A stretch of DNA of 64,000 bases, taken from an uncultured Eubacteriales bacterium. GTDB lineage: Bacteria; Acidobacteriota; Aminicenantia; Aminicenantales; Aminicenantaceae. Of this stretch, positions 1-64,000 are shown piece after piece. The stretch covers positions 938 through 64,937 of the forward strand of contig CAYPGQ010000014.1 of assembly GCA_964410125.1 (NCBI GenBank), given 5' to 3'. Positions within the stretch are counted from its first letter, which is position 1, and every line of letters begins with the position of its first letter. Under the pieces are notes generated by a model, which was given only the letters and a program-made list of their open reading frames with translations, had not been told where the DNA came from and searched no databases. The position numbers and the translations under genes are program-made.

Positions 1-1
1 A

Positions 2-2233
2 ACATGCGACAATGAAACTTACGAACGTGTCAATTTCAGGCCTTTTTACTACAGTCAGATCCGTATCGATCCCAGTGACGATAAGGTCGTGTATGTATTC
101 TCCGGAGGAAGTTATGTTTCCAAGGACATGGGAAAAAAGTTCCGCGCCATCTCAGCCGGAACCCATCCCGACCATCATGCTTTGTGGATAGATCCTGACA
201 ATCCTCTTCATCTTATCGACGGGAATGATGGGGGAATCGACATCACCTATGATGGAGGTAAGACTTGGCGGGGGATAGAACATATGGCTTTAGCCGAAGT
301 CTATCAAATTGGGTTCGACATGAGATCTCCGTATTACGTTTACTGCGGACTTCAAGACAACGGTGTTTGGGGAGGCCCGAGTGCAAAATTTGACAGCCAT
401 GGGATCACCAACTCGGACTGGTTTCTGGTGGGGTACGGAGATGGATTTTATGCGCAGGTTGATCCTAACGACCACAATGTGATCTACGCCAATTCCCAGA
501 TGAACGGCCTATACCGGTATGACATGAGGATTAAAAAAAGCCAAACAATCCGGCCAATAGCACCAGTCGAGGATCCTCCTTACCGATTCAATTGGAATTC
601 TCCGATCCATATTTCTCCTCACGACTCCAAAATCGTGTATACAGGGGGGAATTATCTGTTCAAAACAACCGATGGAGGGCACCGTTGGGATATCATCAGT
701 CCCGACCTCTCCACAAACGATCCGGAAAAACAAAAGGATTCAGGGGGTCCGATCACTCAGGATAACACGGGTGCGGAAATTCACTGCACGATCATAACCA
801 TTGCAGAATCTCCGGTGAAAAGCGGAGTGATCTGGTGCGGGACAGATGACGGCAATGTCCAGGTCACACAGGATGGGGGACAGACATGGACAAACGTGGT
901 GAAAAACATAAAAGGTCTTCCTCCGAACACTTGGTGCTCCCGGATAGAAGTATCCCATTTTGAAAAGGGCACGGCCTTTGCCGCTTTTGACGGCCACCGT
1001 CACGACGATTACAGCACGTATCTTTACAAAACCGACGATTTTGGGAAGACGTGGACTTCACTCAAAGGGGATCTCCCTTTCGGGTGGATTCATGTGGTTC
1101 GGGAAGATTTGATCAATAAAAATCTTTTGTATGTTGGGACAGAATTTGGCCTGTATGCCTCGTTGAACAGAGGTAAGACTTGGTTTTCATTGCAGAATAA
1201 CCTGCCGAATGTGGCGGTGAGGGATATTGCCGTTCACCCGAAAGAAAATGATCTGATCATCGGCACCCACGGACGGGGGATCTGGATCTTGGATAGTATA
1301 ATACCGCTCCAGGAAATGAATCCAAAGGTTTTTGCAACGGATTATCATCTCTTTGGCATTCGCCCCACATCCATTTATCAGATTTCAAGTTCAGGGGAAC
1401 CCTCGAGCAGACCGGTCTATTCTGGGAAAAATCCTGACTATGGGATGATCCTGACAGTTTACATAAAGGATAAGCCAAAGGAGAAACCAAAGGTATTCAT
1501 AAAAAATGCAGAAGGGGAAACGGTTCATGAATTCACATTGCCTACCAGAAAAGGGATCCTGAGGCAAGTGTGGAATCTTCAGATCGTTCCAAAGACAAAA
1601 GACGGAAAAGTAGTAAAACCTACTGGCGTGGGATTTATTGCTCTGCCCGTGGTTTTTCCGGGTAATTATTCAGTCGAGATGACTGCAGAAGGAAAAACGC
1701 TGGCACAAGCGGCAACGATTAATCCAGATCCACGTTTCTCTATTGGAAGAGAAGAATATCAAGCTATGGTTGATGCCCAAGTTGAAGTCATCGTCATTTC
1801 CAAAAAGTATAGTATGACTGTGACAGCAGCAAACAGGATTCGAACCGAGCTGCGCAAACTGAATAAGACTATCCAGGATGAAAAAGATATCCATGATGTT
1901 GTCAAAACAGGAGTGAACGAATTCAGAGACAAATTCGAGGTTTTGGCAGATGATATAAAACCAAAAGGAATTGGATACAAAGTTCCCTCAAAAGTGGCTC
2001 TTCGCGGAGGATATTTATCCCAGCAGCTCATGTTCCTCGGGATGTGGGTAAGCAGTTATCCCGCAGCTCCCACCGAAGTGACTTTGGCTGCGACCAAGGA
2101 ATCGAATGATGAGGTCGATACTCTTATCGGCCGGTTGAACGAATTTATCATTGTTGATATTCCAGCGCTGAATGAGATATTGGAGGGCAACGGCATAAAA
2201 TCCATTAAAGCCCCCAAGGAGGTCAAGTTTTAG
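2..2233 (+). CDS. Sortilin/VPS10-like BNR (Asp-box) repeat beta-propeller protein, 5'-partial (runs off window start)
   Basis: The frame is open from nt 2. Repeated Asp-box-like motifs are present (TYDGGKTW, TTDGGHRW, TQDGGQTW, TDDFGKTW, NRGKTW). It is collinear with the C-terminal two thirds of paralog 49908..53018. Confidence 0.75.
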   Translation, partial: TCDNETYERVNFRPFYYSQIRIDPSDDKVVYVFSGGSYVSKDMGKKFRAISAGTHPDHHALWIDPDNPLHLIDGNDGGIDITYDGGKTWRGIEHMALAEVYQIGFDMRSPYYVYCGLQDNGVWGGPSAKFDSHGITNSDWFLVGYGDGFYAQVDPNDHNVIYANSQMNGLYRYDMRIKKSQTIRPIAPVEDPPYRFNWNSPIHISPHDSKIVYTGGNYLFKTTDGGHRWDIISPDLSTNDPEKQKDSGGPITQDNTGAEIHCTIITIAESPVKSGVIWCGTDDGNVQVTQDGGQTWTNVVKNIKGLPPNTWCSRIEVSHFEKGTAFAAFDGHRHDDYSTYLYKTDDFGKTWTSLKGDLPFGWIHVVREDLINKNLLYVGTEFGLYASLNRGKTWFSLQNNLPNVAVRDIAVHPKENDLIIGTHGRGIWILDSIIPLQEMNPKVFATDYHLFGIRPTSIYQISSSGEPSSRPVYSGKNPDYGMILTVYIKDKPKEKPKVFIKNAEGETVHEFTLPTRKGILRQVWNLQIVPKTKDGKVVKPTGVGFIALPVVFPGNYSVEMTAEGKTLAQAATINPDPRFSIGREEYQAMVDAQVEVIVISKKYSMTVTAANRIRTELRKLNKTIQDEKDIHDVVKTGVNEFRDKFEVLADDIKPKGIGYKVPSKVALRGGYLSQQLMFLGMWVSSYPAAPTEVTLAATKESNDEVDTLIGRLNEFIIVDIPALNEILEGNGIKSIKAPKEVKF

Positions 2234-2247
2234 CAGTCAGGTTAATT

Positions 2248-3261
2248 TTAATTTGCCAAGATAAACTTGAGGTGTTCCCAAGCGACATATAAAAACGGCC
2301 TTTCCGTGTTGGCACGGAGACTCGTGTAACAATATACACATGAATTGTTTTTGCAAAAGTCTTTGATAAATTCCTCTTTGGTTTTATAATCGGTTATGAT
2401 CAGGCCGCAGGGGGATATGGTCCCGTTGGGATTCACGTTAAAAAATTTTTCACCCGTCCTGCACCGGGGAATAAAATCCTGTTCAAAATATTTGATCATT
2501 TTCAAAAAAACATCTTTGGGCGTCCGGATATTTTTTTGTTTTTTCTGCATTTTTAACAGAACATGGATGATTTCTTTGAACTCCTCTATGTCATCCTTGG
2601 ACAACATAAAGCTTTTGTCGTGAGTTCTAAGGGTATTGTACGCGCTGAAATTAAGCCGGACATTCCATTTATTGGAAAGCTCCGCCATTTGGGGCAGCGA
2701 CCGGAAATTATCGCTCTGGATCACACAACATAGAGAGATGGATTTATCCTTTTGGGTATCCAAGGATTGGATGAGTTTTTCAATTTTCTTGAAAAGTCCA
2801 GGAACACCCCGGAACTCGTCGTGTCGATCGTCCGGGTAGTCCAAAGAAATCGAAAATTCATCCACACCTGCTTCTAGTAAACTTTGGTATCTATCCCGTG
2901 TCAATAATGTTGCATTGGTAGTAACAACGATAAACGGTGCCCTATTTGGAATCCTCCATGCCTGGATGATCTGTTCAAGATCTTTTCGCAGCAGAGGCTC
3001 TCCACCTGAGGCTTGAGCGACTACTGGACTGAGCTCTTTGCAGATTTCACCGAGTTTTTCGGGAGAAGCCTGTTCTTCTTCCACATAGCCATGGAGATGG
3101 CAGTGTTTGCACTTGGCATTGCAAGAATGTGTGATTTCGAAGGAAATGCAAAAGGGTCTTTTTGTGAGCTGATTTCTTAGACCGCGTTTGGCTAGCGATA
3201 ATGTGCGCTGTAGAGAATCCATAGGATAAAATATTATTAAAAAATCTAAGGACTTTTTCAA
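2248..3261 (-). CDS. Radical SAM protein with C-terminal Cys-rich (SPASM/twitch-like) region
   Basis: It has the CxxxCxxC motif CNAKCKHC plus GGEPLL, and a C-terminal CKNNSCVYC cluster. The true start may be the internal Met (MDSLQ...). Confidence 0.75.
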   Translation of the reverse strand: MKKSLDFLIIFYPMDSLQRTLSLAKRGLRNQLTKRPFCISFEITHSCNAKCKHCHLHGYVEEEQASPEKLGEICKELSPVVAQASGGEPLLRKDLEQIIQAWRIPNRAPFIVVTTNATLLTRDRYQSLLEAGVDEFSISLDYPDDRHDEFRGVPGLFKKIEKLIQSLDTQKDKSISLCCVIQSDNFRSLPQMAELSNKWNVRLNFSAYNTLRTHDKSFMLSKDDIEEFKEIIHVLLKMQKKQKNIRTPKDVFLKMIKYFEQDFIPRCRTGEKFFNVNPNGTISPCGLIITDYKTKEEFIKDFCKNNSCVYCYTSLRANTERPFLYVAWEHLKFILAN

Positions 3262-3330
3262 GGGAAAGCCTACTAGCTTGGATAATTCATAAATTATCCT
3301 GGTTACCCTGAATTATTCATGTGCAAGCAT

Positions 3331-3384
3331 GAAATCAAGGGACACGTTACCGATTTCAGAAAATCGGTACATGTCCCTGATTTC
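3331..3384. repeat. Long imperfect palindrome (REP-like), copy 1 of 2
   Basis: The sequence gaaatcaagggacacgttaccgatttc-agaa-aatcggtacatgtccctgatttc lies in an intergenic region. The reverse-complement copy is at 59840..59893. Confidence 0.7.
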
Positions 3385-3518
3385 AAATCACATAGATTTG
3401 ATACCCTGTTGAAACAAATCATGTTCATGAATAATCCAGGCTGGACAAATAATCCAGTAAGTTTGACTTTAAAAATCTTATTGCATAGAATCTTTTTACT
3501 TTAATATTGGAGGGTATC

Positions 3519-3941
3519 ATGAGCGAAGCACAAACTCCTCAAATCGTAGCCAGTAATGCTTCTCGCCAGGTCTCAGGTCCAGCAACAGGATTGTTGGTCA
3601 CCGGAATTATCGGGGCTTTCTTTGCAGGTTTAGGTTTGATCGCAAGCATTGTTGGCATGGGTATAGCTCCGTTCATCAGAGAAGAAATCCCTGAGCGCTA
3701 TGTGGAATTCTGGGAAGGATCCATTGGAGTAGGCAGCTCCATCATCGAAATAGCTGTGGCGGCGTTTATCATCTTTGCCGCTCTCAAGATGAAAGAGTTG
3801 AGACAATGGGAACTGAGCCTTGCCGCGAGCATTGTCGCGATGATCCCTTGCATTAGTCCCTGTTGTATTCTTGGACTTCCGATCGGAATATGGGCCCTTG
3901 TTGTCCTGTTGAGGCCCGAAGTTAAAGAGGCCTTTCACTAG
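3519..3941 (+). CDS. Small integral membrane protein (hypothetical)
   Basis: The ATG follows a GGAGGG SD. There are several long hydrophobic segments. Confidence 0.5.
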   Translation: MSEAQTPQIVASNASRQVSGPATGLLVTGIIGAFFAGLGLIASIVGMGIAPFIREEIPERYVEFWEGSIGVGSSIIEIAVAAFIIFAALKMKELRQWELSLAASIVAMIPCISPCCILGLPIGIWALVVLLRPEVKEAFH

Positions 3942-3974
3942 GTCGCATCTACTTTTTTCTGATATTCTTTTTTT

Positions 3975-4397
3975 ATGAAACGCAATTTTCTCCCCAATCT
4001 GGTGATTTTTATCATCTGTTTTAGCATTTTATCGGGGGGGCTCATTCTAACGCCACCAAAAAATGGGAGTCCTTGTGTTCAAATCGGCAGTATCCCGCTT
4101 CCAGGCATATGTATGTTCCGGAGTGTGACCCGCATTCCTTGTCCAGGCTGTGGTTTACTCCGGTCTATGGTGTCTGCCATGCATGGGGATGTGGCCAAAA
4201 GCCTGGAGTATCATAGATTGGGATTGGTCACACTTTTTTATATTGCTTTACAGTTCCTATTCCGCCTGGCAGTACTGCTTTTTCCGATACTGGGAATCCG
4301 TTTTTTACGGTTTGATTCTTTTTTGAACAGAGGTATCATATTGTTAGCGGTTTTATTTGGAGTTAACTGGATACTCACCCTGATCCAACTGCTCTGA
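3975..4397 (+). CDS. DUF2752-like membrane protein
   Basis: A CPGCGLLRS motif follows an N-terminal TM segment, as is typical of DUF2752. The C-terminus is hydrophobic. Confidence 0.55.
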   Translation: MKRNFLPNLVIFIICFSILSGGLILTPPKNGSPCVQIGSIPLPGICMFRSVTRIPCPGCGLLRSMVSAMHGDVAKSLEYHRLGLVTLFYIALQFLFRLAVLLFPILGIRFLRFDSFLNRGIILLAVLFGVNWILTLIQLL

Positions 4398-4531
4398 ATT
4401 ATTTACCCGATCTAGGCTTCACAAGCCACGCAGAACTTATCGGCTTTTGAATAGTCCAGGTTAATTAACCTGAATTATTCGGGTCAATTGCAGGATTTTA
4501 TTTTTTGTTTGATGTATAATTTTGCTTGCAA

Positions 4532-5017
4532 ATGATCCTTATAAGAAATTTCGGGAGGAGGACACTTAAAGGTTTGTTTGTATTGACTTTGTTTTTTCTT
4601 TTTTATCCTTTCGAAGCAAACGCAAAAACAGTACCTCACCACCAAAAACTTCTAAAAGATATACACGACGAAGTATTGCAATTTGGAATAAATAAAGATC
4701 CTGATCTGATCAAAAGAGAGTTCTGGATGGATCTGGACGGACGGGAAGACAATAAGGAAGAACACATTGTCGTTATGAGGTACAATGATGGATTGAACTT
4801 GAAAATGACCGTTCAAGTCACTTATTTTTCCAAAGATAAGGGCAAAAGATTTGTCCGTTTTGCCAAAGATACAAAGCTGGTCCAATGCAGTATAAAAGAA
4901 CATGATTTGGAAATTAACCGTAGCGACTACAGCGACAAAGAAATGGAAAAACTTTTCGCCAATATTCTGACTGGCATTCGCAATAAAAAAGAATTACTCA
5001 AGCTCATAAAACATTAA
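4532..5017 (+). CDS. Secreted hypothetical protein
   Basis: It has an N-terminal signal-like hydrophobic stretch ending in ANA. I recognised no other motif. Confidence 0.4.
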   Translation: MILIRNFGRRTLKGLFVLTLFFLFYPFEANAKTVPHHQKLLKDIHDEVLQFGINKDPDLIKREFWMDLDGREDNKEEHIVVMRYNDGLNLKMTVQVTYFSKDKGKRFVRFAKDTKLVQCSIKEHDLEINRSDYSDKEMEKLFANILTGIRNKKELLKLIKH

Positions 5018-5108
5018 ATATAAAAGATTTAAACGGAAATCAGACCAATCTATTTTAGTTAAGTATAGTTTCTATCCAAGACAAAATTCTGTCTTAAAGG
5101 AGTGAAAG

Positions 5109-6797
5109 ATGAAATATACCAAATATTTGATTGCTGCAGGATTAGGAGCCCTTCTCCTTGCGGGCCTTGATGTTTTCAAGTATGCCGAAAGTGGCCCTAT
5201 CGATCAGGATTTGATTTATAACAAAGATACCTGCACAGATATTATCGTAGGGAAAGATGCCTCTGTGGATGGATCTGTGATCACTTCTCATACCGGGTGT
5301 TGTTCGGAGTGCCGTGTTCATGTGGTTCCTGCGCAGACCTTTAAACAAGGAACCGCGGCACCGGTTTATTATGGGCTTCAGGATGTTAAGAAACCATTAC
5401 ACGAGTACGGGAAAGTTATCGGCTCCATTCCTCAAGTGGCCAGAACATACAAATATTTTCACACCGGTTATCCCCACATCAATGAGCATCAACTGGCCAT
5501 AGGCGAAAGTACATTGAGTCAGAGGTCAGAGTTGCAGGTTGACATCGACTCAGGTAAACAGATTATGACGATTGAGCAGGCTACGCTTTTTGCGCTTCAA
5601 AGGTGTAAAAAAGCAAGGGGAGCCATCACATTGATCACATCGCTTATCGAAAAGTATGGATTTTTGCCTTCCTGCGGTCCTGAATCGGAAGCTCTATGCA
5701 TTGCAGATACCGAAGAAGCATGGGTTTTGGAGGTTTTTTCTGTCGGAAAGGATTGGGAGCCTGGAAGCGGCGAGCTGGGAGCAATCTGGGCTGCTCAAAG
5801 AGTCCCTGATGACCATGTGACTGTTGTGCCGAACTGGAGTATCATCAAGGAAATCGATCTTGCCCAACCGGATTATTTCATGGCTTCGAAGAATTATAAA
5901 GAGGTTGCCATAAAATACGGCTGGTACGATCCCAAAGATAAAAAGCCGTTTATTTGGCAGGAAGCCTATTCTCCTACACCCAGAGAGTGGGCCACTAGCC
6001 GCTTTTGGCTTTTCTTCAGCACGTTTGCCCCTCAGCACAAATGGCCCGATAAGAGACTTAACACGCCTTTTAAGAGTTATGATGCTTATCACCAGTACTT
6101 AGAGCCTCTCTCGACCTATCCTTTCTCTGTGAAGCCTGAGAAGAAGTTATCAGTGAAAGATGTGATCGAATTCCAAAGGTCTGTTTATGAAGGAACGATT
6201 TACGATATGACTGCGGACTCGGATTGGATGGTGCCTGATGGAAAAGGAGGCATGAAAAAAAGTCCGCTAACCACGCCATTTCCCACGCGGGATACACGGG
6301 AGCTTTTAGATATCACCTGGCGCCGGATGGTCTCAAGGGGTGGATATGGGATGGTGGCTCAACTGCGCGGCTGGCTTCCTCCAGAAATCGGCGGCATCTA
6401 CTGGTTTTATCTGGATAATCAGCATGTCAGCACCTATGTGCCCATCTATACGGGAGTCCAAGAAATTTCGCCATTGTATAAAACGTATGATCCAGATCGA
6501 TTCAGCGAGGATTCGGCAAGATGGGCTATCGATTTTGTGGATAATCTTTTATATCTGAGGTGGCAACATGCCATCAAGGATCTTCGAGCCGTAAGAGATC
6601 CGTTGGAAGGAGAATTTTTCGCCAAGACCGGGTCTATCGATCAGGAAGCACTCAAGCTATTCAAGAAGAATCCGGAATTGGCCAAGAAGTATTTGACCGA
6701 TTACACGCGATCCAGTATGGAAAGGACTGTTAAAATGTACAAAGAGCTGAGGAATTTGCTGATTACGAAATACACAAATAATAAACTTGGCCTTTAG
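5109..6797 (+). CDS. Peptidase C69-family dipeptidase
   Basis: A signal peptide is followed by the CTDIIVGKDASVDGSVITSH nucleophile-Cys context characteristic of C69. The SD is AAAGGAG. Confidence 0.65.
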   Translation: MKYTKYLIAAGLGALLLAGLDVFKYAESGPIDQDLIYNKDTCTDIIVGKDASVDGSVITSHTGCCSECRVHVVPAQTFKQGTAAPVYYGLQDVKKPLHEYGKVIGSIPQVARTYKYFHTGYPHINEHQLAIGESTLSQRSELQVDIDSGKQIMTIEQATLFALQRCKKARGAITLITSLIEKYGFLPSCGPESEALCIADTEEAWVLEVFSVGKDWEPGSGELGAIWAAQRVPDDHVTVVPNWSIIKEIDLAQPDYFMASKNYKEVAIKYGWYDPKDKKPFIWQEAYSPTPREWATSRFWLFFSTFAPQHKWPDKRLNTPFKSYDAYHQYLEPLSTYPFSVKPEKKLSVKDVIEFQRSVYEGTIYDMTADSDWMVPDGKGGMKKSPLTTPFPTRDTRELLDITWRRMVSRGGYGMVAQLRGWLPPEIGGIYWFYLDNQHVSTYVPIYTGVQEISPLYKTYDPDRFSEDSARWAIDFVDNLLYLRWQHAIKDLRAVRDPLEGEFFAKTGSIDQEALKLFKKNPELAKKYLTDYTRSSMERTVKMYKELRNLLITKYTNNKLGL

Positions 6798-6810
6798 AAA
6801 GGAGGGGAAG

Positions 6811-7167
6811 ATGGAAAAACATGTCACGTTCGTAGCGGTGATAAACATTGCTTTTGGCTTTTTAGGTATTTTTATCGGCCTCGTTCTTTTTATTGTCCTT
6901 GTCGGTGCAGGAATTATCTCACATGATCCTCAGGCCCTGACGATAACCACGATTGTTGGTGTAGCCATAGCCTGTTTCTTAATCCTGACATCTATCCCGG
7001 AAATCATCGGGGGATTCGGACTGCTCAAGCGAAGGCCTTGGGCCAGAGTTCTCATTCTTGTCATCGCTGTTATGGATCTTATGTTTATACCCATCGGTAC
7101 GCTTATCGGGGTTTACGAACTGTGGGTTCTGCTCCAGGATGATACAGCCAAACTTTTTAAAACTTAA
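6811..7167 (+). CDS. Small membrane protein (hypothetical)
   Basis: The ATG is preceded by AAAGGAGGGG. There are 3-4 TM segments. Its 3' end is duplicated at about 9458. Confidence 0.5.
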   Translation: MEKHVTFVAVINIAFGFLGIFIGLVLFIVLVGAGIISHDPQALTITTIVGVAIACFLILTSIPEIIGGFGLLKRRPWARVLILVIAVMDLMFIPIGTLIGVYELWVLLQDDTAKLFKT

Positions 7168-7318
7168 CTGCCAAAAAGCGAGAAAAATTCCATCGCATGT
7201 TGGAGTCATACCAGATGGCTAGGACCACGGACATCTGCATGAAGGTAGAAGGGCAATTGAGATGTTGCTGAACTGGATGATAAATGTTCCGGTTTTACAA
7301 TGGTTACCGTGATCTGGT

Positions 7319-8683
7319 TTACTTATCTTCTTTTTTTGGCTTGTACTCGTACCATTTTTTTATGGCATCTACGGATGCATTGATCACTGGATAAGCAAGG
7401 GGAGAAGGCGATAACATGGGATGAGTTCCGATTTGAAGATTATCGATATCCATATCCGTCATCTTATTGAGGATCATTACTGAAAACATGTTGACGAGTT
7501 CTCCAACCGAGTCCCCTCCATACAGTTGTGCTCCTAAAAGGGTGTGTGAATAGCGTGAGAAGACGAGTTTGATGTGTAGCTTGGAAGCACCTGGTAATTT
7601 TCCAGGATGTCGGTCGATCGTTGTGGCTTGCCCCACTGTGTAGTCCATATTCATTTCTTTAGCTTTTTGTTCGGTCAACCCGCTTGCCCCGAATGCAGTT
7701 TGGCCGATTTTAGTGGAAAATGATCCCAGCACACCGAGGAATTTTCGCATCACTTTGATCTCAAATAGATTGGAGCCGACAAGGCGCCCTTCTGCCATAG
7801 CTGTTGAAGCCAACATGATATTGGAAAATTCACCAGAAAAAAAGTCATATTTTGCAGCGCAGTCGCCAATTGCAAAAATATCTTTATCAAATGTGCGTAA
7901 ATAATCATTAACCCATATGCCATGATTGGGATGGACGGCCAGTCCGAATTTACTGGCCATTGATAGTACAGGTTTGGCTCCGATGGAAACAATGGCCATA
8001 TCGGCGGGAATCTCATCTCCATTATCCAACCGTGTTCCCGAGATAGTGTCATTGCCAAGTATGGATTCAACTCTGCGTCCGACTAGAATAGTTGCTCCCG
8101 CATCCTCAAGAATTTGCTGCGCTCGAGCACCGAATTCCTGGTCCATAGTCGCAGGAAAGATGCCATTCATCATTTCCACAAGTGTGACTTTTTTCCCGGC
8201 TTTTAAAAACTCATCCGCCATTTCGACGCCGATGTAGCCGCCTCCAATGATAACGATGTTTTCAGAATTCCGAGAATAGGTTTTCATGTCAACTAAGTAT
8301 TCCCGGTCTTTTTTCACAAGAAAAATACCTTTTTTTTCTATGCCGAAAATAGGAGGTTTGACCGGAGTAGCACCAACTGCCAGGACCAATTTATCATAAG
8401 CTATCTCTTCGCCGCTTTTAAGCTTAAGTGTTTTGCCTTCTTTATCTATAACTTCGTCGATAATCAGGTCGGCTTCTGCTTGATCGATCAATTTATCGGG
8501 GAGGATATCATCATCGACTGTATCTAGAGAGTGCATAGTATAGGGTATACCACAAGGAATGAGCGATATCTGTTCTTTTCGTATAAGCGCAATGCTTTTA
8601 TACGGATAGAAATTGTGTGCAGAAATAGCACAGGTAACACCTGCGGGCCCTCCTCCGATTATTACGACATCATATTTTTTCAT
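7319..8683 (-). CDS. FAD-dependent pyridine nucleotide-disulfide oxidoreductase (CoA-disulfide reductase/NADH oxidase family)
   Basis: It has an N-terminal VVIIGGGPAG dinucleotide fold, a second IVIIGGGYIGVE fold and a GDCA motif. Confidence 0.8.
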   Translation of the reverse strand: MKKYDVVIIGGGPAGVTCAISAHNFYPYKSIALIRKEQISLIPCGIPYTMHSLDTVDDDILPDKLIDQAEADLIIDEVIDKEGKTLKLKSGEEIAYDKLVLAVGATPVKPPIFGIEKKGIFLVKKDREYLVDMKTYSRNSENIVIIGGGYIGVEMADEFLKAGKKVTLVEMMNGIFPATMDQEFGARAQQILEDAGATILVGRRVESILGNDTISGTRLDNGDEIPADMAIVSIGAKPVLSMASKFGLAVHPNHGIWVNDYLRTFDKDIFAIGDCAAKYDFFSGEFSNIMLASTAMAEGRLVGSNLFEIKVMRKFLGVLGSFSTKIGQTAFGASGLTEQKAKEMNMDYTVGQATTIDRHPGKLPGASKLHIKLVFSRYSHTLLGAQLYGGDSVGELVNMFSVMILNKMTDMDIDNLQIGTHPMLSPSPLAYPVINASVDAIKKWYEYKPKKEDK

Positions 8684-8723
8684 AAAAATCTCCTTTATTT
8701 AATGTACATTCCCTATTTTAATC

Positions 8724-8818
8724 AGCAAAAAACATGCCAATATTATCCCATGGGATTTTCGAATGCTTATTCAACTCCATATGTCTATTATCGAAAAACT
8801 TATGTACGCATCTGAACA
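8724..8818 (-). promoter_or_regulatory. Sigma54-type promoter (TGGCAT-N7-TTGC, 8724..8739) plus upstream dyad TGTTC-N6-GTACA (8803..8818)
   Basis: The minus strand reads TGGCATGTTTTTTGCT, ending about 40 nt upstream of the oxidoreductase ATG. The same architecture recurs at 57102..57196 and 59662..59755 with 63-64 nt spacing. Confidence 0.55.
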
Positions 8819-9484
8819 GAAATAAATATTCCCCATATCAACTTTACAAAAGAGTTTATCCGGGATTCCATCGGTTTATAATTTATTCCCATTACAGTGT
8901 TCTGTAAATTAGAGGGATTTATTCGCATATTTGGAACTAACGAATCGCTATTCAGTCTAATATTCCACGTCAAATCTTCATGTGCGGAATATCTTCCCTG
9001 CGGTAGGGAAATTTTCCTCACTTCATCCTCCCGTTGAATACCGTAATCCATTGTTATCATTAAGATTATCTATGTGGTATGAAGATTGCTAATTAGTATA
9101 TGAACAGACGTCTGTCTTTATAAGTCTTTGAAAGAAGTAGAAAAATTTAATGGATAAGTAAGGAGGTCAACATGAAGAACCAACATAAGAAGACTTGAGA
9201 ATATTAAGAGAAGTGTGTGATCCTGATGGATATTTCCTTGCTAGGAAACTTAAATAATTAATATCAACTTGGGAAAATTATATCAAATGAGGAAAGTGCG
9301 CTGTTCAAAAAAGTTCAGGGAGTACCCTAAAGTTCATATAGGAGCACTGAAACGAAACCATAAACGTAAAAAGTCAAATTTTATGTGTTTTGGTATGTCA
9401 TTATCTCTGGTTTTTTCCTGCCAATCCTCTCTGGAAATGGATAATCGCTGAAAGGAAAGGAGATACGGCCAGCCTTTTTAAAAC

Positions 9485-11473
9485 TCAACTGCCGAACAGT
9501 GAGAAAAATTCCATTGCATGTTGGAGCCATGCCAGCCATTTTGTCGTCCATTTGATAGGGGCTAGTTTGTTTGGCTTCACAAGATAGCTGTTGTTTGTCC
9601 GGTTTATATCTGCGACTAGTTTGAATTTAGGGTCGACGACAGCTGACTTAACTTTAGAGGACGTTTCATAAGTATATTTTTTCCATCGGTATCGACCATC
9701 CCATATTTCTTTTATCTCAAGACCATCCTCAAACCTGATGAGCACGTCCACAGGGATTTGGACTTCGCCAAGACGCCGGACCAACACTTCGGATTGATAA
9801 AGATCTGTCGGAGGTGCACTCTTTTCACCTTCTATAAATTCATCATTAAACCAGCCCCGCTGTCGTCTTTCTTTTCTGTTCGTGATGTTTCCCAGGGCAT
9901 AATCCAGCTTTCCCGATCCATAGATAAATTGGTCTAAAAACCAGCACATATCCTGTCCGGCAAATTCAGCCACAGTCGCATAAAAATCTTTGGGCCGTGG
10001 ATGTTTGAACCAGTTGCGCTTGGAGTAGTCCTTGATCATCTCGGCAAAAACCTCTTTTCCCATGTATCTTTTCAAGCTCCTCAACATCAGTTCTGCCTTG
10101 GCGTAGGAATTGGCCCCATAGCTGTTTCTGTCCATGAAATTCCAGGTGAAATTCTGCATATTATCAATATTATAGGTTCTCCGATGACGGGAGATTCCGC
10201 TCGATTCGATCGGCATAGAGACGCCTTTGAATACAAAAGGTATGTTGAAATAGGAACGGGAATAAAGAGTACGGCCATAGGCTTCATAATAAACTTCAGA
10301 ATCTAGAAAGGAGGTGAATCCTTCGTCCATCCAGGCATCTTCGAATTCGTTGGTTGCCACCAATCCGAAGAAATAGCCGTGCCCAAACTCATGAATGGTC
10401 ACTCCTTCGGGACGGGATATCCCCTTGCGGCTGAGAAAATATGTTCCTCCTGTGAAAAGAGTCGGGTATTCCATCCCACCGGAACGGCTGTTATAGGCCG
10501 GATCGACGCAGGTGACTGAGGTATAGGGGTAATCGCCGTACCATTGGCTGCAGTACTTAACGGCATTTTTCACTGCATTCATGTATCTGTCCTTGAGATT
10601 TTTGTGGTATGGCTGGAGAAGGATCGTGATCTCTGTGTATTTTCCGGGAGCAAATTCGAAATCCTCGATATATTCCAAGTAATCAGGGCTGGCCGTCCAG
10701 GCAAAGTCATGGACACTGTGCTGGAAAAAATGGTGGGTCGTCGTGCCATCCCTGTTATCGATTTTATCACGGTGTTCTCCGGTAGCACCGATGATATAGG
10801 AGGAAGGAAGAGTAATCCGGACATCATAGGTTCCGAAATCAGCGAAAAAATTTGTCGTGGCGTGGAACTGGTGGCAATTCCAATTTCCCTCATAAAATAC
10901 ACCGATTTTGGGAAACCACTGGGCAATAAAATAATAATCCTTATGTCCGCCTGTCCGGTGAATCGGCCGCGGCACTTTGGAGTGGAAGATGATTTCCAAA
11001 TCGATGGTTTGGCCAGGCTCTATGGGTTTGGGAAGCTCCACAGAAAAAACAGTCTGATCAAGCATGTTATCATCGTCGGGATGGCGGAATAGCATAGTGG
11101 GCATGAGGTTGGCCTCTGGGAAACTCTCATTTCCGACGATTTTTATGGCCTCCACTCGGCAGTAACCCCAATCTTCCTTTTTGTTTTGGCGGACAATTCT
11201 CCCCCATCTCTGTGTCCCTTCCTGTAAAAAATCACTCATGTTATTCTGGAATCCGTTCCAGTAGAGGTGAAACCAGAGTTCATCTGTGGGCATCTTTGAT
11301 GTGTTTGTCCAGGACAATAGTTCTGTGCAGTCTATTGTTTTTACTGTCGTGTCGAGCTCAACATTCATTGAGTAGGATGCGATTTGATCACAGAACGGTT
11401 CTTGCTGAGAAAATAGGGGAGAGGTGATACAAAGAAAAAAAAGTGAACAAACGAATAATGCTGATCTACTCAA
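9485..11473 (-). CDS. M1-family zinc metallopeptidase (aminopeptidase N-like), secreted
   Basis: It has HEFGHGYF (HExxH) followed by WMDEGFTSF. The likely start is a TTG after a GGAGGA SD, which gives a signal peptide. Confidence 0.8.
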   Translation of the reverse strand: MSRSALFVCSLFFLCITSPLFSQQEPFCDQIASYSMNVELDTTVKTIDCTELLSWTNTSKMPTDELWFHLYWNGFQNNMSDFLQEGTQRWGRIVRQNKKEDWGYCRVEAIKIVGNESFPEANLMPTMLFRHPDDDNMLDQTVFSVELPKPIEPGQTIDLEIIFHSKVPRPIHRTGGHKDYYFIAQWFPKIGVFYEGNWNCHQFHATTNFFADFGTYDVRITLPSSYIIGATGEHRDKIDNRDGTTTHHFFQHSVHDFAWTASPDYLEYIEDFEFAPGKYTEITILLQPYHKNLKDRYMNAVKNAVKYCSQWYGDYPYTSVTCVDPAYNSRSGGMEYPTLFTGGTYFLSRKGISRPEGVTIHEFGHGYFFGLVATNEFEDAWMDEGFTSFLDSEVYYEAYGRTLYSRSYFNIPFVFKGVSMPIESSGISRHRRTYNIDNMQNFTWNFMDRNSYGANSYAKAELMLRSLKRYMGKEVFAEMIKDYSKRNWFKHPRPKDFYATVAEFAGQDMCWFLDQFIYGSGKLDYALGNITNRKERRQRGWFNDEFIEGEKSAPPTDLYQSEVLVRRLGEVQIPVDVLIRFEDGLEIKEIWDGRYRWKKYTYETSSKVKSAVVDPKFKLVADINRTNNSYLVKPNKLAPIKWTTKWLAWLQHAMEFFSLFGS

Positions 11474-11591
11474 TAGAATATCCTCCAAATAACGGATGCC
11501 CTATTATAAAATAAATTTAAAAAAAGAAAAATCCATTTTATTGGGCCCATTATTGATTTACGAATCGAGCTATGCTATAAGCTAGCATGAA

Positions 11592-12059
11592 ATGCATTAC
11601 AAAACATATTACAACTCACCGATAGGAATACTAGAAATTAGGGGGACAGAACAGGGAATATCCGGGGTCCATTTTGTGGAGAACAAGAGTGATCCCGATC
11701 CTGCCATTCCATTACCATTAAAGGAATGTGTTCAACAGCTAAATGAGTATTTTACGGGAGATCGAAAGGAATTTTCACTAACATTACTATTAGAGGGAAC
11801 GAACTTCCAGAAAAAAGCGTGGAATCAGCTTATAAAAATTCCTTATGGAAAAACAGCTTCTTACAAAGATATTGCTGTAGCCATCAAGAATAAAAAAGCT
11901 TTCCGTGCGGTGGGTAGCGCCAACGGAAGGAATAATATCGCTATCATCATCCCTTGTCACCGCATTATTGCTCACGATGGGACACTGGGGGGATACGGAG
12001 GGGGATTGTGGAAAAAGGAATGGTTGTTGGATCATGAGCAAAAAAACAGGGGATTTTAG
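11592..12059 (+). CDS. ogt: Methylated-DNA--protein-cysteine methyltransferase
   Basis: It has the active-site IPCHRII motif and a C-terminal GGLxxKxWLL motif. Confidence 0.85.
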   Translation: MHYKTYYNSPIGILEIRGTEQGISGVHFVENKSDPDPAIPLPLKECVQQLNEYFTGDRKEFSLTLLLEGTNFQKKAWNQLIKIPYGKTASYKDIAVAIKNKKAFRAVGSANGRNNIAIIIPCHRIIAHDGTLGGYGGGLWKKEWLLDHEQKNRGF

Positions 12060-12073
12060 CGGGAGGATCATCC

Positions 12074-12409
12074 ATGGCTGCAACGAGCTTTAAGATTGAT
12101 TCTTATTCTGTAAAGATATTTGGAAATGACAGTAAGGGGAGCCGGACAAGATGGGGAGACCGGTGCATTTATTTGTATTCCGAAGGGAAAGAAATCGCTC
12201 AAGCTGTATTCGCAAAACCTGGACACGAAGTACCAGAGCCCTATTTTTCAGAGGGGAAAATATTCTATTTTGCGCGAGGCGATCAATTTGCCGATGTGCT
12301 TAATCTGCTCCGCCATGAAAATCCCGTGTATATTGCATGGGAACCTGTCCATGACCCGAAGGAGCCTGAAGACGGGGACGCGTTTTTTTTCACAGAAACA
12401 AAGAAATAA
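12074..12409 (+). CDS. Hypothetical protein
   Basis: The ORF is tightly spaced after ogt. I recognised no motif. Confidence 0.35.
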   Translation: MAATSFKIDSYSVKIFGNDSKGSRTRWGDRCIYLYSEGKEIAQAVFAKPGHEVPEPYFSEGKIFYFARGDQFADVLNLLRHENPVYIAWEPVHDPKEPEDGDAFFFTETKK

Positions 12410-12423
12410 AGGGCAATATTCCT

Positions 12424-13038
12424 TTGAGAAGATTCTACATTGGCGGCTTGTTATATGATTGGGCGTTGGAATCCCCTCTGAAAAACATAAAAAAACAGGT
12501 AGTACATTTCATCTCACGCTATGAGCTTTATCCTGTGCTGGATATTTGCTGTGGAACAGGTGTGCAGTGTTTTCGGATCATAAGGAACGGAAAGGGTGTG
12601 TATGGGTTGGATTTAGACGTCGGAATGGTCAATTACGCACTCTCGAAATATCCTCATCTTCCGTTCATGTGTGCCGATGCGGCAAACGTCCCAGTAAAAG
12701 ATGCCAGTGTAAGAGGGGCAATCTTATCCTACGCACTTCATGATAAGTTTCCGGAAACACGCAACAAAATGCTCCAGGAAGTAAGGCGGATTTTGAGTCC
12801 CGATGGCAAGATCGTTTTTGTCGATTTTGAACCTCCCTGGAACAAAAAATCACGAATGGCAAGTCTTTATACATACGGTATCGAACGATTGGCTGGCAAG
12901 GAACATTTTGATAATGGCCGTCATTTTTTGAAACAAGGAGGATTAAGGTCCTTTATCCAAAAACATAAGCTCGAGGAAATCGATCGACATGATGTGGAAA
13001 TGGCCCATACCGGCGTCGTTGTAGCCAGGTTCATTTAA
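12424..13038 (+). CDS. Class I SAM-dependent methyltransferase
   Basis: It has motif I VLDICCGTG and post-I/II motifs. The start is a TTG. Confidence 0.7.
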   Translation: MRRFYIGGLLYDWALESPLKNIKKQVVHFISRYELYPVLDICCGTGVQCFRIIRNGKGVYGLDLDVGMVNYALSKYPHLPFMCADAANVPVKDASVRGAILSYALHDKFPETRNKMLQEVRRILSPDGKIVFVDFEPPWNKKSRMASLYTYGIERLAGKEHFDNGRHFLKQGGLRSFIQKHKLEEIDRHDVEMAHTGVVVARFI

Positions 13039-13065
13039 GAAAACTGGATCGAGAGAAGGAATGAA

Positions 13066-13578
13066 TTGAACGCAAGTTATTCGATCTTTACTGAAGTCCA
13101 GAGATTCCGCCAGTGGTGGGTATGTTTATTGATTTTGTTTGTAGCAGGAATCGCCTGGTATGGAGCTGTCCAGCAAATCGTATTAAAAAAGCCTTTTGGA
13201 AACAATCCTGCTCCGGATCCCGTGATGATCATGATCTGGGTTATTTTTGGTGTTTTGTTCCCGATCTTTTTTTATTCCTTGAAACTGGCTACGGATGTCC
13301 GGAATGATGGATTGTATGTGCGGTTTTTTCCTCTCCAATTCCATTCTCATAAAATATCGTACATAGAAATAAAAACATATGAGATCCGAACGTATTCAGC
13401 TTTGAAAGAATATGGGGGCTATGGCATACGGTATGGAAAAAACGGCAAAGCATACAACATAAGTGGCAATAGGGGAGTGCAATTCGAGTTTCTAGATGGA
13501 AAGCGCTTGCTCATAGGAACCCAAAAGCCGGAAGAGTTCATTCAGGCTCTCGATACGGCTTCTGGGAAAAGGGGATAA
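13066..13578 (+). CDS. Membrane protein (hypothetical)
   Basis: It has two N-terminal TM helices followed by a soluble domain. Confidence 0.4.
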   Translation: MNASYSIFTEVQRFRQWWVCLLILFVAGIAWYGAVQQIVLKKPFGNNPAPDPVMIMIWVIFGVLFPIFFYSLKLATDVRNDGLYVRFFPLQFHSHKISYIEIKTYEIRTYSALKEYGGYGIRYGKNGKAYNISGNRGVQFEFLDGKRLLIGTQKPEEFIQALDTASGKRG

Positions 13579-13644
13579 TTAACGCGACCATTATTCAATA
13601 TTTGATTATTCGAATGATATAATATTGTAGAGGAGGTTTTACCA

Positions 13645-15150
13645 ATGAACAGTAAAAAAGTCATCATCATAGGCGCTGGAATTTCAGGTTTATGTGCAGG
13701 TAGCTATCTTCAGATGAATGGTTATGACACGGAAATTTTTGAACTGCACAATGTTTCTGGAGGTTTGTGCACAGCCTGGGAAAGAAAGGGATACACATTC
13801 GATTTCTGTATCCACTGGCTTGTCGGCTCAACTCCTTCTGATAGTTTCTATAGTCTCTGGGATGAACTCATTGACATGGAAAAACTTGAATTTGTAGACT
13901 CTGATATATATTTTCAAATTGAGGACATTGAAGGCCAAGCACTCCGTATATTTACGGATGTAGACAGATTGGAAGAAGAGATGAAGGCAGTTGCACCTGA
14001 AGATAATGATCTCATCGCTGAATTTATCGGGGGAATAAGGAAATTTTTACCTTTTAACATGTCTTTAGATAAGGCCCCAGAAATGATGAACCCGATCGAT
14101 GGATTGAAAATGACGATCAAAATGCTTCCTTATTTCAAAGAATTCAGAAAATGGGAAAAAATTACGGCAAAAGAGTTTGCAAGTAAGTGCAAAAGTCCTC
14201 TGCTCAGGAGAGCTATCTTAGAAATGTTTTTGCCCGAAAGCTCCATATTTTTTCTTCTTATGACACTTGTGAGTATGCATAAGAAATCGGCCGGCTATCC
14301 CATAGGCGGTTCTCTCAATTTTGCTAAGTTGATCGAAGAAAAGTATCTTAATCTCGGAGGAAAAATCCTTTACAACTCAAGAGTAGAAAAGGTCATTGAA
14401 GAAAACGAATGTGCAAAAGGAGTGAAACTTAAGAACGGTGATACCCATATGGCGGATATTGTGATCTCTGCAGCGGATGGATACAGCACAATTTATGAAA
14501 TGTTGGACGGGAAATATATCGATAAAAGAATTCAAGATTATTACAGCGGAAAAAACAAAACACTGAAGGTTTTCCCTTCGCTTGTGTTTGTTTCCCTGGG
14601 AGTGGCAAGAACCTTTGAAAATGAACCTTCGTCACTGGTTTTTCCGCTAAAAAAGCCAATTATTGTGGATGACAGCATTAGTTATAAAAATCTCAGTGTC
14701 AGGATATTCAATTTTGATCCGACTTTCGCGCCTGATGGAAAAACCAGCCTTACTGTGATGTTTGGCACATACAACTATCAATATTGGGTGGATCTCAGAA
14801 AAACCGATATGCAGACATATAGGAAGGAAAAGGAAAGAATTGCAACAGAGGTAATTGAGGTTTTGGAGGAGCGTTTCGGAGACATTAAGTCGAAGGTTGA
14901 GGTAATAGATGTTTCCACTCCTGCATCAATAATCAGATATACAAATAACTGGAGAGGAAGTTTTGAGGGTTGGCAACCAGGGCCAGGAACCATGATGCTT
15001 CAGATGAAAAAAACGCTACCTGGTTTGAAAAATTTTTATTTGATCGGCCAATGGGTTCAACCGGGAGGGGGGCTTCCGCCAGCCTTATTGTCCGGAAGAA
15101 ACGTGGCCCAAATTATTTGCAAGAAGGATGGGAAAAAATTCACCGCTTAA
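13645..15150 (+). CDS. Phytoene desaturase-family NAD(P)/FAD-dependent oxidoreductase
   Basis: It has an N-terminal VIIIGAGISGL fold, CrtI-like length and a C-terminal GQWVQPGGG motif. Confidence 0.7.
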   Translation: MNSKKVIIIGAGISGLCAGSYLQMNGYDTEIFELHNVSGGLCTAWERKGYTFDFCIHWLVGSTPSDSFYSLWDELIDMEKLEFVDSDIYFQIEDIEGQALRIFTDVDRLEEEMKAVAPEDNDLIAEFIGGIRKFLPFNMSLDKAPEMMNPIDGLKMTIKMLPYFKEFRKWEKITAKEFASKCKSPLLRRAILEMFLPESSIFFLLMTLVSMHKKSAGYPIGGSLNFAKLIEEKYLNLGGKILYNSRVEKVIEENECAKGVKLKNGDTHMADIVISAADGYSTIYEMLDGKYIDKRIQDYYSGKNKTLKVFPSLVFVSLGVARTFENEPSSLVFPLKKPIIVDDSISYKNLSVRIFNFDPTFAPDGKTSLTVMFGTYNYQYWVDLRKTDMQTYRKEKERIATEVIEVLEERFGDIKSKVEVIDVSTPASIIRYTNNWRGSFEGWQPGPGTMMLQMKKTLPGLKNFYLIGQWVQPGGGLPPALLSGRNVAQIICKKDGKKFTA

Positions 15151-15187
15151 ATAGGGGACATGTGCCTAAGTTTTTAAGGAGGCCAAA

Positions 15188-15952
15188 ATGAAGGGATTGA
15201 AAGGCAAGCGGATTTTGATTACCGGTGGAGCAATGGGAATCGGAAAAGCCACAGCCAACCGTTTCCTAGAGGAAGGAGCAAAAGTCATCATCATGGACCG
15301 CGATAAAAGCAGTTGCCAGACAATAAAAAAAGAATTGCCGGGACTGGAAGATCCGATCATTGCGGATGTAGCGGATTATGATGGCGTTGTTCATGCGTTC
15401 AAGTTGATAGAGGAGAGAATGAACGGGTTGGATGTGCTTATCAATAACGCAGGCATAAGTATCCGTCAATCATTCCTGGAGATGTCTCGCGAACAATGGC
15501 TTGATGTTATAAACATTAATCTTAATGGCGTTTTTTATGTGGCTCAGCAAGCTGCGCGAAGCATGGCAAGAGAGGAGGGGGGAGTTATCCTTAACATGGG
15601 CTCCACAAATGCTTTGATGGGATATCACCTTTATTCCTCTTATAACGCATCTAAAGCCGGGGTCGTGGAATTCACCCGTAGTTTGGCCTTGGAGCTTGCG
15701 CCAAGAATAAGAGTCAATGCTATCTGTCCTGGTTTTATTCTGACGTCAATGCAGAAAGCAGAATATGCGCCTGACATGATAAAAGAATTCGAAGAAAAAG
15801 TTCCTCTTGGAAGATTAGGAAAACCTGAAGAGGTGGCCTCTCTGTTTGCTTATCTCGCATCAGATGAGGCCAGTTATATTACCGGCCAATGCTTTGTGAT
15901 CGATGGGGGAGAGCTCGCTGGAGGTTTGGCAAGCCAGAAGCCTTTTAATTGA
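15188..15952 (+). CDS. SDR-family oxidoreductase
   Basis: It has TGGAMGIGKA, NNAG and YxxxK (YNASK) motifs. Confidence 0.85.
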   Translation: MKGLKGKRILITGGAMGIGKATANRFLEEGAKVIIMDRDKSSCQTIKKELPGLEDPIIADVADYDGVVHAFKLIEERMNGLDVLINNAGISIRQSFLEMSREQWLDVININLNGVFYVAQQAARSMAREEGGVILNMGSTNALMGYHLYSSYNASKAGVVEFTRSLALELAPRIRVNAICPGFILTSMQKAEYAPDMIKEFEEKVPLGRLGKPEEVASLFAYLASDEASYITGQCFVIDGGELAGGLASQKPFN

Positions 15953-16004
15953 TATTATTGTTGATATTAGGATTCTAATTAGTTGATACTAAACAAATTA
16001 GGTC

Positions 16005-16031
16005 AAAAATGTCGGCATGCCGACATTTTTT
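16005..16031. terminator. Bidirectional rho-independent terminator
   Basis: The sequence AAAAA-TGTCGGCATGCCGACA-TTTTTT is a perfect palindrome. It sits right after the SDR gene, at the left edge of the AT-rich island. Confidence 0.65.
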
Positions 16032-16099
16032 CATTATTTGCTTGCCATTTTCCAATAATTCATATATGTTACAAAAAGCGAAAATACTGGAGTGATAGC

Positions 16100-16882
16100 T
16101 TGATAATTGCCATAACGAATCAAAAAGGAGGAGTTGGAAAAACAACAACTACATTGAATATATCTGCTGCCTTGGCTTTTATGGGAAAAAGCACGCTATT
16201 GGTTGACACTGACCCCCAAGGACACAGCACTATATCTTGTGTGATGGATCCTCTTTCTATGACAAAATCACTATATGATGTATTGATAAAAAGCGAAGAG
16301 AAAATTGAAAACATAATAATGAAATCTACTATTCCAGGTCTCGATGTTGCAATATCCAAAATAGCGATGGCCAAATTGGAACCTTCTTTGTTGGGGGAGA
16401 TCGATGGGCATTATAGGCTAAAAGATACCTTAGAGGGCGTGAAAAAAAAGTACGATTTCATTCTGATCGACACGCCGCCAACATTAGGATTGATTACGCT
16501 GAATTCTCTGGTCGCTGCAGATAAAATATTAATACCTGTTCAGGCATCTTATCTTTCTCTCGAGGGGACGGATGATCTCCTGGAAACGATAGAAAAGGTT
16601 AAAAAAGTCACAAATCCCACACTTGAGATAATTGGAGTGGCTATCACAATGCATGACAAGAGAACTAACATTTCAAAAGATTCTGTCGATAGAATAAAAA
16701 AAGTTTTTGGGCGCAAGGTTTTTCGAACAATTATATCCAAGAGTGTAAAGCTTGAGGAAAGCCCTGCATACAAAGAATCCATTTTTACATTTGCACCATA
16801 TTCTGTAGGTGCAAAACAATACAAAGAACTTTCTGAGGAGATAATCAGACGTGCAAAAGTCAAAAAAAACCGGACTTCCTGA
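16100..16882 (+). CDS. parA: ParA/Soj-family partition ATPase
   Basis: It has the deviant Walker A KGGVGKTT. The probable start is an in-frame TTG at 16100; the upstream part of the ORF looks non-coding. Confidence 0.85.
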   Translation: MIIAITNQKGGVGKTTTTLNISAALAFMGKSTLLVDTDPQGHSTISCVMDPLSMTKSLYDVLIKSEEKIENIIMKSTIPGLDVAISKIAMAKLEPSLLGEIDGHYRLKDTLEGVKKKYDFILIDTPPTLGLITLNSLVAADKILIPVQASYLSLEGTDDLLETIEKVKKVTNPTLEIIGVAITMHDKRTNISKDSVDRIKKVFGRKVFRTIISKSVKLEESPAYKESIFTFAPYSVGAKQYKELSEEIIRRAKVKKNRTS

Positions 16883-17693
16883 TTCGGTAAAAATGAGGCA
16901 TGATACTCACTTTGTGGAGCTAATAACATCTCGGCCTACTGGGCCAAGGGTTCGGATGATTTATATTGATTCAATAGATCCAAATCCCAGGCAAGCACGG
17001 AATGAATTAGGAAATATAGATGAATTAATGTTGTCTATAAAGGAAAGAGGCGTTTTAGAACCAATTCTTGTAAGACCTAAAGCTGGAAGATATGAGATAA
17101 TAGCCGGTGAAAGACGGTATGTGGCATCAAAAAGGGCGGGATTGAAGGAAATGCCCTGTATAGAGATGATAGTGGAAGATAACGAGGCTATGGAAATCGC
17201 TCTTATTGAAAATTTACAGAGAAAAGATCTGGATGTTTTTGAAGAAGCAGATGGATTGAAGGCTTTAGCAGATGTTTATGGATATAATCACGGAGAAATC
17301 GCAAAAAAAATAGGAAAAGCAAGATCTACAATCACAGAGATTATAAATATCTGCAGAATCCCAAAAGAAATAAGAATATTCTGCATCAAAAATAGTATTG
17401 CTAGCCGTAGCACTCTAATTGAAATAGCCAAACAAAAAAATGTTGAGAACATGAAAAGGCTTGTATCGATGATTAAGAGACGAGAGCTGAGCCGCGAAGA
17501 TACACGAGATCTATCGAAAGACCTAAAAGGAATACAGAGAAAACAAAAATACTTTGTTTATAATTTTAAGCCTAAAGAAAAAGATTCATATAGACTTAGA
17601 ATAGAATTTAAGCAAGAAACAGTTAGCAAGGAAGAAATAATTAGAATACTTAATGAAGTGATCAAAAAATTAAAAATTAAAGAAATTGATTGA
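16851..17693 (+). CDS. parB: ParB/Spo0J-family partition protein
   Basis: It has a ParB box (GERRYVASKRAGL) and an HTH (IAKKIGKARSTITEIINI). The GTG start lies behind a GAGGAG SD and overlaps the parA end. Confidence 0.8.
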   Translation: MQKSKKTGLPDSVKMRHDTHFVELITSRPTGPRVRMIYIDSIDPNPRQARNELGNIDELMLSIKERGVLEPILVRPKAGRYEIIAGERRYVASKRAGLKEMPCIEMIVEDNEAMEIALIENLQRKDLDVFEEADGLKALADVYGYNHGEIAKKIGKARSTITEIINICRIPKEIRIFCIKNSIASRSTLIEIAKQKNVENMKRLVSMIKRRELSREDTRDLSKDLKGIQRKQKYFVYNFKPKEKDSYRLRIEFKQETVSKEEIIRILNEVIKKLKIKEID

Positions 17694-17948
17694 ATTGAAT
17701 ATTTACATATCATAATAGTTTACATAATATACCTTATGCGACACAATATTATCCCCGAGTATAAGTAGCTGATAACAAACAAGATGGGGATTTCCTCAGG
17801 CTGTGGATATCTTCTCTGCCCATATTTTGTGCATTTGTGGGAGATGGAAATACAAATCTTTAGCTTTGAATTAATTCATAAATTTTTGTAAACTCTTTAT
17901 TGGTTAGATTGTTTCTATATAGGGAATCAATGAAATTAGGAGATTGCA

Positions 17949-19241
17949 ATGCCGGATAACGTACTAGAAAAATGTAAAATCTCTAACTTGTGGCACCAAA
18001 AAAATGTGGAGATAGAATTTAATGATAATGTAAATTTTCTTATTGGGCCTAATGGTTCAGGAAAAACAACTTTAATTAATTTAATAGTTGCAGCATTATC
18101 TGCTGATCTAAAAGCTTTACTACTTGTCCCCTTTAATAAAATTGAATTAACTCTAAAGGCTATTTCAAAAAGAATAAAGCCAATTATTGAAGTTGAAAAG
18201 AAAGTTGATAAAAAAGGTGGCTCTATTCAAATAATGTTTAAATTACGTGAAACCACTACTGGGCCAGTTGATTTATACGTACTTGAAGATGTTGATGATA
18301 TGCTTAGATATTATTCAGTAAGAAGACGGAGAAGACTTCCACCTGACCAAATACCTGGTACTCAGTCACTTAAGGAAAAATTTGATTCAATTTTTAATTT
18401 ATCGTGGTTATCTATTCATCGCGCGAGATCATTTAGGCGCCTAGAAGATGAAGATTCATATGATTCTACTGTAGATAGTAAATTAGCAGACCTATCAAAT
18501 GAATTTGTGAGATTTTTTTCATCTTTATCTCAACAATCATCTAACGAATTAACCAAGTTTCAAGAATCAGTTTTTGTTTCTATGTTTATGACAAAAGAAA
18601 AATCTTGGTTTGCTGCTTCCTATCAAAAAATGAATCTTGAATCAGAAAAAAATGCACTAATTGAAATATTTAAGGAGTTGAATGTAGGGCCTGACAAATA
18701 CCTAAAAAAAGTTGAAAGTCATTTCTCCAGCTTGAAAAAAGCAATCCGGAATATAGAGAGTAAAGATAAAATAACAGTTACTCCTGATGAATTTGCTACT
18801 TTTGTAACAAATGTAAGGGTGGATTATGTTGTTAGAGAATGGAATAAGTTAAGGAAAAAGCAAGAGGAGATTTTTGAACCAAAAGAGACTTTTCTAATGG
18901 TCTTGAATAGTCTGGTTAGAGATAAGAAGTTTTATATTAATGCAAAAAATGAATTAACAGTTGAATTAGATGACAGTGTTCCATTAGCTCTACATAGGTT
19001 ATCTTCTGGTGAGAAACAGATGATTATAATACTAGGAGAGGCGCTTTTGCAATACCAGTCTCCCTCTATATATATAGCAGATGAACCTGAATTATCTCTC
19101 CACATAGAATGGCAACAATCATTAATTGATAATATTAGAAGCATTAATCCATCTTCACAAATTATTTTTGCAACTCATTCCCCTGATATTGTTGGGAAAT
19201 ACAGTTCAAATGTCATTGATGTAGAGGAAATAATCAAATGA
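17949..19241 (+). CDS. ABC/SMC-type ATPase, AriA-like (PARIS/AbiL-type)
   Basis: It has Walker A GPNGSGKTT, signature LSSGEKQ, Walker B IYIADEPELSLH and H-loop ATHSPD. There is a helical insertion between the ATPase lobes. Confidence 0.6.
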   Translation: MPDNVLEKCKISNLWHQKNVEIEFNDNVNFLIGPNGSGKTTLINLIVAALSADLKALLLVPFNKIELTLKAISKRIKPIIEVEKKVDKKGGSIQIMFKLRETTTGPVDLYVLEDVDDMLRYYSVRRRRRLPPDQIPGTQSLKEKFDSIFNLSWLSIHRARSFRRLEDEDSYDSTVDSKLADLSNEFVRFFSSLSQQSSNELTKFQESVFVSMFMTKEKSWFAASYQKMNLESEKNALIEIFKELNVGPDKYLKKVESHFSSLKKAIRNIESKDKITVTPDEFATFVTNVRVDYVVREWNKLRKKQEEIFEPKETFLMVLNSLVRDKKFYINAKNELTVELDDSVPLALHRLSSGEKQMIIILGEALLQYQSPSIYIADEPELSLHIEWQQSLIDNIRSINPSSQIIFATHSPDIVGKYSSNVIDVEEIIK

Positions 19242-20149
19242 CATTCACAAGAACTGATGCAGGGTTATCAAATCAGCATCTTTTTCATAAGGTTGATTAT
19301 GTAGTTTTCGTTGAAGGAAGCGAAAAAGAACTATCGTTTCAAGAAGTATGTCAAGGGTATTCAGGAATTGCTTCATTCGACATTCTTTATTGGCAAGCTA
19401 TTTTTAACAAGTTTGTCAGCAAAAAAAAAGTTAAGTTTAAACCCGTTGGTTCGAAAAGTATTCTGAGAGTTATAGCAAAAAAAGTTGAATTAGGTGAAAT
19501 AAATCATGTTTGGGTAGCAATGGACCAAAATACAGATCGCTTTAGAAATGAATATATTCAAAGTAACGGGGTATTTTATACTTGGGGATATAGTTGGGAA
19601 AATGACGTTTTACAATTACAAGTTTTAATTGATCTTTTCTTTGTGCTTTGTCCGATAGAAAGAGCTGAAAATGAGAAAGATGTCTCTGATGTTATTAGCC
19701 AATTATATTATGACTTCATTCACAAAATCCGTCATTTTGTGCATGTTGATATGTTGTTGTTGACAAAAGGTAAGAGCCTTTTTCCTAGAAGAAATTATAA
19801 AAGGCTAATTAAATGCAATCCTGCGCATACAATTCCACCTGAACTAAAAATCAGTGAATTAAAAAGACTTCTATCAGAATGTAATAAACAATTTTCGAAT
19901 TTAAAGCCCTTTTTCTTTAATGATAAATATAAACCTAATACAATAAGATATTGTTTTGGACATTTACTGTGCATTTACTGTTATCGAGCTCTAATGTATG
20001 CGTTAAAGAAATTTGCACAGATGCCATATATTGCATTAGATTATATGACCTCCATGGCAACTAGATTGTTTGGTGACTCGCTTGATTCGACCTTAAGTGA
20101 AGAAATTTTTGAGCATCACACGAAGCAATTTGAGTTTATTAATTCTTAG
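19238..20149 (+). CDS. DUF4435/TOPRIM-like protein, AriB-like
   Basis: Its start overlaps the ATPase stop in an ATGA. It has an N-terminal VVFVEGSEKE motif (TOPRIM-type Glu in a VEG context) and later KPVGSK and VAMDQNTD. Confidence 0.45.
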   Translation: MTFTRTDAGLSNQHLFHKVDYVVFVEGSEKELSFQEVCQGYSGIASFDILYWQAIFNKFVSKKKVKFKPVGSKSILRVIAKKVELGEINHVWVAMDQNTDRFRNEYIQSNGVFYTWGYSWENDVLQLQVLIDLFFVLCPIERAENEKDVSDVISQLYYDFIHKIRHFVHVDMLLLTKGKSLFPRRNYKRLIKCNPAHTIPPELKISELKRLLSECNKQFSNLKPFFFNDKYKPNTIRYCFGHLLCIYCYRALMYALKKFAQMPYIALDYMTSMATRLFGDSLDSTLSEEIFEHHTKQFEFINS

Positions 20150-20432
20150 GTGATTATCTAATTTCAACTCATTACAACATGGCTTTCTACTACGTTTCTT
20201 CAAGTAATAAATAAGAGTTCATTTTTTATTGGCTCCTTCTTATATTAAATGTGAAAATTTCTTCAACCTCCCCTATTGATAGGATTTTAGCTGGACTTCC
20301 CCCAATCTATTGGACACATCGAAAAGTTCGACTTAATATCAGAATTGGAGGTGTCAAGAGGCGTGTAGTTTTACGCAGTAAATCGGCGTATACATTTACA
20401 CACCCTGAGGGTCTTGTATTAAGATCCATTGC

Positions 20433-21111
20433 TTAGCTTTTCTCCTTTTTTGATCCATGAATCATCTCATTAAAGTCTTTCAGCCGGTAACTTTGCCCAT
20501 CGATATTTAAGATATGGGCGGTAGAGCTCGCAAAACTGGTTCGAAAAATGGGGGTCATATCCCAAAAGCTTGGATCCTCTTCCTTATACTCTGTCCAAAG
20601 GAGCTGGCGGGTCACCCCTTTTTTCCTCAGCTCTTGGTGGACGAGCGCCCAATCCGGAGTCCTCTTGCCAGCCTCCTTCAAAACCGATGGAAAAAGACGC
20701 TTTTCCAACTCCTCATCCCCGAGTCCTTCAGGAAGAGGCCAACCGATTCCAGCCTCCGACGCTCTGCACAAATACTCCCGTACCGTCTCCTTCCCGACGG
20801 AACAGGCTCTGGCAATGGCCCGGATGGATAGACCACCCGAGTGTTTCAATCTGAGTACTTCTCGAATTTTTCGCATGGATAACCTCTTTCTGGCCATCTT
20901 TTCCTCCTCTTTTTTTTGGAAGGTACATGATGGCCTATTCGTTTTAAGTTATCCAGCACCGCTTCACTTGATATCGATTCCGGAGTCCGGAAAAAAGTGG
21001 CCGGAATCAACCGGAACAGGTGGCCGGATTGCTCCGGAATCAGTGGCCGTAATGAATCGGAATGGGTGGCCGTAATGAATCGGAATGGGTGGCCGCTTTC
21101 GACCGGAATAT
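20433..21111 (-). mobile_element. IS21-family remnant: istA N-terminus fused in frame to istB C-terminus, plus terminal 23-bp periodic repeats
   Basis: In the 154-aa ORF (20433..20897), the IstA-type HTH region runs into an IstB-type tail (AHILNIDGQSYRLKD). Upstream lie five GTGGCCG-cored repeats. Confidence 0.65.
20997..21111. repeat. Five direct repeats with exact 23-bp period (GTGGCCG core at 20997, 21020, 21043, 21066, 21089)
   Basis: I read these directly from the sequence. The two central units are identical (gtggccgtaatgaatcggaatgg). They are typical multi-site IS21 termini. Confidence 0.8.
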
Positions 21112-21284
21112 GCAACGATATATCTTGAGAAAGTTTCAGCACAATCAAAGAGCCCACTGAAGTCGTTAAGTACTAGTTCAGCCTTGGAATCAATATAAAA
21201 AGGCAAATTTAAACTTCTATTTTTGTTCATCTGAAATACTCCTGAGATATGAATTAGAAAAAGTCATATGTAAAATAGGTATCA

Positions 21285-24182
21285 CTAACTATTAAATATT
21301 ATTCGATATTTCGCAACACGATTATCTATTGCTGGTTTGGTTCCCTCAAGAACGTCAACAATTTTTTTACATATATTAGGATTTTCTAAAGCTCCAGATA
21401 TATAGTCTAAATTGTAGTTTCCTTCTTTATCAAGTGATGCATAGATCACTTGTTCAGCATCACAAACTACTGCAAGGTTTGGGTTATGAGTAACTATAAT
21501 AATTTGACGTTTCTTTTTTGCTTCTTTGATACAATCAACTAATAGTTGATATACAGTTTGATTATCCAGATTCCCTTCAGGTTGATCAATAATTAAAGGA
21601 AGCATACTGTTATCAATTAATAAATAAAATATCAAGAGCAGTGTACCTCTTTCCCCAGGTGATAACTGCTCCAGAGGCTTGCCTTCCCATCGTAATACAT
21701 ATCTTGGTTCTAAATAATCCAATCCATAAATAAACAGATATAAATCACCAGGTGAAAAGGTTTGACGAACTTGATCTTTGATGAGTACAGGCGGATTTTC
21801 ATCATAACGATAATCATGATGAAGGTATTCGATCACTTTATTAATAAATTCTTCTACTCCTAAATCTTCATCTAAATTTGCTGCTGCAACTAAATGATTT
21901 ATTGTTTGTTTCCCTTCTGATTCACCATGAAAAGAACCTCGTCGCTGTTGATTTATAAATTCTAAAAATCTATCACTGAACTTACGTGGGACCAATGAGA
22001 CACGAAATTCTAATCCAAAGCGTTCTTTTGCTAAAGGATGTTTATCTATGAATTCTTGAATAGGAGCGTAAAGTTCTTCATATACCCTTAGTAATGTTTT
22101 TTTTACTTGAAAGATTCTTTTCGCACATTCTTGCTGTTTCTTTTTAGCTGTTGATAGTTTTTCTGGAATTCTTTCTATCTCGTCTTGAAGCGCTTTGTAA
22201 TGTTCTAATGTTTTTGGAGTATTTACGTTGCCAATCAAATTTTTTAATTGTTCTTCCCATTTTGCTTTTATTGCTAAATATCTTTGGTATTCTTTATTTG
22301 GACGATCAAGCTTTTCCCGCAATATATCAATCTTGTTTTTTATTTTTTTTCTTTGGAAAATTAAACTCTGATCGTTATCTTCATCTTTTAGTTGTATATC
22401 GAGATTATCTTTTTTCGCATGTAAATTTTTTTCAATCTTTTTTAGCTTAGATAGATCAATATTTACTTGGATTAAATCATTTTTTGAGATTCCTAATTTC
22501 TCACAATCAGTAGAAATTTCTTCGAAAAGATTATCAACCTGCAATTTAAAGTTTCCAATTTTTCTGTATATTTTTTCAATCAGACGAATACTCAAGACAT
22601 CCCTGTTTAGTTCATCCTGTTTTTTCTTAATATCTTTATCTACATCAACAATTTGAGATGCATATTCTTCAATTTTGTTTGAAATATCATCGATTTCTTT
22701 TTTCCTTTTTGGATCTGTTTCTGGTTTTTTTACCTCAACTGGCATTATGCTTTTATGAGCATCAATCTCTTTTTCTATATCCCTAAGTTCTGATTTAAGC
22801 GAGTCAATATAAATATCTGTAGATTTTTCCTCAAGTTTTACCACCTCAAGTGTTTCCCTTCTTAAATCTTCAATTATTTGTCGAATTTTTGCTTGTGATT
22901 CTGTTGTCCGGAATTCGACAAGTTCATCAAGCGAAGCTTTTCCGAGTCGTTCTTCTGTCGGTATACGTGAAAATATTACCTGCTTTAGTTCCTCATGAAA
23001 TCTTCCCTCTTGTCCTCCCTTTAGCTCATCACAAATATCCTCTAAATAGAATTGAGGAATGTATCGTACAGATTCGGTTAAAGTCGAATCGAAACGATCA
23101 TCAAGATTTCTCCTTATTGTTTCACCACTTTTCCAAGTAAGTTCAGCATCAAAGTGGGAGGATTTGTTTGCTCTAGGATGTCGAAATTGATCTTCATGTA
23201 GGAATGAAAAAGATTCTTCATGTGGGCAATTCCCCATTAATCCAATAACATCAGAGAGTGCGCTTTTTCCATTTCCTTTATTTCCAATGATAGATATTAG
23301 CCCAAAATTGAATTCTAATGAAACTCCATCAAACCAATCTTCTCCAAGAGATGAAGAGCTTCTCTTTTTTATTTTTAAAGAATCAATGTATTTAGTTTTA
23401 TTTTTTTCAACATGATCAAGAATCTGAGGTCGTTCACCAAGAAAAACTCTCTCGATAGGCTCATTAACAACTTGTCTCAGACCATAAAACGTCGCGTCTG
23501 CTTTCAACCAACAAGGTAACGATACTCCATAATCATTAACATTGTGGTTATCAGATCCAATAATTATAGGAAGGTTTAATCCCGTTGCTGGGAAGACAAT
23601 TTTTATGTACCTCTCAATGTCTTTCAACTGTCCTATCTCAAGAAAATCAATAAACATTTTTGTTATATCGAACTTAATCCTCTGTTGAAATTGTTCTCTA
23701 TTCTCAATTCCCTCAACTGAATTAGATTTTCCTCCAGCATGAATTGAAATTAGCCCTCCTAATCCAGATATTATCTTGTGTGCATCTGAAATGGGAACAT
23801 AAACACTTTCATTCCCTCCTCTTGCTTTAATACCTTCAGGAGTTAGTTTCAAGGCGCCTTTAAGTGTATCCCATATATGATCTAAATCCATTGATTCAGA
23901 GAATAATCCAATATAGTGAATTGGCTTATCTCCAAGTTCAGAACGAAGTTCAATTCCAGGAATTACACAAAATTTCCCTTTGCTTAATTTTCGTATATTT
24001 TTAATTCTTTTAACATCTATAAAATGATGATCTGTGATTCCCACAACTTTGACACCTGCATCAATCAGTACATCTGTAATTTGTTCATCTGACACAGTAT
24101 CATTTTCATAATCGAAAGATGAAGGAGTGTGAAAATGTAAATCCCATTTTCGCCATATTGATCCTAGTGAAAATTCTTCCAT
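21285..24182 (-). CDS. PHP-domain + ABC/SMC-like ATPase with long coiled coil (Ppl/PplA-like)
   Basis: N-terminal PHP motifs are DLHFHTPSS, GITDHH and GSDNHN. It has Walker A GNKGNGKS and a coiled coil of about 350 aa that is K/E-rich. The C-terminus carries LSPGERG, Walker B LIIDQPEGNLD and VTHNPN. Confidence 0.65.
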   Translation of the reverse strand: MEEFSLGSIWRKWDLHFHTPSSFDYENDTVSDEQITDVLIDAGVKVVGITDHHFIDVKRIKNIRKLSKGKFCVIPGIELRSELGDKPIHYIGLFSESMDLDHIWDTLKGALKLTPEGIKARGGNESVYVPISDAHKIISGLGGLISIHAGGKSNSVEGIENREQFQQRIKFDITKMFIDFLEIGQLKDIERYIKIVFPATGLNLPIIIGSDNHNVNDYGVSLPCWLKADATFYGLRQVVNEPIERVFLGERPQILDHVEKNKTKYIDSLKIKKRSSSSLGEDWFDGVSLEFNFGLISIIGNKGNGKSALSDVIGLMGNCPHEESFSFLHEDQFRHPRANKSSHFDAELTWKSGETIRRNLDDRFDSTLTESVRYIPQFYLEDICDELKGGQEGRFHEELKQVIFSRIPTEERLGKASLDELVEFRTTESQAKIRQIIEDLRRETLEVVKLEEKSTDIYIDSLKSELRDIEKEIDAHKSIMPVEVKKPETDPKRKKEIDDISNKIEEYASQIVDVDKDIKKKQDELNRDVLSIRLIEKIYRKIGNFKLQVDNLFEEISTDCEKLGISKNDLIQVNIDLSKLKKIEKNLHAKKDNLDIQLKDEDNDQSLIFQRKKIKNKIDILREKLDRPNKEYQRYLAIKAKWEEQLKNLIGNVNTPKTLEHYKALQDEIERIPEKLSTAKKKQQECAKRIFQVKKTLLRVYEELYAPIQEFIDKHPLAKERFGLEFRVSLVPRKFSDRFLEFINQQRRGSFHGESEGKQTINHLVAAANLDEDLGVEEFINKVIEYLHHDYRYDENPPVLIKDQVRQTFSPGDLYLFIYGLDYLEPRYVLRWEGKPLEQLSPGERGTLLLIFYLLIDNSMLPLIIDQPEGNLDNQTVYQLLVDCIKEAKKKRQIIIVTHNPNLAVVCDAEQVIYASLDKEGNYNLDYISGALENPNICKKIVDVLEGTKPAIDNRVAKYRIIFNS

Positions 24183-24221
24183 TTTGTACTCCTCAATTCA
24201 ATGTTCAAGAATTTTTTTTTA

Positions 24222-24416
24222 TTACTTAGATTTATAAAATAAATTGTGCTGATCGTTAAAAAGGTAAAATCTGATGGGCTTAGTTTGTATTCCAACATCA
24301 CACTCCTCCCCTTTCTTTTTGCTTTTAAGCTCATTGGAGTTATATGAATTATGTAATTTTCCAATTGTATAATCTTGAGAGGCTGACCACGAGAATTCGT
24401 TTTTAAACTCTTTCAT
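24222..24416 (-). CDS. Possible small ORF (64 aa) between two large genes
   Basis: This is an ORF only. There is no SD and no recognisable motif. Confidence 0.15.
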   Translation of the reverse strand: MKEFKNEFSWSASQDYTIGKLHNSYNSNELKSKKKGEECDVGIQTKPIRFYLFNDQHNLFYKSK

Positions 24417-24464
24417 TTCAACTACTTATATAATATTGAAAAAGTAGCCCCCCTCCCCTATTCA

Positions 24465-26315
24465 TTATCTCGTCAGCACTTTGACAATTCTATCCTCATT
24501 CAGGAGTCCATTTCTCATAAGAAGTCGAACTGGAAATTCTTTGATTGTAGAATTTTTGAATCCTTCTAGAATTTTCATCAATCCTCTCGAGGTAAGCAGG
24601 GAAAGATTCAGCTCATAATCGTATTCACACGCTGCGATGAAGTCGTCCGAGAACTCATTTGCCACAATTATTGCTTTTGTCACATGAAAATTTTTATTCT
24701 CACAAAGATTCACATAGGATTTCAGTTGTCTCGATACGGAGGTGTATTGGTTATATTCTTTATCCTTTTTTGTTTTGCATTCGACCAACATGAGATCTTG
24801 ATTTCCAAGATTGATTAATACATCAATTTTATGGCGATTAGTATTGAGGCTATTTTTCAATTTGTTGTCTGTATTGAATCCAAGTCTATTGAATATCTTT
24901 TGTGTGACTTTTTCATACAACAGCCCCAATTCGATCTCTTTGACAAACAGCCCCTTATCATGCAACGTTTTTAAGTCTCTTCGTCCGATCGCATCGAAAT
25001 TTTCGATATAAAGATCATCGATGTCCCTATAGTTTTCGATGATATTTTTAATCAAATTTCCTCTGGATTTAATGTTGTGACCTTTACAAAATTTTAGAAG
25101 TTCATCCCGGATAAAAAGATAGAGAATGTCTCTAGGCTTGATGTTATATTTGTTCAGCAATTCAGAAGACATCACGTTTTCATCTTGAAGCTCGAATTCT
25201 TCTTTTATTTTGTTGTTGATAATTGGGAAGGTGCCTGCCAGATCTTTTAAAAGGCTGTTAAAGCCATCACGGGAAAGGCTAATCGTGTCTTCTTTTTCAA
25301 GGTCATTGAAGTATTTAATCAAATTCGCGACTTTTTCTTCTAGAGAACGTCCGAACTTTTCAATATCGACTTCAAGCCCTTTCTCCATGAGTGCCTGAAG
25401 TCTTTTAGACTTTTCGGTTTTGGATGTTCCTGGCCGGAATATAATTTCTGTAAGCAAATTTGTCGCATTAACTCCTTGATTTAAGATCTCCTGAATCTTC
25501 CTTTTCCTGCTCCATTTTCTATTGATATTATGTTTTTTCGTTATGAGGTTGATCTCAGGATCGCTTAGGTTTTTCAGAATCCGCCTTAAAAATTTATTGG
25601 GAAGCTCTATTCCAGCTATTTCTCTTAATAACCAAATAAACTCATCAGGAACGTATAAAGTGTTTGTTTTTCTATTGAAAAAGATGATTCCGGATTCTTT
25701 CAATTCATTCAACAAATCATCAACCTTAAATTTTTCTAAAGGGATTACAGTATGGGAAATCCACCTGACCTCTTCGTTGGATAATTCTAGATTTTTTTCC
25801 AGAGTTTGAAGAATGGATTTTTCTTCCCAGGATAGCTGTTTTTCCATATTTCGGATGAGATCGTTTTCATAAGCAGTCTGCACACAGTTTTTATAAATTC
25901 GGTAATCTCTTTTTCGGTTTTCCTCTAAATCTCCGTCCCCAATATCTAGAAGGCGCTTGAAATATTTAATGTTTGCTTCTAGTTTTGTATGCTCATTGTT
26001 ATAGAGTTTTAGGAACCATTCCCTTGTCATCATCGAGTTTCCGTCCCTTATCAGAATATCCACAAGAATGTCGAGTTGGTAATCACTGAATTTTATTCTT
26101 TCTTGAAGATGTTTTTTATATTGGGGCGTAAGAAGTTCGAAGAGTTGAACAATGTTTTCATCATCCACATTTTTCAGCTGTCCATCCCCTTTAGATAATA
26201 TTTTATCGATTTTGGGCTTTGATTTTCTTAGGTCACAACAAAAGCTGTCAAGAATTTTTAAAAATGCGCTCTTCTCGATCTGATTGACCGTGTCAAGAAC
26301 ATCGATAAGTCTCAT
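24465..26315 (-). CDS. Protein with SAP/HeH-like repeats and C-terminal Mrr-type PD-(D/E)xK nuclease domain
   Basis: The C-terminus reads HKIDVLINLGNQDLMLVECKTKK (D...ExK), then QLKSY and IIVANEFSDDF. It has its own TTGACA-17-TAATAA promoter (26349..26377) and an AAGGAGG SD. Confidence 0.55.
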   Translation of the reverse strand: MRLIDVLDTVNQIEKSAFLKILDSFCCDLRKSKPKIDKILSKGDGQLKNVDDENIVQLFELLTPQYKKHLQERIKFSDYQLDILVDILIRDGNSMMTREWFLKLYNNEHTKLEANIKYFKRLLDIGDGDLEENRKRDYRIYKNCVQTAYENDLIRNMEKQLSWEEKSILQTLEKNLELSNEEVRWISHTVIPLEKFKVDDLLNELKESGIIFFNRKTNTLYVPDEFIWLLREIAGIELPNKFLRRILKNLSDPEINLITKKHNINRKWSRKRKIQEILNQGVNATNLLTEIIFRPGTSKTEKSKRLQALMEKGLEVDIEKFGRSLEEKVANLIKYFNDLEKEDTISLSRDGFNSLLKDLAGTFPIINNKIKEEFELQDENVMSSELLNKYNIKPRDILYLFIRDELLKFCKGHNIKSRGNLIKNIIENYRDIDDLYIENFDAIGRRDLKTLHDKGLFVKEIELGLLYEKVTQKIFNRLGFNTDNKLKNSLNTNRHKIDVLINLGNQDLMLVECKTKKDKEYNQYTSVSRQLKSYVNLCENKNFHVTKAIIVANEFSDDFIAACEYDYELNLSLLTSRGLMKILEGFKNSTIKEFPVRLLMRNGLLNEDRIVKVLTR

Positions 26316-26596
26316 ATTATCCTCCTTATGCTGACATCAACGTAAATATTATTAGTCGGATAATTTGCAAATGTCAAATTTTACTGAAACAACCTCCCTT
26401 AAAAAAACAAGGCCACATCTTAGGTATTACGCAATTTATAATTTATGTAAATCACCGTTTAAGGTGATTTTGAGGGGGATATTGCATAAATAAAGATATC
26501 TAAGGACCGAAGGCCGTGTCATACCGTTTCTTCGGCAATACATGGGGATAATCTCCTGAGCGAAGTGCAATGTTTTTTCCTATGCGAAGCCCATAT

Positions 26597-29035
26597 TTAA
26601 ATTATTGCTTGGATTTTAATAAACTGCTGGAATTTTTCTATACACTTTTCAATATTGTTTTCTTTTATTTTTTCTACTTCTCTGCACCATTTTATTGCCT
26701 TTTTTTCAAGAGAGAGGTTTTCAATTTCCATCCACCAATTGGGCAATATCACATGTCTTCTCATTTCTAAGGAGTTTTCAACCTTTCCAATATTTGACAC
26801 ATGAATTTGACCTCTTTGAATTCCTTCGAAACTAGAGGCAAAAAATTCGAGGCTCCGAAAACCGTTTAAAGGCAATAAATCATGAAATAGTTGGAGCATG
26901 GGTTTTTGAATTTTGCTAATAGGGCCCCATTTCGAGTTGAGAAGAGAGGTCATTAAATAGACCTGTTCTGTTTTTAGCTTGTCTTCTTGATATCCTTCAA
27001 AAGTTTTATATTCTTTTATGCTGTAAACTTTATTTTTATAAGCATCTCTATCCATATTAATATTTACATTAATTATTTTCTTGACTGCTTTTATTGCATA
27101 ATCCCAGTGGCTGGCTTCGGTCAAATCAAGTTCAATAATCGGACCATTAAGACGAGATACAAAATCAGAACCTTTAGTGATTTTTTTACTTTTATCATCA
27201 GAGGACAGTTCATCCATTCGGCTGGTTGATGCAAAAATCCATACTCCAGGGGTCAAACGGTATGTTTTGCCGTCTTTCATAAATTTTCCATCCCACATAG
27301 GGCTGAGCAGCAGCCCAATAGCACTGTGCCCCTCAATTTCAGCATTAATTTCATCTATGAAAATCAATGTCCTTTTCTGAGTTCTGGCTTGAATCGAGGC
27401 AATAGTTGCTAAACATTCAATGAGGTCTTGATTTTCTGACATTTGTGCAATGGAGAATTCAAGGAATTCCATATCAAAATGATCTGCGAGACATTTTGCT
27501 AAATAGCTTTTCCCCCAACCTGGAGGTGAACTTAAAAGGCAGCTCAAGGAATGTCTAAGTGTTTTTTTGTTATTGAATTTTGCTATTTCAGAAACAAGAT
27601 GATTTATCGCATCACGCTTTGGTCCCCCTACACAAATGTATTTGGCCAGTGTCCCCTCACCCCGCCACAATTGCAAAACCTCTGAGATCGTTCCATTATC
27701 AGACATTAGTTGGATAGCTCCTATGTTTTCAGCCGAGGAATTCCAATCATCCCAGAGTTTTTCGTATTCTTCAATTTCGACTTTCTTATCGGAATGAGTA
27801 GTAATATTTAGTGCTTCTAAAGCTTCAGAATAGTCACCATAAAGATAAAGCTCTTCCTGATTCCATTTCTTGCTGGCTTTTTCACTCCAGTAATGAGCAG
27901 CAAGAAGAGCTTTGTAGCATTCGTCACCGAAATTATTGATAATTTTCCCTCTTTCTTGAGAAAAATCTGCATATAATCTCTGGGCAATAAGAGATCCATA
28001 AAATATTGTAGTTCTTCCTAAATTAATGAGCTGTTTCTCTCCCGGAGGTTGATGAATGCTGTAACACATATTTCTATCTTTAGCGAACACTGTGTTTTTA
28101 TCTAGAAGCACCGCAGCTCTCATGGAATTAATTCCTGATTTATCCCTTTTTGAGCCATGTTTATACGTTGTATCGCAAGTGAGTTCACCTAGAAGCTCCA
28201 AAGCTGCATGACTGAGGTGCTTCCCATGCCACCATCTTCTTTCTCCTTTTTTGTGTTCAGCAAATTTAAAATCTACAACAATCATATCAATTGCCCTTTT
28301 ATTCTGATTTAAAACTTCCAACCAGCCAGGATTATCAATTTTAGTACGCACATACCATTTGATAGCCGGTCTATTTCTGAAGATGCTCAGCAATTTTTTT
28401 ATGGTTTCTTCATTTATCACTCCAGCAGCATGATCTTCAATTACCAATGCAACTACATTAATATCGCTAGATTTGAGTTCTGTCTCTAGCATTTTAAGAT
28501 TTATATTCATAGAGGCGTCCAATACCCAGTCAAAGCGGTAAAGTTGATGTGGTTTTGCGCCTCCATATCCCTCGAAACATCGGATGATTCTATTTGTTGA
28601 TGTATTTGAATCAAGAGAGAGATTTCTCAACTTTACATCATAGGTGCAATTCTTTTTAGAATAGGGACACTTATCTTTTATTACCGGTCTTAGGCTGGTA
28701 AGAGTATACGGAGATAGTAGTTTTTTATCCGTATGATGTGGGCAAAGCGTGCATTTAATTAAATCATCATCAACAGGATTCCAGACGCCATATCCAAGAA
28801 ATTCAAATTGAGTTCCTTCGTTTTTTTTAAAATAAGATCTGAGTATTTCTATGAGTGTAGCTGCACCACATAGATTTGTAATTTTTTGATCCACACTGCT
28901 GTGTCTTGATAGATAATGGATTTCTCCTGGAGAGGAGCTGTGATATAAATCTTGTCTTGTGACAAGCCAATTTTCATCAATAAACCAATCCCCTATTACA
29001 ACCACCGTATCAACTTTTTTATTTTTTTTAGGCAT
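26597..29035 (-). CDS. HldE/PfkB-like (degenerate) domain fused to a classical AAA+ ATPase
   Basis: The N-terminus has VVVIGDWFIDENW, NLCGAATL and VIEDHAAGV, which resemble ribokinase-fold kinases, but the GAGD site is replaced by NLGRTT. The AAA+ part has Walker A PPGWGKSYLAK, Walker B LIFIDEINAE and sensor-1 VWIFASTS. The start is placed at the ATG behind a GAGGGG SD. Confidence 0.5.
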   Translation of the reverse strand: MPKKNKKVDTVVVIGDWFIDENWLVTRQDLYHSSSPGEIHYLSRHSSVDQKITNLCGAATLIEILRSYFKKNEGTQFEFLGYGVWNPVDDDLIKCTLCPHHTDKKLLSPYTLTSLRPVIKDKCPYSKKNCTYDVKLRNLSLDSNTSTNRIIRCFEGYGGAKPHQLYRFDWVLDASMNINLKMLETELKSSDINVVALVIEDHAAGVINEETIKKLLSIFRNRPAIKWYVRTKIDNPGWLEVLNQNKRAIDMIVVDFKFAEHKKGERRWWHGKHLSHAALELLGELTCDTTYKHGSKRDKSGINSMRAAVLLDKNTVFAKDRNMCYSIHQPPGEKQLINLGRTTIFYGSLIAQRLYADFSQERGKIINNFGDECYKALLAAHYWSEKASKKWNQEELYLYGDYSEALEALNITTHSDKKVEIEEYEKLWDDWNSSAENIGAIQLMSDNGTISEVLQLWRGEGTLAKYICVGGPKRDAINHLVSEIAKFNNKKTLRHSLSCLLSSPPGWGKSYLAKCLADHFDMEFLEFSIAQMSENQDLIECLATIASIQARTQKRTLIFIDEINAEIEGHSAIGLLLSPMWDGKFMKDGKTYRLTPGVWIFASTSRMDELSSDDKSKKITKGSDFVSRLNGPIIELDLTEASHWDYAIKAVKKIINVNINMDRDAYKNKVYSIKEYKTFEGYQEDKLKTEQVYLMTSLLNSKWGPISKIQKPMLQLFHDLLPLNGFRSLEFFASSFEGIQRGQIHVSNIGKVENSLEMRRHVILPNWWMEIENLSLEKKAIKWCREVEKIKENNIEKCIEKFQQFIKIQAII

Positions 29036-29260
29036 GTCCCTTTCCCCTCTTGAATAATTTTTCAAAATGAGAGCCTTTTGCTGTATAGCTACTCATCACT
29101 CTTTTTTTGATCGGAAATTATGTCTTTTGCCCTTAAACAGAAACGTCTAATTGGACATTTTTCCCCCTAAAACCGAAAAAATTCAAAGGGTTTAAATTTC
29201 GTCTGTCAGCTTTTGAATATGGTTGGATAAACGGTCTATGTCAAGCAATCCCAGTGAAAT

Positions 29261-29295
29261 GTCACTTTATTTCACTTTATTTCACTTTATGTCAC
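29261..29295. repeat. Tandem 10-bp repeats (gtcactttat ttcactttat ttcactttat gtcac) with an inverted half-site AGTGAAAT at 29253..29260
   Basis: I read these directly. They lie about 200-260 nt upstream of the AAA+ gene start and overlap the stop of the 29292..30455 gene. Confidence 0.7.
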
Positions 29296-30455
29296 ATTAA
29301 AATTTCTAAATCTTTCAAACTTGATAAGTCATTTTTTTCTGCCTCAACTCTTTTGTAACAATGGATCAGATAATTCCCATCTGCATCCGTTGTCCTGAAA
29401 AATATGAAATTTTCAGAAATTTTTAGCAAATCACAACCCAGATTCATCTGAACCAGGATTTTTCCTTGATCGTCGATCAGCCAGTAATCCATAATTCCTT
29501 CTTCACTTCTCTCAGGATTCGAAATGAGAATATTGCCATCGGGTGTCAGAGAAATCCCGCTCAAATTCGGCTTTTTATCATAAACGGAGTTTTTATACTT
29601 TTCTACGACCTTTCCGAATCTCTCATACCAGGCCTTATCGGTTTGAACTTCTTTCCTCATTTTTCTCCAATCTTCAAGATCCTTATTTATTACTTTCTCG
29701 GGTTCAGGCAGCTTTGATTCGATTTCGTTGACCATTTTTCCTTCATAGTCATAAACCTTAAGATTTCGACTCAATCCATCTGCAAAAACAATCGAATTTC
29801 CTTTCCAGGGTATCCAGGCGAAAGCGGGAAAAAAGGGAAGCCATTGATCAGCCCCGCTATTACCGCTAGAGATTGATTTGAAATAATCTGTTTTGATGAT
29901 TTCAGAAACGACTTCCCCGTTTGAATTTATGTGGGTGAGAGCTTGAGGATAGCGATATAAAAAGTAGTCCTTTTTCATTTCGGGCTTAAACATGTACCAG
30001 ATTTCAAGCAGAAATCCTCCATTATCCAAGGAAAGAGAATTGGCAATTCCGAATATTTCGTTAATTTCAGGATGCAATACTTTATGGAGTTCACCTGATA
30101 GCTCCATTATAGTGATCCATCTGTGTCCCCCAAAAGATTCCGTGAAGCAAAGTCTTCGGTCGTGAGTGAATCCAAAGTTTGCCCCTTCTGCTCTTTGAAT
30201 TTCGCCTGGCCCCTGGCCTTTGCCACCGATCCTTCTTAGATACTTTCCGTCAGGAGAATAGACTTTTATAAAGGCATCACTACGATCATAAATATAGATA
30301 TTCCCGTCAGGCCCTTCCATGATTTGGCGAGGATAAATAAGAAAACCATCACCTTCCTCATTCCCGAGAATAAAATGTCTTTTATCAGAGGCGGGATATG
30401 CCGCCAGACTAATAATTAGTACCAAACAGATAAGCAGGCATGTTCTTTTTATCAT
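29292..30455 (-). CDS. Six-bladed beta-propeller family protein, secreted
   Basis: It has a signal peptide and the GKGQGPGEI motif. It is a paralog of 37670..38806 and 39579..40592. Confidence 0.6.
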   Translation of the reverse strand: MIKRTCLLICLVLIISLAAYPASDKRHFILGNEEGDGFLIYPRQIMEGPDGNIYIYDRSDAFIKVYSPDGKYLRRIGGKGQGPGEIQRAEGANFGFTHDRRLCFTESFGGHRWITIMELSGELHKVLHPEINEIFGIANSLSLDNGGFLLEIWYMFKPEMKKDYFLYRYPQALTHINSNGEVVSEIIKTDYFKSISSGNSGADQWLPFFPAFAWIPWKGNSIVFADGLSRNLKVYDYEGKMVNEIESKLPEPEKVINKDLEDWRKMRKEVQTDKAWYERFGKVVEKYKNSVYDKKPNLSGISLTPDGNILISNPERSEEGIMDYWLIDDQGKILVQMNLGCDLLKISENFIFFRTTDADGNYLIHCYKRVEAEKNDLSSLKDLEILM

Positions 30456-30629
30456 TTTTACCCTCCTTCTTAATATAATACGAATCTTATCTGAATTTTA
30501 TTCCCTATCGCTCTTTTTTTTTACAGGTCGCAAATAAAAAATCAGTAATTATAAAAAATATTGATTTTTGGCACGGAGAGTTATCAAGTGGAATCGCCCG
30601 GGAGTAAAATGCCGCTTTAACCATTTACT

Positions 30630-31312
30630 CTAAATCTTTGCCGAACTAATCGCCTTCCCAGTCTCGTATGTGAATAATTCTATTCCATTGAACTGTCCTC
30701 CGCTTCCCTCCTCGAGCCAACCTCCGGTATTGAACATCGTCACATTTAAGCTTTGGTCGGTGAAAGGCTGAATAACCAGCCGTTTTGAATCCTTTATTCC
30801 AATCGGTCTATGAGAATGGCCGAAAATGATCATTTTTGGATTGACTGGGATGTTCAGGCTGTTTTCCTTATTCAGGCTTTCGATCTCCGCATTGCTGGAT
30901 TTGTAGTAATCGATCATTTTTTGATGGGTATCAGGTTTATACTCCCAATTCTCATCTTTCCTGGGAGAAGAATCAGGCCTTTTTTCTATGCACTTTTTAA
31001 GTATGCATTTGGCAAAATATATGCCAATTTTTATGAGCCAGTGTAATGGATTGTACCAGTTGAATTTGAAAGTATCTTTTTTGAGAGCCTTTTCCAGATT
31101 ATTGACGTATCCCATTATTTTTTTTGAATGGCTACATCGATCACATCGCCGAGCATGACCAGGTAGTCGTTATTTGTGCCGCAAGCTTCTCTGAATTCAG
31201 GGTATTTTGGCCCAAGAATTGGATTGCCGTTAGAATCGAGCGCGGCCAGTTGGCTGGTGCCATCCCCGAAATGAGTGTCTGATGTTATAATAATTTTCAT
31301 TGGCCCCTCCAT
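30630..31312 (-). pseudogene. Metallophosphoesterase split into two ORFs (copy 1)
   Basis: The DTHFGD and LGDVID motifs are in the N-terminal ORF and GHSHRP is in the C-terminal ORF. The frames are offset by -1 at an A8 tract. It has a 104-nt deletion relative to copy 2. Confidence 0.6.
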
Positions 31313-31431
31313 TATGGATATGCGGAAAAGAGGGGGATTTGATGTGCTTTTAAAACAGGAGAGATGATTGCTTAATTTGCCCCTCTAATACTGCTTATCA
31401 TATAAATAGATAAGTTTTTGATGTGAAAATG

Positions 31432-31698
31432 TCAAGGAAAAATTTGGATAAGAATTCTGGATTTTCCGCAATTTCCAATGCAAGAATATCCGGGTCCTGC
31501 AGGTTTGGCTTCTACGACTCCGATGGCTTTTCTGTTGGCGAATAAGGCATAATCGACGGGGCCGACTTTTATGGGGAACTCGCGGATGGCGATCCCTGGG
31601 CCGGCACCTAGATTGATATTTAAGCGATCTTGGATAATCCAGTCGGCTTTTTGGAGATGTTTATCGATATCCTGTCTGGCTTGTTCTTCCGGTTTCAT
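31432..31698 (-). pseudogene. Type I restriction enzyme HsdR N-terminal fragment
   Basis: The HSDR_N-like pattern is EQARQDIDKHLQKADW...VDYALF...GVVEAK. It is cut off after about 70 aa where the duplicated block begins. Confidence 0.6.
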
Positions 31699-31732
31699 TT
31701 GATTTTGATTAAGTCGATTCCCAGGAGATTAG

Positions 31733-31759
31733 ATTATAGAAATAAAGAGGTTTTGGCAA
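31733..31759 (-). promoter_or_regulatory. Portable promoter cassette copy a: TTGCCA-N15-TATAAT
   Basis: It sits inside a conserved block of about 55 bp also found at 38857..38883 and 42758..42784. In every case it reads into a minus-strand gene. Confidence 0.5.
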
Positions 31760-31839
31760 GCGTTATGCGGAGATTACCAAGACTTTGGCTTAAAAATCTT
31801 TCTGCCATCATCAAGAACAACAGGATTCGGGAATTGATG

Positions 31840-31868
31840 AAAAAAACCCTTGGATCGTGACCCAAGGG
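31840..31868 (-). terminator. Rho-independent terminator (minus strand)
   Basis: The stem-loop is CCCTTGG-N8-CCAAGGG followed by T7 on the minus strand. A second hairpin is at 31872..31892. Confidence 0.5.
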
Positions 31869-32118
31869 TGGCTAGTGAAGTAATTTCACTAGGGATGATT
31901 CTAATAATAAAATAGTGCAGCGTGTTCCATTTGTCAATAACAAAAAATATGGATTAGTCTTTGTTATCATCATGTCTGGCTATTTATAAGAACGAAAAAG
32001 TTGAAGAAAAATTCTCATTTACATTTATTCTGACATTCAACAAAATCCTTATTTCCCTTTTTTTAATCAGCCTTGACAGAATCAATCCAAATAATTAGCT
32101 TAATTCCCCTAGAGATAT

Positions 32119-32223
32119 AAAAAAAGCGACTGGGTGTAAGGCCAGTTTCGGCCTTTCGATAAGACGCTTGGCGACTCGTCCCAGACGCATAATAATAATA
32201 GTGAAATGATTTCGAAAAGTCAA
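32119..32223 (-). ncRNA. Candidate small RNA gene, copy 1 (own promoter + about 70-nt structured transcript + U-tract)
   Basis: TTGACT (32218..32223), a 17-nt spacer and TATTAT (32195..32200) precede a conserved structured segment that ends in U7 (32119..32125). Confidence 0.5.
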
Positions 32224-32282
32224 TAAATATCTAAATTTTATGTGCATACAGAACTTTATGAAGGTCGATTATGACATCTGCG

Positions 32283-33446
32283 TCAGGTAGTACGAAAAGC
32301 AACAGAATAGTCCTCGTTTTCGTCATAACCGTACCTTTTTAAGAACGAAGGAATTGCGCTGTAATTCTCACCAACATATTCGGCAAGTTTTCCTTTGGAT
32401 ATTTTCTCAAGAAAAAAAGCTTTAATCGCCAACAAAATGTATTTAGTAGAAAGATATGGTTTTTCTATTTCTGCCCAATCCGTGTTCCGTTGTTTTTTGT
32501 CAATGTCTCTGATGATCCCCTTCTCGAGTTCTTCTTGAATGCCCTCTTTCCTCAGAAGGTCAAGGTTAACCAATCGCCATAGTAAAGCTTCGATCGAAAC
32601 ATCGAAATCTCGAGCAATATCGACCAAATTCAGATATGAAATCGAGTCCTTACCGGTCTTTTTCTCAAACGCATCTCGAACCTCTTTCTCTGGTATAAGT
32701 AAAGATGCTGCAAAGACGTCAGCTAATTGTTCAACGCGGCTTTTTCCTTTTGTATTGTCTTGGTATATCTCTTCAGGATCGAAATCTTCCCAGGTTATTA
32801 AGTGAAAGAATTCGTGCGTGAGGTCGAAATTGCGTCTCCAGGGTGCATCATTAGCGTTAATCAGGACAGCCATTCCAAAATCCTCATCTATTGTCGAGCC
32901 TCCAGAAATGTCATCATCCATCGGAAGAAAAATAATCTTGATACCCATTTCTTCCTCTAAGATTTTTGACAACGAACATGCCGGACGCAATCCCAAATTC
33001 AGAATGCTAGCGTATTTAAAGGCGAGGTTTTCGACACATTTGAAAGCATCCTGGGTAAGCAATTCATGTTTATCAATATTGATTTTTGATCCTGTTTTTG
33101 AAACATCAGGCTCACCGAGAAGTTTTAGGAGATTTTGGTAACGCTCACATATCGAAATGAATTGCCGTTCGATAATTGTTTTTTGAGGGCTTGTTTCTGG
33201 CCTTCTCCAGAGGATCCTGACTTCTTTCTGAGGAACGTCAAGATTCAGGAAATACTCAATGTCACGGCCATAGATTTTAGCTAATTTAGCAAGTTCCCAG
33301 GCTTTTACCTCCCTCTCCCCTGCCTCAATGCTGCTTAATGTCTGGTAATTGTTGAATCCTAATTTTTCTGATACTTCCTTTAGAGTAAAATCCAGAGACT
33401 CCCTTTCTCGCTTAAGAAGATTTGCCAGTTTCTTTTGGATATTCAT
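32283..33446 (-). CDS. XRE-family HTH fused to ImmA/IrrE-type zinc metallopeptidase (copy 1)
   Basis: The HTH is LKEVSEKLGFNNYQTLSSIEAGERE and the HEXXH motif is HEFFH. The start is set at MNIQKK (ATG 33446); the upstream part of the ORF is promoter DNA. Confidence 0.8.
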   Translation of the reverse strand: MNIQKKLANLLKRERESLDFTLKEVSEKLGFNNYQTLSSIEAGEREVKAWELAKLAKIYGRDIEYFLNLDVPQKEVRILWRRPETSPQKTIIERQFISICERYQNLLKLLGEPDVSKTGSKINIDKHELLTQDAFKCVENLAFKYASILNLGLRPACSLSKILEEEMGIKIIFLPMDDDISGGSTIDEDFGMAVLINANDAPWRRNFDLTHEFFHLITWEDFDPEEIYQDNTKGKSRVEQLADVFAASLLIPEKEVRDAFEKKTGKDSISYLNLVDIARDFDVSIEALLWRLVNLDLLRKEGIQEELEKGIIRDIDKKQRNTDWAEIEKPYLSTKYILLAIKAFFLEKISKGKLAEYVGENYSAIPSFLKRYGYDENEDYSVAFRTT

Positions 33447-33540
33447 TTTTGCTACCGAATTAAATATATATGATAATATTATATTTGTCAAATAGAATAT
33501 GATAATAATATAAGATATTATTATTCTACATTTTAAATAA

Positions 33541-33556
33541 GGTTCATCGCAAAAAT
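33541..33556. repeat. Left arm of 16-bp inverted repeat GGTTCATCGCAAAAAT
   Basis: It is the reverse complement of 34224..34239. The two arms bracket the glycine-zipper gene and its promoter. Confidence 0.75.
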
Positions 33557-33587
33557 GAGTGCCTAGCAAGATAAGATTTAGGGGTAA

Positions 33588-34145
33588 TTATTGAAAGTTC
33601 CGAATCCGCGCTTTTTTGCGCAGTTTATACAGTGCTTTTCTTATTTCTGTTTCTGATTTTCCCTCGATTTGGACTATTTTATCTGATCCTTCAAGTGCGC
33701 CAATTATTCCTCCAAGAATGGCTCCGGAAAGGCCGATATAAAAACCATAACCCAATGCTTTGTCCTTCGCTGTCATTATGGATAGGTCCATCCAAACACG
33801 ATGTCCCCACCACGTCCCATAACCAGGAGGATCGTCTCCTTCCACATAACCAATTAATGATCCAATAACGGCTCCACTTATTAATCCAATCCCTCCCCAA
33901 GCCAGACTTTTTGATTTCTTCACAATTTCAATAAGCTTAATCTCCCTGATATCAACAGATACATCGGCTCCTGATTCAGAATCCAGCAATAACAGAGAAT
34001 TCTCCTTTACAGCAATAAGCTCACCTATTGCATACTGCCCGTCTATTTTCTGGACTATGAGCTCTGATCCATTTTTCTTGGCATATAGATTTTCTGAAAA
34101 TGCAAATAAAGATAAAACCAAAAACAAAACTATGCATTTTTTCAT
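33588..34145 (-). CDS. Secreted glycine-zipper protein (copy 1)
   Basis: It has a signal peptide and GxxxG-rich stretches (GGIGLISGAVIGSLIG, GLSGAILGGIIGALEG), and a basic C-terminus. Confidence 0.55.
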   Translation of the reverse strand: MKKCIVLFLVLSLFAFSENLYAKKNGSELIVQKIDGQYAIGELIAVKENSLLLLDSESGADVSVDIREIKLIEIVKKSKSLAWGGIGLISGAVIGSLIGYVEGDDPPGYGTWWGHRVWMDLSIMTAKDKALGYGFYIGLSGAILGGIIGALEGSDKIVQIEGKSETEIRKALYKLRKKARIRNFQ

Positions 34146-34179
34146 TACTCCCCCAGCTTTATAGTAATTCCTCTCTTTT

Positions 34180-34208
34180 AAGATATGGTGTCAAAAGGCT
34201 TTTGTCAA
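34180..34208 (-). promoter_or_regulatory. Sigma70-type promoter TTGACA-17-TATCTT for the glycine-zipper gene
   Basis: The hexamers and spacing are conserved in copy 2 (42658..42686). Confidence 0.5.
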
Positions 34209-34223
34209 TCTTATCGGGTACTA

Positions 34224-34239
34224 ATTTTTGCGATGAACC
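34224..34239. repeat. Right arm of 16-bp inverted repeat (ATTTTTGCGATGAACC)
   Basis: It is the reverse complement of 33541..33556 and lies 15 nt upstream of the -35 box. Confidence 0.75.
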
Positions 34240-34325
34240 CGAAAAAATGAAGGATATACTCATGTAAAAGATAAAATCACTGACTTGATTCGAAAAGAAG
34301 TCATAATCCGCATCAAAAAGTGACT

Positions 34326-35112
34326 CTAAATCTTTATAGAACTAATCCCCTTCCCGGTCTCATATGTGAACAGCTCTATTCCATTGAACTGACCTTCGCT
34401 TCCCTCTTTGAGCCAACCTCCGGTATTGAACATCGACACATTTGAGCTTTGGTCCTTGAAAGGCTGAATAACCAGCCGTTTTGAATCCTTTATTCCAATC
34501 GGTCTATGAGAATGGCCGAAAATGATCATTTTTGGATTGACTGGGATGTTCAGGCTGTTTTCCTTATTCAGGCTTTCAATCTCAGCATTGCTGGATTTGT
34601 AGTAATTGATCATTTTTCGATGGGTGTCAGGTTTATACTCCCAATTTTCATCTTGCCTGGGAGAAGAATCAGGCCTTTTTTCTATGCACTTTTTAAGCTT
34701 GCATTTGGCCCAACATATTAGTATTTTTATGGGCCAGTGCAATGGATTGTACCAATTGAATTTGAATGTCTCTTTTCCGAGAGCCTTTTCCAGATTATTG
34801 ACGTATCCCATTATTTTTTTTGACTTGTTGGCTTTAAATTCATATTGAATGTCTCTAATAACATCGGATAAGGGGCCTGCCTGACCGACTCCGGAGCTTG
34901 AAAGCTGAGCTAATGGAAAATTCAAATATGGCTACATCAATCACATCGCCGAGCATGACCAGGTAGTCGTTATTTGTGCCGCAAGCTTCTACGAATTCAT
35001 GGTATTTTGGTCCAAGAATTGGATTGCCGTTAGAATCGAGCGCGGCCAATTGGCTGGTGCAATCTCCGAAATGAGTGTCTGAAGTGATGACAATTTTCAT
35101 TGGCCCCTCCAC
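34326..35112 (-). pseudogene. Metallophosphoesterase split into two overlapping ORFs (copy 2)
   Basis: It has the same motifs as copy 1. The N- and C-terminal frames are offset by +1 near 34930. It retains the 104 nt that copy 1 lacks. Confidence 0.6.
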
Positions 35113-35296
35113 TATGGATATTCAGAAAAAAGAGGGATTTGATATGGCTTCAGGATTGGAGAGATGATTGCTTAATTTGCCCCTCTAATACTGCTTATCA
35201 TTTAGATAGATAAGTCTTTGATGTGAAAATGTCAAGGAAAAATTCGGATAAGGCAGGGAGTTCGAATTTTAGAGTGATAGAGGGGTCGCAAAGTTT

Positions 35297-35518
35297 TTAT
35301 GATTCAAATTCACTCCGAGACAACCCCGACTGCCGTATGATAGATTGCAAAGTTCCAATTCTGATTTCATCATGGTTTGGAATAGGCACTGTTATTGTCC
35401 CATGAAGAAGCTTCTTTTGCACTACAATATGGCTGCCGCGCCTTCGGATTTCCTTGAAACCATGTTTTGCCAGAATGGAACATACTTCTTTGCCAGATAG
35501 AACTCGCAGTTTACCCAA
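35297..35518 (-). CDS. hicA: HicA-family mRNA interferase toxin
   Basis: The sequence is LSGKEVCSILAKHGFKEIRRRGSHIVV. It overlaps the upstream hicB. Confidence 0.8.
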   Translation of the reverse strand: MGKLRVLSGKEVCSILAKHGFKEIRRRGSHIVVQKKLLHGTITVPIPNHDEIRIGTLQSIIRQSGLSRSEFES

Positions 35519-35726
35519 CAGCTACCTCAACTTGGGTTACGAAAATCTCCCCATGGTGACGCTTTTTGAGCTCTTCAGGTGACGCTACTTCAAAGAAAAG
35601 TTCAAGCGCTTCCCGAAGATTATCCCGAGCCTGTTCAATGCTCTTGCCTTGGCTTGCTATATCCAATTCTGGGCATAATGACACGTATCCATCACCTTCG
35701 CGCTCAATAATTGCCGTGAGTTTCAT
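35511..35726 (-). CDS. hicB: HicB-family antitoxin (UPF0150-type)
   Basis: The sequence is AIIEREGDGYVSLCPELDIASQGKSIEQARDNLREAL. Confidence 0.75.
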   Translation of the reverse strand: MKLTAIIEREGDGYVSLCPELDIASQGKSIEQARDNLREALELFFEVASPEELKKRHHGEIFVTQVEVAVG

Positions 35727-35782
35727 TGCGAATGCCTCCCTATGTTCGTATCTTTTTTGATATTATAGCATAGTTCCGGTCT

Positions 35783-35975
35783 TGAAGCAGGTCGATTATG
35801 ACGTCAGCATCAAGTCGTGCGATATTCAACAGAATAGTCCTCGTTTTCGTCGTATCCATACTTATTTAAGAACGAAGGAATTGCGCTGTAATTCTCATAA
35901 ACATATTCGGCGAGCTTGCCTTTGGATATTTTTCCGAGCCTCTCCCCTGCCCTCATATTCAAGAAGCTTGACACT
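35783..35975 (-). pseudogene. Internally deleted XRE-ImmA remnant (3' end joined to an HTH fragment)
   Basis: There is nucleotide similarity to 32250..32420 (the gene 3' end), followed by cctctcccctgcc, which matches the AGERE codons of the HTH. Confidence 0.5.
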
Positions 35976-36020
35976 GCCTATCCAAATAACCACAATAAGC
36001 GCAAATAACAAAAGTAGCTC

Positions 36021-36656
36021 ATGGCGATTAACCAGAAAAGAAGACAAAAAGCTCTGCTGAAAAAGCGCAGAAAAGAAAAGGAAAAAAGGAAAAAACGAGC
36101 ACGTTCTTCAGATTCTAGTGAGTATTCCCACAGGGTTAGCCTTATCAAAAACGCAAAAAACTATCCTCTTAATGAATGTTTGATTGATAAGGAATGGCAA
36201 GATCGGGGATTGGCACAGATACTAATATCACGAAGACAGCCAAACAACAAATTGACCTTTGGCGTGTATCTTGTCGATATATTTTGTCTTGGTCTTAAGA
36301 ATACATTCTGCAATGCCAATATTTCTCTGGAAGAATATCAAAGACTGAAACTGGATACATTAAAAGAATCAGTTCTAGTCCCCTGCTCGCCAGGGGAAGT
36401 TTGTAAGATCATCTTTGGGGCAATCGAATATGCAAGAAGATTGGGCTTTGAACCTCAAAAAGATTTCGATTTATCGTATTTTGTCCTTAAGGGACTTCCA
36501 ATTAATGATTATGATCTGACATTAGAATTTGGCTATGATGGCAAACCTCTCTACATTGCTGGCCCTGATGATGACTTCGAGGTCATCATAGAGATCTTAA
36601 GAAAAAATGTTGGAGAAGGCAATTTTGATTTCGTCGCTCCATTACCATTGAAGTGA
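36021..36656 (+). CDS. Hypothetical protein with a highly basic N-terminus
   Basis: It is a clean ORF of 211 aa. I recognised no catalytic motif. Confidence 0.45.
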   Translation: MAINQKRRQKALLKKRRKEKEKRKKRARSSDSSEYSHRVSLIKNAKNYPLNECLIDKEWQDRGLAQILISRRQPNNKLTFGVYLVDIFCLGLKNTFCNANISLEEYQRLKLDTLKESVLVPCSPGEVCKIIFGAIEYARRLGFEPQKDFDLSYFVLKGLPINDYDLTLEFGYDGKPLYIAGPDDDFEVIIEILRKNVGEGNFDFVAPLPLK

Positions 36657-36725
36657 ATCCCCAGATTTAAGATGCAGATTCGATCTGAAGAGGCGGCTGC
36701 AGATCAGTAATAATGATTAGGATAA

Positions 36726-37082
36726 TTATTCCAAGGCGAGATGAATTTTCAGGGCTCGATTTATATCCTCCATTTTCTGTTCGCTGATGTGCCCTATTTG
36801 TTTAATGATTCTGCGCTCAGCATCTATGGTTCTTATCTGATTGCACTGGGCTACGCTGTCTTTATCCAATCCGGATTCATCTTTTTTCAAATATACCAAG
36901 CACGGGTACCATTTTCTTACGCTTTTTGCGTCAGTGACCGGGATGATGTTTGTGACGGGAGAAAACTTATTCGCTATATCGTTCTGAACTATGATGCAAG
37001 GCCTTACTTTTCCCTGTTCTGATCCCTTGACAGGTTCCAGATCGACCAGGATAATATCGCCTCTTTTGTATCCTGAGTGCAT
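36726..37082 (-). CDS. mazF: MazF/PemK-family endoribonuclease toxin (copy 1)
   Basis: The sequence is RGDIILVDLEPVKGSEQGKVRPCIIVQND. Confidence 0.85.
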   Translation of the reverse strand: MHSGYKRGDIILVDLEPVKGSEQGKVRPCIIVQNDIANKFSPVTNIIPVTDAKSVRKWYPCLVYLKKDESGLDKDSVAQCNQIRTIDAERRIIKQIGHISEQKMEDINRALKIHLALE

Positions 37083-37333
37083 TAGATGTTTTCACCATCA
37101 ACGAATTTAAATTCTTCACAGGTTGCCCGGTCAAGATCTGCGTTGGCCAGATAACCTTCTTTCAATTCTTTCTCAAGTCTTTCTTTTTTTATTCGTTTCA
37201 ACTTTTCGTCAATTGCATCTCTTACGAAGTTGCTAAAGTCGACACCCAATTTTCGATTTTCTTTTTCAAACCGAGATATAAGATCGATTGGGAATATGAT
37301 GTTTTTCCTTATGGTGTTATTCACTTTCATCAT
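37082..37333 (-). CDS. Antitoxin (probable ribbon-helix-helix) of MazF (copy 1)
   Basis: It abuts mazF with a 1-nt overlap. It has an N-terminal beta-strand/helix pattern and is identical in aa sequence to 61171..61422. Confidence 0.65.
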   Translation of the reverse strand: MMKVNNTIRKNIIFPIDLISRFEKENRKLGVDFSNFVRDAIDEKLKRIKKERLEKELKEGYLANADLDRATCEEFKFVDGENI

Positions 37334-37419
37334 TATCTCCTTAGCACGTTTTAATACATCTGTTTAACATACACAAATGATATACAATTAGATGTGTATT
37401 GTCAAGACCCTTTAATCCT

Positions 37420-37527
37420 CGATTTCGTCGAATGCATCCTTTTTATAAACGAAGGAATTGTAAACTAATTCTCACCAACATATTCGGCAAGTTTACCTTT
37501 TGATGTTTTTCCCAGATGAAAAGCTTT
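37420..37527 (-). pseudogene. Orphan 3' end of an XRE-ImmA gene
   Basis: It shows nucleotide similarity to 32320..32430. Confidence 0.5.
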
Positions 37528-37669
37528 GATCGCCAAGAATAAGCAATTAAAATTTCCTGATGGAGAACCTGTTTCAGCAAAATTTATCTTTTTTCGACAA
37601 GAACGACAATTCTGTATTCTTCATATTTATCGAGAAGATAAAAAAGTAAATCATCGCCATTTTTTCTCA

Positions 37670-38806
37670 CTAGAAAATATCCGGAAGGTTTTTGATCCTG
37701 TACTCGACATAAAATCTGAAATCATTCCGGTTTTCCAGGGTAGAAAATCCGAAGTTGTAGAAATGGGCTTCCTCCAGCGAGATCTCATCCGGAGCCTTCA
37801 GAATATAGACAAACTTGCCTTCCGGATCGAAAACATCTATCTCAAACATTTTTGGACCGGAAACACGGTAGACCGCCAGATATCCCCTGGGAAGAGTTTT
37901 AACGGATTTTATGGCCACCAGGATTTCTGGATAGGCATCCAAGATCCACTTAGAACTTTCTCTTCCCAGTGCCCAATCAGCAAGAATTTCTTTTTCAATT
38001 GGGCCAACCTTCACGTTCTCGTAGGGCTTTTTTATTACATGAAGTATTTTTCCCTCTAGGTCTTTTACATAAATTTCATAGCTTAAATTGAGGGCAATAA
38101 AAACACAACGGCTGAATGCGCTGTAATCATAATATATTTGGGGTGTTGCCCATTCATCAGCAAATGCACTGGGTCCCTTTCGTATAATCCATTCTCTTGT
38201 GTCCTCGTATAAATTAATTTCGCTCTCTTTGTCTTTCTGATCCGAAAGATCGACCAATACAACTTGACGTTGTTCCGTGTCTCCCTCAATCGTATTAGAT
38301 TTCGTGGCGATACACTGGTAAGCGTCCACAAAGATCTCCGGCATTAATTCCAGCCTTTGCTCACCAAGATATTTCCCGTTTTTGTCGTACTTTACCCATT
38401 TCGGCCATCCTGTGGCCCAGATTTGGCCATTCATGAAGTGGATCCGTAACCCGGCATACTGACGAAATTCACCAGGTCCCTGGCCGAGGCGGACGAGATT
38501 GCCCAAATAATTGCCTCGGGCATCAAACCTTTGAGCTTCTGATTGACTCGAGTCGAAAAGAATCACCTCGCCGTCTTCATCACGGACATGGTTGAAATGC
38601 CGTATTCCGATTTCCTCATACATATACGGATCGATATCCAGTCCTTTTTCCACCTCAAGAAGTACTGTTCCCTTTAAGGGCAGCTCTGGATTCATAACAT
38701 GAGGGATTCCATCGATAATTTCTATTTGAACGGATTCCTCAGTTTTTTTGCATCCGGCAAAAGATACCATAAATATCAGGAACAGGCAGAAAAATTTTTT
38801 AATCAT
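37670..38806 (-). CDS. Six-bladed beta-propeller family lipoprotein
   Basis: It has the lipobox FAGC and the LGQGPGEF motif. Confidence 0.65.
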   Translation of the reverse strand: MIKKFFCLFLIFMVSFAGCKKTEESVQIEIIDGIPHVMNPELPLKGTVLLEVEKGLDIDPYMYEEIGIRHFNHVRDEDGEVILFDSSQSEAQRFDARGNYLGNLVRLGQGPGEFRQYAGLRIHFMNGQIWATGWPKWVKYDKNGKYLGEQRLELMPEIFVDAYQCIATKSNTIEGDTEQRQVVLVDLSDQKDKESEINLYEDTREWIIRKGPSAFADEWATPQIYYDYSAFSRCVFIALNLSYEIYVKDLEGKILHVIKKPYENVKVGPIEKEILADWALGRESSKWILDAYPEILVAIKSVKTLPRGYLAVYRVSGPKMFEIDVFDPEGKFVYILKAPDEISLEEAHFYNFGFSTLENRNDFRFYVEYRIKNLPDIF

Positions 38807-38856
38807 TTTTTCCCCCGGCTATTTTTCTAGCAATGTGTCGATTCCCAGAAAATTAA

Positions 38857-38883
38857 ACTATAAAAATTAATGAATTTTGGCAA
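38857..38883 (-). promoter_or_regulatory. Portable promoter cassette copy b: TTGCCA-N15-TATAGT
   Basis: It lies about 50 nt upstream of the beta-propeller ATG. Confidence 0.5.
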
Positions 38884-38995
38884 GGATTTTACTGAAACCA
38901 AATCAAAATGAGAATTTTCTCTATGCTGATCGTCTTTCAGATAAAAGGCAAGTAGAATAATACTTGACATTAGTATCAATAATGATATCATATAA

Positions 38996-39256
38996 ATGAG
39001 CTCAATCGAAAAAATCCTGATAAGGATAAAACGGAATCCCAAGAATGTTCGGTTCAAGGATCTATGCAAAGTCTGTGAGTGTTATTTCGGATCAGCTCGT
39101 CAGAGTGGAAGTAGCCATAGAATTTACAGGACACCATGGCCGAGTGACCCGAGAATCAATATTCAAAACCACAAGGGAAGAGCTAAAGTTTATCAGGTGA
39201 GGCAAGTCCTAAAGGCAATTGAAAGATTGGAGTCAGAAAATGGCATCACAGAGTGA
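38996..39256 (+). CDS. HicA-family toxin (divergent)
   Basis: The sequence is RFKDLCKVCECYFG...GSSHRIYRTPW. It is followed by an overlapping HicB. Confidence 0.6.
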   Translation: MSSIEKILIRIKRNPKNVRFKDLCKVCECYFGSARQSGSSHRIYRTPWPSDPRINIQNHKGRAKVYQVRQVLKAIERLESENGITE

Positions 39257-39569
39257 TCGATATACATACAGGATCATATGGTCTGAGGAAGACAAGGAAT
39301 ATGTCGGGCTCTGCGCTGAGTTACCCAGTCTGAGTTGGCTGGCAGAAAGTCAGGAATCAGCTTTAAAAGGAATCAGAGCAGTCGTTGAAAAGGCAATAAA
39401 GGATATGAGGGACAGCGGGGAATCCCCTCCCCCGCCCCTTTCCTCCAGAAAATTCAGTGGAAAGTTTATGGTAAGGATTCCACCTGAGATTCACAGAAGA
39501 CTGGCCATAAAAGCCGAAGAAGAAGGAATCAGCCTCAATCGGCTCGTCAGCGCAAAACTCAGCCGATAA
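39240..39569 (+). CDS. HicB-family antitoxin with C-terminal RHH
   Basis: The sequence is YTYRIIWSEEDKEYVGLCAELPSLSWLAESQESAL...RIPPEIHRRLAIKAEEEGISLNRLV. Confidence 0.7.
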   Translation: MASQSDRYTYRIIWSEEDKEYVGLCAELPSLSWLAESQESALKGIRAVVEKAIKDMRDSGESPPPPLSSRKFSGKFMVRIPPEIHRRLAIKAEEEGISLNRLVSAKLSR

Positions 39570-39578
39570 GAAATTGCA

Positions 39579-40592
39579 TTAGCGGATGCTGAAAATTTCC
39601 GGCAGGTTCTTAACCTTATACTCGACATACACAGGAAAATCATCCACGGTTTCCACTGTCGTGAAACCGAAATCATAGAAGACAGCATTATCTAAATTGA
39701 TGTTTTCCGGAAGCTCGAACCTATAAATGTATCTACCCTGGTCATCGAAGACGTCGACCTCGTATTTTTTTAGTCCGGTAATCCTGTAGACTGCCAGACA
39801 GCCATTGGGAAGGACCTTCATTTCCTTTAAGGCCATCAACTTATCCGGATAGGCATCGAGAAACTTTTTTTTGTCTTCGCCATTATGAAGGAGAAACGGT
39901 TCTATCATCATTTGCTTTTCCTTGCCAGATAATGCCACGCACTCATACGGGACTTCGATAACATAAAGGTTATTCCCTTCCGTATCTTTTGTATGGATTT
40001 TGTACTCTGTATTTTTGGCCACATAGATTTTTTTCGTGTTCTGGTCGACGGCATATTCAATATCTGGAACACCCCAGTCATCGCCGAATCCACCTCCCTG
40101 AAAGCGGATCATGCCAATATTCGTTCCCTCCATGAGTATAGGCCCTTCTTCTACCTCGTTGGTTTCAGAGATTTTCTTGATCATAATTTGTTTATGTAAG
40201 TCTTCGCCAGTTCTGGTTCTTGTAGCGGTTACGTAGAGGTCTGGGCCGATAAAAGTAACGATCGAGTCTCCCAACTGGAATTCCTCGATAAACTGTCCCT
40301 TTTTGTCGAACTTGGCCAGTTTCAGCCGCCCTGTGACCCAAATCTGGCTGTTCATGAACCGGACATACAGAAATGAATGTCGTGTAAATTCACCAGGGCC
40401 CTGGCCTTTGCGAAAGAGGCTGCCGATGTATTCTCCGTCCTTTGTGAACCTCTCTGTTTCGGAATTGTATACATCGAAAAGGATGACTTCGCCGGTCTTG
40501 TCTTTGACCGCATCAAAGGATTTTAATCCGATTTCTTCATGTTCGTAGGGATTGATCTCCAGCTGTTTTTCCAATTCGAGAAGAACAGTTGA
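39579..40592 (-). pseudogene. 5'-truncated six-bladed beta-propeller paralog (no signal peptide)
   Basis: Homology to 37670..38806 begins at TVLLELEKQ, immediately after an in-frame TGA. The upstream DNA has been replaced by the small-RNA element. Confidence 0.6.
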
Positions 40593-40625
40593 TCAATTAA
40601 AAAAATTAATTTAATACCCCCTGGC

Positions 40626-40732
40626 AAAAAAAAAGCGACTGGGTGTAAGGCCATTTTCAGCCTTTCGATAAGACGCTTAGCGACTCGTCCCAGACGCATA
40701 TTAATAATAATGATTTGATTTCTAAAAGTCAA
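40626..40732 (-). ncRNA. Candidate small RNA gene, copy 2
   Basis: TTGACT (40727..40732), a 17-nt spacer and TATTAT (40704..40709) precede the conserved structured segment, which ends in U9. Confidence 0.5.
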
Positions 40733-40790
40733 TAAATATCTGAATTTTAGAAAATCAATAACTTGAAAAAGAAAAATTCGGGGATTATCT

Positions 40791-41924
40791 TCAAGTCGTG
40801 CGGTAAGCAAAAGAATAGTCCTCGTTTTCATCGTATCCGTACTTATTTAAGAACGAAGGAATTTCACTGTAATTCTCACCAACATATTCGGCAAGTTTGC
40901 CTTTGGATATTTTCCCAAGATAAAACGCTTTAATAGCCAATGAGATATATTTAGCAGAAAGATAGGGTTTTTCGTCTATATCCCTGATAGTGTCTTTTTC
41001 TAGTTCCTCTTGAATGTCCTCTTTCCTCAGAAGGTTCAGGTTAACCAATCGCCAGAGTAAAGCTTCGATCGAAACCTCGAAGTCTCGAGCGATATCGACT
41101 AAATTCAGATATGAAATTGAATTATTGTCTGTCCTTTTCTCAAATTCTTCTCGAACTTCCTTTTCCGGTATAAGCAAAGAGGCGGCAAAGACGTTTGCTA
41201 ATTGTTCAACGCGGCTTTTCCCTCCCATACTATTTTCTTGGTAGATCTCTTCATGTGAGAAATCTTCCCAGGTTATTAAGTGGAAAAATTCGTGGGCAAG
41301 ATCGAAATTTCGCCGCCATGGAGCATCATTGGAGTTGACTAGAACGGCCATTCCGAACTCCTTATCTATTGTCGAGCCTCCAGAAATATCAGAATCCATC
41401 GGAAGGAAAATAATCTTGATCCCCATTTCTTCCTCTAAGATTTTTGACAATGAACATGCCGGACGCAACCCCAAATTCAGAATGCTAACATATTTAAAGG
41501 CGAGGTTTTCGACACATTTGAAAGCGTCCTGGCTGAGCAATTCGTGTTTATCGATATTGATTTTGGATCCAGTTTTTGGAACATTGTTCTCGTTGAGAAT
41601 TTTTAAAAGATTTTGATAGTTTTCACATATCGAAATGAATTGTCGCTCTACAATCGCTTTTTTTGGGCTTGTTTCAGGACTCCTCCAGAGGATCCTGATT
41701 TCTTTCTGAGGCAAGTCAAGATTTAGGAAATAGTCTATGTCACGGCCGTAGATTTTAGCCAGTTTAGCGAGTTCCCAGGCTTTTACCTCCCTCTCCCCTG
41801 CTTCGATGCTGCTTAATGTCTGGTAATTGTTGAATCCTAATTTTTCTGACACTTCCTTTAGAGTGAAATCCAGAGATTCCCGTTCGTCCTTAAGAAGTTT
41901 TGCCAATTTCTTTTGGATATTCAT
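40791..41924 (-). CDS. XRE-family HTH fused to ImmA/IrrE-type metallopeptidase (copy 2)
   Basis: It has the same architecture as copy 1, with the HEFFH motif. The start is at MNIQKK (ATG 41924). Confidence 0.8.
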   Translation of the reverse strand: MNIQKKLAKLLKDERESLDFTLKEVSEKLGFNNYQTLSSIEAGEREVKAWELAKLAKIYGRDIDYFLNLDLPQKEIRILWRSPETSPKKAIVERQFISICENYQNLLKILNENNVPKTGSKINIDKHELLSQDAFKCVENLAFKYVSILNLGLRPACSLSKILEEEMGIKIIFLPMDSDISGGSTIDKEFGMAVLVNSNDAPWRRNFDLAHEFFHLITWEDFSHEEIYQENSMGGKSRVEQLANVFAASLLIPEKEVREEFEKRTDNNSISYLNLVDIARDFEVSIEALLWRLVNLNLLRKEDIQEELEKDTIRDIDEKPYLSAKYISLAIKAFYLGKISKGKLAEYVGENYSEIPSFLNKYGYDENEDYSFAYRTT

Positions 41925-42018
41925 TTTTGCTAACGTATAAAATATATATGAAATTATTATATTTGTCAAATAGAATATGATATTAATATAAGATATTATT
42001 ATTCTACATTTTTTATAA

Positions 42019-42034
42019 GGTTCATCGCAAAAAT
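42019..42034. repeat. Left arm of inverted repeat GGTTCATCGCAAAAA (copy 2 module)
   Basis: It is the reverse complement of 42703..42717. Confidence 0.75.
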
Positions 42035-42065
42035 GAGCGCCTAGCAAGATAAGATATAGGGGTAA

Positions 42066-42623
42066 TTATTGAAAGTTCCGAACCCGCGCTTTTTTGCGCA
42101 GTTTATTCAGTGCTTTTCTTATTTCGGTTTCTGATTTTTCCTCGAATTGGATTATTTTATCCTTTCCTGCAATTGCGCCTCCAATACCTCCAAGGACACC
42201 TCCTGTAATGCCACACATAAAACCTAATATGAATGCTTTTTCATAAGCTGTAAACATGCCAGGCATCGGACTTGAGAGTCCAAATGCCATTAGTGGGCCG
42301 CCTGGAGGATCATCTCCCTGTAAATATCCAATTAATGCTCCACTAACGACTCCACTTAATAATCCATAGCCAATTCCTTTCCAGACCTTCGATTCCTTCA
42401 CAATTTCAATAAGTTTAATCTCCCTAATATCAACAGAAACATCCGCTCCTGATTCAGAATCCAGCAATAACAGAGAATTCTTCTTTACAGCAATAAGCTC
42501 ACCTATTGCTTGCTGACCGTCTATTTGCTGGACTATGAGCTCTGCTCCCTTTTTCTTGGCATATGAATTTTCTGAAAATGCAAATAAAGATAAAACCAAA
42601 AACAAAACCATGAATTTTTTCAT
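42066..42623 (-). CDS. Secreted glycine-zipper protein (copy 2)
   Basis: It is a paralog of 33588..34145. The termini are conserved and the central glycine-zipper region is divergent. Confidence 0.55.
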   Translation of the reverse strand: MKKFMVLFLVLSLFAFSENSYAKKKGAELIVQQIDGQQAIGELIAVKKNSLLLLDSESGADVSVDIREIKLIEIVKESKVWKGIGYGLLSGVVSGALIGYLQGDDPPGGPLMAFGLSSPMPGMFTAYEKAFILGFMCGITGGVLGGIGGAIAGKDKIIQFEEKSETEIRKALNKLRKKARVRNFQ

Positions 42624-42657
42624 TGCTCCCCCCGTCTAATAGTAACTCCTCTTTTTT

Positions 42658-42686
42658 AAGATATGGTATCAAAAGGCTTTTGTCAA
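42658..42686 (-). promoter_or_regulatory. Sigma70-type promoter TTGACA-17-TATCTT (copy 2)
   Basis: It is conserved with 34180..34208. Confidence 0.5.
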
Positions 42687-42702
42687 CCTTCTCGGGTACT
42701 CT

Positions 42703-42717
42703 TTTTTGCGATGAACC
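42703..42717. repeat. Right arm of inverted repeat (TTTTTGCGATGAACC)
   Basis: It is the reverse complement of 42019..42033. Confidence 0.75.
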
Positions 42718-42757
42718 CGAAAATTGGGTTTGATTTAGTCGATTCCCAGGAGATTAG

Positions 42758-42784
42758 ATTATAAAAATAAAGAGGTTTTGGCAA
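42758..42784 (-). promoter_or_regulatory. Portable promoter cassette copy c: TTGCCA-N15-TATAAT
   Basis: It is the same conserved block as 31733..31759. Confidence 0.45.
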
Positions 42785-42876
42785 GGATTCCAATTCGATT
42801 TCAATTCGGGGCAAAAATATTATATGAGAATAGATTCAAAATCATAACTTCCTTGTATATAATGAGGAGGGAGAAA

Positions 42877-43047
42877 ATGATGAAATATAAGATAATCATG
42901 GAACCTAGTGCAGACGGAGGATATTCAGTCACTGTTCCTTCTTTACCTGGGTGTATCAGTGAAGGCAATTCAAAGAAAGAGGCACTTAAGAATATCAAAG
43001 AAGCCATCCTTTTATACCTGGAGCCGGTAGCAGATGATTTGAATTGA
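42877..43047 (+). CDS. Orphan HicB-like (UPF0150) antitoxin
   Basis: The sequence is MMKYKIIMEPSADGGYSVTVPSLPGCISEGNSKKEAL, with a GAGGAGGG SD. There is no adjacent hicA. Confidence 0.6.
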   Translation: MMKYKIIMEPSADGGYSVTVPSLPGCISEGNSKKEALKNIKEAILLYLEPVADDLN

Positions 43048-43106
43048 AACAAACAGACATAACAATTGATCAATTCAAAAAATTAATTTAATTTCATTTT
43101 TGATAT

Positions 43107-43211
43107 AAAAAAAGCGACTGGGTCCAAGGCCATTTTCGGCCTTTCGATAAGACGCTTAGCGACTCGTCCCAGACGCGTATTAATAATCGTGAAGTGAACA
43201 CAGAAAGTCAA
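43107..43211 (-). ncRNA. Candidate small RNA gene, copy 3
   Basis: TTGACT (43206..43211), a 17-nt spacer and GATTAT (43183..43188) precede the conserved structured segment, which ends in U7. Confidence 0.45.
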
Positions 43212-43231
43212 TAAATATTTATGATTTAGGG

Positions 43232-43361
43232 CTTCGATTTTTTGCCGTATGCCGATAGTTCTTCGCGGATAACATGTCGTAAAGTTTCCTTGAAAGGTTC
43301 TCGTTTTGAATTCATGTAATCTCTCAGAGCCATATTAATGAGAGTTTGGTAATTTCCTCCA
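43232..43361 (-). pseudogene. brnA (CopG-like antitoxin) 3' remnant
   Basis: It shows nucleotide similarity to 55061..55190 of the intact brnA. Confidence 0.5.
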
Positions 43362-43675
43362 ATCGCCTCTCCCATACTCTCATATTTAAATTGAACCAGA
43401 TCTCATTCGAGCCTGTGCCGTCTTTTATGTCAATGTAAGGATTTTGGCCTCAGCTCATCAATAAATGTGGCAGGCATCCACCACGTCCCCTGACTCCCCT
43501 AAAAGTGATCTCAACCGGCTTGATCGTTCCATCCTCATTGAAATACATCCTGAAATACAGCAAGGGCATTTCCATCAACGAACGAAACGGTCAAAGAATT
43601 CGATAATGCGGTTCAGACGGTCCATGCGGCGCTTGGGATGACCTGAACGGGAAAGTTCATACGCGCTTGTCCCGG

Positions 43676-44047
43676 TCAGCATGGATGATGTGCAGAGGAT
43701 TCCGACGCGATATTCACCGTGAAGGCGTTTCTTTCCATGATATTGTCATGCGTATAGGTGGCTTTCCTCAGACATGTCATGAGAGAGGCAGCTTTGGAAC
43801 AGCATATTCCTACCCACGATGAAGTCATCACATTGGGCTTCCCCTTCTCATCATAGGACCCGATCACCCACACCAGAGTGGGAATGATTACGGTTCTTGC
43901 ACCGAGAGACGCTTTTTCACTACCCTCAATCCCCCCAGATTTTGCCAGATATGAAGTTCCCATCTCTTTTAATGGAAAACCATCTTGCCATGTTCCTGCT
44001 ACAAACAACAGGGACAAAATCCCGATCAAAACAAAATGACGGATCAT
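43676..44047 (-). pseudogene. Flavin reductase-like protein, C-terminally truncated
   Basis: The sequence PTLVWVIGSYDEKGKPNVMTSSWVGICCSK...LRKATYTHDNIMERNAFTVNI matches the FMN-binding split barrel. Homology stops at the island edge. Confidence 0.5.
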
Positions 44048-44246
44048 GGAATCCCTCCTAGATTTCCATTTTTGTTATCGCGGAATTATTATTATCACAC
44101 AAAATTTAAAAAGTAAAAATCAGCAGATATAAATTTCTCTACGAGGAATCCGTTGAACATGTTCTTTTGAATGTGATACACTCGTTCCAGATTCTCAGAG
44201 GATGGAAAATCTCCCCGTTTTAAAAATTAATGAAAGGAAGACAAGA

Positions 44247-46028
44247 ATGATGAAAAATATTCATGGATTAGGAAAACACTCCCTGGTATTGATTCTTGCA
44301 GGATTAGTGGCTCTCACCATCACGACATGCGCGCCGAGGGCAGAAAGGTCATCCCTCAAGTTCAACATCACTCTTTCTGAGGAAGTTTTTCGAGGAATCG
44401 AAGACCTTGGACTTGAAGTTCCGGTTAAGGGTCGTGTATTCGCCATTATTTCCAAAGACAAAGATAGAGAGCCGCGGTTATCAACCGGGGTAACGGGAGT
44501 CCCGCTCTGGGGTATGGATGTAACGGATTGGGAGGGAGGAGAGAAAATCATCATCGAAGACGGAAAAGAAACCGTTCGAGGATATCCTTTTGATAACACC
44601 TGGGAGTTTCCCTCAGGCGATTATGTCGTTCAGGCCTTTCTTAATGTCTATTCAACATTTCACCGGGCAGACGGACACACCGTGGAGATGCATCTGAACA
44701 GCGGAGCCCATCAAAACCTGTTTCGGGCACCTGGAAACGCCTTCAGTGAGGTGATCCCCTTAATCCTAGAGGCCGGAAAAGGAGGAACGGTCGATCTGAC
44801 CATCAACCAGGTCATTCAACCTCCTGCACCACTGGAGGAAGGAGATGTCCTTCAGCAGGGAAATTATACGGATACGGAATGGGTGAAATACATCAAAATC
44901 AAGAGCGAAAAGGTTTCCGCATTTTGGGGTCGGGATATGTACATCGGAGCCAACATACTGCTTCCCAAAGGATACCACGAACATCCGGATGCCCGTTATC
45001 CTGTTCTCTACATGCAAGGGCATTCTTCTGGATTCACTCCTGTCCCCTGGTCACCGGAAGAATGGTTCCGTGAAGGTTATGTCCCTTCCCATCCTGCTGT
45101 CGGGAACCAGATGGACGGCTTCTATGAAGCATGGACCTCCGGTGCCCTTCCCAAAATGATTGTGGTAACATTCAGGGATTCCAATCCCTATTTTGATACG
45201 TCGTATTCCGTCAATTCTCCTAATGTTGGCCCCTATGGTGACGCACTCATTGAAGAACTGATTCCCTATATCGAAAAAAATTTCCGGATTATTTCTAAGC
45301 TATGGGCTAGGCTTACAGCAGGACGGTCCACAGGGGGATGGGAGGCCGCGGCTGTTATGATCCAACACCCTAACTTTTTTGCTGGCAGCTGGCCATGGGC
45401 CCCTGATCCTGTGGATTTCAGGAAGCTTATGCAAATAAATATCTATGAAAACCGGAATGCCTTTTTCCACGAGTTCGATTGGATTCGAACCGGGCGCCCG
45501 GCTCAGCGGGAGATCGACGGACTTGTGAAATATACAGTCCGGGATGAATACCGGTATGAACAGACCATAGCGGATAAAGACCGCTCCGGAGGCCAATGGG
45601 CCATATGGCAGGCCGTATTCAGTTCTGTCGCCGAGGATGGGTATCCGACTCCTCTCTGGGATCCTGAGACCGGAGATATAGACCCTGAAGTGGCGGAATA
45701 TTGGCGTGAAAACGCCGATTTGAGCGCCATTCTCGATAGAACCTGGGATGAAATCGGACAGGATCTCGAAGGAAAACTTCATTTCGCCGTGGGAATGATG
45801 GACAATTTCTATCTCAACGAGGCGGTGTATCTTATCCAGGACGTTTTGGAATCAAAAACAGATCCTCCTTCTGGAGCGACCTTCCAATACGGATTCCGCG
45901 GCCGGCATTCATGGATCGGACACAGCCCCCAGGAACCGGAACGCCAAATGACTTACGCTGAATTTATTTCCGTGATCGCGGATTTCATCACCCGTCATTC
46001 ACCTTCCGGGGCGGATACAACCAGCTGA
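44247..46028 (+). CDS. Putative esterase (alpha/beta hydrolase, enterochelin-esterase-like), lipoprotein
   Basis: It has a GRSTGGWEA nucleophile elbow and an N-terminal signal with a TTC lipobox-like site. Confidence 0.5.
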   Translation: MMKNIHGLGKHSLVLILAGLVALTITTCAPRAERSSLKFNITLSEEVFRGIEDLGLEVPVKGRVFAIISKDKDREPRLSTGVTGVPLWGMDVTDWEGGEKIIIEDGKETVRGYPFDNTWEFPSGDYVVQAFLNVYSTFHRADGHTVEMHLNSGAHQNLFRAPGNAFSEVIPLILEAGKGGTVDLTINQVIQPPAPLEEGDVLQQGNYTDTEWVKYIKIKSEKVSAFWGRDMYIGANILLPKGYHEHPDARYPVLYMQGHSSGFTPVPWSPEEWFREGYVPSHPAVGNQMDGFYEAWTSGALPKMIVVTFRDSNPYFDTSYSVNSPNVGPYGDALIEELIPYIEKNFRIISKLWARLTAGRSTGGWEAAAVMIQHPNFFAGSWPWAPDPVDFRKLMQINIYENRNAFFHEFDWIRTGRPAQREIDGLVKYTVRDEYRYEQTIADKDRSGGQWAIWQAVFSSVAEDGYPTPLWDPETGDIDPEVAEYWRENADLSAILDRTWDEIGQDLEGKLHFAVGMMDNFYLNEAVYLIQDVLESKTDPPSGATFQYGFRGRHSWIGHSPQEPERQMTYAEFISVIADFITRHSPSGADTTS

Positions 46029-46311
46029 CTTCTTTTTGTTTATGTTTTAACTCCTTTTTGTAGCTTACAGAATAACACAAAGTTTCCAGGAGGATCTGAC
46101 ATACCTACATATGTTGATATCCTGTACATCCATAGTTTCTGGGTTAGAGAGACGGTGACTTTCGAGCCGGCCATGAAATTCTTATATAAGATGAAAAAAG
46201 AGGGCAAGATCCGATTCAAATGCTGGATTATTTTAATAAAAATTTGAAACATGGAGGAAATACCCGAGTGCTGATTTCGACATTCTCGATCCCTGCAAGG
46301 GAAAAAGTATT

Positions 46312-46887
46312 TTATTGCTTTTTTCTATAATCCAGGATTATTTCCGCTGCGAGGCCGGCCGCAGCAGCACAGACACTCGGGCATTTGTCAAGCCCGCCTT
46401 CCCTGTACCATGCATCCCGGTCTTCCTCTTCGAAGAAGTTGTACTTACGACCAAGAAGCTTTTCCTGGATTTCGGAACATTTTACTGTATCGTATAAGTT
46501 CTTAAATTTGCCGAATAGTTCTCGTGATACCCGCATTGTTTCCGTGTACCTATCAAACAGGGACATATCTTCGGAACCGAACTCCAGCCCCAAAGCCATG
46601 ATCCCCCCAATAAGCCCTCCACAGGTTTCTCCCATTCGGGCAACGCCTGCAGCCAGCGCCGTGCTGGCCTTGATACACTCCTTAAAGCCTTCTTCTGAAG
46701 TTAAACATAGATGTTCGTTGATCGCCGCCAGAACACTCCGGGCGCATCCTTCATAGGCACGATCGTTATTGTAGGCGGATATGTAAACTGCATCTATGAG
46801 TTTAACCTTGCTTCCGGGGGACACATCACGGGTAAGGTAAATGGAGCTATTTCTTTCCAGTTGACTGATTAAACCTTTTACGCTCAT
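46312..46887 (-). CDS. C_GCAxxG_C_C-family protein
   Basis: It has the characteristic EGCARSVL, ETCGGLIGG and C-terminal CPSVCAAAAG motifs. Confidence 0.6.
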   Translation of the reverse strand: MSVKGLISQLERNSSIYLTRDVSPGSKVKLIDAVYISAYNNDRAYEGCARSVLAAINEHLCLTSEEGFKECIKASTALAAGVARMGETCGGLIGGIMALGLEFGSEDMSLFDRYTETMRVSRELFGKFKNLYDTVKCSEIQEKLLGRKYNFFEEEDRDAWYREGGLDKCPSVCAAAAGLAAEIILDYRKKQ

Positions 46888-46941
46888 CCTTTTTTCCTCC
46901 TATACTGAATGTGGCAGAACGAAACACTAGAATAGGCTTGT

Positions 46942-47736
46942 TTATTTCACCCAGTCCATACCAATCAATTTGCCTATCTCAACATAACTTTTTTCGAGTG
47001 GATATTCCATTGCAAAGGTAGGATTCGACGGCAGTCCCCATGAAGCGTCCAAAATGGCCTTGAGGCCTGCCAGTAACCCACTCAATACATTCACTGGAGC
47101 CGAAAAAATCATACTATAATCGTCGCAACCGGTTCTTCTCAGATCGCCACCGCATGGTATGCTCATTCGCCACTGTGCCTCCTTCAGGGCCGGTACCACG
47201 TAATACACACAGGCTGCGTGACCTGACATGGTCGTGATGATATCTTTTCCGTCTAACCAGTTTTTCGCTAACATTATCTGAGTCATTACTGCAGGAGAAC
47301 CATAGAGAAGCAGGATGTCTGGCTCGAAACCGGCTGCATTCAGCGGGGCAGTGACCACTGCACGATAGCCGGGAAAGTCGAAGCGGGGCATGTTGCGTGC
47401 CCAGATTCCACCCGCCTCCAACGTGCGTGCAGAACCGGGATAGCGATTATGACCTTCCAAGAATCGCTGCGGAGGTTTCACAAATCCCAATCCGACAACC
47501 GGCTCAAAACACCACATGTCCTTTTTGGTCTCAGCAATAGTGAGCCCTCTACGCCGCGTGAGAGCTAAAGCCTGACAAAAAGATAAGTGGTATCCCATAT
47601 CTCTTACCGGCCTTAGCGCATCTTCGGGAATCTCCTCTTCGCTGGTGAGCATTTTCAAGGCAATCGGCCTACTCTGTAACCGCAACAAACTCTCAAGCTC
47701 TTTTGCCTGTTCATGCATTTGTTTTATGTCGAACAT
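46942..47736 (-). CDS. DUF169-like protein
   Basis: The call rests on overall length and the HLSFCQALALTRRRG segment. This is a weak by-eye call. Confidence 0.4.
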   Translation of the reverse strand: MFDIKQMHEQAKELESLLRLQSRPIALKMLTSEEEIPEDALRPVRDMGYHLSFCQALALTRRRGLTIAETKKDMWCFEPVVGLGFVKPPQRFLEGHNRYPGSARTLEAGGIWARNMPRFDFPGYRAVVTAPLNAAGFEPDILLLYGSPAVMTQIMLAKNWLDGKDIITTMSGHAACVYYVVPALKEAQWRMSIPCGGDLRRTGCDDYSMIFSAPVNVLSGLLAGLKAILDASWGLPSNPTFAMEYPLEKSYVEIGKLIGMDWVK

Positions 47737-48096
47737 TTCTGACCTCCGGTATTTATAGCAATGTTAAGGTAAAAACCGTTTTCTTGTAAGACCATTGACT
47801 TGTGAGGAACTAGAAAGCCCTGGATTCGAAAGGACTCAGAAGATTCCCAGCTTGACCTCTTTTTTGAATAACTTTTCTCATGTAAATTATCCTATGTTTT
47901 TGACCTGCCCCTGTCAATGAGATGAGCTGAACCTAAATCATACATATCATGTCTGTTATATACCTTTAAAAAATAAAAGGATTGTATTAATTGACTTAAT
48001 TTTTAAATTTTTATATTTTTCAAATTATAGATCATATATGGCAACAAAGAGGAAAGGGACAGGTCTTTCCCCCAGAAAGTCACAAAAGGAGTCAAT

Positions 48097-49647
48097 ATGG
48101 ATACCGCAAAAAATAACTTCAGTCGGCGAAGATTTTTAGGCCGTTCTCTATTCGCCCTTGCTGGAACAATGGCCGCTTCTTTGCCTGCTCATTCAATTCC
48201 AAAATATCCACATGTCCCTCATGGGGAGAAGGAAAATACTTCTGGGTCTTCACCCAAACCAAAAACCATTCTTATCAAAAACGGCTTCGTCGTCACGATG
48301 GATAGCAGACGATCTGTTTTTCCCCTGGGACAGGTGTTGATTCGAAACGGCAGGATAGCTGAAGTCGGTGAAAAATTGAAGGAGACGGCCAAACCCGACC
48401 TGACACTTGACGCCAGACAAAAGATGGTTTTGCCGGGATTCGTTAACACACATGCCCATCTCCAGCAATATTTTCGCGGCGTTTATGAACTCATCGGTAA
48501 TTTTTACCAGGTCAATCTTCCTTTAGAGGGATATCGAACACCCGAGGATATGGACACCCTGGGCGCCGCTTCTTGTGCTGAACTCATCTATGGCGGCTGT
48601 ACCACATCATTGATCATCTACACTTATCCTCATGGATTTGCCAAAGCCGTAGACAGAGCCGGCAATCGATGCATATTAGCCGCTGATATTGAGCAGGTCG
48701 ATTTGGATGCACTGAAAAATGGCACTTATAAATACCTGCCGGAAAAAGGCAAAGCCGCATTCCAACGTGCCGTCGACCTGTATCACAATTGGCACGGCCG
48801 GGCCGCCGGCCGTATCACCACCTGTATGTGCCCCAAAGCCGCTGATTTGGTTTTACCGGAAACCTATGCCAAGATTCGGGATTTCGCCGGGAAACACGAT
48901 TTGCGGATCACCACACATCTTTCCCAGACCTCACGGGAATTCAGGCATGTGAAGAAGCTCTATGGTAAAACATCTACCCAGCATCTATTGGATATGGGAT
49001 TACTCAACGAGAAACTCACCGGTGTCCACTGCGATTACATCACGGCGCCGGATCTCCAGCTCATCCTCAAATCAGGCATGGGCATCCTGCACTGTCGATC
49101 CGTGGAAAATCCTTTATTGAGGTGGAAAGATTTGGGAGTACGGATTGGTTTGGGTACTGATGATTACCATCATGACATGCTGCCCTTGTTGCGGGAAAAT
49201 TTATGGGGTCAGTCCAATCGCGCCCGCATTCTGGCCAGCGATGAAAGTGTTTTGGCCGGCAGCCGCGTCACCCGCCGGCCGACTTTTTACAATTTGCTGG
49301 AGATAGCCACCCGCGGCGGCGCCGAAGCCATCGGCATGGACGAGGAGATCGGTTCGTTGGAAACCGGCAAAAAGGCCGATATTCTTACAGTGGATTTAAA
49401 CAATCCCTATTTAACGCCAACCCGCGATCCTATCACCAGTTTTGTGCTCTATGGTTCCAGCCGCGACATCGACAACGTTTTAGTGGACGGTCGTTTTCTG
49501 AAACGTGACGGCCGTTTGACGACGATTGATATGACTGAAACATTGAAGGCCGCTCAGGATAGAGTGGAATACATCATTGATAAATTTTTTAAGGAACATC
49601 CGGAACAAAAGAAAGCATGGGAAAGTAAAGTTCCGTATCGCCTATGA
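48097..49647 (+). CDS. Amidohydrolase-superfamily deaminase/chlorohydrolase-like enzyme with Tat signal
   Basis: It has an SRRRFLG twin-arginine signal, LPGFVNTHAHL metal-binding HxH and a later GTDD motif. Confidence 0.75.
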   Translation: MDTAKNNFSRRRFLGRSLFALAGTMAASLPAHSIPKYPHVPHGEKENTSGSSPKPKTILIKNGFVVTMDSRRSVFPLGQVLIRNGRIAEVGEKLKETAKPDLTLDARQKMVLPGFVNTHAHLQQYFRGVYELIGNFYQVNLPLEGYRTPEDMDTLGAASCAELIYGGCTTSLIIYTYPHGFAKAVDRAGNRCILAADIEQVDLDALKNGTYKYLPEKGKAAFQRAVDLYHNWHGRAAGRITTCMCPKAADLVLPETYAKIRDFAGKHDLRITTHLSQTSREFRHVKKLYGKTSTQHLLDMGLLNEKLTGVHCDYITAPDLQLILKSGMGILHCRSVENPLLRWKDLGVRIGLGTDDYHHDMLPLLRENLWGQSNRARILASDESVLAGSRVTRRPTFYNLLEIATRGGAEAIGMDEEIGSLETGKKADILTVDLNNPYLTPTRDPITSFVLYGSSRDIDNVLVDGRFLKRDGRLTTIDMTETLKAAQDRVEYIIDKFFKEHPEQKKAWESKVPYRL

Positions 49648-49907
49648 AATGGTCCGACCCTATTTCCCAATAAAAATCCCCAATTTTAAATCTTGCCATT
49701 GTTTCAGAAGTTTCTTATCTGTTCCCTCACCGAAGCGCTCGTGGTACGGCTTCGGGTAGAAGCGAAGCAGTTTCGCATACCAGTTTCGGTATCGTCGTGT
49801 TGAATATTCATACTTCATAATTCTGTAGCCGTGGCGCTCCTGCATGGAGAGCGCATTGACCTAGTTCTTTCCTATGTGATATGTAAATAGGATAGGAGTG
49901 ATTTCCC

Positions 49908-52900
49908 ATGAAAAAATACTTTGCGTCTGTTTGTGTTTTACTCATTCTTCTTAGTTTAGGCTTGGTAGAGCCTATGTTTGCCCAAACCTATGAAGCCAAG
50001 ATGTTTAACGCCTTAACTTGGCGTAACATTGGCCCCAATCGCGGGGGGCGGTCGATTGCCTGTGCGGGAAGCACCAAGCGGCTTTTTGAGTATTATTTTG
50101 GTGCTTGTGGAGGAGGCCTGTGGAAGACTACGGATGGTGGAATAAATTGGACGCCAGTAACCGACGGCCAGATTCGATCATCCTCGGTTGGGGCTGTGGC
50201 TGTGTCTGAATCCAATCCGGATATTGTTTATATCGGTATGGGTGAGCATGCCTTGCGCGGCAATATCATGCAGGGGGATGGCGTATATAAATCCACTGAT
50301 GCAGGCAAGACCTGGGTCCAAATGGGATTGGATGACACCCAGGTGATTTCCAAAATTTGCATCCACCCTGAGAATCCTGATATTGTCTATGTCGGTGCAT
50401 TAGGTCATGTGGCTGGCCCCAATGATGATCGCGGTGTTTTTCGTTCTCAAGACGGTGGACAGACATGGAAGAAGGTGTTGTTTCGCAGCGATAAAGCAGG
50501 GGTGATAGATCTAACCATGGATCCCCATAATCCCAATGTGTTGTTTGCTGCCATCTGGGAGTGTTTTCGCAAGTCATATAAAATGTCCTCGGGAGGACCG
50601 GATTCCGGCCTGTTCAAATCGACCGATGGGGGAAACACATGGGTGGAAATCACCCGCAATCCAGGACTTCCTTCGGGTGTTATTGGAAAAATCGGAGTTG
50701 CAATTTCCCCGGCAGATTCCAACCGGGTTTATGCCATCGTGGAAAATGACAATGGCGGAGTTTTTCGATCTGAGAATCTTGGTAAAACCTGGGCCAAGGT
50801 TAATGAAGACCGCAGACTGCGTCAGCGCGCTTTTTACTACTCACACATCTATGCAGATCCTCTGGATGCAGACACCATGTATGTCTTAAACACCGGATTT
50901 TATAAATCAAGCGATGGAGGCAAGACCTACTCCACTATCCGTGTTCCCCATGGAGACAATCAGGATCTATGGATCGCTATGGATGATCCCAAACGTATGA
51001 TCAATTCCAATGACGGTGGAGGCAATGTTTCGGTCAATGGCGGAGAAACCTGGACCATGCAGGATTATCCCACTGCTCAGCTTTATCATATAATCACCAC
51101 CAAGGATATTCCCTATCATGTGTGTGGTGCCCAACAAGACAATTCCACCATGGCTGTCTCCAGCGAGCCGGGTGGATGGGGCAGCCCCTTTCCTCGTAGT
51201 GCTGTGGGCAATATTGGTGCCCTCTATTCTGTTGGAGGCGGAGAAAGCGGATATATCACCCAGCATCCTACTGACTTGGATCTGTTTTATGCTGGCAGTC
51301 AGGGGGCGCTGTTGACAAAATACAATCGTAAAACCGGGTATACTCGCGACATCCAACCCTATCCACGTATGTTTTCTGGTGAACCAGCATCAGAGCTTCC
51401 AGAACGGTGGCAGTGGACCTTTCCCATTGTATTCTCTCCCCATGATCCGAATGTGTTGTACTGTTGTTCGCAACATGTGTGGAAAACCACTAATGATGGT
51501 CAGAGTTGGACCCGAATCAGCCCGGACCTGACTGAAGCCGATCCCGTAACTCTAGGGGAGACCGGTGGCCCTATCACACATGATATGAACGGCCCTGAGA
51601 TTTATGGGACTGTTTTTGCTCTGGCTTCCTCTAAACTCGAGCGAGGTCTCATCTGGGCAGGATCAGATGATGGCCTTCTGCACATAACAAGGGACGAAGG
51701 CCAAAACTGGGAAAACATCACTCCTCCGGATCTGCCGCGGCTCATACGGGTGAGCATTATCGATGCTTCTACGCATGATCCGGCAACTGCCTATTTCTGC
51801 GCTAAAAACTATCTGCTGGATGACCGGGCGCCCTACATCTACAAGACCCATGATTATGGGAAAACCTGGATCAAAATCGTCGAAGGTATCCGTGCCGATG
51901 ATTATGTCCATTCCGTCCGGGAGGATCCTATCCGGCGGGGGCTATTGTATGCCGGAACCGAACATGGAGTTTGGGTATCTTTTGATGATGGAGAAAATTG
52001 GCAGTCTTTGTCCCTTAATCTGCCGGATTGTCAGGTGTCGGATTTAGTGGTTGAAAAAGATGATTTGGTCGCAGGAACCCATGGACGTTCGGTCTATGTT
52101 CTTGACGATATCTGGCCCTTGAGGGAGATGCAGCTGGAGATCCTGCAGAAGAGCGTTTATCTTTTTAAACCCAGACCAACCTATCGATCCCTGAACCAGG
52201 CCGTTGTCGACTATTATCTGGATTCTCCGTGTGACAAAGTGACCCTTGAATTCCTGGATACACAAGGCCAAGTGATTGCTGCTTTTACTGGTACACCGGA
52301 GGATGACAAGATGCAAGCGCCAACTACCGGACGGCGCCGCAGGCCTCGTATGATTCCCACCAGAAAAGAGGGATTAAACCGGTTTACCTGGGATGCGCGT
52401 TACCCTGGAGCTATCGCCTTTCCAGGCATGATCATGTGGGGTGGATCCACCAATGGACCAAAAGCGGTTCCTGGAACCTATCAAGTGCAGTTGACAGCTA
52501 ATGGGGAAAAGCAAACGCAATCCTTCCAGATTCATATGGATCCCAGGTTGACAGGTGTTACCCAAGCTGATCTGGAAGAACAGTTCGATTTTTTGATCAA
52601 AGTCAGGGATAAAGTCAGTGAAGCCAACGATGCGGTCATCCTTATCCGCAAGACAAAAAAACAGATGAATGCGAGGATGAAGGCGGCCTCGGATGCTGAG
52701 CTGAATAAAGCTGGAAAGACTTTGATCAAAGCTCTCAGTCTTGTTGAAGCAGAAATCTATCAAGTAAAAAACCAGAGCTCACAAGATCCATTGAACTTTC
52801 CCATAAAACTCAATGATAAGATCGCTTCACTCACCAGCCATGCAGGAATGGGCGATAGTCGCCCTACTGACGGGGCTTATGAAATATTTGAAGATCTATC

Positions 52901-53018
52901 CAAAGAATTGCAGTCTGAACTCGATAAAATGAATAAGTTGTTAAATAATGACCTGCCGAAATTTAACACCCTACTTAAAGCCAACAATCTGGAACCGGTG
53001 AAAAAGGAGGAATTATGA
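49908..53018 (+). CDS. Sortilin/VPS10-like BNR repeat beta-propeller protein, secreted
   Basis: It has a signal peptide and many Asp-box motifs (TTDGGINW, STDAGKTW, SQDGGQTW, STDGGNTW, SSDGGKTY, TNDGQSW). Confidence 0.8.
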   Translation: MKKYFASVCVLLILLSLGLVEPMFAQTYEAKMFNALTWRNIGPNRGGRSIACAGSTKRLFEYYFGACGGGLWKTTDGGINWTPVTDGQIRSSSVGAVAVSESNPDIVYIGMGEHALRGNIMQGDGVYKSTDAGKTWVQMGLDDTQVISKICIHPENPDIVYVGALGHVAGPNDDRGVFRSQDGGQTWKKVLFRSDKAGVIDLTMDPHNPNVLFAAIWECFRKSYKMSSGGPDSGLFKSTDGGNTWVEITRNPGLPSGVIGKIGVAISPADSNRVYAIVENDNGGVFRSENLGKTWAKVNEDRRLRQRAFYYSHIYADPLDADTMYVLNTGFYKSSDGGKTYSTIRVPHGDNQDLWIAMDDPKRMINSNDGGGNVSVNGGETWTMQDYPTAQLYHIITTKDIPYHVCGAQQDNSTMAVSSEPGGWGSPFPRSAVGNIGALYSVGGGESGYITQHPTDLDLFYAGSQGALLTKYNRKTGYTRDIQPYPRMFSGEPASELPERWQWTFPIVFSPHDPNVLYCCSQHVWKTTNDGQSWTRISPDLTEADPVTLGETGGPITHDMNGPEIYGTVFALASSKLERGLIWAGSDDGLLHITRDEGQNWENITPPDLPRLIRVSIIDASTHDPATAYFCAKNYLLDDRAPYIYKTHDYGKTWIKIVEGIRADDYVHSVREDPIRRGLLYAGTEHGVWVSFDDGENWQSLSLNLPDCQVSDLVVEKDDLVAGTHGRSVYVLDDIWPLREMQLEILQKSVYLFKPRPTYRSLNQAVVDYYLDSPCDKVTLEFLDTQGQVIAAFTGTPEDDKMQAPTTGRRRRPRMIPTRKEGLNRFTWDARYPGAIAFPGMIMWGGSTNGPKAVPGTYQVQLTANGEKQTQSFQIHMDPRLTGVTQADLEEQFDFLIKVRDKVSEANDAVILIRKTKKQMNARMKAASDAELNKAGKTLIKALSLVEAEIYQVKNQSSQDPLNFPIKLNDKIASLTSHAGMGDSRPTDGAYEIFEDLSKELQSELDKMNKLLNNDLPKFNTLLKANNLEPVKKEEL

Positions 53019-53088
53019 AACGGCCTAGTTTTACTGCTCTTTTTTTTCTCCTTTTCCTTAGACCCGCTTGGCGCTCTGCAAAATAATC

Positions 53089-53616
53089 CTAAACACCTTC
53101 TTCAGCAGCAGCAATAGCAGGCTCAAGATTACTCGCCCAGGTACGCTTTCCAAACCGCTGATGAAGTTCCCATAAGCTCTGCACTGTGCCTCCAATGGAA
53201 ACCCGGGATGAAAGGGTGGCATTTGTACTTTTTCCTCTTGAAGCCAGAGGCCGTTCTCCATCTCCGTTGTAAGCAAGATAACTGTTGGCGGCAGCATCAT
53301 AGTATACGCCCGAGAGTGCTCCCCAGCAAGAAACCTGGTGTGGCTCAGTCACTTGTTGCAGAAATGCAGCAGTAATGGCTGCATCAACTGCATTGCCTCC
53401 ATCTCTAAGAGCCTGAAGTGCGGCTTCTGTTGCAATCATGGATTGGGTGCAGACCATAACTTTTTTTCCCTCTGCAACAGTTTTGGGCCCGGAATTGAGC
53501 CTGTGATCCCTGGGATCTTCCGGCACTTTTTTTGTGGATTGGGATTCTGATAAGGGCGGCATTATCAATAATGCCATAAGAAGAATATTAAATGATAAAG
53601 ACTTAAGATTACGCAT
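53089..53616 (-). pseudogene. Gamma-glutamyltransferase N-terminal fragment
   Basis: The sequence LRDGGNAVDAAITAAF...LHQRFGKRTWASNLEPAIAAAEEG matches the GGT small N-terminal part. It stops after 175 aa, whereas the family is normally more than 500 aa. Confidence 0.6.
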
Positions 53617-53627
53617 GTTTTCCTCCT

Positions 53628-53998
53628 TTATTTAAGTGAACCCCACGGACTTTCATCCAAATCTGAATGTTCATGCGTAAAAATCGTACCCGCAATCTTC
53701 CAGCCCGCATTGGTTTTTAGCAGATTAAATGCCTCTACCCCGCCATGCTCAAACTCTCCGTTTCTAAAAAAATCATAAGCAGTCCAGACTACAGCAATCC
53801 GACCATGGATAAGGACTTTGGATTCCCACATCCGTTCTTTGACATCATTTTTTTTCCAAAAATCCGTCCATTTGCCATAAAAAACGTCAATATTGGAGAC
53901 CTATTTCCTTCAGGCGTAAAGAATGTGACATTATGCGACCGCAGGCGCTCACGAAGCAGGTGGATAAGGTTTATATTGCGCTGCTCAATAGCATCCAT
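53628..53998 (-). pseudogene. NTF2/SnoaL-like protein, frameshifted
   Basis: The N-terminal half is in one frame (53789..53998) and the C-terminal half is in another (open from about 53910 to 53628). Confidence 0.45.
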
Positions 53999-54147
53999 TC
54001 CAATTCGATTGATAAATCAAGAGATACATCCAAACATTATACACTTTCAAAGGCCACCGTACCATATTCGTAACGCCTGGCTGTTTCAACCAAAGGCTTA
54101 CTCCCCATGGTTTCAAGCGAAGTGAAGTCATTCGTACTAGCCCATCC

Positions 54148-54534
54148 TTATCTGTCTGGGGTAATTAAAGGAATCAGGTCTTCTCGAACATATGTAAATC
54201 CAAGACCATTTGGGCCTAACAACCATTTGTATGGAATGCCCGACATAAAATCCACATCTTCATCTTTAACATTAACTTTTATTCCCCCAATTGACTGAGC
54301 TGCATCAACAAACAGGTAACCACCATAGGTATGGACAATATCAGCAAGTTTTTTTCTAACCGCTTCAGTTTTATCCAGCCAGACTCCTAAAATTGTATTT
54401 TCCAAGGGAAATGGCCCAAATTGAAAGCGCGCCTCAAAAAAATTCTCATGAGCGGCTTTAACCTGCTTTGGCATAGGCCCAACAAAGGCCGTATCCATAT
54501 AGGCTCGGAATTTTTTTAAAGGAGGGAAATCCAA
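54148..54534 (-). pseudogene. Class V aminotransferase/cysteine desulfurase-like fragment
   Basis: YLFVDAAQSIG and SGIPYKWLLGPNGLG (PLP-Lys context) are present. The middle and C-terminus are missing. Confidence 0.5.
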
Positions 54535-54722
54535 ACGGAATGAATATACCCCGCTTTTATATATTACAGCTGAAGAATGAGGTCAAATATTGGGTGCTTC
54601 CTTCATTAACTGTTGTTACTGAGTCGAAATCCACGTAAACTTCTTTACTTGGATCCGAATTCCCAAAAAAATGAAAAACTATTTAAATAATAACGTCCCT
54701 ATATATAATGAGGAGGGAGGAA

Positions 54723-54797
54723 ATGATGAAATTAAAAATAATTATAGAACCCAGTGCAGATGAGGGGTATTCAGTCATTGTCCCTTCTTTACCTGGG
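54723..54797 (+). pseudogene. hicB-like 5' fragment fused to small-RNA element
   Basis: It matches 42877..42955 up to CCTGGGTGTA, then continues as the repeat element. Confidence 0.55.
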
Positions 54798-54886
54798 TGT
54801 AAGGCCATTTTTGGCCTTTCGATAAGACGCTTAGCGACTCGTCCCAAACGCATATTAATAATAGTGATTTGATTTCTAAATTTCAA
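54795..54886 (-). ncRNA. Candidate small RNA gene, copy 4 (3'-truncated, no terminator)
   Basis: TTGAAA (54881..54886), a 17-nt spacer and TATTAT (54858..54863) precede a conserved segment that breaks at the CTGGGTGTA junction. Confidence 0.35.
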
Positions 54887-54917
54887 TTAATATCTTGATT
54901 TCAGAAAATCAAGACGT

Positions 54918-55058
54918 CTACCTCATATTCTCAACTAGAGTAACCAAAAACTCTAATTCATCTCCTTCTGGAGTGCTTGGTTCAGCATCCATTAGTTCAT
55001 CAATGCGAGAAAGAGCTATTTGATAGTCTTCCTCAGTTATGATTACTTTTATCGTCAT
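54918..55058 (-). CDS. Short ORF resembling the N-terminal region of HigA/COG5499-type antitoxins (truncated?)
   Basis: The sequence is ITEEDYQIALSRIDELMDAEPSTPEGDELEFLVTLVE. Its start overlaps the brnA stop. There is no HTH part. Confidence 0.3.
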   Translation of the reverse strand: MTIKVIITEEDYQIALSRIDELMDAEPSTPEGDELEFLVTLVENMR

Positions 55059-55324
55059 CATTTTCTTTTTTTTTCATATGCTGATAATTCTTCACGGATC
55101 ACGTGCCGTAAGGTTTCCTCGAGATGTTCTCGTTTTGAATTCATGTGATCTCTCAGAGCCATATTGATAAGAGTTTGGTAATTTCCTCCACCCGCATTAT
55201 GAACCCGCTGCCGGAACCATTCGAGAATATCATCATCAATCCGTATAGTAATACGTGTCTTGCCTTTTGGCGATTGGATTACAGCGCCTTTTTTTCCATT
55301 TTTAAAATCGTATTCTTTTTTCAT
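55058..55324 (-). CDS. brnA: BrnA-type antitoxin (CopG/RHH)
   Basis: The sequence is KGKTRITIRIDDDILEWFRQRVHNAGGGNYQTLINMALRDHM. Confidence 0.7.
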   Translation of the reverse strand: MKKEYDFKNGKKGAVIQSPKGKTRITIRIDDDILEWFRQRVHNAGGGNYQTLINMALRDHMNSKREHLEETLRHVIREELSAYEKKRK

Positions 55325-55328
55325 TATG

Positions 55329-55592
55329 TTAACCTTTATATTGACTTATTTCCCTAGCTGTCGCTTTCCTGGCAGAGATGATTCGAATCCGATCTAGATG
55401 CCATGTATATATAACCACGATTATTAGGCCAAATGCATCCATTCATATAGTAACAAAACGTTCTTCATAAGGATGCTCATCAGTTATTGTGACAGTCCTC
55501 TCATCCTCCCATACTGATACGGTATCTGCAAAGTCTATTCCGTGTTTTTTCATGTTTGAAAGTGCTTTCTTGATATCCCATTCGAATTCCAC
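55329..55592 (-). pseudogene. brnT: BrnT-type toxin with in-frame TGA (55443..55445)
   Basis: After a GTG start it reads EFEWDIKKALSNMKKHGIDFADT...ERFVTI-TGA-MDAFGLIIVVIYTWHLDRIRIISARKAT. The stop sits where family members have Gly. Confidence 0.6.
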
Positions 55593-55713
55593 TTAATCAC
55601 TATATGTACAATTGTGCATACTTGTCAAGTTGAGGTATCGCTTCTCACCTGCCCTATAATTCAACAAGTCAGCCTGAATAGAGTTTTAAGCTCTGGTTCT
55701 AATCAGTAAATTT

Positions 55714-55815
55714 GTGGTAAGGATTCCATCTGAGATTCACAGAAAGCTGGCCATAGAAGCTGAAGAAGAGGGAATTAGCCTCAATCGGCTCGTTAGCATA
55801 AAACTCAGCCGCTAA
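55714..55815 (+). pseudogene. hicB C-terminal (RHH) remnant
   Basis: VVRIPSEIHRKLAIEAEEEGISLNRLVSIKLSR matches the end of 39240..39569. Confidence 0.5.
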
Positions 55816-55913
55816 TGGCATAGTGCTTTGCCTGTGCGAAAATTGTATTGATGTCGAATGTCCTCGAAAAAAACATATGAATTGCGAAATTTAATAAAAA
55901 GGTCGGCTGTATT

Positions 55914-56930
55914 CTATTTTTGAATGAACTCAATAACCTTCGAAACGAACAAATCAGGTTCATCAACAAACATCATGTGATTACTTTCTTCAAGAATGAA
56001 ATATTCTTTTTCCCCGCCAAGGTTTTCATAACCTTTCTTCAGAAGGCGGACCGGAACCATGATATCTTTCGCGCCGGCTATGATCAAAATGGGAATACTT
56101 ATTTTTTTCACTTCATCTTCAATATCTATGGTATTCAACTCATTCCACATGGCGCTCGCAGTCGCCATCATTTTTTTCTGCCATTCCGGATTGATGTTTT
56201 CAATTCCGGTTATCGACATCACCTTTGACATTTGGAGATTTTTAGTAATTCCTTCCTTCGTTCCATTCAACATATTCATGATAAGCATTCGCCACACCAT
56301 TCCTTCTTGAAATGTCTCATAAGGAGGAGGGCCTAGCGTATCTAATCTTTCAAGTGCTTGCTGATTATTCGTTTTCTTCGCCAATTCTAGAGCGGTTTTA
56401 TAACCATTTTCTTCAAGAGAGACTGCACTGAAAGCACCCGCGGCAGAAACAAACTTCTCTATATTGTTATTGTCTTCATATTCTAATAAGTACATGTATC
56501 CGAGAATTCCTCCAAATGAATGCCCCAACAAAAATATTTTATCTTTATCGTACTTCTCTCGTAAGAATTCAACGACATTATAGACATCTTTGACAAACTG
56601 CTCGACTGTGAGCGTAGCGACCGGAACCGACGGAGATTTACATGTATTGCGTTGATGAAGATATCCTACAATAAAGTGTTTTTCAAGTTCCGGCCCTGCA
56701 TATGCCTGAAAAATCAAAGGGCCTGTCAATTCACCCGGTCCTCCGTGAAGAAAAAGAAGCACCGGATTATCGAGATTCTGCCCTCGCACTTTGATATATA
56801 ATTCCTCCTCCCCCGATTTTACGAAGAACTCGTCATCGATTGCATCAATTACTTCCATTGAATAAACGCTGTTTGAGAAAGCAATTATTAGAAATAAAGC
56901 CACAGGTAGGATTCTCATTTCCTCCTCCAA
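55914..56930 (-). CDS. Alpha/beta hydrolase (proline iminopeptidase-like), secreted
   Basis: It has an HGGPG oxyanion motif, a GHSFGG nucleophile elbow and a signal peptide. Confidence 0.75.
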   Translation of the reverse strand: MEEEMRILPVALFLIIAFSNSVYSMEVIDAIDDEFFVKSGEEELYIKVRGQNLDNPVLLFLHGGPGELTGPLIFQAYAGPELEKHFIVGYLHQRNTCKSPSVPVATLTVEQFVKDVYNVVEFLREKYDKDKIFLLGHSFGGILGYMYLLEYEDNNNIEKFVSAAGAFSAVSLEENGYKTALELAKKTNNQQALERLDTLGPPPYETFQEGMVWRMLIMNMLNGTKEGITKNLQMSKVMSITGIENINPEWQKKMMATASAMWNELNTIDIEDEVKKISIPILIIAGAKDIMVPVRLLKKGYENLGGEKEYFILEESNHMMFVDEPDLFVSKVIEFIQK

Positions 56931-57101
56931 ATCTTTAATTTTTCACATCTTTATACTTTAACCCACTATCCCGTTTTAATCAGCAATAAATTGGAAGTGT
57001 CGAGAGGAGACAGGAAAAATCCTAGTATAAGTAGGAAAAATAGACATTTTTTCTGCTTCATAGGCAAAAATACTCCTTTTATCCGATGTTACCCACTTTA
57101 G

Positions 57102-57196
57102 AGCAATAAATATGCCATTATTGCTTCCTAGGAGTTTCGAAGGCTTATTTGACAGGATGTGTCCGTTCTCGTACAGCTTATGTACACATCTGAACA
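57102..57196 (-). promoter_or_regulatory. Sigma54-type promoter (TGGCATATTTATTGCT, 57102..57117) plus dyad TGTTC-N6-GTACA (57181..57196)
   Basis: It has the same architecture and 64-nt spacing as 8724..8818. It lies about 170 nt upstream of the hydrolase ATG. Confidence 0.5.
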
Positions 57197-57216
57197 GAAA
57201 AAAATAAGCCCCAGAA

Positions 57217-59619
57217 TTATTCGTACTTTAAAGAGTCAACAGGATTAGCCAAACCCGCCTTGATGGATTGGAAAGAAATGGTAGCCAGTCCGATAAACAG
57301 CACGATTATTCCTGAGAAAATAAATATCAAAACACTTATATTTTCGCGGTAGGGAAAGGTTTGCAGCCAGTTTCGCATCACAAAGTAAGCCACAGGCCAC
57401 GCTATGGCATTGGCTAAAACAATCATTTTGGTGAACTCTCTTGAAATCATAAAGACAATTCCCGATGTTGAAGCACCGAGGACTTTTCTAATGCCAATCT
57501 CCTTTGTCCTCTGCTCAGCAACAAAAGAAGCCAAACCAAACAAACCAAGGCAGGCGATAAATATTGCCAGTCCGGCAAAATGCGATATGAGTTCTCTTAT
57601 GCGTTCCGTTTCTTTGAACTGGTCATTAAAGGATTCATCAAGGAAAAAGTAGTCAAATGGATGAATCGGATATATTTTATTCCAGGTCTTTTCAATATAT
57701 TTCATCGCACGACTGACGCTGCCTGGAGCGATTCTTATGCTGAGCATCCGGTAAGGATTATACACATCATCAGGATCAAACCTGATATAGAGGGGTTTTA
57801 TTTCTTGGGTGATCGGTATCTGATGATAATCCCGAACAACACCAATCACGGTTTTTATTCCTCTGTAACCTCCAATTTTTTTACCAAGCGGATTTTCCCA
57901 TCCGAATTCTTTTGCAGCGGTTTCATTAATAATGGCAGAGGCCTTTTGGTCGGCGCCGAATTCCTTTGAAAAATTCCTGCCTTCAATAATTTCCATTCCT
58001 AAGGTCGGAATAAAATCTTCGTCTACCACCAAGTCATACATCAATTGAGATTGATCCCTTGAAAATCCTTCAGGCAGTTTCTGGTTATACTGAGGATACT
58101 GGCCGGGGATGTCTGATGAAACGGCAACATTCACAATGTCAGAATGAACTTTCAGCTCATTTTTTATGGTTACAAGCGATTTTCTGAGTTCTTCATCCCT
58201 GAAAGGCAGGATAACAACCTGTTCTTTGTCAAATCCCGGATTTTTATTTTTCATATAATCAAGCTGCCGGGTGATTATGATTGTCCCTATGATGAGTACC
58301 ACAGAAATGGAAAACTGCATCACAACCAGAACACCCCTGAAAAAAGAATTTCCCGCACCCGTATTTGCGCTGCCTTTTAATACCCGTGCCGGCTGAAATG
58401 CGGCCAGGAAAAATGCCGGATAGCTGCCGGCAATCAATCCGACAAATACGGCTACGCCCAAAAGCGCCGGGAAAAGCCGTAGCATTTTTGAAAAATCGAT
58501 GGATAATTCATAGCCTGCAATCGAACTCATGGTTGGGAGTGCAAGTTCAGCTAATCCAAGAGCGAGAAGAAGCGAGATAAAACTGTAGAAAAAAGACTCA
58601 AAGAGAAATTGTCGGACCAGTTCACTTTTTTGGGCGCCCAACACCTTCCTCATCCCGACTTCCTGAGCTCTTTTGGCAGAGCGGGCTGTGGTAAGATTCA
58701 TAAAGTTAATGCATGCAATGATCAAAATAATTCCAGCGATAAGTGCAAAAATATAGATGTAAAGGATTGTGCCGATTCCTGTTTTTCCTCCGCTCAATGG
58801 TGTATGGAGTTGGATGTCGGCTAAAGGCATAAGAAAATACTCTATCGAAATCCCTAATATTTTAAGTTTTATTCCCCCGTACTTTTTAATAAATTCAGGA
58901 AATTTACCCTCCAGTGTGCTGGAATCGGTGTCTTTTTTGAGAAGAATATAGGTCCGAAAGGTATTCGAGTCAAAATGATTTAAGAAAGCATGTCCCTTGG
59001 GGTATTTTGAGTACAGAGTCTGAAACGAGCATAGCATGTCAAACAAGAGATGAGAGTTGCGGGGAACGTTTTTTATAACACCTGTAACAGTGAAGTTGTC
59101 CTGGTTGTTAAAACGAAGGGATCTTCCGATTGGATCCTTTTCGCCAAAATATTTCTCGGCGATTTTCTCTGTGATGACAACGGAAAAGGGAGCTTGAAGG
59201 GCGGATTTTGGATCGCCTTTTGTCATGGGATATGTAAAAATATCAAAAAAGGAATCATCCGCATACAATACCCGGGATTCATAAAACTTTTTTTCCTCAC
59301 ATAGGACTGCCGGATTTGGCATAAAGCCTATCCTAACAGTGTCTTCAACTTCCGGAAAATCTTTTTTTATAAAACCGGCTGAGAGCGCATTGTTGGACGA
59401 TGATGTATGTTCTTTGCCACCAAAACTGCCGTGTCTTTTAAGCAGATAAATTCTGTCCGCTTTGTCATGGTATTTATCGAAACTGAGCTCATATTGAATG
59501 TAAAGCACAATGAGAATACAGCATGCTATCCCTATGGCCAGACCTGCTATATTAATAAAGGCATACCCTTTGTGCCTCTTGAAATTTCTCAGAGCAATTA
59601 TTAAATAATTCTTAAACAT
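57217..59619 (-). CDS. MacB/FtsX-type ABC transporter permease (duplicated FtsX domains)
   Basis: It is 800 aa with the N-terminal signature MFKNYLIIALRNFKRHKGYAFINIAGLAIG. It has two 4-TM FtsX blocks with large periplasmic loops. Confidence 0.8.
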   Translation of the reverse strand: MFKNYLIIALRNFKRHKGYAFINIAGLAIGIACCILIVLYIQYELSFDKYHDKADRIYLLKRHGSFGGKEHTSSSNNALSAGFIKKDFPEVEDTVRIGFMPNPAVLCEEKKFYESRVLYADDSFFDIFTYPMTKGDPKSALQAPFSVVITEKIAEKYFGEKDPIGRSLRFNNQDNFTVTGVIKNVPRNSHLLFDMLCSFQTLYSKYPKGHAFLNHFDSNTFRTYILLKKDTDSSTLEGKFPEFIKKYGGIKLKILGISIEYFLMPLADIQLHTPLSGGKTGIGTILYIYIFALIAGIILIIACINFMNLTTARSAKRAQEVGMRKVLGAQKSELVRQFLFESFFYSFISLLLALGLAELALPTMSSIAGYELSIDFSKMLRLFPALLGVAVFVGLIAGSYPAFFLAAFQPARVLKGSANTGAGNSFFRGVLVVMQFSISVVLIIGTIIITRQLDYMKNKNPGFDKEQVVILPFRDEELRKSLVTIKNELKVHSDIVNVAVSSDIPGQYPQYNQKLPEGFSRDQSQLMYDLVVDEDFIPTLGMEIIEGRNFSKEFGADQKASAIINETAAKEFGWENPLGKKIGGYRGIKTVIGVVRDYHQIPITQEIKPLYIRFDPDDVYNPYRMLSIRIAPGSVSRAMKYIEKTWNKIYPIHPFDYFFLDESFNDQFKETERIRELISHFAGLAIFIACLGLFGLASFVAEQRTKEIGIRKVLGASTSGIVFMISREFTKMIVLANAIAWPVAYFVMRNWLQTFPYRENISVLIFIFSGIIVLFIGLATISFQSIKAGLANPVDSLKYE

Positions 59620-59661
59620 CTGCTAATTCCATATTATGTTCCTTCTCCTTATGGTTTAAAT

Positions 59662-59755
59662 TGCATTAAACATGCCAAAATTATCCCAGGGAATATTCAG
59701 ATGCTTTTCAAACAATTTGTATCATTTTGTTACAGCTAATGTTCGAAAGTGAACA
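59662..59755 (-). promoter_or_regulatory. Sigma54-type promoter (TGGCATGTTTAATGCA, 59662..59677) plus perfect dyad TGTTC-N6-GAACA (59740..59755)
   Basis: It ends about 40 nt upstream of the permease ATG, with 63-nt spacing between dyad and promoter. Confidence 0.55.
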
Positions 59756-59839
59756 AAAATAAATATTCCCCATATCAACTTTTAACCTGACTTATTCATA
59801 AACATGATTTTTTTAACGGAATTTAATGCTATTTGCATT

Positions 59840-59893
59840 GAAATCAGGGACATGTACCGATTTTCCGAAATCGGTAACGTGTCCCTTGATTTT
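59840..59893. repeat. Long imperfect palindrome (REP-like), copy 2
   Basis: It is the reverse complement of 3331..3384. Confidence 0.7.
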
Positions 59894-59949
59894 AATCGAT
59901 AACAAATCTTACTGCTTGTCCCCTGCCCCCTAATACTTAGGTGCCTTCT

Positions 59950-60621
59950 TCACCATAAAAATGGTATTAACTTATATTTGACATTTTCTGTGTATTCAGC
60001 GTATCCCGGAAGTTCTTTTTTCAATGTGGCATCTTCTAATACGGTTCGGACGATTAATAAAATACCAATAATTACGGAAAAAACTAATCCCCAAAATGTA
60101 CCCAAAGCAATCGGCGTTGCAGAAGTAAAAATAATATATCCAAGGTATCCAGGATGGCGGACATACTTATATGGACCTTCAGTCACAACTGTATGTTGTC
60201 GATCAGTTTGCAATCTTACCAAAGTCGAAAAGAATTTATTGGAAACCATAGACCATGTGAATATCATGGATCCAGAAAAGATTAATACTAAACCTGTAAT
60301 ATTTATGATGATATGGACATCCCCCGTCCAATTGAATCTTTGATCAAGTCCGGAAAAAACAAACATTAAAATTGTTGGGAAGATGATAACGGAAGTAAGC
60401 ATTCTGTCCCATTTCTTTACATTTTCTTTTTTTCTTCCACGTTCCTCAATTAGCTCAGCAGGTAGTACAATCAAATCGATTACTAGAAGGAAGAGGCTTA
60501 AAAGCAATGCAATCCAAGCCCATTTCCAAGATAGTGTCCCTGCGGCAACAAAAAGAATTGCACCTTGTAAAAGTAGAACGGAAAAGACTTGGACTAAACG
60601 GCGAATTATATCTTTATTCAT
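59950..60621 (-). CDS. Isoprenylcysteine carboxyl methyltransferase (ICMT/PEMT)-family membrane methyltransferase
   Basis: It has multiple TM helices and a GPYKYVRHPGYLG motif. Confidence 0.7.
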   Translation of the reverse strand: MNKDIIRRLVQVFSVLLLQGAILFVAAGTLSWKWAWIALLLSLFLLVIDLIVLPAELIEERGRKKENVKKWDRMLTSVIIFPTILMFVFSGLDQRFNWTGDVHIIINITGLVLIFSGSMIFTWSMVSNKFFSTLVRLQTDRQHTVVTEGPYKYVRHPGYLGYIIFTSATPIALGTFWGLVFSVIIGILLIVRTVLEDATLKKELPGYAEYTENVKYKLIPFLW

Positions 60622-60814
60622 ATCATACCCATCATTTCAAATCTTTAGGTTTTAGTGCTCCGATGATTTTTATATCTACCTAGTGGATGTTTTCCTCTCC
60701 GGCGTCGCAGCTTAATAATATCACCAAGGTATAACTTGATACCTTTTGGCAAGATTCCTTTTTTGAAGTTCTGCCAACTCACCTTTGAAAGGGAGAAAAT
60801 GGATCCAGGGCTAT

Positions 60815-61171
60815 TTATTCCAAGGCGAGTTGAATTTTCAGAGCTTGATCAATATCTTTCATTTTCTGTGCGCTAATATGTCCTATTGATTTGATAATTC
60901 TACGCTTAGCATCAATGGTTCTTATCTGATTGCATTGGGCTACACTGTCTTTATCCAATCCGGATTCCTCTTTTTTCAAATTTACTAAGCACGGATACCA
61001 TTTTCTTACGTTTTTTGCATCAGTGACAGGGATAATGTTGGTGACGGGAGAAAATTTATTCGCTATATCGTTTTGAACTATGATGCAAGGCCTTACTTTT
61101 CCCTGTTCTGATCCCCTGGCAGGTTCCAGGTCAACCAGGATAATATCGCCTCTTCTGTATCCTGAATGCAT
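60815..61171 (-). CDS. mazF: MazF/PemK-family toxin (copy 2)
   Basis: It is near-identical to 36726..37082. Confidence 0.85.
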   Translation of the reverse strand: MHSGYRRGDIILVDLEPARGSEQGKVRPCIIVQNDIANKFSPVTNIIPVTDAKNVRKWYPCLVNLKKEESGLDKDSVAQCNQIRTIDAKRRIIKSIGHISAQKMKDIDQALKIQLALE

Positions 61172-61422
61172 TAGATGTTTTCACCATCAACGAATTTAAA
61201 TTCTTCACAGGTTGCCCGGTCAAGATCTGCGTTGGCCAGATAACCTTCTTTCAATTCTTTCTCAAGTCTTTCTTTTTTTATTCGTTTCAACTTTTCGTCA
61301 ATTGCATCTCTTACGAAGTTGCTAAAGTCGACACCCAATTTTCGATTTTCTTTTTCAAACCGAGATATAAGATCGATTGGGAATATGATGTTTTTCCTTA
61401 TGGTGTTATTCACTTTCATCAT
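61171..61422 (-). CDS. Antitoxin of MazF (copy 2)
   Basis: Its amino-acid sequence is identical to 37082..37333. Confidence 0.65.
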   Translation of the reverse strand: MMKVNNTIRKNIIFPIDLISRFEKENRKLGVDFSNFVRDAIDEKLKRIKKERLEKELKEGYLANADLDRATCEEFKFVDGENI

Positions 61423-61494
61423 TATCTCCTAAACACGTTTTAATGTATCCGTTAAATATACATTAACAATACACATTTAGATATACATTGTCAA

Positions 61495-61612
61495 GACCCT
61501 TTAATCCTCGTTTTCGTCATATGCATGCATATTTAAAAACGATGGAATTGCACAATATTTCTCATCTATATATTAGGGAAGTTTGCTCTTGGATATTTTT
61601 CCAAAGTGAAAT
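61495..61612 (-). pseudogene. Degenerate orphan 3' end of an XRE-ImmA gene
   Basis: It occupies the same position relative to mazEF as 37420..37527, with recognisable nucleotide similarity. Confidence 0.4.
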
Positions 61613-61613
61613 G

Positions 61614-63080
61614 CTAGTTCGCCTTGGTTGGGAGGCCGAGCAGGCGGCGCAGCTTGTCGGTGTCGATTTTCGGCATCTTCGAAGTCGGCGAATTCTGTAA
61701 TCGATCGAAATCGTCGATAAGAGCCACGACCTTCATGCGGTCTTTCTCCCTTTTGACCGCTTGAAGGGGCGTTAGGCCACCGAGGGCCGGTAGTTTCGTC
61801 TTGGGCCACTTATTGAAATAATGGTGTTCCAGATTTTTCCTAATGGCATCCTGGATTTCAGGTCTGGAATTCAGCTCCTTGGATGCTTTTTCCCGGGCTT
61901 CGATTTCTTCCTGGGATAACTCCGGCATGTCGTACGGATCACGATAGAGCGTTTTTTCGTAAGCGATAAGACTGCGGAGATGTCCTTTGAGCTTGGAACG
62001 CAGCCGGACAGCTCTCTTCTGGGAATTGGTCTCTGCAATGAGGCGATCGCCTTGGATGTAGAATAGTCCTAGGACACTCCTGGGGGCATCCGGATATTTC
62101 CTGCTTTTGGCTTTCAACCAGGTCCATGAGTCGTCTTTCTTGTTGTATTGGTAGCTTCGGAGTGCAGAAAGCCGCTTCCGTAGGGCAGCCTCGTCTCTAA
62201 TGCGGAAATGAATTTCCGTGAGCACAAACTCTTCGCCGTCTGTGGTGACAAGGGTGTGATAAGGAATTTGCGGAAGGTCGGTCGTTTCCCCTCGGCAGAT
62301 ATACCAGGCCCAAAAAGGCGCAATCTCTTTCTGGGACTCGGCGAAATGTCGTTCGGGCGTAAAAAGCGATGCCACGGGGCTATTTCTGAAATCTTTTTCT
62401 TGAGTAAGGACTGCCCGTTTGAATTGTGCACCTGTTTCCGGCTCATAGACATAGGGTGTCGTATAAAAAATGGATCGGTCAGGGGGGCCGACTCTACGCA
62501 CGAAAAAGATTTCTCTTGACGCCGGATCGATTTCGAAAAGCTCCCGAACATGGAGGACTTTGAAGCGCATCCCGGTTCCCAATTCCTTTATTGTGACCAC
62601 ATCCGCCCTGGATATGAAAGAGATGATTTCGTAGAACGTAAGGTAGCTTTCGCTGAGCTGTCGAATGTATGTGGGGCCTGGCTCCATGAGGTCCGATATC
62701 ATGGGATCGGAGAGTAACCTTTCGGCCACCGTTTCTAGGGTTTTTCCGAATCGGAGGTCGAAGTACATCCAACTCATAAAAAAGCTGTCTATGATTCCTC
62801 CTTCTTCTCCTGGGCGGAACTGCTTTTCGAAATCCGAGACGGCTCTTTTTAACTCCGGACCGTCTTCGTCAAAATCCATGATTTTCTTTCCATACGTCGC
62901 GATGATCGGGATAACTTCCATATAATCGTCCCAGAGAGTGCCCGTTCGCTCAGAAGGAGGAAACCAGGATTCCGGAGTTTGGACATATCCACCCTGCGTC
63001 TGGCTGAGGCCGCAGCACTTTTTGTACTTCTTCCCGCTGCCACAGGGACAAGGATCGTTTCTTCCTGGTTTTTTGCTCAT
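61614..63080 (-). CDS. SEC-C motif protein with C-terminal DUF2384 (MbcA/ParS/Xre antitoxin-type)-like domain
   Basis: It has an N-terminal [13 protein letters not shown] motif and a C-terminal [18 protein letters not shown] pattern. The start could be the ATG at 63080 or a TTG at 63116. Confidence 0.5.
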
Positions 63081-63313
63081 ATCAATAATGGGAATATAAT
63101 CCAAATCGTGATCCAAAACAAGCCCGAGCTTTCACTACACTCCTCTTTATTTCAAACGGGTTCCTTAGTTCCCAAAAGTTCTAATTCATCTCCTTCGGTA
63201 GTGTATGATGATGAAGGAAAAAGAGGATTCGTTGATATGGGGAATATTTTTGTCTGGAAATATATTGACAGAAAAACTCTATCTGCTATAATATCGGTAG
63301 TGCCGATAATACT

Positions 63314-63658
63314 ATGAGGTCAGGAATGAAAGATTTAACCAAGCTGGAAGAAGTGGTCATGATCGCGATCTGGAGGCTGGGCAATGAAGCCTACGGCGTC
63401 GAGATAAAAAAAGAGGTTAAAGAGATCCTGGGTAAAGAGTATTTCTACAATACCCTCTACACCACCTTCCTTCAGCTCGTCCAGAAGAGATACATCACCA
63501 AACATTTCGGTGATCCTACGTCTATTAGAGGCGGTAAAAGAAAGGTCTATTTTCAACTCACCAAAAGCGGTATGAACGTCCTGGAGAAGGCCTTTGAAAG
63601 ACAAAGAAAGGTCTGGGCGGGAGTCACCAGGGAATCGTTCAAAAAAGAGCAGGCCTGA
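63314..63658 (+). CDS. PadR-family transcriptional regulator
   Basis: The sequence EEVVMIAIWRLGNEAYGVEIKKEV...GGKRKVYFQLTKSG is a winged-helix PadR pattern. Confidence 0.8.
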   Translation: MRSGMKDLTKLEEVVMIAIWRLGNEAYGVEIKKEVKEILGKEYFYNTLYTTFLQLVQKRYITKHFGDPTSIRGGKRKVYFQLTKSGMNVLEKAFERQRKVWAGVTRESFKKEQA

Positions 63659-64000
63659 TGAAATATAAAAAGTCTCGCCCTCGCCGAATCGCTTATCGGC
63701 TTTTGACATGGATGCACTTCGCTGACCTGGATGAAGGATTTGAGGGGGACATCGAAGAAGATTTCGAAGAGAGAGTGAACAGTCGGGGCCGAAAAAGTGC
63801 ATTTTTATGGCTCTGGATTCATGCGATCGCGGCTGTTCCCAAGTTTATCATGCAGCTCACTCGCTGGAGGTTTTATATGTTAAAAAACTACCTCAAAATC
63901 GCAATCAGGAATATGAAAAGGAACAAAGGGTATTCCTTCATCAACATTGCGGGCCTTTCGATAGGAATCGCCTGCTGTATTCTGGTCTTCTTTTTTGTTC
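63658..64000 (+). CDS. MacB/FtsX-type permease with N-terminal prefix domain, 3'-partial (runs off window)
   Basis: Its start overlaps the padR stop in a TGATG. MLKNYLKIAIRNMKRNKGYSFINIAGLSIG matches the N-terminus of 57217..59619. Confidence 0.7.
   Translation, partial: MKYKKSRPRRIAYRLLTWMHFADLDEGFEGDIEEDFEERVNSRGRKSAFLWLWIHAIAAVPKFIMQLTRWRFYMLKNYLKIAIRNMKRNKGYSFINIAGLSIGIACCILVFFFV

Follow-up and report, generated by a model that had tools for sequence, protein, structure and literature searches.

The T616 gene and its upstream region

The window, that is, the whole stretch of 64,000 nucleotides that was analyzed, carries a complete open reading frame on the minus strand at 24465..26315, stop codon included. 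The ORF list confirmed the 616-aa product claimed for it in the preliminary description, and this protein is labelled T616 here. Two large genes flank T616: upstream an AAA+ fusion (26597..29065), labelled AAA822, and downstream the gene of TrlF (21285..24182), a Ppl-like PHP-ABC ATPase.

Both control elements described earlier were found. A Shine-Dalgarno sequence, AAGGAGG, is located 5 nt before the ATG (26321..26327, minus strand) and is conserved in alignment A3. A scan placed a promoter-like site, TTGACA-18-AATAAT, at 26348..26377 (minus strand); it agrees with the consensus at 11 of 12 positions, can also be read as the TTGACA-17-TAATAA given previously, and its position is kept in 12 own-clade relatives. 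Taken alone this site is weak evidence, since such sites are not overrepresented in the region as a whole (6 found, 10 expected). Other genomes have an unrelated gene upstream of T616, in many cases encoded on the other strand; T616 should therefore carry a promoter of its own, and the suggested transcription independent of the upstream gene is plausible.

A leader at 26316..26498 (minus strand) travels with T616 in its own clade, the blastn homology to relatives beginning at 26498 or at 26388. It contains a palindrome, AAATCACC-N6-GGTGATTT, at 26449-26470, and in the window it has lost by deletion 42 nt that are present in relatives. The leader had no match in Rfam and did not fold better than shuffled sequences (z -1.7), for which reasons a structured RNA was rejected; nor did it show similarity to the four-copy small-RNA element of the window. 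A small upstream ORF, a conceivable leader peptide or antitoxin, was rejected as a gene because it overlaps the ATG in relatives, is interrupted, frameshifted or start-less in several of them, and is deleted in the window. In locus L052 the leader seems extremely conserved, but this reflects recombination with a breakpoint some 70 nt inside the coding sequence.

T616 belongs to a compact family of fixed architecture

Among 1.84 billion representatives, the full-length sequences of this family form only about 25 clusters (50% identity). Nearly all full-length homologs have 616 aa, without indels, and the length across the family is almost always 603-623 aa; comparison of the members showed one fixed architecture. 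Fusions to Calx-beta, DUF2971 and AAA_21 among the representatives resemble gene-call or assembly artefacts and were set aside.

The whole protein matched phrog_34709 of PHROGs v4 (residues 1-612, of 614 profile positions, E 7.6e-120), and a Pseudoalteromonas homolog matched the same profile with 1277 bits. By these profile matches, T616 and phrog_34709 are the same family. As phrog_34709 is unannotated (unknown function), the match adds viral or proviral occurrence and no function. The window protein remained below every curated Pfam, NCBIfam and PADLOC threshold. PADLOC-DB 2.0 gave no significant match (CARF3 at E 8e-4 without a qualifying stretch, DruK at E 0.055), and the partial, sub-threshold matches to EAD7 and CARF3 were disregarded. 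Nothing specific was found in the literature on TrlF and on SAP-nuclease defence proteins.

Against its relatives T616 has a dN/dS of 0.05-0.11 in all three parts of the protein, a ratio which, estimated from sequence comparison, indicates strong purifying selection over the whole length. Conservation is unusually uniform from end to end, the presumed sensor included, and this is atypical for the specificity domains of restriction enzymes.

The C-terminal domain is a probable Mrr-type PD-(D/E)xK nuclease

The preliminary description had read the C-terminus as an Mrr-type PD-(D/E)xK nuclease from a handful of short strings, and this reading was supported. All the strings are present: EKVTQKIFNRLGF (residues 468-480), IDVL (497-500), ECK (512-514), QLKSY (530-534) and IIVANEFSDDF (548-558). 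They lie in a domain of residues 456-616 (24468..24950, minus strand), supported by invariant residues, the structural model, fold matches and Mrr_cat.

In alignments of 24, 22 and 14 sequences, five residues are invariant down to 28% identity: D498 (24822-24824), E512 (24780-24782), K514 (24774-24776), Q530 (24726-24728) and Y534 (24714-24716), all on the minus strand; position 468 (24912-24914, same strand) is E, as in T616, or Q. The AlphaFold2 model of T616 (pLDDT 88, pTM 0.84) is confident and its pTM indicates a well defined packing of the domains. It shows an alpha-beta-beta-beta-alpha-beta core, with helices at 460-477 and 524-540 and strands at 499-504, 507-514 and 544-552, and places the five invariant residues on the expected strands and helix. 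The quoted motifs are thus more than chance, given this invariance and placement.

The top Foldseek matches were all PD-(D/E)xK nucleases: the R.BspD6I small subunit (2p14), PspGI, EndoMS/NucS and McrC. The best of them, the R.BspD6I small subunit, had a probability of 1.0, with E-values that are weak throughout (best 0.036). The viral library BFVD returned PD-(D/E)xK and RPB5-like matches and nothing further. Profile searches against PDB chains with full-length, N-terminal and C-terminal alignments gave chance matches, except for a borderline winged helix described below.

The profile check proposed earlier for Mrr_cat had a divided outcome: the window protein has no Pfam match to Mrr_cat even at E 0.1, whereas the gathering cut-off of PF04471 (21 bits) is exceeded over the aligned catalytic region by two divergent full-length members, P0136 at 23.9 bits and P0167 at 28.1 bits. 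It is these two members that assign the C-terminus to the Mrr type. Weak matches to HSDR_N, NucS_C, Hjc, NERD and FokI_C occur elsewhere in the family. As judged from the alignments and the predicted model, the C-terminal 160 aa of T616 are a PD-(D/E)xK nuclease.

The N-terminal region is helical and has no structural relative in the PDB

Residues 1-455 (24951..26315, minus strand) are predicted to be all-helical (AlphaFold2 pLDDT 88 and 87.6). They matched no Pfam or NCBIfam family, and a Foldseek search of the N-terminal model against the PDB gave no match above a probability of 0.14. On the predicted structure, this region is a new N-terminal fold, without a structural neighbour in the PDB.

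Three elements can be recognized in the model. The first, at residues 163-222 (25650..25829, minus strand), is a winged helix-turn-helix of three helices and a beta hairpin. Its profile match to 2m45, a winged helix of archaeal MCM, was borderline (E 0.09), and the Pfam MCM_WH_arc matches were weak; E165, L169, L172, S179 and E182 within it are invariant. The other two are SAP-like helix-extended loop-helix motifs, at residues 252-280 (25476..25562, minus strand; model helices 252-261 and 270-280), with the pattern LNxIxKKHxI...KIxxIL, and at residues 403-429 (25029..25109, minus strand; model helices 403-412 and 421-429), where F409, C410 and G419 are invariant.

Both strings that had been likened to SAP motifs, DELLKFCKGHNIKSRGNLIKNII (404-426) and HNINRKWSRKRKIQEIL (262-278), are present. 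The predicted helix-loop-helix geometry and the hydrophobic/G/K pattern of the SAP domain (PF02037, about 35 aa), both seen in the two motifs, agree with that reading, but Pfam SAP and SAP_new25 stay below threshold, being seen in 6-8 of 24 homologs with a best E of 0.003; on the window protein, SAP_new25 covers residues 402-427 at E 0.072. The two motifs align in register only weakly by hhalign (probability 7%), and we do not claim them as true internal repeats. The modified-base reader domains SRA, PUA, EVE, YTH and Mrr_N were not detected by Pfam in T616 or its family.

Genes linked to T616 in other genomes

When loci with T616 homologs were compared, no neighbour cluster was common to the clades of the family. 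The 86 immediate neighbours compared, drawn from about 30 loci, included no recurring or enriched methyltransferase family, and many of the neighbours in other genomes were ordinary housekeeping genes.

T616 is not always solitary, since a Kv-type ion channel is an operon-like neighbour in five loci: the channel gene follows after 7-16 nt in L010, L019 and L056, also lies downstream in L083, and precedes the T616 homolog by 108 nt in L023. The channel-linked copies are deep branches of the tree, and their genomes hold just 1-2 such channels each. In another set of loci (L001, L005, L039-L043 and L112) a gene coding for a Cas4-like PDDEXK_1 nuclease follows the T616 homolog after 49 nt. T616 could accordingly be half of two-gene modules with a lineage-dependent second gene, the Cas4-like nuclease in the window's clade and the channel in deep-branching clades, the window copy being an orphan after loss of its partner. 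We consider this unlikely: neither partner was present in about 70 of about 80 distinct loci with usable flank, the own-clade loci L044-L047 lack the Cas4-like gene, and the channel and the Cas4-like nuclease are not related. The supposed orphan is also intact, with a dN/dS as low as that of the paired copies.

It is similarly doubtful that the ancestral form of the family was a two-gene operon of the nuclease and a Kv-like voltage-gated-type cation channel. If it was, an undescribed coupling of a DNA-sensing or -cutting protein to a membrane-potential device would exist, the N-terminal 455 aa would constitute a new sensor fold, and the solitary copies, the window's included, would be derived, self-sufficient forms. 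The recurring channel neighbour would, if real, be new biology.

Distribution of T616 and its genomic islands

T616 is rare and patchily distributed: it was present in 2 of 61 relatives and in 2 of 401 genomes of its phylum (0.5%), was absent from same-genus genomes, and decayed copies exist. In the window it occupies an island of low GC content (31-37% against 42-50%), beside PARIS and the Ppl-like TrlF. Elsewhere it adjoins Gabija, SIR2/SLATT/DUF3427, Type IIG and Type III R-M, Hhe, or a prophage tail module. Its position near parAB is fixed within its own clade. The identity of T616 to its relatives is 93%, compared with 75% for ParA; recent transfer, which this difference could suggest, was rejected on account of a dS of 0.35-0.65, which points to purifying selection instead.

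Such a distribution raises the question of whether T616 is cargo of mobile elements, a prophage moron or selfish cassette that would benefit the element, for instance by keeping out competitors or by promoting recombination at the hypervariable sites it occupies. The full-length match to phrog_34709 fits this idea, as do a homolog that immediately follows a prophage tail module close to where a provirus in IMG/VR ends, Pseudoalteromonas strains in which both flanks vary while the gene stays, and an allele swap in L052 with its breakpoint about 70 nt into the T616 coding sequence. The provirus boundary may, however, merely include a host gene; no match was found in 50,697 phage genomes, the family profile found no relative in IMG/VR, and there was no sign of an integrase, of repeats or of fixed cassette ends. 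A dS of 0.35-1.7, with the position near parAB conserved, speaks for prolonged vertical inheritance within the window's clade. A role as mobile cargo is, in our estimate, quite improbable.

The fixed position near parAB and the very strong purifying selection along the whole length would also suit a DNA-repair or structure-specific nuclease that serves the host chromosome rather than defence, as an analogue of FAN1. The module order is the same as that described for PaFAN1 (PMC4201288), with a SAP-like motif, a helical part and a C-terminal PD-(D/E)xK domain. Against a housekeeping role of this kind stand the occurrence in just 0.5% of the genomes of the phylum, the absence from same-genus genomes, the decayed copies and the low-GC island among defence genes. 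Pfam gave no VRR_nuc match for T616 and FAN1 was not among the top 50 fold matches, and we regard repair as decidedly improbable.

The adjacent AAA+ and TrlF genes

The two neighbours of T616 in the window, AAA822 and TrlF, were searched by tblastn against 111 loci with a T616 homolog, and the sole match was the window's own genome. Either neighbour was present in 0 of about 100 other loci, and the co-occurrence check proposed in the preliminary description therefore failed for the AAA+ gene and TrlF alike; the family as a whole shares neither an NTPase nor any other recurring gene. In relatives at 84-95% identity the upstream gene is rho, ImmA or another one, and the Cas4-like gene lies downstream.

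A remnant of the latter gene, its first 19 or so codons, is retained in the window at 24356..24416 (minus strand), where homology to relatives ends at 24356. Its N-terminus, MKEFKNEFSWS, matches the 300-309-aa neighbours in L001, L005 and L039-L043, and the rest of the gene has been replaced by the TrlF cassette. This stub indicates that TrlF arrived later.

NTPase-plus-nuclease pairings are common in defence systems, and the three genes are adjacent and co-oriented; a role of T616 as nuclease effector, tied to AAA+ and TrlF in one three-gene system, is nonetheless extremely improbable. The co-occurrence searches above already refute it, and intergenic gaps of 282 nt and 283 nt and T616's own promoter also speak against it. 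A false system call is thereby removed: these three large genes of one orientation are separate cassettes stacked in a defence island next to parAB, not one machine.

Proposed function of T616

We propose that T616 works alone, as a nuclease of the Mrr / Type IV-restriction / Shedu kind that is encoded by a single gene and directed against foreign DNA, and hold this reading to be probable. Its own promoter, its independence from neighbours and its rarity as an accessory gene of variable defence or prophage regions point to a role of this kind. Against it weigh the profile scores of the window protein, all below curated thresholds, the weak E-values of the fold matches, the many housekeeping neighbours in other genomes, the channel genes of five loci and the uniform conservation.

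The helical N-terminal module, with its winged helix, two SAP-like motifs and conserved polar surface, would bind or sense DNA, the presumed substrate. The trigger may be some mark of non-self DNA, for instance a modified base, free ends or an unusual structure, and until it is met the N-terminal part would restrain the nuclease. The Mrr-type PD-(D/E)xK domain, whose D-ExK-QxxxY site is intact, would then cut the DNA. As each chain has one active site, double-strand cutting would presumably take two T616 molecules.

These results define an uncharacterized compact family in which an Mrr-type catalytic domain is joined to a confidently predicted N-terminal architecture without a structural relative. 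If the N-terminal part reads a mark or structure in DNA, it could be a new specificity module for modification-dependent nucleases. The function is directly testable, since cultured hosts are available: Pseudoalteromonas donghaensis HJ51, whose homolog is WP_118845002.1, sp. CF6-2 and sp. HL-AS2.

Comparison with known systems

FAN1 is built as SAP - TPR - VRR_nuc, the Pseudomonas aeruginosa homolog included (PMC4201288). T616 is similar in layout, a SAP-type motif and a helical domain preceding the C-terminal PD-(D/E)xK. It differs from FAN1 in having no VRR_nuc or TPR match in Pfam and in being distributed as an accessory gene.

FokI and the R.BspD6I small subunit are similar to T616 in size and layout: a helical recognition part of winged-helix type, about 400 aa long, precedes a cleavage domain of about 160-190 aa. 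The R.BspD6I small subunit (2p14), the best fold match of T616, makes the likeness to a Type IIS cleavage domain, and a few homologs have weak or precomputed matches to FokI_C (PF09254). Unlike FokI, a Type IIS R-M enzyme, T616 has no linked methyltransferase at its loci, FokI_C does not rise above the cut-off, and the FokI recognition domain matches at a probability of 0.06 only. In contrast to fast-evolving specificity domains, the N-terminal part of T616 is as conserved as the nuclease.

Mrr, a modification-dependent Type IV enzyme, resembles T616 in being a solitary gene without a cognate methyltransferase and in its order of a winged-helix DNA-binding part (predicted for T616) at the N-terminus and a PD-(D/E)xK domain at the C-terminus. 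Two divergent family members score above the Mrr_cat PF04471 cut-off. T616 is, however, twice as long, its 455-aa N-terminal region has neither an Mrr_N match nor a structural neighbour, and the window protein itself does not match Mrr_cat.

In Shedu (SduA), an immune nuclease made of one protein, the N-terminal sensor domain varies (bioRxiv 10.1101/2023.08.10.552793, 10.1101/2023.08.10.552762). T616 has no match to DUF4263 or to PADLOC Shedu, and its family keeps one architecture where Shedu swaps sensors. Like Shedu, T616 resides in defence islands, and Shedu may serve as a working analogy, in which sensor and PD-(D/E)xK nuclease would be combined in one polypeptide that is inactive until triggered.

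The T616 gene and its leader

The gene of T616, a predicted nuclease of 616 aa, is found in the ORF list at 24465..26315 on the minus strand, and all the peptides quoted for it in the preliminary description occur at their assigned positions. The promoter and ribosome binding site proposed there were also located: the promoter-like site TTGACA-18-AATAAT (26377..26348, minus strand) agrees with the consensus at 11 of 12 positions, and AAGGAGG lies 5 nt ahead of the ATG on the same strand. Since promoter-like sites were not in excess across the whole region (6 observed, 10 expected), the promoter assignment leans mainly on comparative evidence. Nucleotide homology to relatives begins, on the upstream side, at 26498 or 26388, and therefore leader and promoter travel together with the gene. 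The leader (26316-26498, minus strand; approximately 240 nt, kept within the clade) includes a clade-conserved palindrome, AAATCACC-N6-GGTGATTT (26449-26470, minus strand), and its conservation in the clade exceeds that of synonymous sites; 42 nt of the clade leader are missing from the window copy. The leader had no match in Rfam and its fold was not unusual.

Domain structure and family

An AlphaFold2 model of T616, built on a 24-sequence alignment, had a mean pLDDT of 88 and a pTM of 0.84. Residues 460-575 form an alpha-beta-beta-beta-alpha-beta core in this model. D498, E512, K514, Q530 and Y534 are invariant in the family, down to 28% identity, and position 468, in the first helix of the core, is E or Q; the D/E/K triad recognized earlier is thus backed by alignment and by predicted structure. 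The top fold match was the R.BspD6I small subunit (probability 1.0, E 0.036), followed by PspGI, EndoMS/NucS, McrC and other PD-(D/E)xK proteins; no fold match had E < 0.001, and no solved structure was reached by T616 sequence profiles. Two divergent full-length homologs, P0136 and P0167, exceed the Pfam Mrr_cat cut-off across the aligned catalytic region, and other members gave weak matches to HSDR_N, HSDR_N_2, NucS_C, Hjc, NERD or FokI_C. Because of these matches the original assignment of the predicted C-terminal domain as Mrr-type PD-(D/E)xK holds through transitive homology, curated thresholds being reached by divergent relatives only.

Residues 1-455 of the model are helical throughout, a single beta hairpin excepted. 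A winged helix was predicted at residues 163-222 (borderline match to an archaeal MCM winged helix, E 0.09). The two segments picked out earlier as SAP-like, residues 252-280 and 403-429, are predicted to form helix-extended loop-helix units whose pattern resembles that of SAP, and align weakly with each other in register, but matches to Pfam SAP and SAP_new25 were sub-threshold and confined to 6-8 of 24 homologs. Modelled separately, the N-terminal 455 aa again gave a confident structure (pLDDT 87.6), for which no structural neighbour was found in the PDB (top probability 0.14).

A word-indexed search returned 591 homologs, nearly all of exactly 616 aa and aligned without indels at 40-95% identity. 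Exhaustive comparison of the profile with 1.84 billion representatives gave only 336 hits, approximately 25 of them full-length clusters (603-635 aa) and the remainder fragments. Judged from these sequences, the family is small and has a single fixed architecture. Nuclease-domain fragments fused to Calx-beta, DUF2971 or AAA_21 proteins (P0230, P0255, P0259) look like gene-call or assembly artefacts and not true architectures. The window protein had no significant match in Pfam, NCBIfam or PADLOC.

Genomic contexts of T616 homologs

From genome and metagenome collections, 111 loci were gathered; sampling was by peptide patterns, with a bias towards better-conserved clades. A Kv-type channel gene begins 7-16 nt past the nuclease stop codon in L010 (11861-12562), L019 (10384-11100) and L056 (2390-3091), and these voltage-gated-type channels show an S4 arginine ladder and the pore filter TTTLGF or TVGYGD. 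Another lies downstream in L083 (~3057-3632) and one 108 nt upstream in L023 (4603-5424), and in all five loci the arrangement is operon-like; in L113 a small protein made up of the pore alone is encoded two genes upstream. Since the channel-linked genomes searched (L010, L019, L023) hold just 1-2 such channels apiece, the five adjacent cases are far above chance. Such pairs would suit a T616 that is half of a lineage-specific two-gene module, which we consider unlikely. The channel is adjacent in five of about 80 distinct loci, all five being deep branches in the family tree.

A reading of T616 as mobile-element cargo is a little less likely still. The family matches phrog_34709 (unknown function) along its full length, and the gene was present in none of the INPHARED phage genomes. 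A copy 36-37% identical, annotated "hypothetical protein", occurs in three cultured Pseudoalteromonas strains. On Pseudoalteromonas chromids the homolog is constant and the flanks vary on both sides: upstream a SAM-methyltransferase with HNH, or a prophage tail module; downstream metallophosphoesterase/GTPase/helicase/NERD, histone deacetylase, SIR2/ATPase/SLATT/DUF3427, or an esterase. In L124, a provirus listed in IMG/VR and derived from a Pseudoalteromonas genome, the nuclease gene (10001-11845) directly follows a tail module (55-9063; tape measure, baseplate, fibres), close to the predicted prophage end.

In relatives from the window's own clade (84-95% identity) T616 lies, as in the window, a few kb from parAB and the intervening genes vary, L001 having Gabija there, L112 an AAA_13 ATPase and other loci other genes. 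The parAB-to-nuclease stretch (window 16100-29065; L001, L005, L011, L043-L045, L112) is a hotspot in which each relative has its own cargo; in the window this is PARIS, an IS21 remnant and TrlF. The window gene sits within a low-GC stretch of roughly 16-44 kb. Eight own-clade loci carry a Cas4-like PDDEXK_1 gene (279-309 aa) 49 nt downstream of T616. Its first ~19 codons persist in the window (24416..24356, minus strand) as the start of a 64-aa ORF (24222..24416), and are followed by the TrlF cassette, on whose arrival the rest of the gene was replaced. An XRE-ImmA/IrrE fusion gene is directly upstream of the nuclease in the own-clade loci L040, L046, L052, L098 and L099; in the window (32283-33569) the AAA+ and beta-propeller genes separate it from T616.

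T616 of the window and of L001 are 93% identical (ParA 75%, ParB 65%). With dS of 0.35-0.65, and dN/dS of 0.05-0.11 in all three parts of the protein, this similarity reflects strong constraint and not recent transfer. L052 has a sharp breakpoint ~70 nt inside the CDS (266-1062 versus 1063-2845): the upstream part (ImmA, leader) is 80-93% identical to own-clade loci and the CDS just 62-70%, an allele swap by recombination at a fixed site. An in-frame deletion in L031 (1639-2205) and L103 (3280-3792) joins residues 1-51 to ~484-616 between short NVD(D/E) repeats, and the nuclease core thereby loses its first helix; this allele is probably a decayed copy.

Host labels include Desulfobacterota, Victivallales, Bacteroidota, Balneolales, Sulfurovum, LCP-89 and Saccharibacteria; a few short contigs bear archaeal labels that may be due to mis-binning. 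L005, L011 and L031 share parAB synteny and a 91-92% identical nuclease with the window, yet are labelled Eubacteriales, Promethearchaeota and Acidobacteria, probably through MAG mis-binning or mislabelling. The family is rare, being present in only 2 of the 61 relatives and in 2 of 401 genomes from the phylum. That T616 is a FAN1-like repair nuclease is improbable.

Absence of recurrent partners

Tblastn of the 822-aa AAA+ protein (26597..29065) and the 965-aa TrlF (21285..24182) against the 111 loci gave matches solely in the window's genome. Clustering of all neighbour ORFs yielded no cluster common to different clades, and in Pfam counts of 86 immediate neighbours neither NTPase nor methyltransferase was recurrent. 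The gene thus occurs widely without the NTPase partners with which it had been proposed to act as an effector, a finding that the preliminary description had named as refuting its proposal. The downstream gene belongs to the TrlF-family ATPases (NF045780, E 4e-186; partial Ppl similarity), and genes at 17949-20149 are similar to PARIS AriA/AriB; T616, TrlF and the PARIS-like genes are independent cassettes. A three-gene system of T616, AAA+ and TrlF is highly improbable. Elsewhere, PADLOC flagged Type IIG and Type III R-M, SIR2, Hhe, GajB, DrmMI and PDC-S37 among immediate neighbours, and these stand among many housekeeping genes.

Proposed mode of action

The anatomy, conservation, distribution and context of T616 are what the analysis shows. 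As to substrate and trigger, we infer that the winged helix and the SAP-like motifs of the N-terminal part would serve to bind DNA and to recognize a non-self feature. Compact packing in the model suggests autoinhibition, in which the nuclease domain would be kept against the N-terminal part until that feature is sensed. Since each chain has a single PD-(D/E)xK site, two molecules, presumably as a dimer, would be required for cutting both strands. The most likely reading, which we favour with some reserve, is that T616 is an autonomous nuclease resembling Mrr and Shedu; it would be a solitary protein that joins a sensor to an Mrr-type nuclease, the predicted sensor part being without known relative.

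What the first reader, a model, noticed from the sequence alone, without database searches (positions are those of the whole stretch)
26597..29065. Degenerate HldE/PfkB-like kinase fold fused to a classical AAA+ ATPase, an architecture I cannot place in any described system
The first 400 aa or so of this 822-aa protein carry, in the right order, landmarks of ribokinase-fold sugar kinases, closest by eye to the heptose kinase domain of HldE/RfaE. These are VVVIGDWFIDENW (cf. VGDxMLDRYW), SSSPGEIHY, NLCGAATL (cf. GGAAN) and VIEDHAAGV (cf. SDYxKG). Where the catalytic DxxGAGD anion hole should be, the sequence is INLGRTTIF. That suggests a ligand-binding module that is not catalytic. It is followed by a canonical AAA+ core (PPGWGKSYLAK, LIFIDEINAE, VWIFASTS) and a C-terminal helical domain of about 200 aa. 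The gene sits in a defence-type neighbourhood, directly upstream of a nuclease-domain gene. A sugar- or nucleotide-sensing AAA+ switch is an attractive hypothesis.
Basis: partly seen in the sequence, partly recalled or inferred. Interest (0 to 1): 0.8.

Follow-up and report, generated by a model that had tools for sequence, protein, structure and literature searches.

The report
Heptose-kinase-like domain fused to AAA+ ATPase
This gene encodes a previously undescribed but widely conserved bacterial protein, in which a sugar-kinase fold that has lost its kinase residues is fused to an intact ATP-driven motor; it works without the neighbouring "nuclease" gene and its role is still unknown.

Summary
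Window 26597-29035 (- strand) encodes an 812-aa protein, starting at the ATG at 29035 rather than the TTG at 29065. A high-confidence AlphaFold model (pLDDT 90, pTM 0.90) has an N-terminal ribokinase fold. Its best PDB match is the heptose-7-phosphate kinase HldA (Foldseek E 1e-11, TM 0.68-0.72). An intact AAA+ module follows. Sequence profiles cannot see the kinase relationship, and no Pfam, NCBIfam, PADLOC, PDB or literature entry names the family.

The fusion is conserved: 313 clusters at 50% identity, and 10 of 10 distant members tested carry the AAA domain. It is rare, with 8 hits among 185,579 species genomes. HldE-type sugar-side motifs are near-invariant. The phosphoryl-transfer motifs (NxxE, GAGD) are replaced and vary across the wider family. 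A ligand-binding pseudokinase is therefore plausible but not shown.

The AAA+ module is not demonstrably "classical". It has no aromatic pore loop, a pre-sensor-1 hairpin and a sensor-2 arginine, and RuvB is its best fold match.

The proposed nuclease partner is refuted. It is absent from all 31 homologue loci, and synteny with a 99.6%-identical contig breaks 151 bp after the stop codon. Defence association is weak: 4 of about 22 loci lie next to defence genes, 2 lie in mobile elements, and the rest sit among housekeeping genes.

The parts
26597..29035 (-). Complete CDS, 812 aa plus stop (ATG at 29035; the TTG at 29065 listed by the ORF finder is probably not the start)
   Evidence: (identical 812-aa P0001)
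27836..29035 (-). Ribokinase/PfkB-fold domain, aa 1-400, closest to heptose-7-phosphate kinase HldA. Probable pseudokinase and ligand-binding module.
   Evidence: AF2 model. Foldseek HldA E 1e-11, TMt 0.68-0.72. Weak TIGR02198 rfaE_dom_I hit, E 0.013.
28967..28993 (-). GDWFIDENW (aa 15-23), an HldE-type GDxxxDxxW motif. D20 aligns with the ribose-binding D16 of E. coli ribokinase. G15, D16, W17, D20, E21 and W23 are 89-97% conserved in 148 family members.
28646..28753 (-). Four-cysteine insert (C95, C98, C123, C130; CxxC...CPYx6C) between helix alpha2 and the lid strands. Putative Zn knuckle, specific to this subfamily.
   Evidence: near-invariant in the close family; not conserved family-wide; lower pLDDT of 66-80
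28421..28438 (-). EDHAAG (aa 200-205; family consensus EDHGKG), equivalent to HldE SDYAKG. D201 is 99% and G205 is 95% conserved.
28007..28018 (-). GRTT (aa 340-343) at the N-terminus of helix alpha8, the position of the PfkB GAGD anion hole and catalytic Asp. No acidic residue here.
   Evidence: DSSP register of the model against the E. coli PfkB alignment; conservation; not conserved in distant members
27641..27835 (-). Linker subdomain, aa 401-465, with W431, G439, W457 and R458 conserved at 97-99% across the wider family
27116..27640 (-). AAA+ alpha/beta core, aa 466-640. Walker A SPPGWGKS (27506-27529). Walker B LIFIDE (27350-27367). Beta-hairpin before the sensor-1 strand. Sensor-1 T604. 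KGSDFVSR with Arg finger R628 (27152-27175).
   Evidence: Pfam PF00004 E 2.8e-9; models; Foldseek RuvB/Skd3/Lon/ClpX/Vps4; invariants
26600..27115 (-). AAA+ lid (sensor-2 R727 in NGFRSLEFF, 26855-26857) plus a small C-terminal subdomain with conserved N748, R760-H761 and W768
29216..29300 (-). Putative own promoter region: TTGACA-17-CATATT (29244-29216), preceded by three tandem AAATAAAGTGA repeats (29255-29300)
   Evidence: Consensus match only; the number of promoter-like sites in the region is not above chance.

Best explanation
This is a stand-alone accessory gene with a patchy spread across phyla, consistent with horizontal transfer. It encodes a single-polypeptide machine with two working parts. 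(1) An N-terminal domain descended from HldA/HldE-type heptose-7-phosphate kinases. It keeps the sugar-side pocket residues (GDxxxD, CG in place of GG, DHxKG, K232, and several invariant Arg/Asp in the lid). It has lost the NxxE Mg/phosphate motif and the GAGD catalytic base. It most likely binds a phosphosugar- or nucleotide-like ligand without phosphorylating it. (2) A catalytically intact AAA+ ATPase: Walker A and B, sensor 1, Arg finger and sensor-2 Arg are all invariant. It is of RuvB/HCLR-like build and has no aromatic pore loop. The model predicts the two parts in one fixed arrangement. The proposed mechanism is that ligand occupancy of the pseudokinase pocket gates assembly or ATP turnover of the AAA+ ring, which then remodels a target that is not yet known. 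Shown: the fold, the architecture, its conservation, the intact ATPase motifs and the independence from neighbouring genes. Inferred: loss of kinase activity, ligand binding, the coupling between the two parts, and the target.
For: Fold: AF2 pLDDT 90, pTM 0.90; Foldseek top hits HldA, then ribokinase family. Architecture is conserved: 74 close homologues, 313 clusters at 50% identity for the N-domain alone, and 10 of 10 distant members scanned carry AAA after it. Residue pattern in 148 members, 59 of them below 30% identity: sugar-side and lid residues D16, D20, H40, C56-G57, T147, R149, R152, R167, D169, D201, G205 and K232 are 89-100% conserved, whereas the GRTT and D255 positions are not. 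This fits a conserved binding pocket without a conserved phosphotransfer site. HldE-like motifs line up with E. coli HldE. ATPase motifs are invariant. Stand-alone status: no neighbour is shared between independent loci. The gene is often flanked by oppositely oriented housekeeping genes. The high pTM indicates a fixed N-domain/AAA+ arrangement.
Against: No ligand, ATPase activity or phenotype has been measured. Profile methods cannot align this region. Invariant D16, D20, D201, H202 and K232 could form a new catalytic site. No effector domain or target is identifiable. The AAA+ clade could not be settled by sequence.
Confidence: 0.4

Rival explanations
1. The N-domain is still an enzyme: an atypical kinase or other transferase or hydrolase that uses a rebuilt active site (D16/D20/D201-H202/K232/Arg cluster). 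The AAA+ module delivers or regulates its substrate.
For: The pocket-side polar residues are extremely conserved, 97-100% over 148 members down to below 30% identity. This level is typical of catalytic sites as well as binding sites. The ribokinase-like fold hosts other chemistries, for example the YjeF dehydratase (background knowledge).
Against: The two motifs that carry out phosphoryl transfer in all PfkB kinases are missing. NxxE is replaced by DxKL and GAGD by GRTT. These replacements are not conserved across the wider family. The glycine-rich TLGxxG turn is replaced by LLDDNT.
Confidence: 0.2
2. It is a single-gene anti-phage or anti-plasmid defence protein (an abortive-infection type switch). 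The pseudokinase senses an infection-derived metabolite and the AAA+ motor is the effector or activator.
For: Distribution across phyla is patchy and the family is rare: 8 loci in 185,579 species genomes. The window copy lies in a low-GC island with a TrlF/Ppl-like ATPase and an AriA/PtuA-like ATPase. L020 lies directly after a complete NsnABC system plus Fic. L013 follows MTase + NsnA/PD-T4-2_A-like + HEPN. L008 is next to PDC-S01. L002/L003 lie in a conjugative element and L005/L006 among IS elements and ParDE.
Against: Only 4 of about 22 independent loci have a defence gene within 3 genes on either side. About 15 loci are plain housekeeping contexts. There is no PADLOC model hit, no recognisable effector domain, and no homologue on sequenced plasmids or phages.
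Confidence: 0.25
3. It forms a two-gene defence system with the downstream 616-aa nuclease-like gene.
For: The two genes are adjacent on the same strand in this window with a 281-bp gap. The 616-aa protein has a C-terminal D...ECK motif and a weak DruK PD-(D/E)XK hit at E 0.055.
Against: tblastn finds no homologue of the 616-aa protein in any of 31 loci that carry a family member. Clustering of neighbours finds no shared partner. Contig L001 is 99.6% identical over window 26446-34577 and carries the identical protein. It diverges completely 151 bp after the stop codon and has other genes there. A strong promoter-like site (11 of 12) lies in front of the 616-aa gene.
Confidence: 0.03
4. It is a housekeeping or stress-related nucleic-acid or protein remodeller akin to RuvB or RarA. 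The kinase-fold domain then serves only as an oligomerisation or partner-binding scaffold, with no small-molecule ligand.
For: RuvB is the best structural match of the AAA+ half. There are weak NCBIfam RuvB, RFC and RarA hits. hhalign to RarA gives the longest alignment and to RuvB a gapless beta2-alpha2 region. Most loci are housekeeping contexts. Ribokinase lids are dimerisation surfaces (background knowledge).
Against: The family is far too rare and patchy for a core function. All scores are far below family cut-offs, for example RuvB at 23.9 bits against a cut-off of 299. There is no RuvA-like or DNA-binding domain. The canonical sugar-binding positions would not need to stay invariant in a mere scaffold.
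Confidence: 0.12

Closest known systems
HldA / HldE domain I (D-glycero-beta-D-manno-heptose-7-phosphate kinase; PfkB/ribokinase family, PF00294)
   Same: It has the same alpha/beta fold with a beta-sheet lid and is the best structural match (Foldseek E 1e-11, TM 0.68-0.72). It shares the HldE-type motifs GDxxxDxxW and D[YH]xKG and a small-residue pair at the GG position.
   Different: There is no sequence-level membership: no PF00294 hit, TIGR02198 at 14.6 bits against a cut-off of 345, and hhalign probability 2.8%. NxxE and the GAGD catalytic Asp are replaced. It carries a 4-Cys insert and is fused to an AAA+ ATPase. It is not in an LPS-core operon.
RuvB and other HCLR-clade AAA+ ATPases (ClpX, HslU, Lon, ClpB/Skd3)
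   Same: These are the best structural matches of the C-terminal half (E 1.5e-7 and weaker). Shared features are a beta-hairpin before the sensor-1 strand, a sensor-2 arginine, and a RuvB-length beta2-alpha2 segment without an aromatic pore loop.
   Different: TM-scores are low (0.36). It falls far below the RuvB family cut-offs. There is no RuvA partner, protease domain or winged-helix domain identified. The N-terminal domain is unrelated.
Classical-clade AAA ATPases (Vps4, proteasomal Rpt, FtsH, Msp1)
   Same: These give the best sequence-level similarity, but only from Walker A to Walker B, about 70 residues. It is a Pfam PF00004 member.
   Different: The pore-loop-1 segment is deleted or replaced, with no aromatic-hydrophobic-Gly. 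A sensor-2 Arg and a pre-sensor-1 hairpin are present. A single Arg stands in place of the two-Arg SRH.
IetA (AAA+ ATPase of the Gao Iet defence system) and other defence AAA+ ATPases
   Same: It is an AAA+ ATPase that sometimes lies in defence islands. There is a weak PADLOC IetA hit (E 0.005, 48 residues around Walker A).
   Different: The hit covers the P-loop only. There is no IetS-like protease partner and the N-terminal domain is different.

Membership tests
PfkB/ribokinase family carbohydrate kinases (incl. HldA/HldE-I) | Ribokinase-like three-layer alpha/beta fold with a beta-sheet lid | tested here: met
   AF2 model. All top 50 Foldseek PDB hits are PfkB kinases, with HldA first.
PfkB/ribokinase family carbohydrate kinases (incl. 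HldA/HldE-I) | Recognised by the family's sequence models above their cut-offs | tested here: not met
   No PF00294 hit at E<=0.1. TIGR02198 at 14.6 bits against a cut-off of 345. Profile against PDB finds no kinase. hhalign against 7 E. coli PfkB proteins gives probability 2.8% over 38 columns.
PfkB/ribokinase family carbohydrate kinases (incl. HldA/HldE-I) | N-terminal substrate motif (Asp after beta1; GG dipeptide before alpha1) | tested here: inconclusive
   D20 aligns with RbsK D16. The GG position is C56-G57, conserved at 93% and 90%. The Asp is kept, but GG is only half kept.
PfkB/ribokinase family carbohydrate kinases (incl. HldA/HldE-I) | NxxE motif (Mg2+/phosphate) | tested here: not met
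   The beta10/alpha6 junction reads D255-F-K-F (consensus DxKL). The Glu position is Leu or Phe. Mapping is by secondary-structure register.
PfkB/ribokinase family carbohydrate kinases (incl. HldA/HldE-I) | DTxGAGD anion hole with catalytic Asp at the N-terminus of alpha8 | tested here: not met
   The sequence is INLGRTTIF, with Thr at the Asp position and no acidic residue in aa 337-346. Mapping is by secondary-structure register.
Classical-clade AAA ATPases | Walker A, Walker B and sensor 1 | tested here: met
   SPPGWGKS, LIFIDE and T604. Walker A/B residues are invariant and T604 is 93% conserved. PF00004 E 2.8e-9.
Classical-clade AAA ATPases | Aromatic-hydrophobic-Gly pore loop 1 between beta2 and alpha2 | tested here: not met
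   The alignment to Vps4 places a 5-residue gap at 'skwMG'. FtsH needs two indels there, while RuvB aligns without gaps.
Classical-clade AAA ATPases | No sensor-2 Arg; no pre-sensor-1 hairpin | tested here: not met
   R727 is invariant in the lid (NGxRSLEFF). DSSP shows hairpin E584-587/E590-593 before the sensor-1 strand.
RuvB family | Score above the family cut-off | tested here: not met
   TIGR00635 at 23.9 bits against a cut-off of 299.05.
RuvB family | RuvA partner | tested here: not met
   No neighbouring gene, RuvA-like or otherwise, recurs across independent loci in the all-against-all neighbour clustering.
RuvB family | C-terminal winged-helix DNA-binding domain | tested here: inconclusive
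   Structural similarity is only moderate (TM 0.36) and no winged-helix domain could be identified in the C-terminal subdomain.
Known or candidate anti-phage systems (PADLOC-DB v2.0.0) | Match to a system protein model | tested here: not met
   The only hit is IetA at E 0.005 over 48 residues.
Known or candidate anti-phage systems (PADLOC-DB v2.0.0) | Consistent location in defence islands | tested here: inconclusive
   4 of about 22 independent loci have a defence gene within 3 genes on either side, and 2 lie in mobile elements. No formal background comparison was done.
Two-gene AAA+/nuclease system with the 616-aa neighbour | Conserved co-occurrence of the two genes | tested here: not met
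   The partner appears in 0 of 31 homologue loci. Synteny with L001 breaks 151 bp after the stop codon.

The most novel reading that the evidence does not exclude
This is a new kind of single-protein sensor-motor. A heptose-kinase-derived pseudokinase detects a specific phosphosugar or nucleotide-sugar, for example a heptose metabolite or a phage DNA-modification precursor. It thereby switches on a RuvB-like AAA+ ring that acts as an autonomous anti-phage or anti-mobile-element effector. This would be the first ribokinase-fold sensor in prokaryotic immunity, and a bacterial counterpart in logic to ADP-heptose sensing in animals.
Probability: 0.15. Interest if true: 0.85.

Novelty: new variant of a known kind. 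Interest (0 to 1): 0.55.

Why it matters
The work defines a conserved, unnamed protein family of at least 313 clusters at 50% identity. The family comes from uncultured Zixibacteria, Aminicenantes, Desulfobacterota, Phycisphaerae, Ignavibacteria, Acidobacteria and others. It combines two very well understood folds in a way that appears in no database, solved structure or paper searched here. If the kinase-derived domain is a ligand sensor, it would add a new sensor class to AAA+ switches and a tractable example of how a metabolic enzyme becomes a regulatory pseudoenzyme. If it turns out to be defensive, it would be a new single-gene system. The analysis also removes a tempting but wrong two-gene 'ATPase + nuclease' model.

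Tried and rejected
- A profile HMM of the N-domain against PDB sequences found no kinase. hhalign against an alignment of seven E. coli PfkB-family proteins aligned only aa 6-43 at probability 2.8%. The kinase relationship is therefore visible by structure only.
- hhalign of the AAA+ half against E. coli RuvB, ClpX, FtsH and RarA gave only Walker A-B alignments with similar probabilities. The clade was not resolved.
- A search for a paralogue in the window failed. The 800-aa ORF at 57217-59619 is a MacB/FtsX permease and is unrelated.
- Foldseek against viral predicted structures returned only generic AAA+ hits.
- tblastn against PLSDB plasmids and INPHARED phages found no family member.
- Six literature searches found no description of the architecture.
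- The metagenome-contig scan added only 11 mostly short loci.
- A possible link to LPS genes was considered. L004 and L010 both lie near kdsD-lptC-lptB. It did not recur in other Zixibacteria or in other loci, so it is treated as coincidence or shared ancestry of the hosts.
- The PADLOC 'IetA' neighbour hit in L016 is a CDC48 homologue, not a defence gene.
- The short N-domain-only proteins, such as P0072, sit on contigs with many fragmented genes and are most likely frameshift artefacts.
- TrlG, the partner of TrlF in Photorhabdus, is an AlbA_2 + HATPase_c_4 protein (bioRxiv 10.1101/2020.06.02.129163). It does not correspond to the 616-aa ORF.
Full report
**Observation.** The ORF finder lists a 822-codon frame at 26597-29065 on the minus strand, starting at a TTG. 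The likely start is the ATG at 29035, which gives 812 aa. An identical 812-aa protein was called on an independent metagenome contig, and homologues begin at the same position. A purine-rich stretch precedes that ATG. The gene is real and under constraint: 62 full-length homologues at 34-61% identity share 43 invariant columns.

**What the protein is: the N-terminal domain.** Pfam sees only an AAA domain at aa 500-612 (E 2.8e-9). PADLOC sees nothing significant. NCBIfam gives only sub-threshold AAA+ hits plus a faint rfaE_dom_I hit (E 0.013, aa 160-222). An AlphaFold2 model built on the 62-sequence alignment is confident throughout (pLDDT 90, pTM 0.90). Foldseek against the PDB returns PfkB/ribokinase-family kinases for all top 50 hits. 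The Burkholderia cenocepacia heptose-7-phosphate kinase HldA comes first (E 1.3e-11 to 2.5e-10, TM on target 0.63-0.72), followed by human and E. coli ribokinase, Pfk-2 and LacC.

**The kinase relationship is not detectable by sequence profiles.** An HMM of the N-domain finds no kinase in the PDB. hhalign against seven E. coli PfkB proteins aligns only aa 6-43 at probability 2.8%. In that alignment G15 and D20 match G11 and D16 of ribokinase.

**Active-site reading (inference).** The order of secondary-structure elements in the model matches the ribokinase topology one-to-one. I used that register together with the E. coli PfkB alignment.
- GDWFIDENW corresponds to HldE VGDVMLDRYW.
- C56-G57 sits at the GG position.
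- EDH(G/A)(K/A)G corresponds to HldE SDYAKG.
- RTK232 corresponds to HldE DPKG.
- The NxxE motif position reads DxK(L/F).
- The TLGxxG turn reads LLD(D/K)NT.
- The GAGD anion hole at the N-terminus of helix alpha8 reads GRTT, with no acidic residue nearby.

In a 148-member alignment that includes 59 proteins below 30% identity, the sugar-side and lid residues are 89-100% conserved. These are G15, D16, W17, D20, E21, W23, G37, H40, C56, G57, T147, R149, R152, R167, D169, W170, D201, G205 and K232. GRTT, D255 and the four cysteines of the aa 95-130 insert are not conserved family-wide. This pattern fits a conserved binding pocket with no conserved phosphoryl-transfer site. It does not exclude a rebuilt catalytic site.

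**AAA+ half.** Walker A (SPPGWGKS), Walker B (LIFIDE), sensor-1 T604, the KGSDFxSR segment with R628, and R727 in the lid are invariant or nearly so. The ATPase is therefore presumably active. A separate model of aa 441-812 (pLDDT 91) matches RuvB best (E 1.5e-7), then Skd3, Lon, Vps4, ClpX and HslU, all with low TM of about 0.36.

At the sequence level only the Walker A-to-B stretch aligns. Vps4, Rpt and FtsH score best, and a 5-residue gap falls where the classical pore loop 1 lies. hhalign probabilities are FtsH 96%, RuvB 94% (gapless through beta2-alpha2), RarA 92% (the longest alignment, 104 columns) and ClpX 87%. The model shows a beta-hairpin between alpha3 and the sensor-1 strand.

The hairpin, the sensor-2 Arg and the missing aromatic pore loop are not classical-clade traits. 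They point to the RuvB/HCLR side, but the clade remains unresolved. The C-terminal '200 aa' are the AAA+ lid plus a small subdomain with conserved N748, R760-H761 and W768.

**Family and distribution.** An exhaustive phmmer search with aa 1-450 finds 313 cluster representatives at 50% identity (E<=1e-3). Most are 670-900 aa long. Ten distant ones were scanned and all carry an AAA-type P-loop domain after the N-domain (nine PF00004; P0186 only weak AAA_18/AAA_22 matches). No source gives any name beyond 'AAA family ATPase' or 'hypothetical protein'.

In one genome per species of GTDB (185,579 species) only 8 loci were found. They come from Zixibacteria, Phycisphaerales, Ignavibacteriaceae, Thermodesulfobacteriota, Deltaproteobacteria, Acidobacteria and Syntrophobacteraceae MAGs. 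Other members come from Aminicenantes, Krumholzibacteriota and Fimbriimonadaceae. There are no members on PLSDB plasmids or GenBank phages and no full-length analogue among viral predicted structures. Literature searches found nothing on this architecture.

**Neighbourhood: the nuclease partner.** In this window the gene lies at the edge of a low-GC stretch (31-36% against 40-47% in the flanks). That stretch also holds three other genes of interest:
- an AriA/PtuA-like ABC ATPase with a 303-aa partner (17949-20149);
- a TrlF-family PHP + ABC ATPase related to Ppl (21285-24182; NF045780 E 4e-186, PADLOC Ppl 5e-31);
- the 616-aa ORF.

However, the 616-aa ORF has no family assignment, only a weak DruK PD-(D/E)XK hit at E 0.055, and it is not a partner of the target. 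Contig L001 carries the identical protein and is 99.6% identical to window 26446-34577. It diverges completely 151 bp after the stop codon. All-against-all clustering of neighbours from 16 loci found no gene shared between independent loci. tblastn finds neither the 616-aa protein nor the TrlF-like protein in any of 31 homologue loci. Both genes have their own promoter-like sites (consensus matches only).

**Neighbourhood: defence association.** I examined about 22 independent loci.
- Defence genes within three genes on either side occur in four. These are this window; L008 (PDC-S01); L013 (type II MTase, NsnA/PD-T4-2_A-like GmrSD_N protein and HEPN); and L020 (complete NsnABC plus Fic).
- Two loci are in mobile elements: L002/L003/L031, a conjugative element with T4CP, ArdC, SSB and RepB, and L005/L006, with IS elements and ParDE.
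- The remainder are ordinary chromosomal contexts such as purLQ/PBP1C, asnB/yebC, recC/MCP, sat-aprAB and maf/feoB. The gene is usually solitary there and often lies between oppositely oriented genes.

This is at best a mild enrichment, and I did not compare it with a background.

**Mechanism.** The best-supported reading is an autonomous single-polypeptide switch. An HldA/HldE-derived domain keeps its substrate-side pocket but not the phosphotransfer machinery. It is rigidly coupled (pTM 0.90) to an intact AAA+ ATPase of RuvB-like build. I commit to ligand-gated control of the AAA+ ring as the most likely mechanism (confidence about 0.4). The ligand is probably a phosphosugar- or nucleotide-like molecule, given the ancestry and the invariant Arg/Lys/Asp set. 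The target of the motor is unknown.

The rivals are as follows:
- a rebuilt enzyme (0.2);
- a scaffold or nucleic-acid remodeller without a ligand (0.12);
- the two-gene nuclease system (0.03, refuted as a conserved system).

Whether the biological role is defence is a separate question, at about 0.25.

**Comparison and novelty.** By fold the protein works like a PfkB kinase fused to a RuvB/HCLR-type AAA+ ATPase. It is a member of neither family by their defining tests: sequence cut-offs, NxxE and GAGD for PfkB; cut-offs and partner for RuvB; pore loop and sensor-2 for classical AAA. It is PF00004-positive only. I rate it a new variant of a known kind, namely an AAA+ ATPase with a novel kinase-derived N-terminal module, and of moderate interest. 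The architecture is clean, conserved and undescribed, but no function is established and the most attractive part of the original story, the nuclease partner, is wrong.

Noticed in passing
window 21285-24182 (-): 965-aa TrlF-family PHP + ABC/SMC-like ATPase (NF045780 E 4e-186; PADLOC Ppl E 5e-31). TrlF is named after the Photorhabdus temperature-restriction locus (bioRxiv 10.1101/2020.06.02.129163). Here it lacks a TrlG-type (AlbA_2 + HATPase_c_4) partner.
   Followed up: partly
window 24465-26315 (-): 616-aa orphan ORF with a C-terminal D...ECK motif. There is only a weak DruK PD-(D/E)XK hit (E 0.055) and a weak CARF-model hit, with no Pfam, NCBIfam or PDB family. It is absent from all loci that carry relatives of the target. 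It may instead belong with the TrlF-like gene downstream.
   Followed up: partly
window 17949-20149 (+): AAA_15/AAA_21 ABC ATPase (PADLOC AriA 2e-39, PtuA 6e-22), overlapping by 4 bp a 303-aa ORF without any family. This looks like a two-gene defence candidate of the PARIS/Septu type.
   Followed up: partly
window ~16000-30000: Low-GC stretch (31-36% against 40-47% in the flanks) that holds the ATPase pair, the TrlF-like gene, the 616-aa ORF and the target. It looks like a horizontally acquired island.
   Followed up: no
window 26445-26486; L001 8092-8133 and 10083-10124: A 42-nt sequence containing the hairpin AAATCACC-ttaaac-GGTGATTT lies exactly at the point where synteny with contig L001 ends. 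In L001 it occurs twice and brackets about 2 kb of small ORFs. It may be a recombination or insertion site.
   Followed up: partly
window 29255-29300 (-): Three tandem copies of AAATAAAGTGA lie immediately upstream of a -35-like TTGACA in the target's 5' intergenic region. They may form an operator.
   Followed up: no
window 30600-43300: Segmental duplications at 82-91% identity of a module encoding a 185-aa protein, an HTH + Peptidase_M78 protein (PADLOC RmrA/CapP-like), small ORFs, a 161-aa protein and DUF5128 six-bladed beta-propeller lipoproteins. Dispersed 110-160-nt repeats also occur at 35.8, 37.4, 43.1, 54.7 and 61.5 kb.
   Followed up: partly
L004 5701-7736 and L010 15625-18420: Two family members that are only 35% identical to each other both lie within 0.3-5 kb of a kdsD-lptC-lptB LPS cluster in related hosts (LptB 77% identical). 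This is curious given the heptose-kinase ancestry. It was not seen in other loci.
   Followed up: partly
L028 1289-4037 and L032 4006-6754: In one lineage (37% identity to the target) three co-oriented, tightly spaced genes directly precede the family member. They are a 431-aa retropepsin-like aspartyl protease with a CarboxypepD_reg domain and two proteins without family (225 and 254 aa). This may be a lineage-specific operon.
   Followed up: no
L020 1983-5050: A complete NsnABC system (PADLOC NsnA 7e-137, NsnB 1.5e-111, NsnC 5e-91) lies immediately upstream of a 1003-aa family member, with a Fic gene nearby.
   Followed up: partly

What the first reader, a model, noticed from the sequence alone, without database searches (positions are those of the whole stretch)
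32119..32223. Four-copy candidate small RNA gene with its own promoter and terminator (also 40626-40732, 43107-43211, truncated 54795-54886)
All copies are on the minus strand. Each has TTGACT (TTGAAA in copy 4), exactly 17 nt, then TATTAT/GATTAT. The 17-nt spacer differs between copies while the hexamers and spacing are preserved, which argues for a functional promoter rather than mere repeat conservation. About 7 nt downstream begins GCGUCUGGGACGAGUCGCYAAGCGUCUUAUCGAAAGGCYRAAAMUGGCCUU(ACA/GGA)CCCAGUCGC, followed by U7-U9. It can fold as a closing stem GCGUCUGGG/CCCAGUCGC (one U-U mismatch) around two hairpins, GACG-N10-CGUC and AAGGCC-N6-GGCCUU. Differences between copies fall in loops or the junction, or are G-U compatible. 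Copies 1 and 2 lie directly downstream of the XRE-ImmA genes; copy 3 lies next to TA remnants. I do not recognise the motif.
Basis: seen in the sequence. Interest (0 to 1): 0.7.

Follow-up and report, generated by a model that had tools for sequence, protein, structure and literature searches.

The report
Orphan small RNA gene beside hicBA
A roughly 70-base stretch with its own promoter and terminator occurs four times in this window and looks like a real, undescribed small RNA gene; it belongs next to a hicB-hicA toxin-antitoxin cassette (only remnants survive here) rather than to the XRE-ImmA genes, and its function is still unproven.

Summary
There are four minus-strand copies, three complete and one truncated. 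Each has a -35/-10 pair spaced exactly 17 nt apart, a 63-nt core that folds as a three-way junction, and a run of 7-9 U. Chance predicts 0 copies.

The small RNA reading is partly supported. In related contigs the spacer sequence is replaced entirely, yet the hexamers, the 17-nt spacing and the 6-nt gap to the first G are kept. The promoter and RNA stay 88-95% identical where the adjoining non-coding DNA has fallen to about 60%. However, all known copies are at least 84% alike. No base pair shows a compensatory change and several changes break pairs, so the fold is unproven. I had no expression data.

The conserved DNA after the terminator is the 3' end of a convergent hicA gene. hicB-hicA is intact in contigs L002 and L032 and reduced to remnants in the window. 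Close ImmA (RmrA-like) and HicA homologues often lack the RNA.

There is no match in Rfam, plasmids, phages or IMG/VR. The element is known only from about a dozen metagenomic loci, apparently Aminicenantes-like.

Best guess: a convergent antisense or antitoxin-like RNA of the hicBA cassette that persists after the toxin genes were deleted. Mechanism confidence is low.

The parts
32195..32223 (-). Copy 1 promoter, TTGACT-17-TATTAT
32119..32188 (-). Copy 1 RNA: 63-nt three-way-junction core (32126-32188) followed by U7
   Evidence: (100.5 bits)
32255..32302 (-). First 16 codons (LLFVLPDADVIIDLHK) of the PIN-like 171-aa partner gene that normally overlaps the end of the ImmA/RmrA-like gene. The partner gene is truncated just upstream of the RNA module.
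   Evidence: tblastn with the L010 partner protein; intact partner genes seen
32283..33446 (-). HTH_3 + Peptidase_M78 gene, 387 aa, RmrA-like. Lies upstream of copy 1.
32065..32118 (+). Degenerate remnant of the 3' end of a convergent hicA gene next to copy 1. Recognisable only at nucleotide level.
40704..40732 (-). Copy 2 promoter, TTGACT-17-TATTAT
40715..40758 (-). Inverted repeat (GATTTTCTAAAA ... TTTTAGAAATC) that brackets the -35 box of copy 2. Possible operator or hairpin.
40626..40697 (-). Copy 2 RNA core followed by U9
   Evidence: 101 bits
40585..40614 (+). hicA C-terminal remnant (TVDQLKKLI*), convergent with copy 2
40791..41924 (-). Second HTH_3 + Peptidase_M78 (RmrA-like) gene, 84% identical to the first. 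Lies upstream of copy 2.
43183..43211 (-). Copy 3 promoter, TTGACT-17-GATTAT
43107..43176 (-). Copy 3 RNA core followed by U7 (junction GGA instead of ACA)
   Evidence: 99.5 bits
43044..43091 (+). Last 15 codons of hicA (LKQTDITIDQFKKLI*). The rest of the toxin gene is deleted.
42877..43047 (+). Intact short hicB antitoxin gene (56 aa, HicB_lk_antitox), convergent with copy 3
54858..54886 (-). Copy 4 promoter, TTGAAA-17-TATTAT
54793..54851 (-). Copy 4 RNA, truncated after CCCAG. The end of the 3' strand of P1 and the terminator are missing.
   Evidence: (71 bits)
54723..54800 (+). First 26 codons of hicB, fused to the truncated RNA through a 9-nt microhomology (CTGGGTGTA). This is the scar of a deletion that removed the RNA 3' end, hicA and most of hicB.

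Best explanation
The element is a stand-alone gene for a small RNA of about 70 nt. It forms the outer, 3' boundary of a hicB-hicA type II toxin-antitoxin cassette.

A sigma-70-type promoter starts transcription at or next to G1. The RNA folds as a three-way junction. Its closing stem followed by U7-9 acts as an intrinsic terminator about 12 nt short of the stop codon of the convergent hicA gene.

No terminator was found for hicBA itself, so hicBA transcripts probably run on through the RNA gene in antisense. That would make the small RNA fully complementary to the hicBA 3' UTR, whether it comes from the same locus or from any other copy. I infer that it acts as an RNA-level brake on the toxin operon, through duplex formation, RNase III-type cleavage or transcriptional collision. 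That would be a second, RNA antitoxin layer.

In this window both flanking toxin genes have been deleted: hicA on one side and the PIN-like partner of the RmrA-like ImmA gene on the other. This leaves three intact orphan RNA genes and one dead copy.

Shown: the repeat, the conserved promoter geometry, the terminator, the convergent hicBA context, and conservation above that of the flanks. Inferred: transcription, antisense overlap, and any effect on hicA.
For: - Repeat: four copies against 0 expected by chance.
- Promoter: hexamers, 17-nt spacing and the 6-nt gap to G1 are kept across five unrelated spacer sequences.
- Fold: the three-way junction with a U-tract is predicted for 7 of 8 variants, with P1 pair probability 0.83-0.99. 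The sense strand is 3-6 kcal/mol more stable than the antisense strand in 6 of 8.
- Context: intact hicB-hicA converges on the RNA in L002/L024 and L032/L033, with about 12 nt between the hicA stop and the U-run. hicA or hicB remnants sit at the same position at c1-c4, L018 and L023.
- Termination of hicBA: no terminator-like site was found between hicA and the RNA gene in L002.
- Conservation, c1 vs c2: RNA 95% and promoter 88%, against adjoining non-coding DNA at 60-62%.
- Conservation, L002 vs L032: RNA 89% against hicBA coding DNA at 81-82%.
- Precedent: a convergent antisense RNA controls a type II toxin in relBE2-asRelE2 (PMC9325379).
Against: - I had no expression data.
- No pair covaries, and several changes break pairs (L018 G59U, L023 G1U and U51C, L032 G37A, L002 U50C).
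- The RNA ends before the hicA ORF, so any antisense action depends on unproven read-through of hicBA transcripts.
- The terminator scan used cannot see branched stems, so 'no hicBA terminator' is weak evidence.
- Close HicA homologues (84-89% and another at 81%) lack the RNA, so hicBA does not need it.
- The RNA stays intact where hicA is gone, which a purely cis-antisense role does not explain.
- The 5' 36 nt are almost invariant, which points to sequence-specific recognition rather than simple antisense pairing. Part of this invariance is ascertainment, because my DNA patterns lay in that half.
Confidence: 0.35

Rival explanations
1. It is a trans-acting RNA that binds a protein, and sequence-specific recognition matters more than antisense pairing. 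Examples would be a decoy or inhibitor of the HicA RNase (type III-like antitoxin logic), or a partner of the neighbouring RmrA-like or DUF3800 proteins. [quoted passage not shown]
For: - The first 36 nt are invariant except for one Y in all ten distinct copies. This includes L032, which was found through the protein rather than the RNA pattern, while its 3' half differs at 6-7 of 27 positions.
- The RNA is kept intact after hicA is lost.
- It neighbours different genes in either orientation: ImmA upstream in 7 of 12 loci, and a DUF3800-like gene directly downstream in L003 and L021.
- Weinberg et al. 2017 describe conserved, terminator-ended RNAs of unknown function linked to DUF3800 genes in either orientation, with a frequent UAA. 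Here the P2 loop is YAA.
Against: - No match to any Rfam model, including the DUF3800, drum and skipping-rope families, even at E up to 10.
- DUF3800 adjoins only 2 of 12 loci, and no DUF3800 gene was found in the window.
- There is no evidence of any RNA-protein contact.
- The invariance of the 5' half is partly an ascertainment effect.
Confidence: 0.25
2. It is a cis-regulatory leader or attenuator. The promoter, structured RNA and terminator control read-through into whatever lies downstream on the same strand: the DUF3800 gene in L003/L021, the DUF5128 beta-propeller gene after copy 2, or antisense transcription into hicA.
For: - The order promoter, structure, terminator, Shine-Dalgarno-like AGGGG, ATG is seen in L003 and L021.
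- A DUF5128 ORF starts about 50 nt after the copy 2 terminator.
- The three-way-junction architecture with P1 doubling as the terminator resembles compact OFF switches (inference).
Against: - In the intact loci L002 and L032 no gene follows on the same strand; only the convergent hicA does.
- Downstream genes are unrelated from locus to locus.
- The junction J3/1 varies (ACA, GGA, ACG, ACC), which fits poorly with a ligand pocket.
- No alternative antiterminator structure is evident.
Confidence: 0.1
3. It acts at the DNA or transcription level only. It would be a terminator or insulator between two convergent toxin operons (ImmA-PIN and hicBA), or a protein-binding site (GCGTCT occurs twice, 21 bp apart). 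The apparent promoter would be incidental in AT-rich DNA, and no functional small RNA would exist.
For: - It sits exactly between convergent operons or their remnants.
- The A-run, stem and U-run layout is that of a shared terminator.
- There is no covariation.
- An inverted repeat brackets the -35 box in most copies.
Against: - The promoter hexamers and spacing survive complete replacement of the spacer in three lineages. An incidental promoter would not do this.
- On the hicA-sense strand the stem is not followed by a U-tract.
- A plain terminator does not need an invariant 36-nt sequence or a branched structure.
Confidence: 0.15
4. It is a functionless hitch-hiking repeat, a remnant copied along with decaying TA cassettes and homogenised by gene conversion.
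For: - All copies lie in a junkyard of truncated genes.
- Copy 4 and L023 are clearly decayed.
- The element has a narrow distribution.
Against: - Flanks decayed to about 60% while the RNA stayed at 95%.
- Promoter spacers differ between c1, c2 and c3, so conversion has not homogenised the unit.
- The same RNA sequence is kept in separate metagenomes with different flanking genes.
Confidence: 0.1

Closest known systems
asRelE2 of the relBE2 locus in Mycobacterium tuberculosis ('type IIb' toxin-antitoxin; PMC9325379)
   Same: A small RNA with its own promoter, convergent to a type II toxin-antitoxin operon, proposed as an extra RNA-level control of the toxin.
   Different: asRelE2 overlaps the relE2 coding sequence, and its RNase III-dependent action was shown experimentally. 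Here the RNA stops about 12 nt before hicA, is a compact three-way junction with its own terminator, survives without the toxin, and has no experimental support.
3'-overlapping type I antitoxin RNAs of Bacillus subtilis (RatA/txpA, SR4/bsrG); from my own knowledge
   Same: Convergent arrangement in which the 3' ends of toxin mRNA and antitoxin RNA meet.
   Different: Type I toxins are small hydrophobic peptides, and the two RNAs overlap by about 100 nt or more. Here the toxin is a HicA RNase with a protein antitoxin (HicB), and overlap is only inferred.
DUF3800-I, drum, skipping-rope and the DUF3800-II to -XI RNA motifs (Weinberg et al. 2017, PMC5737381)
   Same: Highly conserved structured RNAs that end in an intrinsic terminator, are rarely in 5' UTRs, associate with particular neighbouring genes in either orientation, and have no known function. 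Two loci here (L003, L021) have a DUF3800-like gene directly downstream.
   Different: No sequence or structure match to any of these Rfam models. DUF3800 is absent from most loci. The recurrent neighbour here is hicBA.
Type III antitoxin RNAs (ToxI and relatives); from my own knowledge
   Same: A structured RNA that could neutralise an endoribonuclease toxin.
   Different: ToxI-type RNAs are tandem repeats upstream of the toxin gene on the same strand, and the toxin processes them. Here the RNA is a single unit, convergent with the toxin gene, with its own promoter.

Membership tests
Any Rfam 15 family | Score at or above the family gathering threshold | tested here: not met
   0 hits in the whole window at gathering thresholds. 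The best hit at E up to 10 on copy 2 was 23S-methyl at 22 bits against a threshold of 50; the rest were noise.
DUF3800-associated RNA motifs (I-XI), drum, skipping-rope | Match to the family covariance model | tested here: not met
   None of these families appears even at E up to 10.
DUF3800-associated RNA motifs (I-XI), drum, skipping-rope | Consistent adjacency to a DUF3800 gene | tested here: not met
   A DUF3800-like gene (MYLCYIDESGTP...) lies directly downstream only in L003 and L021. I named it from the sequence motif, not from a Pfam scan. tblastn finds none in the window.
Cis-antisense RNA of a toxin-antitoxin locus (type I, or type IIb such as asRelE2) | RNA gene convergent with, and next to, a toxin gene | tested here: met
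   Intact hicB-hicA converges on the RNA in L002/L024 and L032/L033. Remnants occupy the same position at c1-c4, L018 and L023.
Cis-antisense RNA of a toxin-antitoxin locus (type I, or type IIb such as asRelE2) | Transcripts of RNA and toxin overlap and pair | not testable with these tools
   The small RNA terminator lies about 12 nt outside the hicA ORF. Overlap needs read-through of the hicBA mRNA, and only a simple scan shows no hicBA terminator.
Cis-antisense RNA of a toxin-antitoxin locus (type I, or type IIb such as asRelE2) | RNA always accompanies the toxin family | tested here: not met
   HicA homologues at 84-89% (L025-L031) and one at 81% (L046-L050) have no RNA.
Type III toxin-antitoxin RNA (ToxI-like) | Tandem RNA repeats upstream of the toxin gene on the same strand | tested here: not met
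   A single unit, convergent with hicA.
Riboswitch or transcription attenuator | Lies in the 5' UTR of a gene on the same strand in most representatives | tested here: not met
   True only for L003/L021 and possibly copy 2. The intact loci have a convergent gene instead.
Structured RNA supported by covariation | Compensatory base-pair changes | tested here: inconclusive
   0 of 20 pairs change on both sides, and the observed score equals the shuffled score. The copies are 84-100% identical, so power is very low.
Integron attC site | R''/R' core sites (RYYYAAC ... GTTRRRY) and an integron integrase nearby | tested here: not met
   There is no AAC/GTT core at the ends of the element. No recombinase turned up among the 43 larger ORFs scanned with Pfam or PADLOC; 5 of the 44 ORFs of 150 aa or more were not scanned. 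The defining features are recalled from my own knowledge.
MITE or REP-type dispersed repeat | Terminal inverted repeats, target-site duplications, insertion in unrelated contexts | tested here: not met
   The element always lies between the same two gene types in the same orientation. The conserved flank is a gene remnant, not a duplication.
Small protein gene | Conserved start codon and reading frame | tested here: not met
   The ATG at the 5' end becomes ACG (c3), GTG (L001, L032) or ATT (L023). 1-nt deletions in L002 and L018 shift the frame.
RosmerTA (the neighbouring HTH-M78 gene as RmrA) | Full-length match to RmrA models | tested here: met
   PADLOC RmrA, E 2.3e-27, residues 9-337 against profile positions 13-332 of 380. 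The 171-aa partner matches no PADLOC model, so the system as a whole is not established.

The most novel reading that the evidence does not exclude
The RNA is a new class of structured RNA antitoxin or decoy. Through its invariant 36-nt 5' half it is recognised by an RNase toxin (HicA, or the PIN-like partner of the RmrA-like protein) and neutralises it. It is then kept as an orphan 'anti-addiction' immunity gene after the toxin genes are purged. That would explain three intact copies sitting between deleted toxins in one defence island.
Probability: 0.12. Interest if true: 0.75.

Novelty: new variant of a known kind. Interest (0 to 1): 0.45.

Why it matters
If it is transcribed and active, this would be an RNA layer on a HicAB module, a family thought to be controlled by protein alone. 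It would be only the second example of a 'type IIb' arrangement. It would also be unusual in two ways: the RNA is a compact, self-terminated three-way junction outside the toxin ORF, and it outlives the toxin.

It would add an RNA family in an uncultured lineage (Aminicenantes-like) for which I know of no described small RNAs.

It also gives a clean natural experiment: orphan copies, intact copies and decayed copies for functional tests.

If it proves to be only a terminator with an incidental promoter, it is of local interest only.

Tried and rejected
1. Rfam at gathering and permissive thresholds gave nothing. tRNA/tmRNA scan gave nothing.
2. Small peptide: rejected, because the start codon is not conserved and indels shift the frame.
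3. Obligate partner of XRE-ImmA: rejected, because five ImmA homologues from 87 to 63% identity lack the RNA.
4. Obligate partner of hicBA: rejected, because close HicA homologues lack it.
5. Covariation: 0 compensatory pairs; the copies are too similar to test this.
6. More distant homologues. A covariance model run over about 328 kb of related loci found only near-identical copies. Exact-pattern scans gave 4 genome loci, 8 metagenome loci, and only chance hits or none in IMG/VR. BLASTN against plasmids and phages gave no match.
7. Trans target in hicBA mRNA or elsewhere in the window: nothing beyond chance. The 9-nt match to hicB (CTGGGTGTA) is not conserved in L002 and explains the copy 4 deletion instead.
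8. Integron attC, MITE, hammerhead-type ribozyme: the defining sequence features are absent (reading).
9. [quoted passage not shown]

Full report
**1. Observation**

The four copies exist as described. A 32-nt core pattern with up to three mismatches hits only 32151-32182, 40660-40691, 43139-43170 and 54814-54845, all on the minus strand. Shuffled sequence gives 0.00 hits.

Each copy has a -35/-10 pair spaced exactly 17 nt apart, with 6 nt between the -10 hexamer and G1 of GCGUCUGGG:
- TTGACT/TATTAT at copies 1 and 2
- TTGACT/GATTAT at copy 3
- TTGAAA/TATTAT at copy 4

The 63-nt core folds as a three-way junction. Its closing stem is followed by U7, U9 and U7 in copies 1-3. Copy 4 ends at CCCAG. 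Folding z-scores are modest, -1.2 to -3.2. Rfam, tRNA and tmRNA scans are negative.

**2. Where else it occurs**

Exact-pattern scans found 4 loci among 185,579 species genomes. All are MAGs titled 'uncultured Eubacteriales'. They also found 8 metagenome contigs, three of which are the window's own copies. IMG/VR gave only chance hits to a 17-mer, or none. Plasmids and phages gave nothing.

Homologues of the neighbouring protein are labelled Candidatus Aminicenantes or Acidobacteriota. The source is probably that lineage, but I did not resolve the taxonomy.

After dereplication there are about 12 distinct loci and 10 distinct RNA sequences (alignment A2).

**3. What the flanks really are**

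About 45 nt after the terminator are also conserved between copies. Translating the opposite strand shows that this is the C-terminal end of a convergent hicA gene.

In L002/L024 and L032/L033 the cassette is intact. hicB (68-73 aa, HicB_lk_antitox) and hicA (75 aa, HicA_toxin) run toward the RNA gene. About 12 nt separate the hicA stop from the RNA's U-run.

In the window only remnants remain:
- Copy 3 keeps an intact 56-aa hicB (42877-43047) and the last 15 codons of hicA.
- Copy 2 keeps 9 codons of hicA.
- Copy 1 keeps a degenerate trace.
- Copy 4 is a deletion scar. The 9-nt string CTGGGTGTA occurs both in hicB and in the antisense of the RNA. The sequence between the two was lost, fusing the RNA, cut at CCCAG, to codon 26 of hicB.

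On the promoter side, 7 of 12 loci carry a 387-aa HTH_3 + Peptidase_M78 gene or its 3' end. This gene matches RmrA of RosmerTA over its full length (E 2e-27). In most relatives a 170/171-aa PIN-like gene overlaps its stop codon. After the window's first ImmA gene, only 16 codons of that partner survive (32302..32255).

So the RNA module sits between two convergent toxin-type operons, and the toxin genes of both have been deleted here.

The window as a whole is a TA and defence island next to parA-parB. It holds an AriA-like ATPase, a Ppl-like protein, MazF, BrnA, a second distant HicA and many gene fragments.

**4. Is the association obligatory?**

No.
- ImmA homologues at 87% (L034-36), 83% (L041-44), 80% (L009, L045), 72% (L010) and 63% (L011-16) have no RNA.
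- HicA homologues at 84-89% (L025-31) and one at 81% (L046-50) have none. Another at 81% (L032) has it.

The RNA is therefore a patchy, separable module. Its most frequent neighbour is hicBA or a hicBA remnant, in 8 of 10 loci where the terminator side can be read.

**5. Evidence that it is a functional transcription unit**

(a) Promoter geometry. The c2-type, c3, L002, L018 and L032 copies have unrelated 17-nt spacers and unrelated upstream DNA. All keep TTG in the -35 hexamer, A2 and T6 in the -10 hexamer, the 17-nt spacing, and the 6-nt gap to G1.

(b) Differential conservation.
- Between paralogous loci c1 and c2, the ImmA 3' end is 88% identical, the next 60 nt 60%, the promoter 88%, the RNA 95%, and the DNA after the terminator 61-62%.
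- Between L002 and L032, which both have intact hicBA, the RNA is 89% identical and hicBA coding DNA 81-82%.

(c) Decayed copies behave as expected. L023 has lost both the -35 box and the U-run. L032 has a weakened U-run. Copy 4 is truncated.

(d) The sense strand folds 3-6 kcal/mol better than the antisense strand in 6 of 8 variants. The one informative transition within a stem (c2, C39U) gives a G-U pair on this strand.

**6. Evidence that is missing or negative**

There is no covariation. 0 of 20 pairs change on both sides, and the score equals that of shuffles. Two changes are G-U compatible and about five break pairs. The copies are too similar for this to count strongly either way.

The first 36 nt are invariant apart from one Y, and almost all variation lies in the 3' half. 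Part of this is ascertainment, because my search patterns lay in the 5' half. However, L032 was found through HicA and shows the same asymmetry. The 10 positions left free in the metagenome pattern varied at only one site.

I found no trans target. I had no expression data.

**7. Mechanism**

The best-supported reading is a small RNA gene attached to the 3' end of hicBA.

A simple scan finds no terminator between hicA and the RNA gene on the hicA-sense strand in L002, and reading of the hicA-sense strand shows no U-tract after the stem. hicBA transcripts would therefore run antisense through the RNA gene and could pair with the small RNA. This resembles 3'-overlapping type I systems and the relBE2-asRelE2 'type IIb' locus (PMC9325379). 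This step is inference.

The RNA survives after toxin loss and its 5' half is invariant. These two points fit a protein-recognised, trans-acting RNA at least as well. Such an RNA would resemble in style the unexplained terminator-ended motifs linked to DUF3800 genes (PMC5737381). Two loci here do have a DUF3800-like gene directly after the terminator. A leader or attenuator role, a pure terminator or insulator role, and neutral hitch-hiking are less likely, for the reasons given under the rival explanations.

**8. Comparison and novelty**

The element belongs to no Rfam family. It is not a type I or type III antitoxin by their defining features, and it is not an attC site, MITE, peptide gene or known ribozyme.

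It works most like a convergent TA-associated antisense RNA. It differs in being a compact branched RNA that terminates outside the toxin ORF and persists as an orphan. I rate it a new variant of a known kind.

Confidence that it is a real transcription unit under selection is about 0.7. Confidence in the specific mechanism is about 0.35.

**9. Verdict**

The interpretation as an independent small RNA gene is partly supported. The genomic association is corrected from XRE-ImmA to the hicBA 3' flank.

Interest is moderate (0.45). The candidate is well bounded and apparently under selection, and it has an intriguing position between purged toxins. It is narrowly distributed, has no covariation and has no expression evidence.

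Noticed in passing
window 40715-40758 (copy 2); also copy 4, L001, L003, L004, L018, L021, and weakly L002: An inverted repeat brackets the -35 box of the RNA promoter. Its arms differ between loci but stay complementary: GATTT(T)CTAAAA/TTTTAGAAATC in c2, GATT(C)TATAAAA/TTTTATAAATC in L004, TCAATAAAA/TTTTATTGA in L018. It could be an operator or a hairpin. It is absent from copies 1 and 3 and from L032.
   Followed up: partly
window 54793-54801: The truncation of copy 4 is explained by a deletion between two copies of the 9-nt string CTGGGTGTA, one in hicB and one in the antisense of the RNA. The deletion removed the RNA 3' end, hicA and two thirds of hicB.
   Followed up: yes
window 32255-32302 and 35788-35829 (minus strand): Two short remnants (LLFVLPDADVIIDLHK and LNIARLDADVIIDL) of the PIN-like 171-aa gene that normally overlaps the stop codon of the RmrA-like HTH-M78 gene. 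The toxin-like partner has been deleted at least twice in this island.
   Followed up: partly
window 15983-29065: parA-parB (15983-17693) is followed directly by a low-GC (31-36%) defence island. It holds an AriA/PtuA-like ATPase (17949-19241) with an unassigned 303-aa partner, a Ppl-like 965-aa SMC-type protein (21285-24182), and unassigned 616-aa and 822-aa (AAA) proteins. In related contigs (L011-16, L025-26) parAB also adjoins the HTH-M78 or hicBA genes, so this looks like a conserved hot spot.
   Followed up: partly
window 33588-34145 and 42066-42623 (minus strand): A 185-aa protein with a signal peptide and glycine-zipper segments, 70% identical between its two copies, precedes each RmrA-like gene. 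It has no Pfam or PADLOC family. It might be the toxin partner (RmrT-like) of these Rosmer-like genes.
   Followed up: no
window 34855-35518 (minus strand): A second, distant HicA homologue (35303-35518, 32% identical to the L002 HicA) with an adjacent 85-aa ORF. There is no RNA element next to it.
   Followed up: no
window 43676-44047, 53089-53616, 54148-54534: Fragments of housekeeping-type genes (flavin reductase, gamma-glutamyltranspeptidase, class-V aminotransferase) lie next to the RNA copies. This indicates extensive gene decay and rearrangement around them.
   Followed up: no
L001 (pos 1), L022 (pos 1), L019 (pos 2038): Three independent metagenome or MAG contigs end inside or right at the RNA element. 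This is what assemblers do at multi-copy repeats, so other genomes probably also carry several copies.
   Followed up: no
8-12 nt after the U-run in all copies except copy 3 (e.g. window 40612-40625): A conserved AGGGG(G/A) motif lies between the RNA terminator and the hicA stop codon. In L003 and L021 it serves as the ribosome-binding site of a DUF3800-like gene. Its role in the other loci is unknown.
   Followed up: no
L021 1-560; L025 2729-2878: The last 53 codons of the ImmA gene travel with the RNA module in L021, behind a different 399-aa gene. In L025 a shorter ImmA C-terminal remnant lies between that 399-aa gene and hicA, with no RNA. This suggests that a deletion of about 300 nt removed the RNA module there.
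   Followed up: partly
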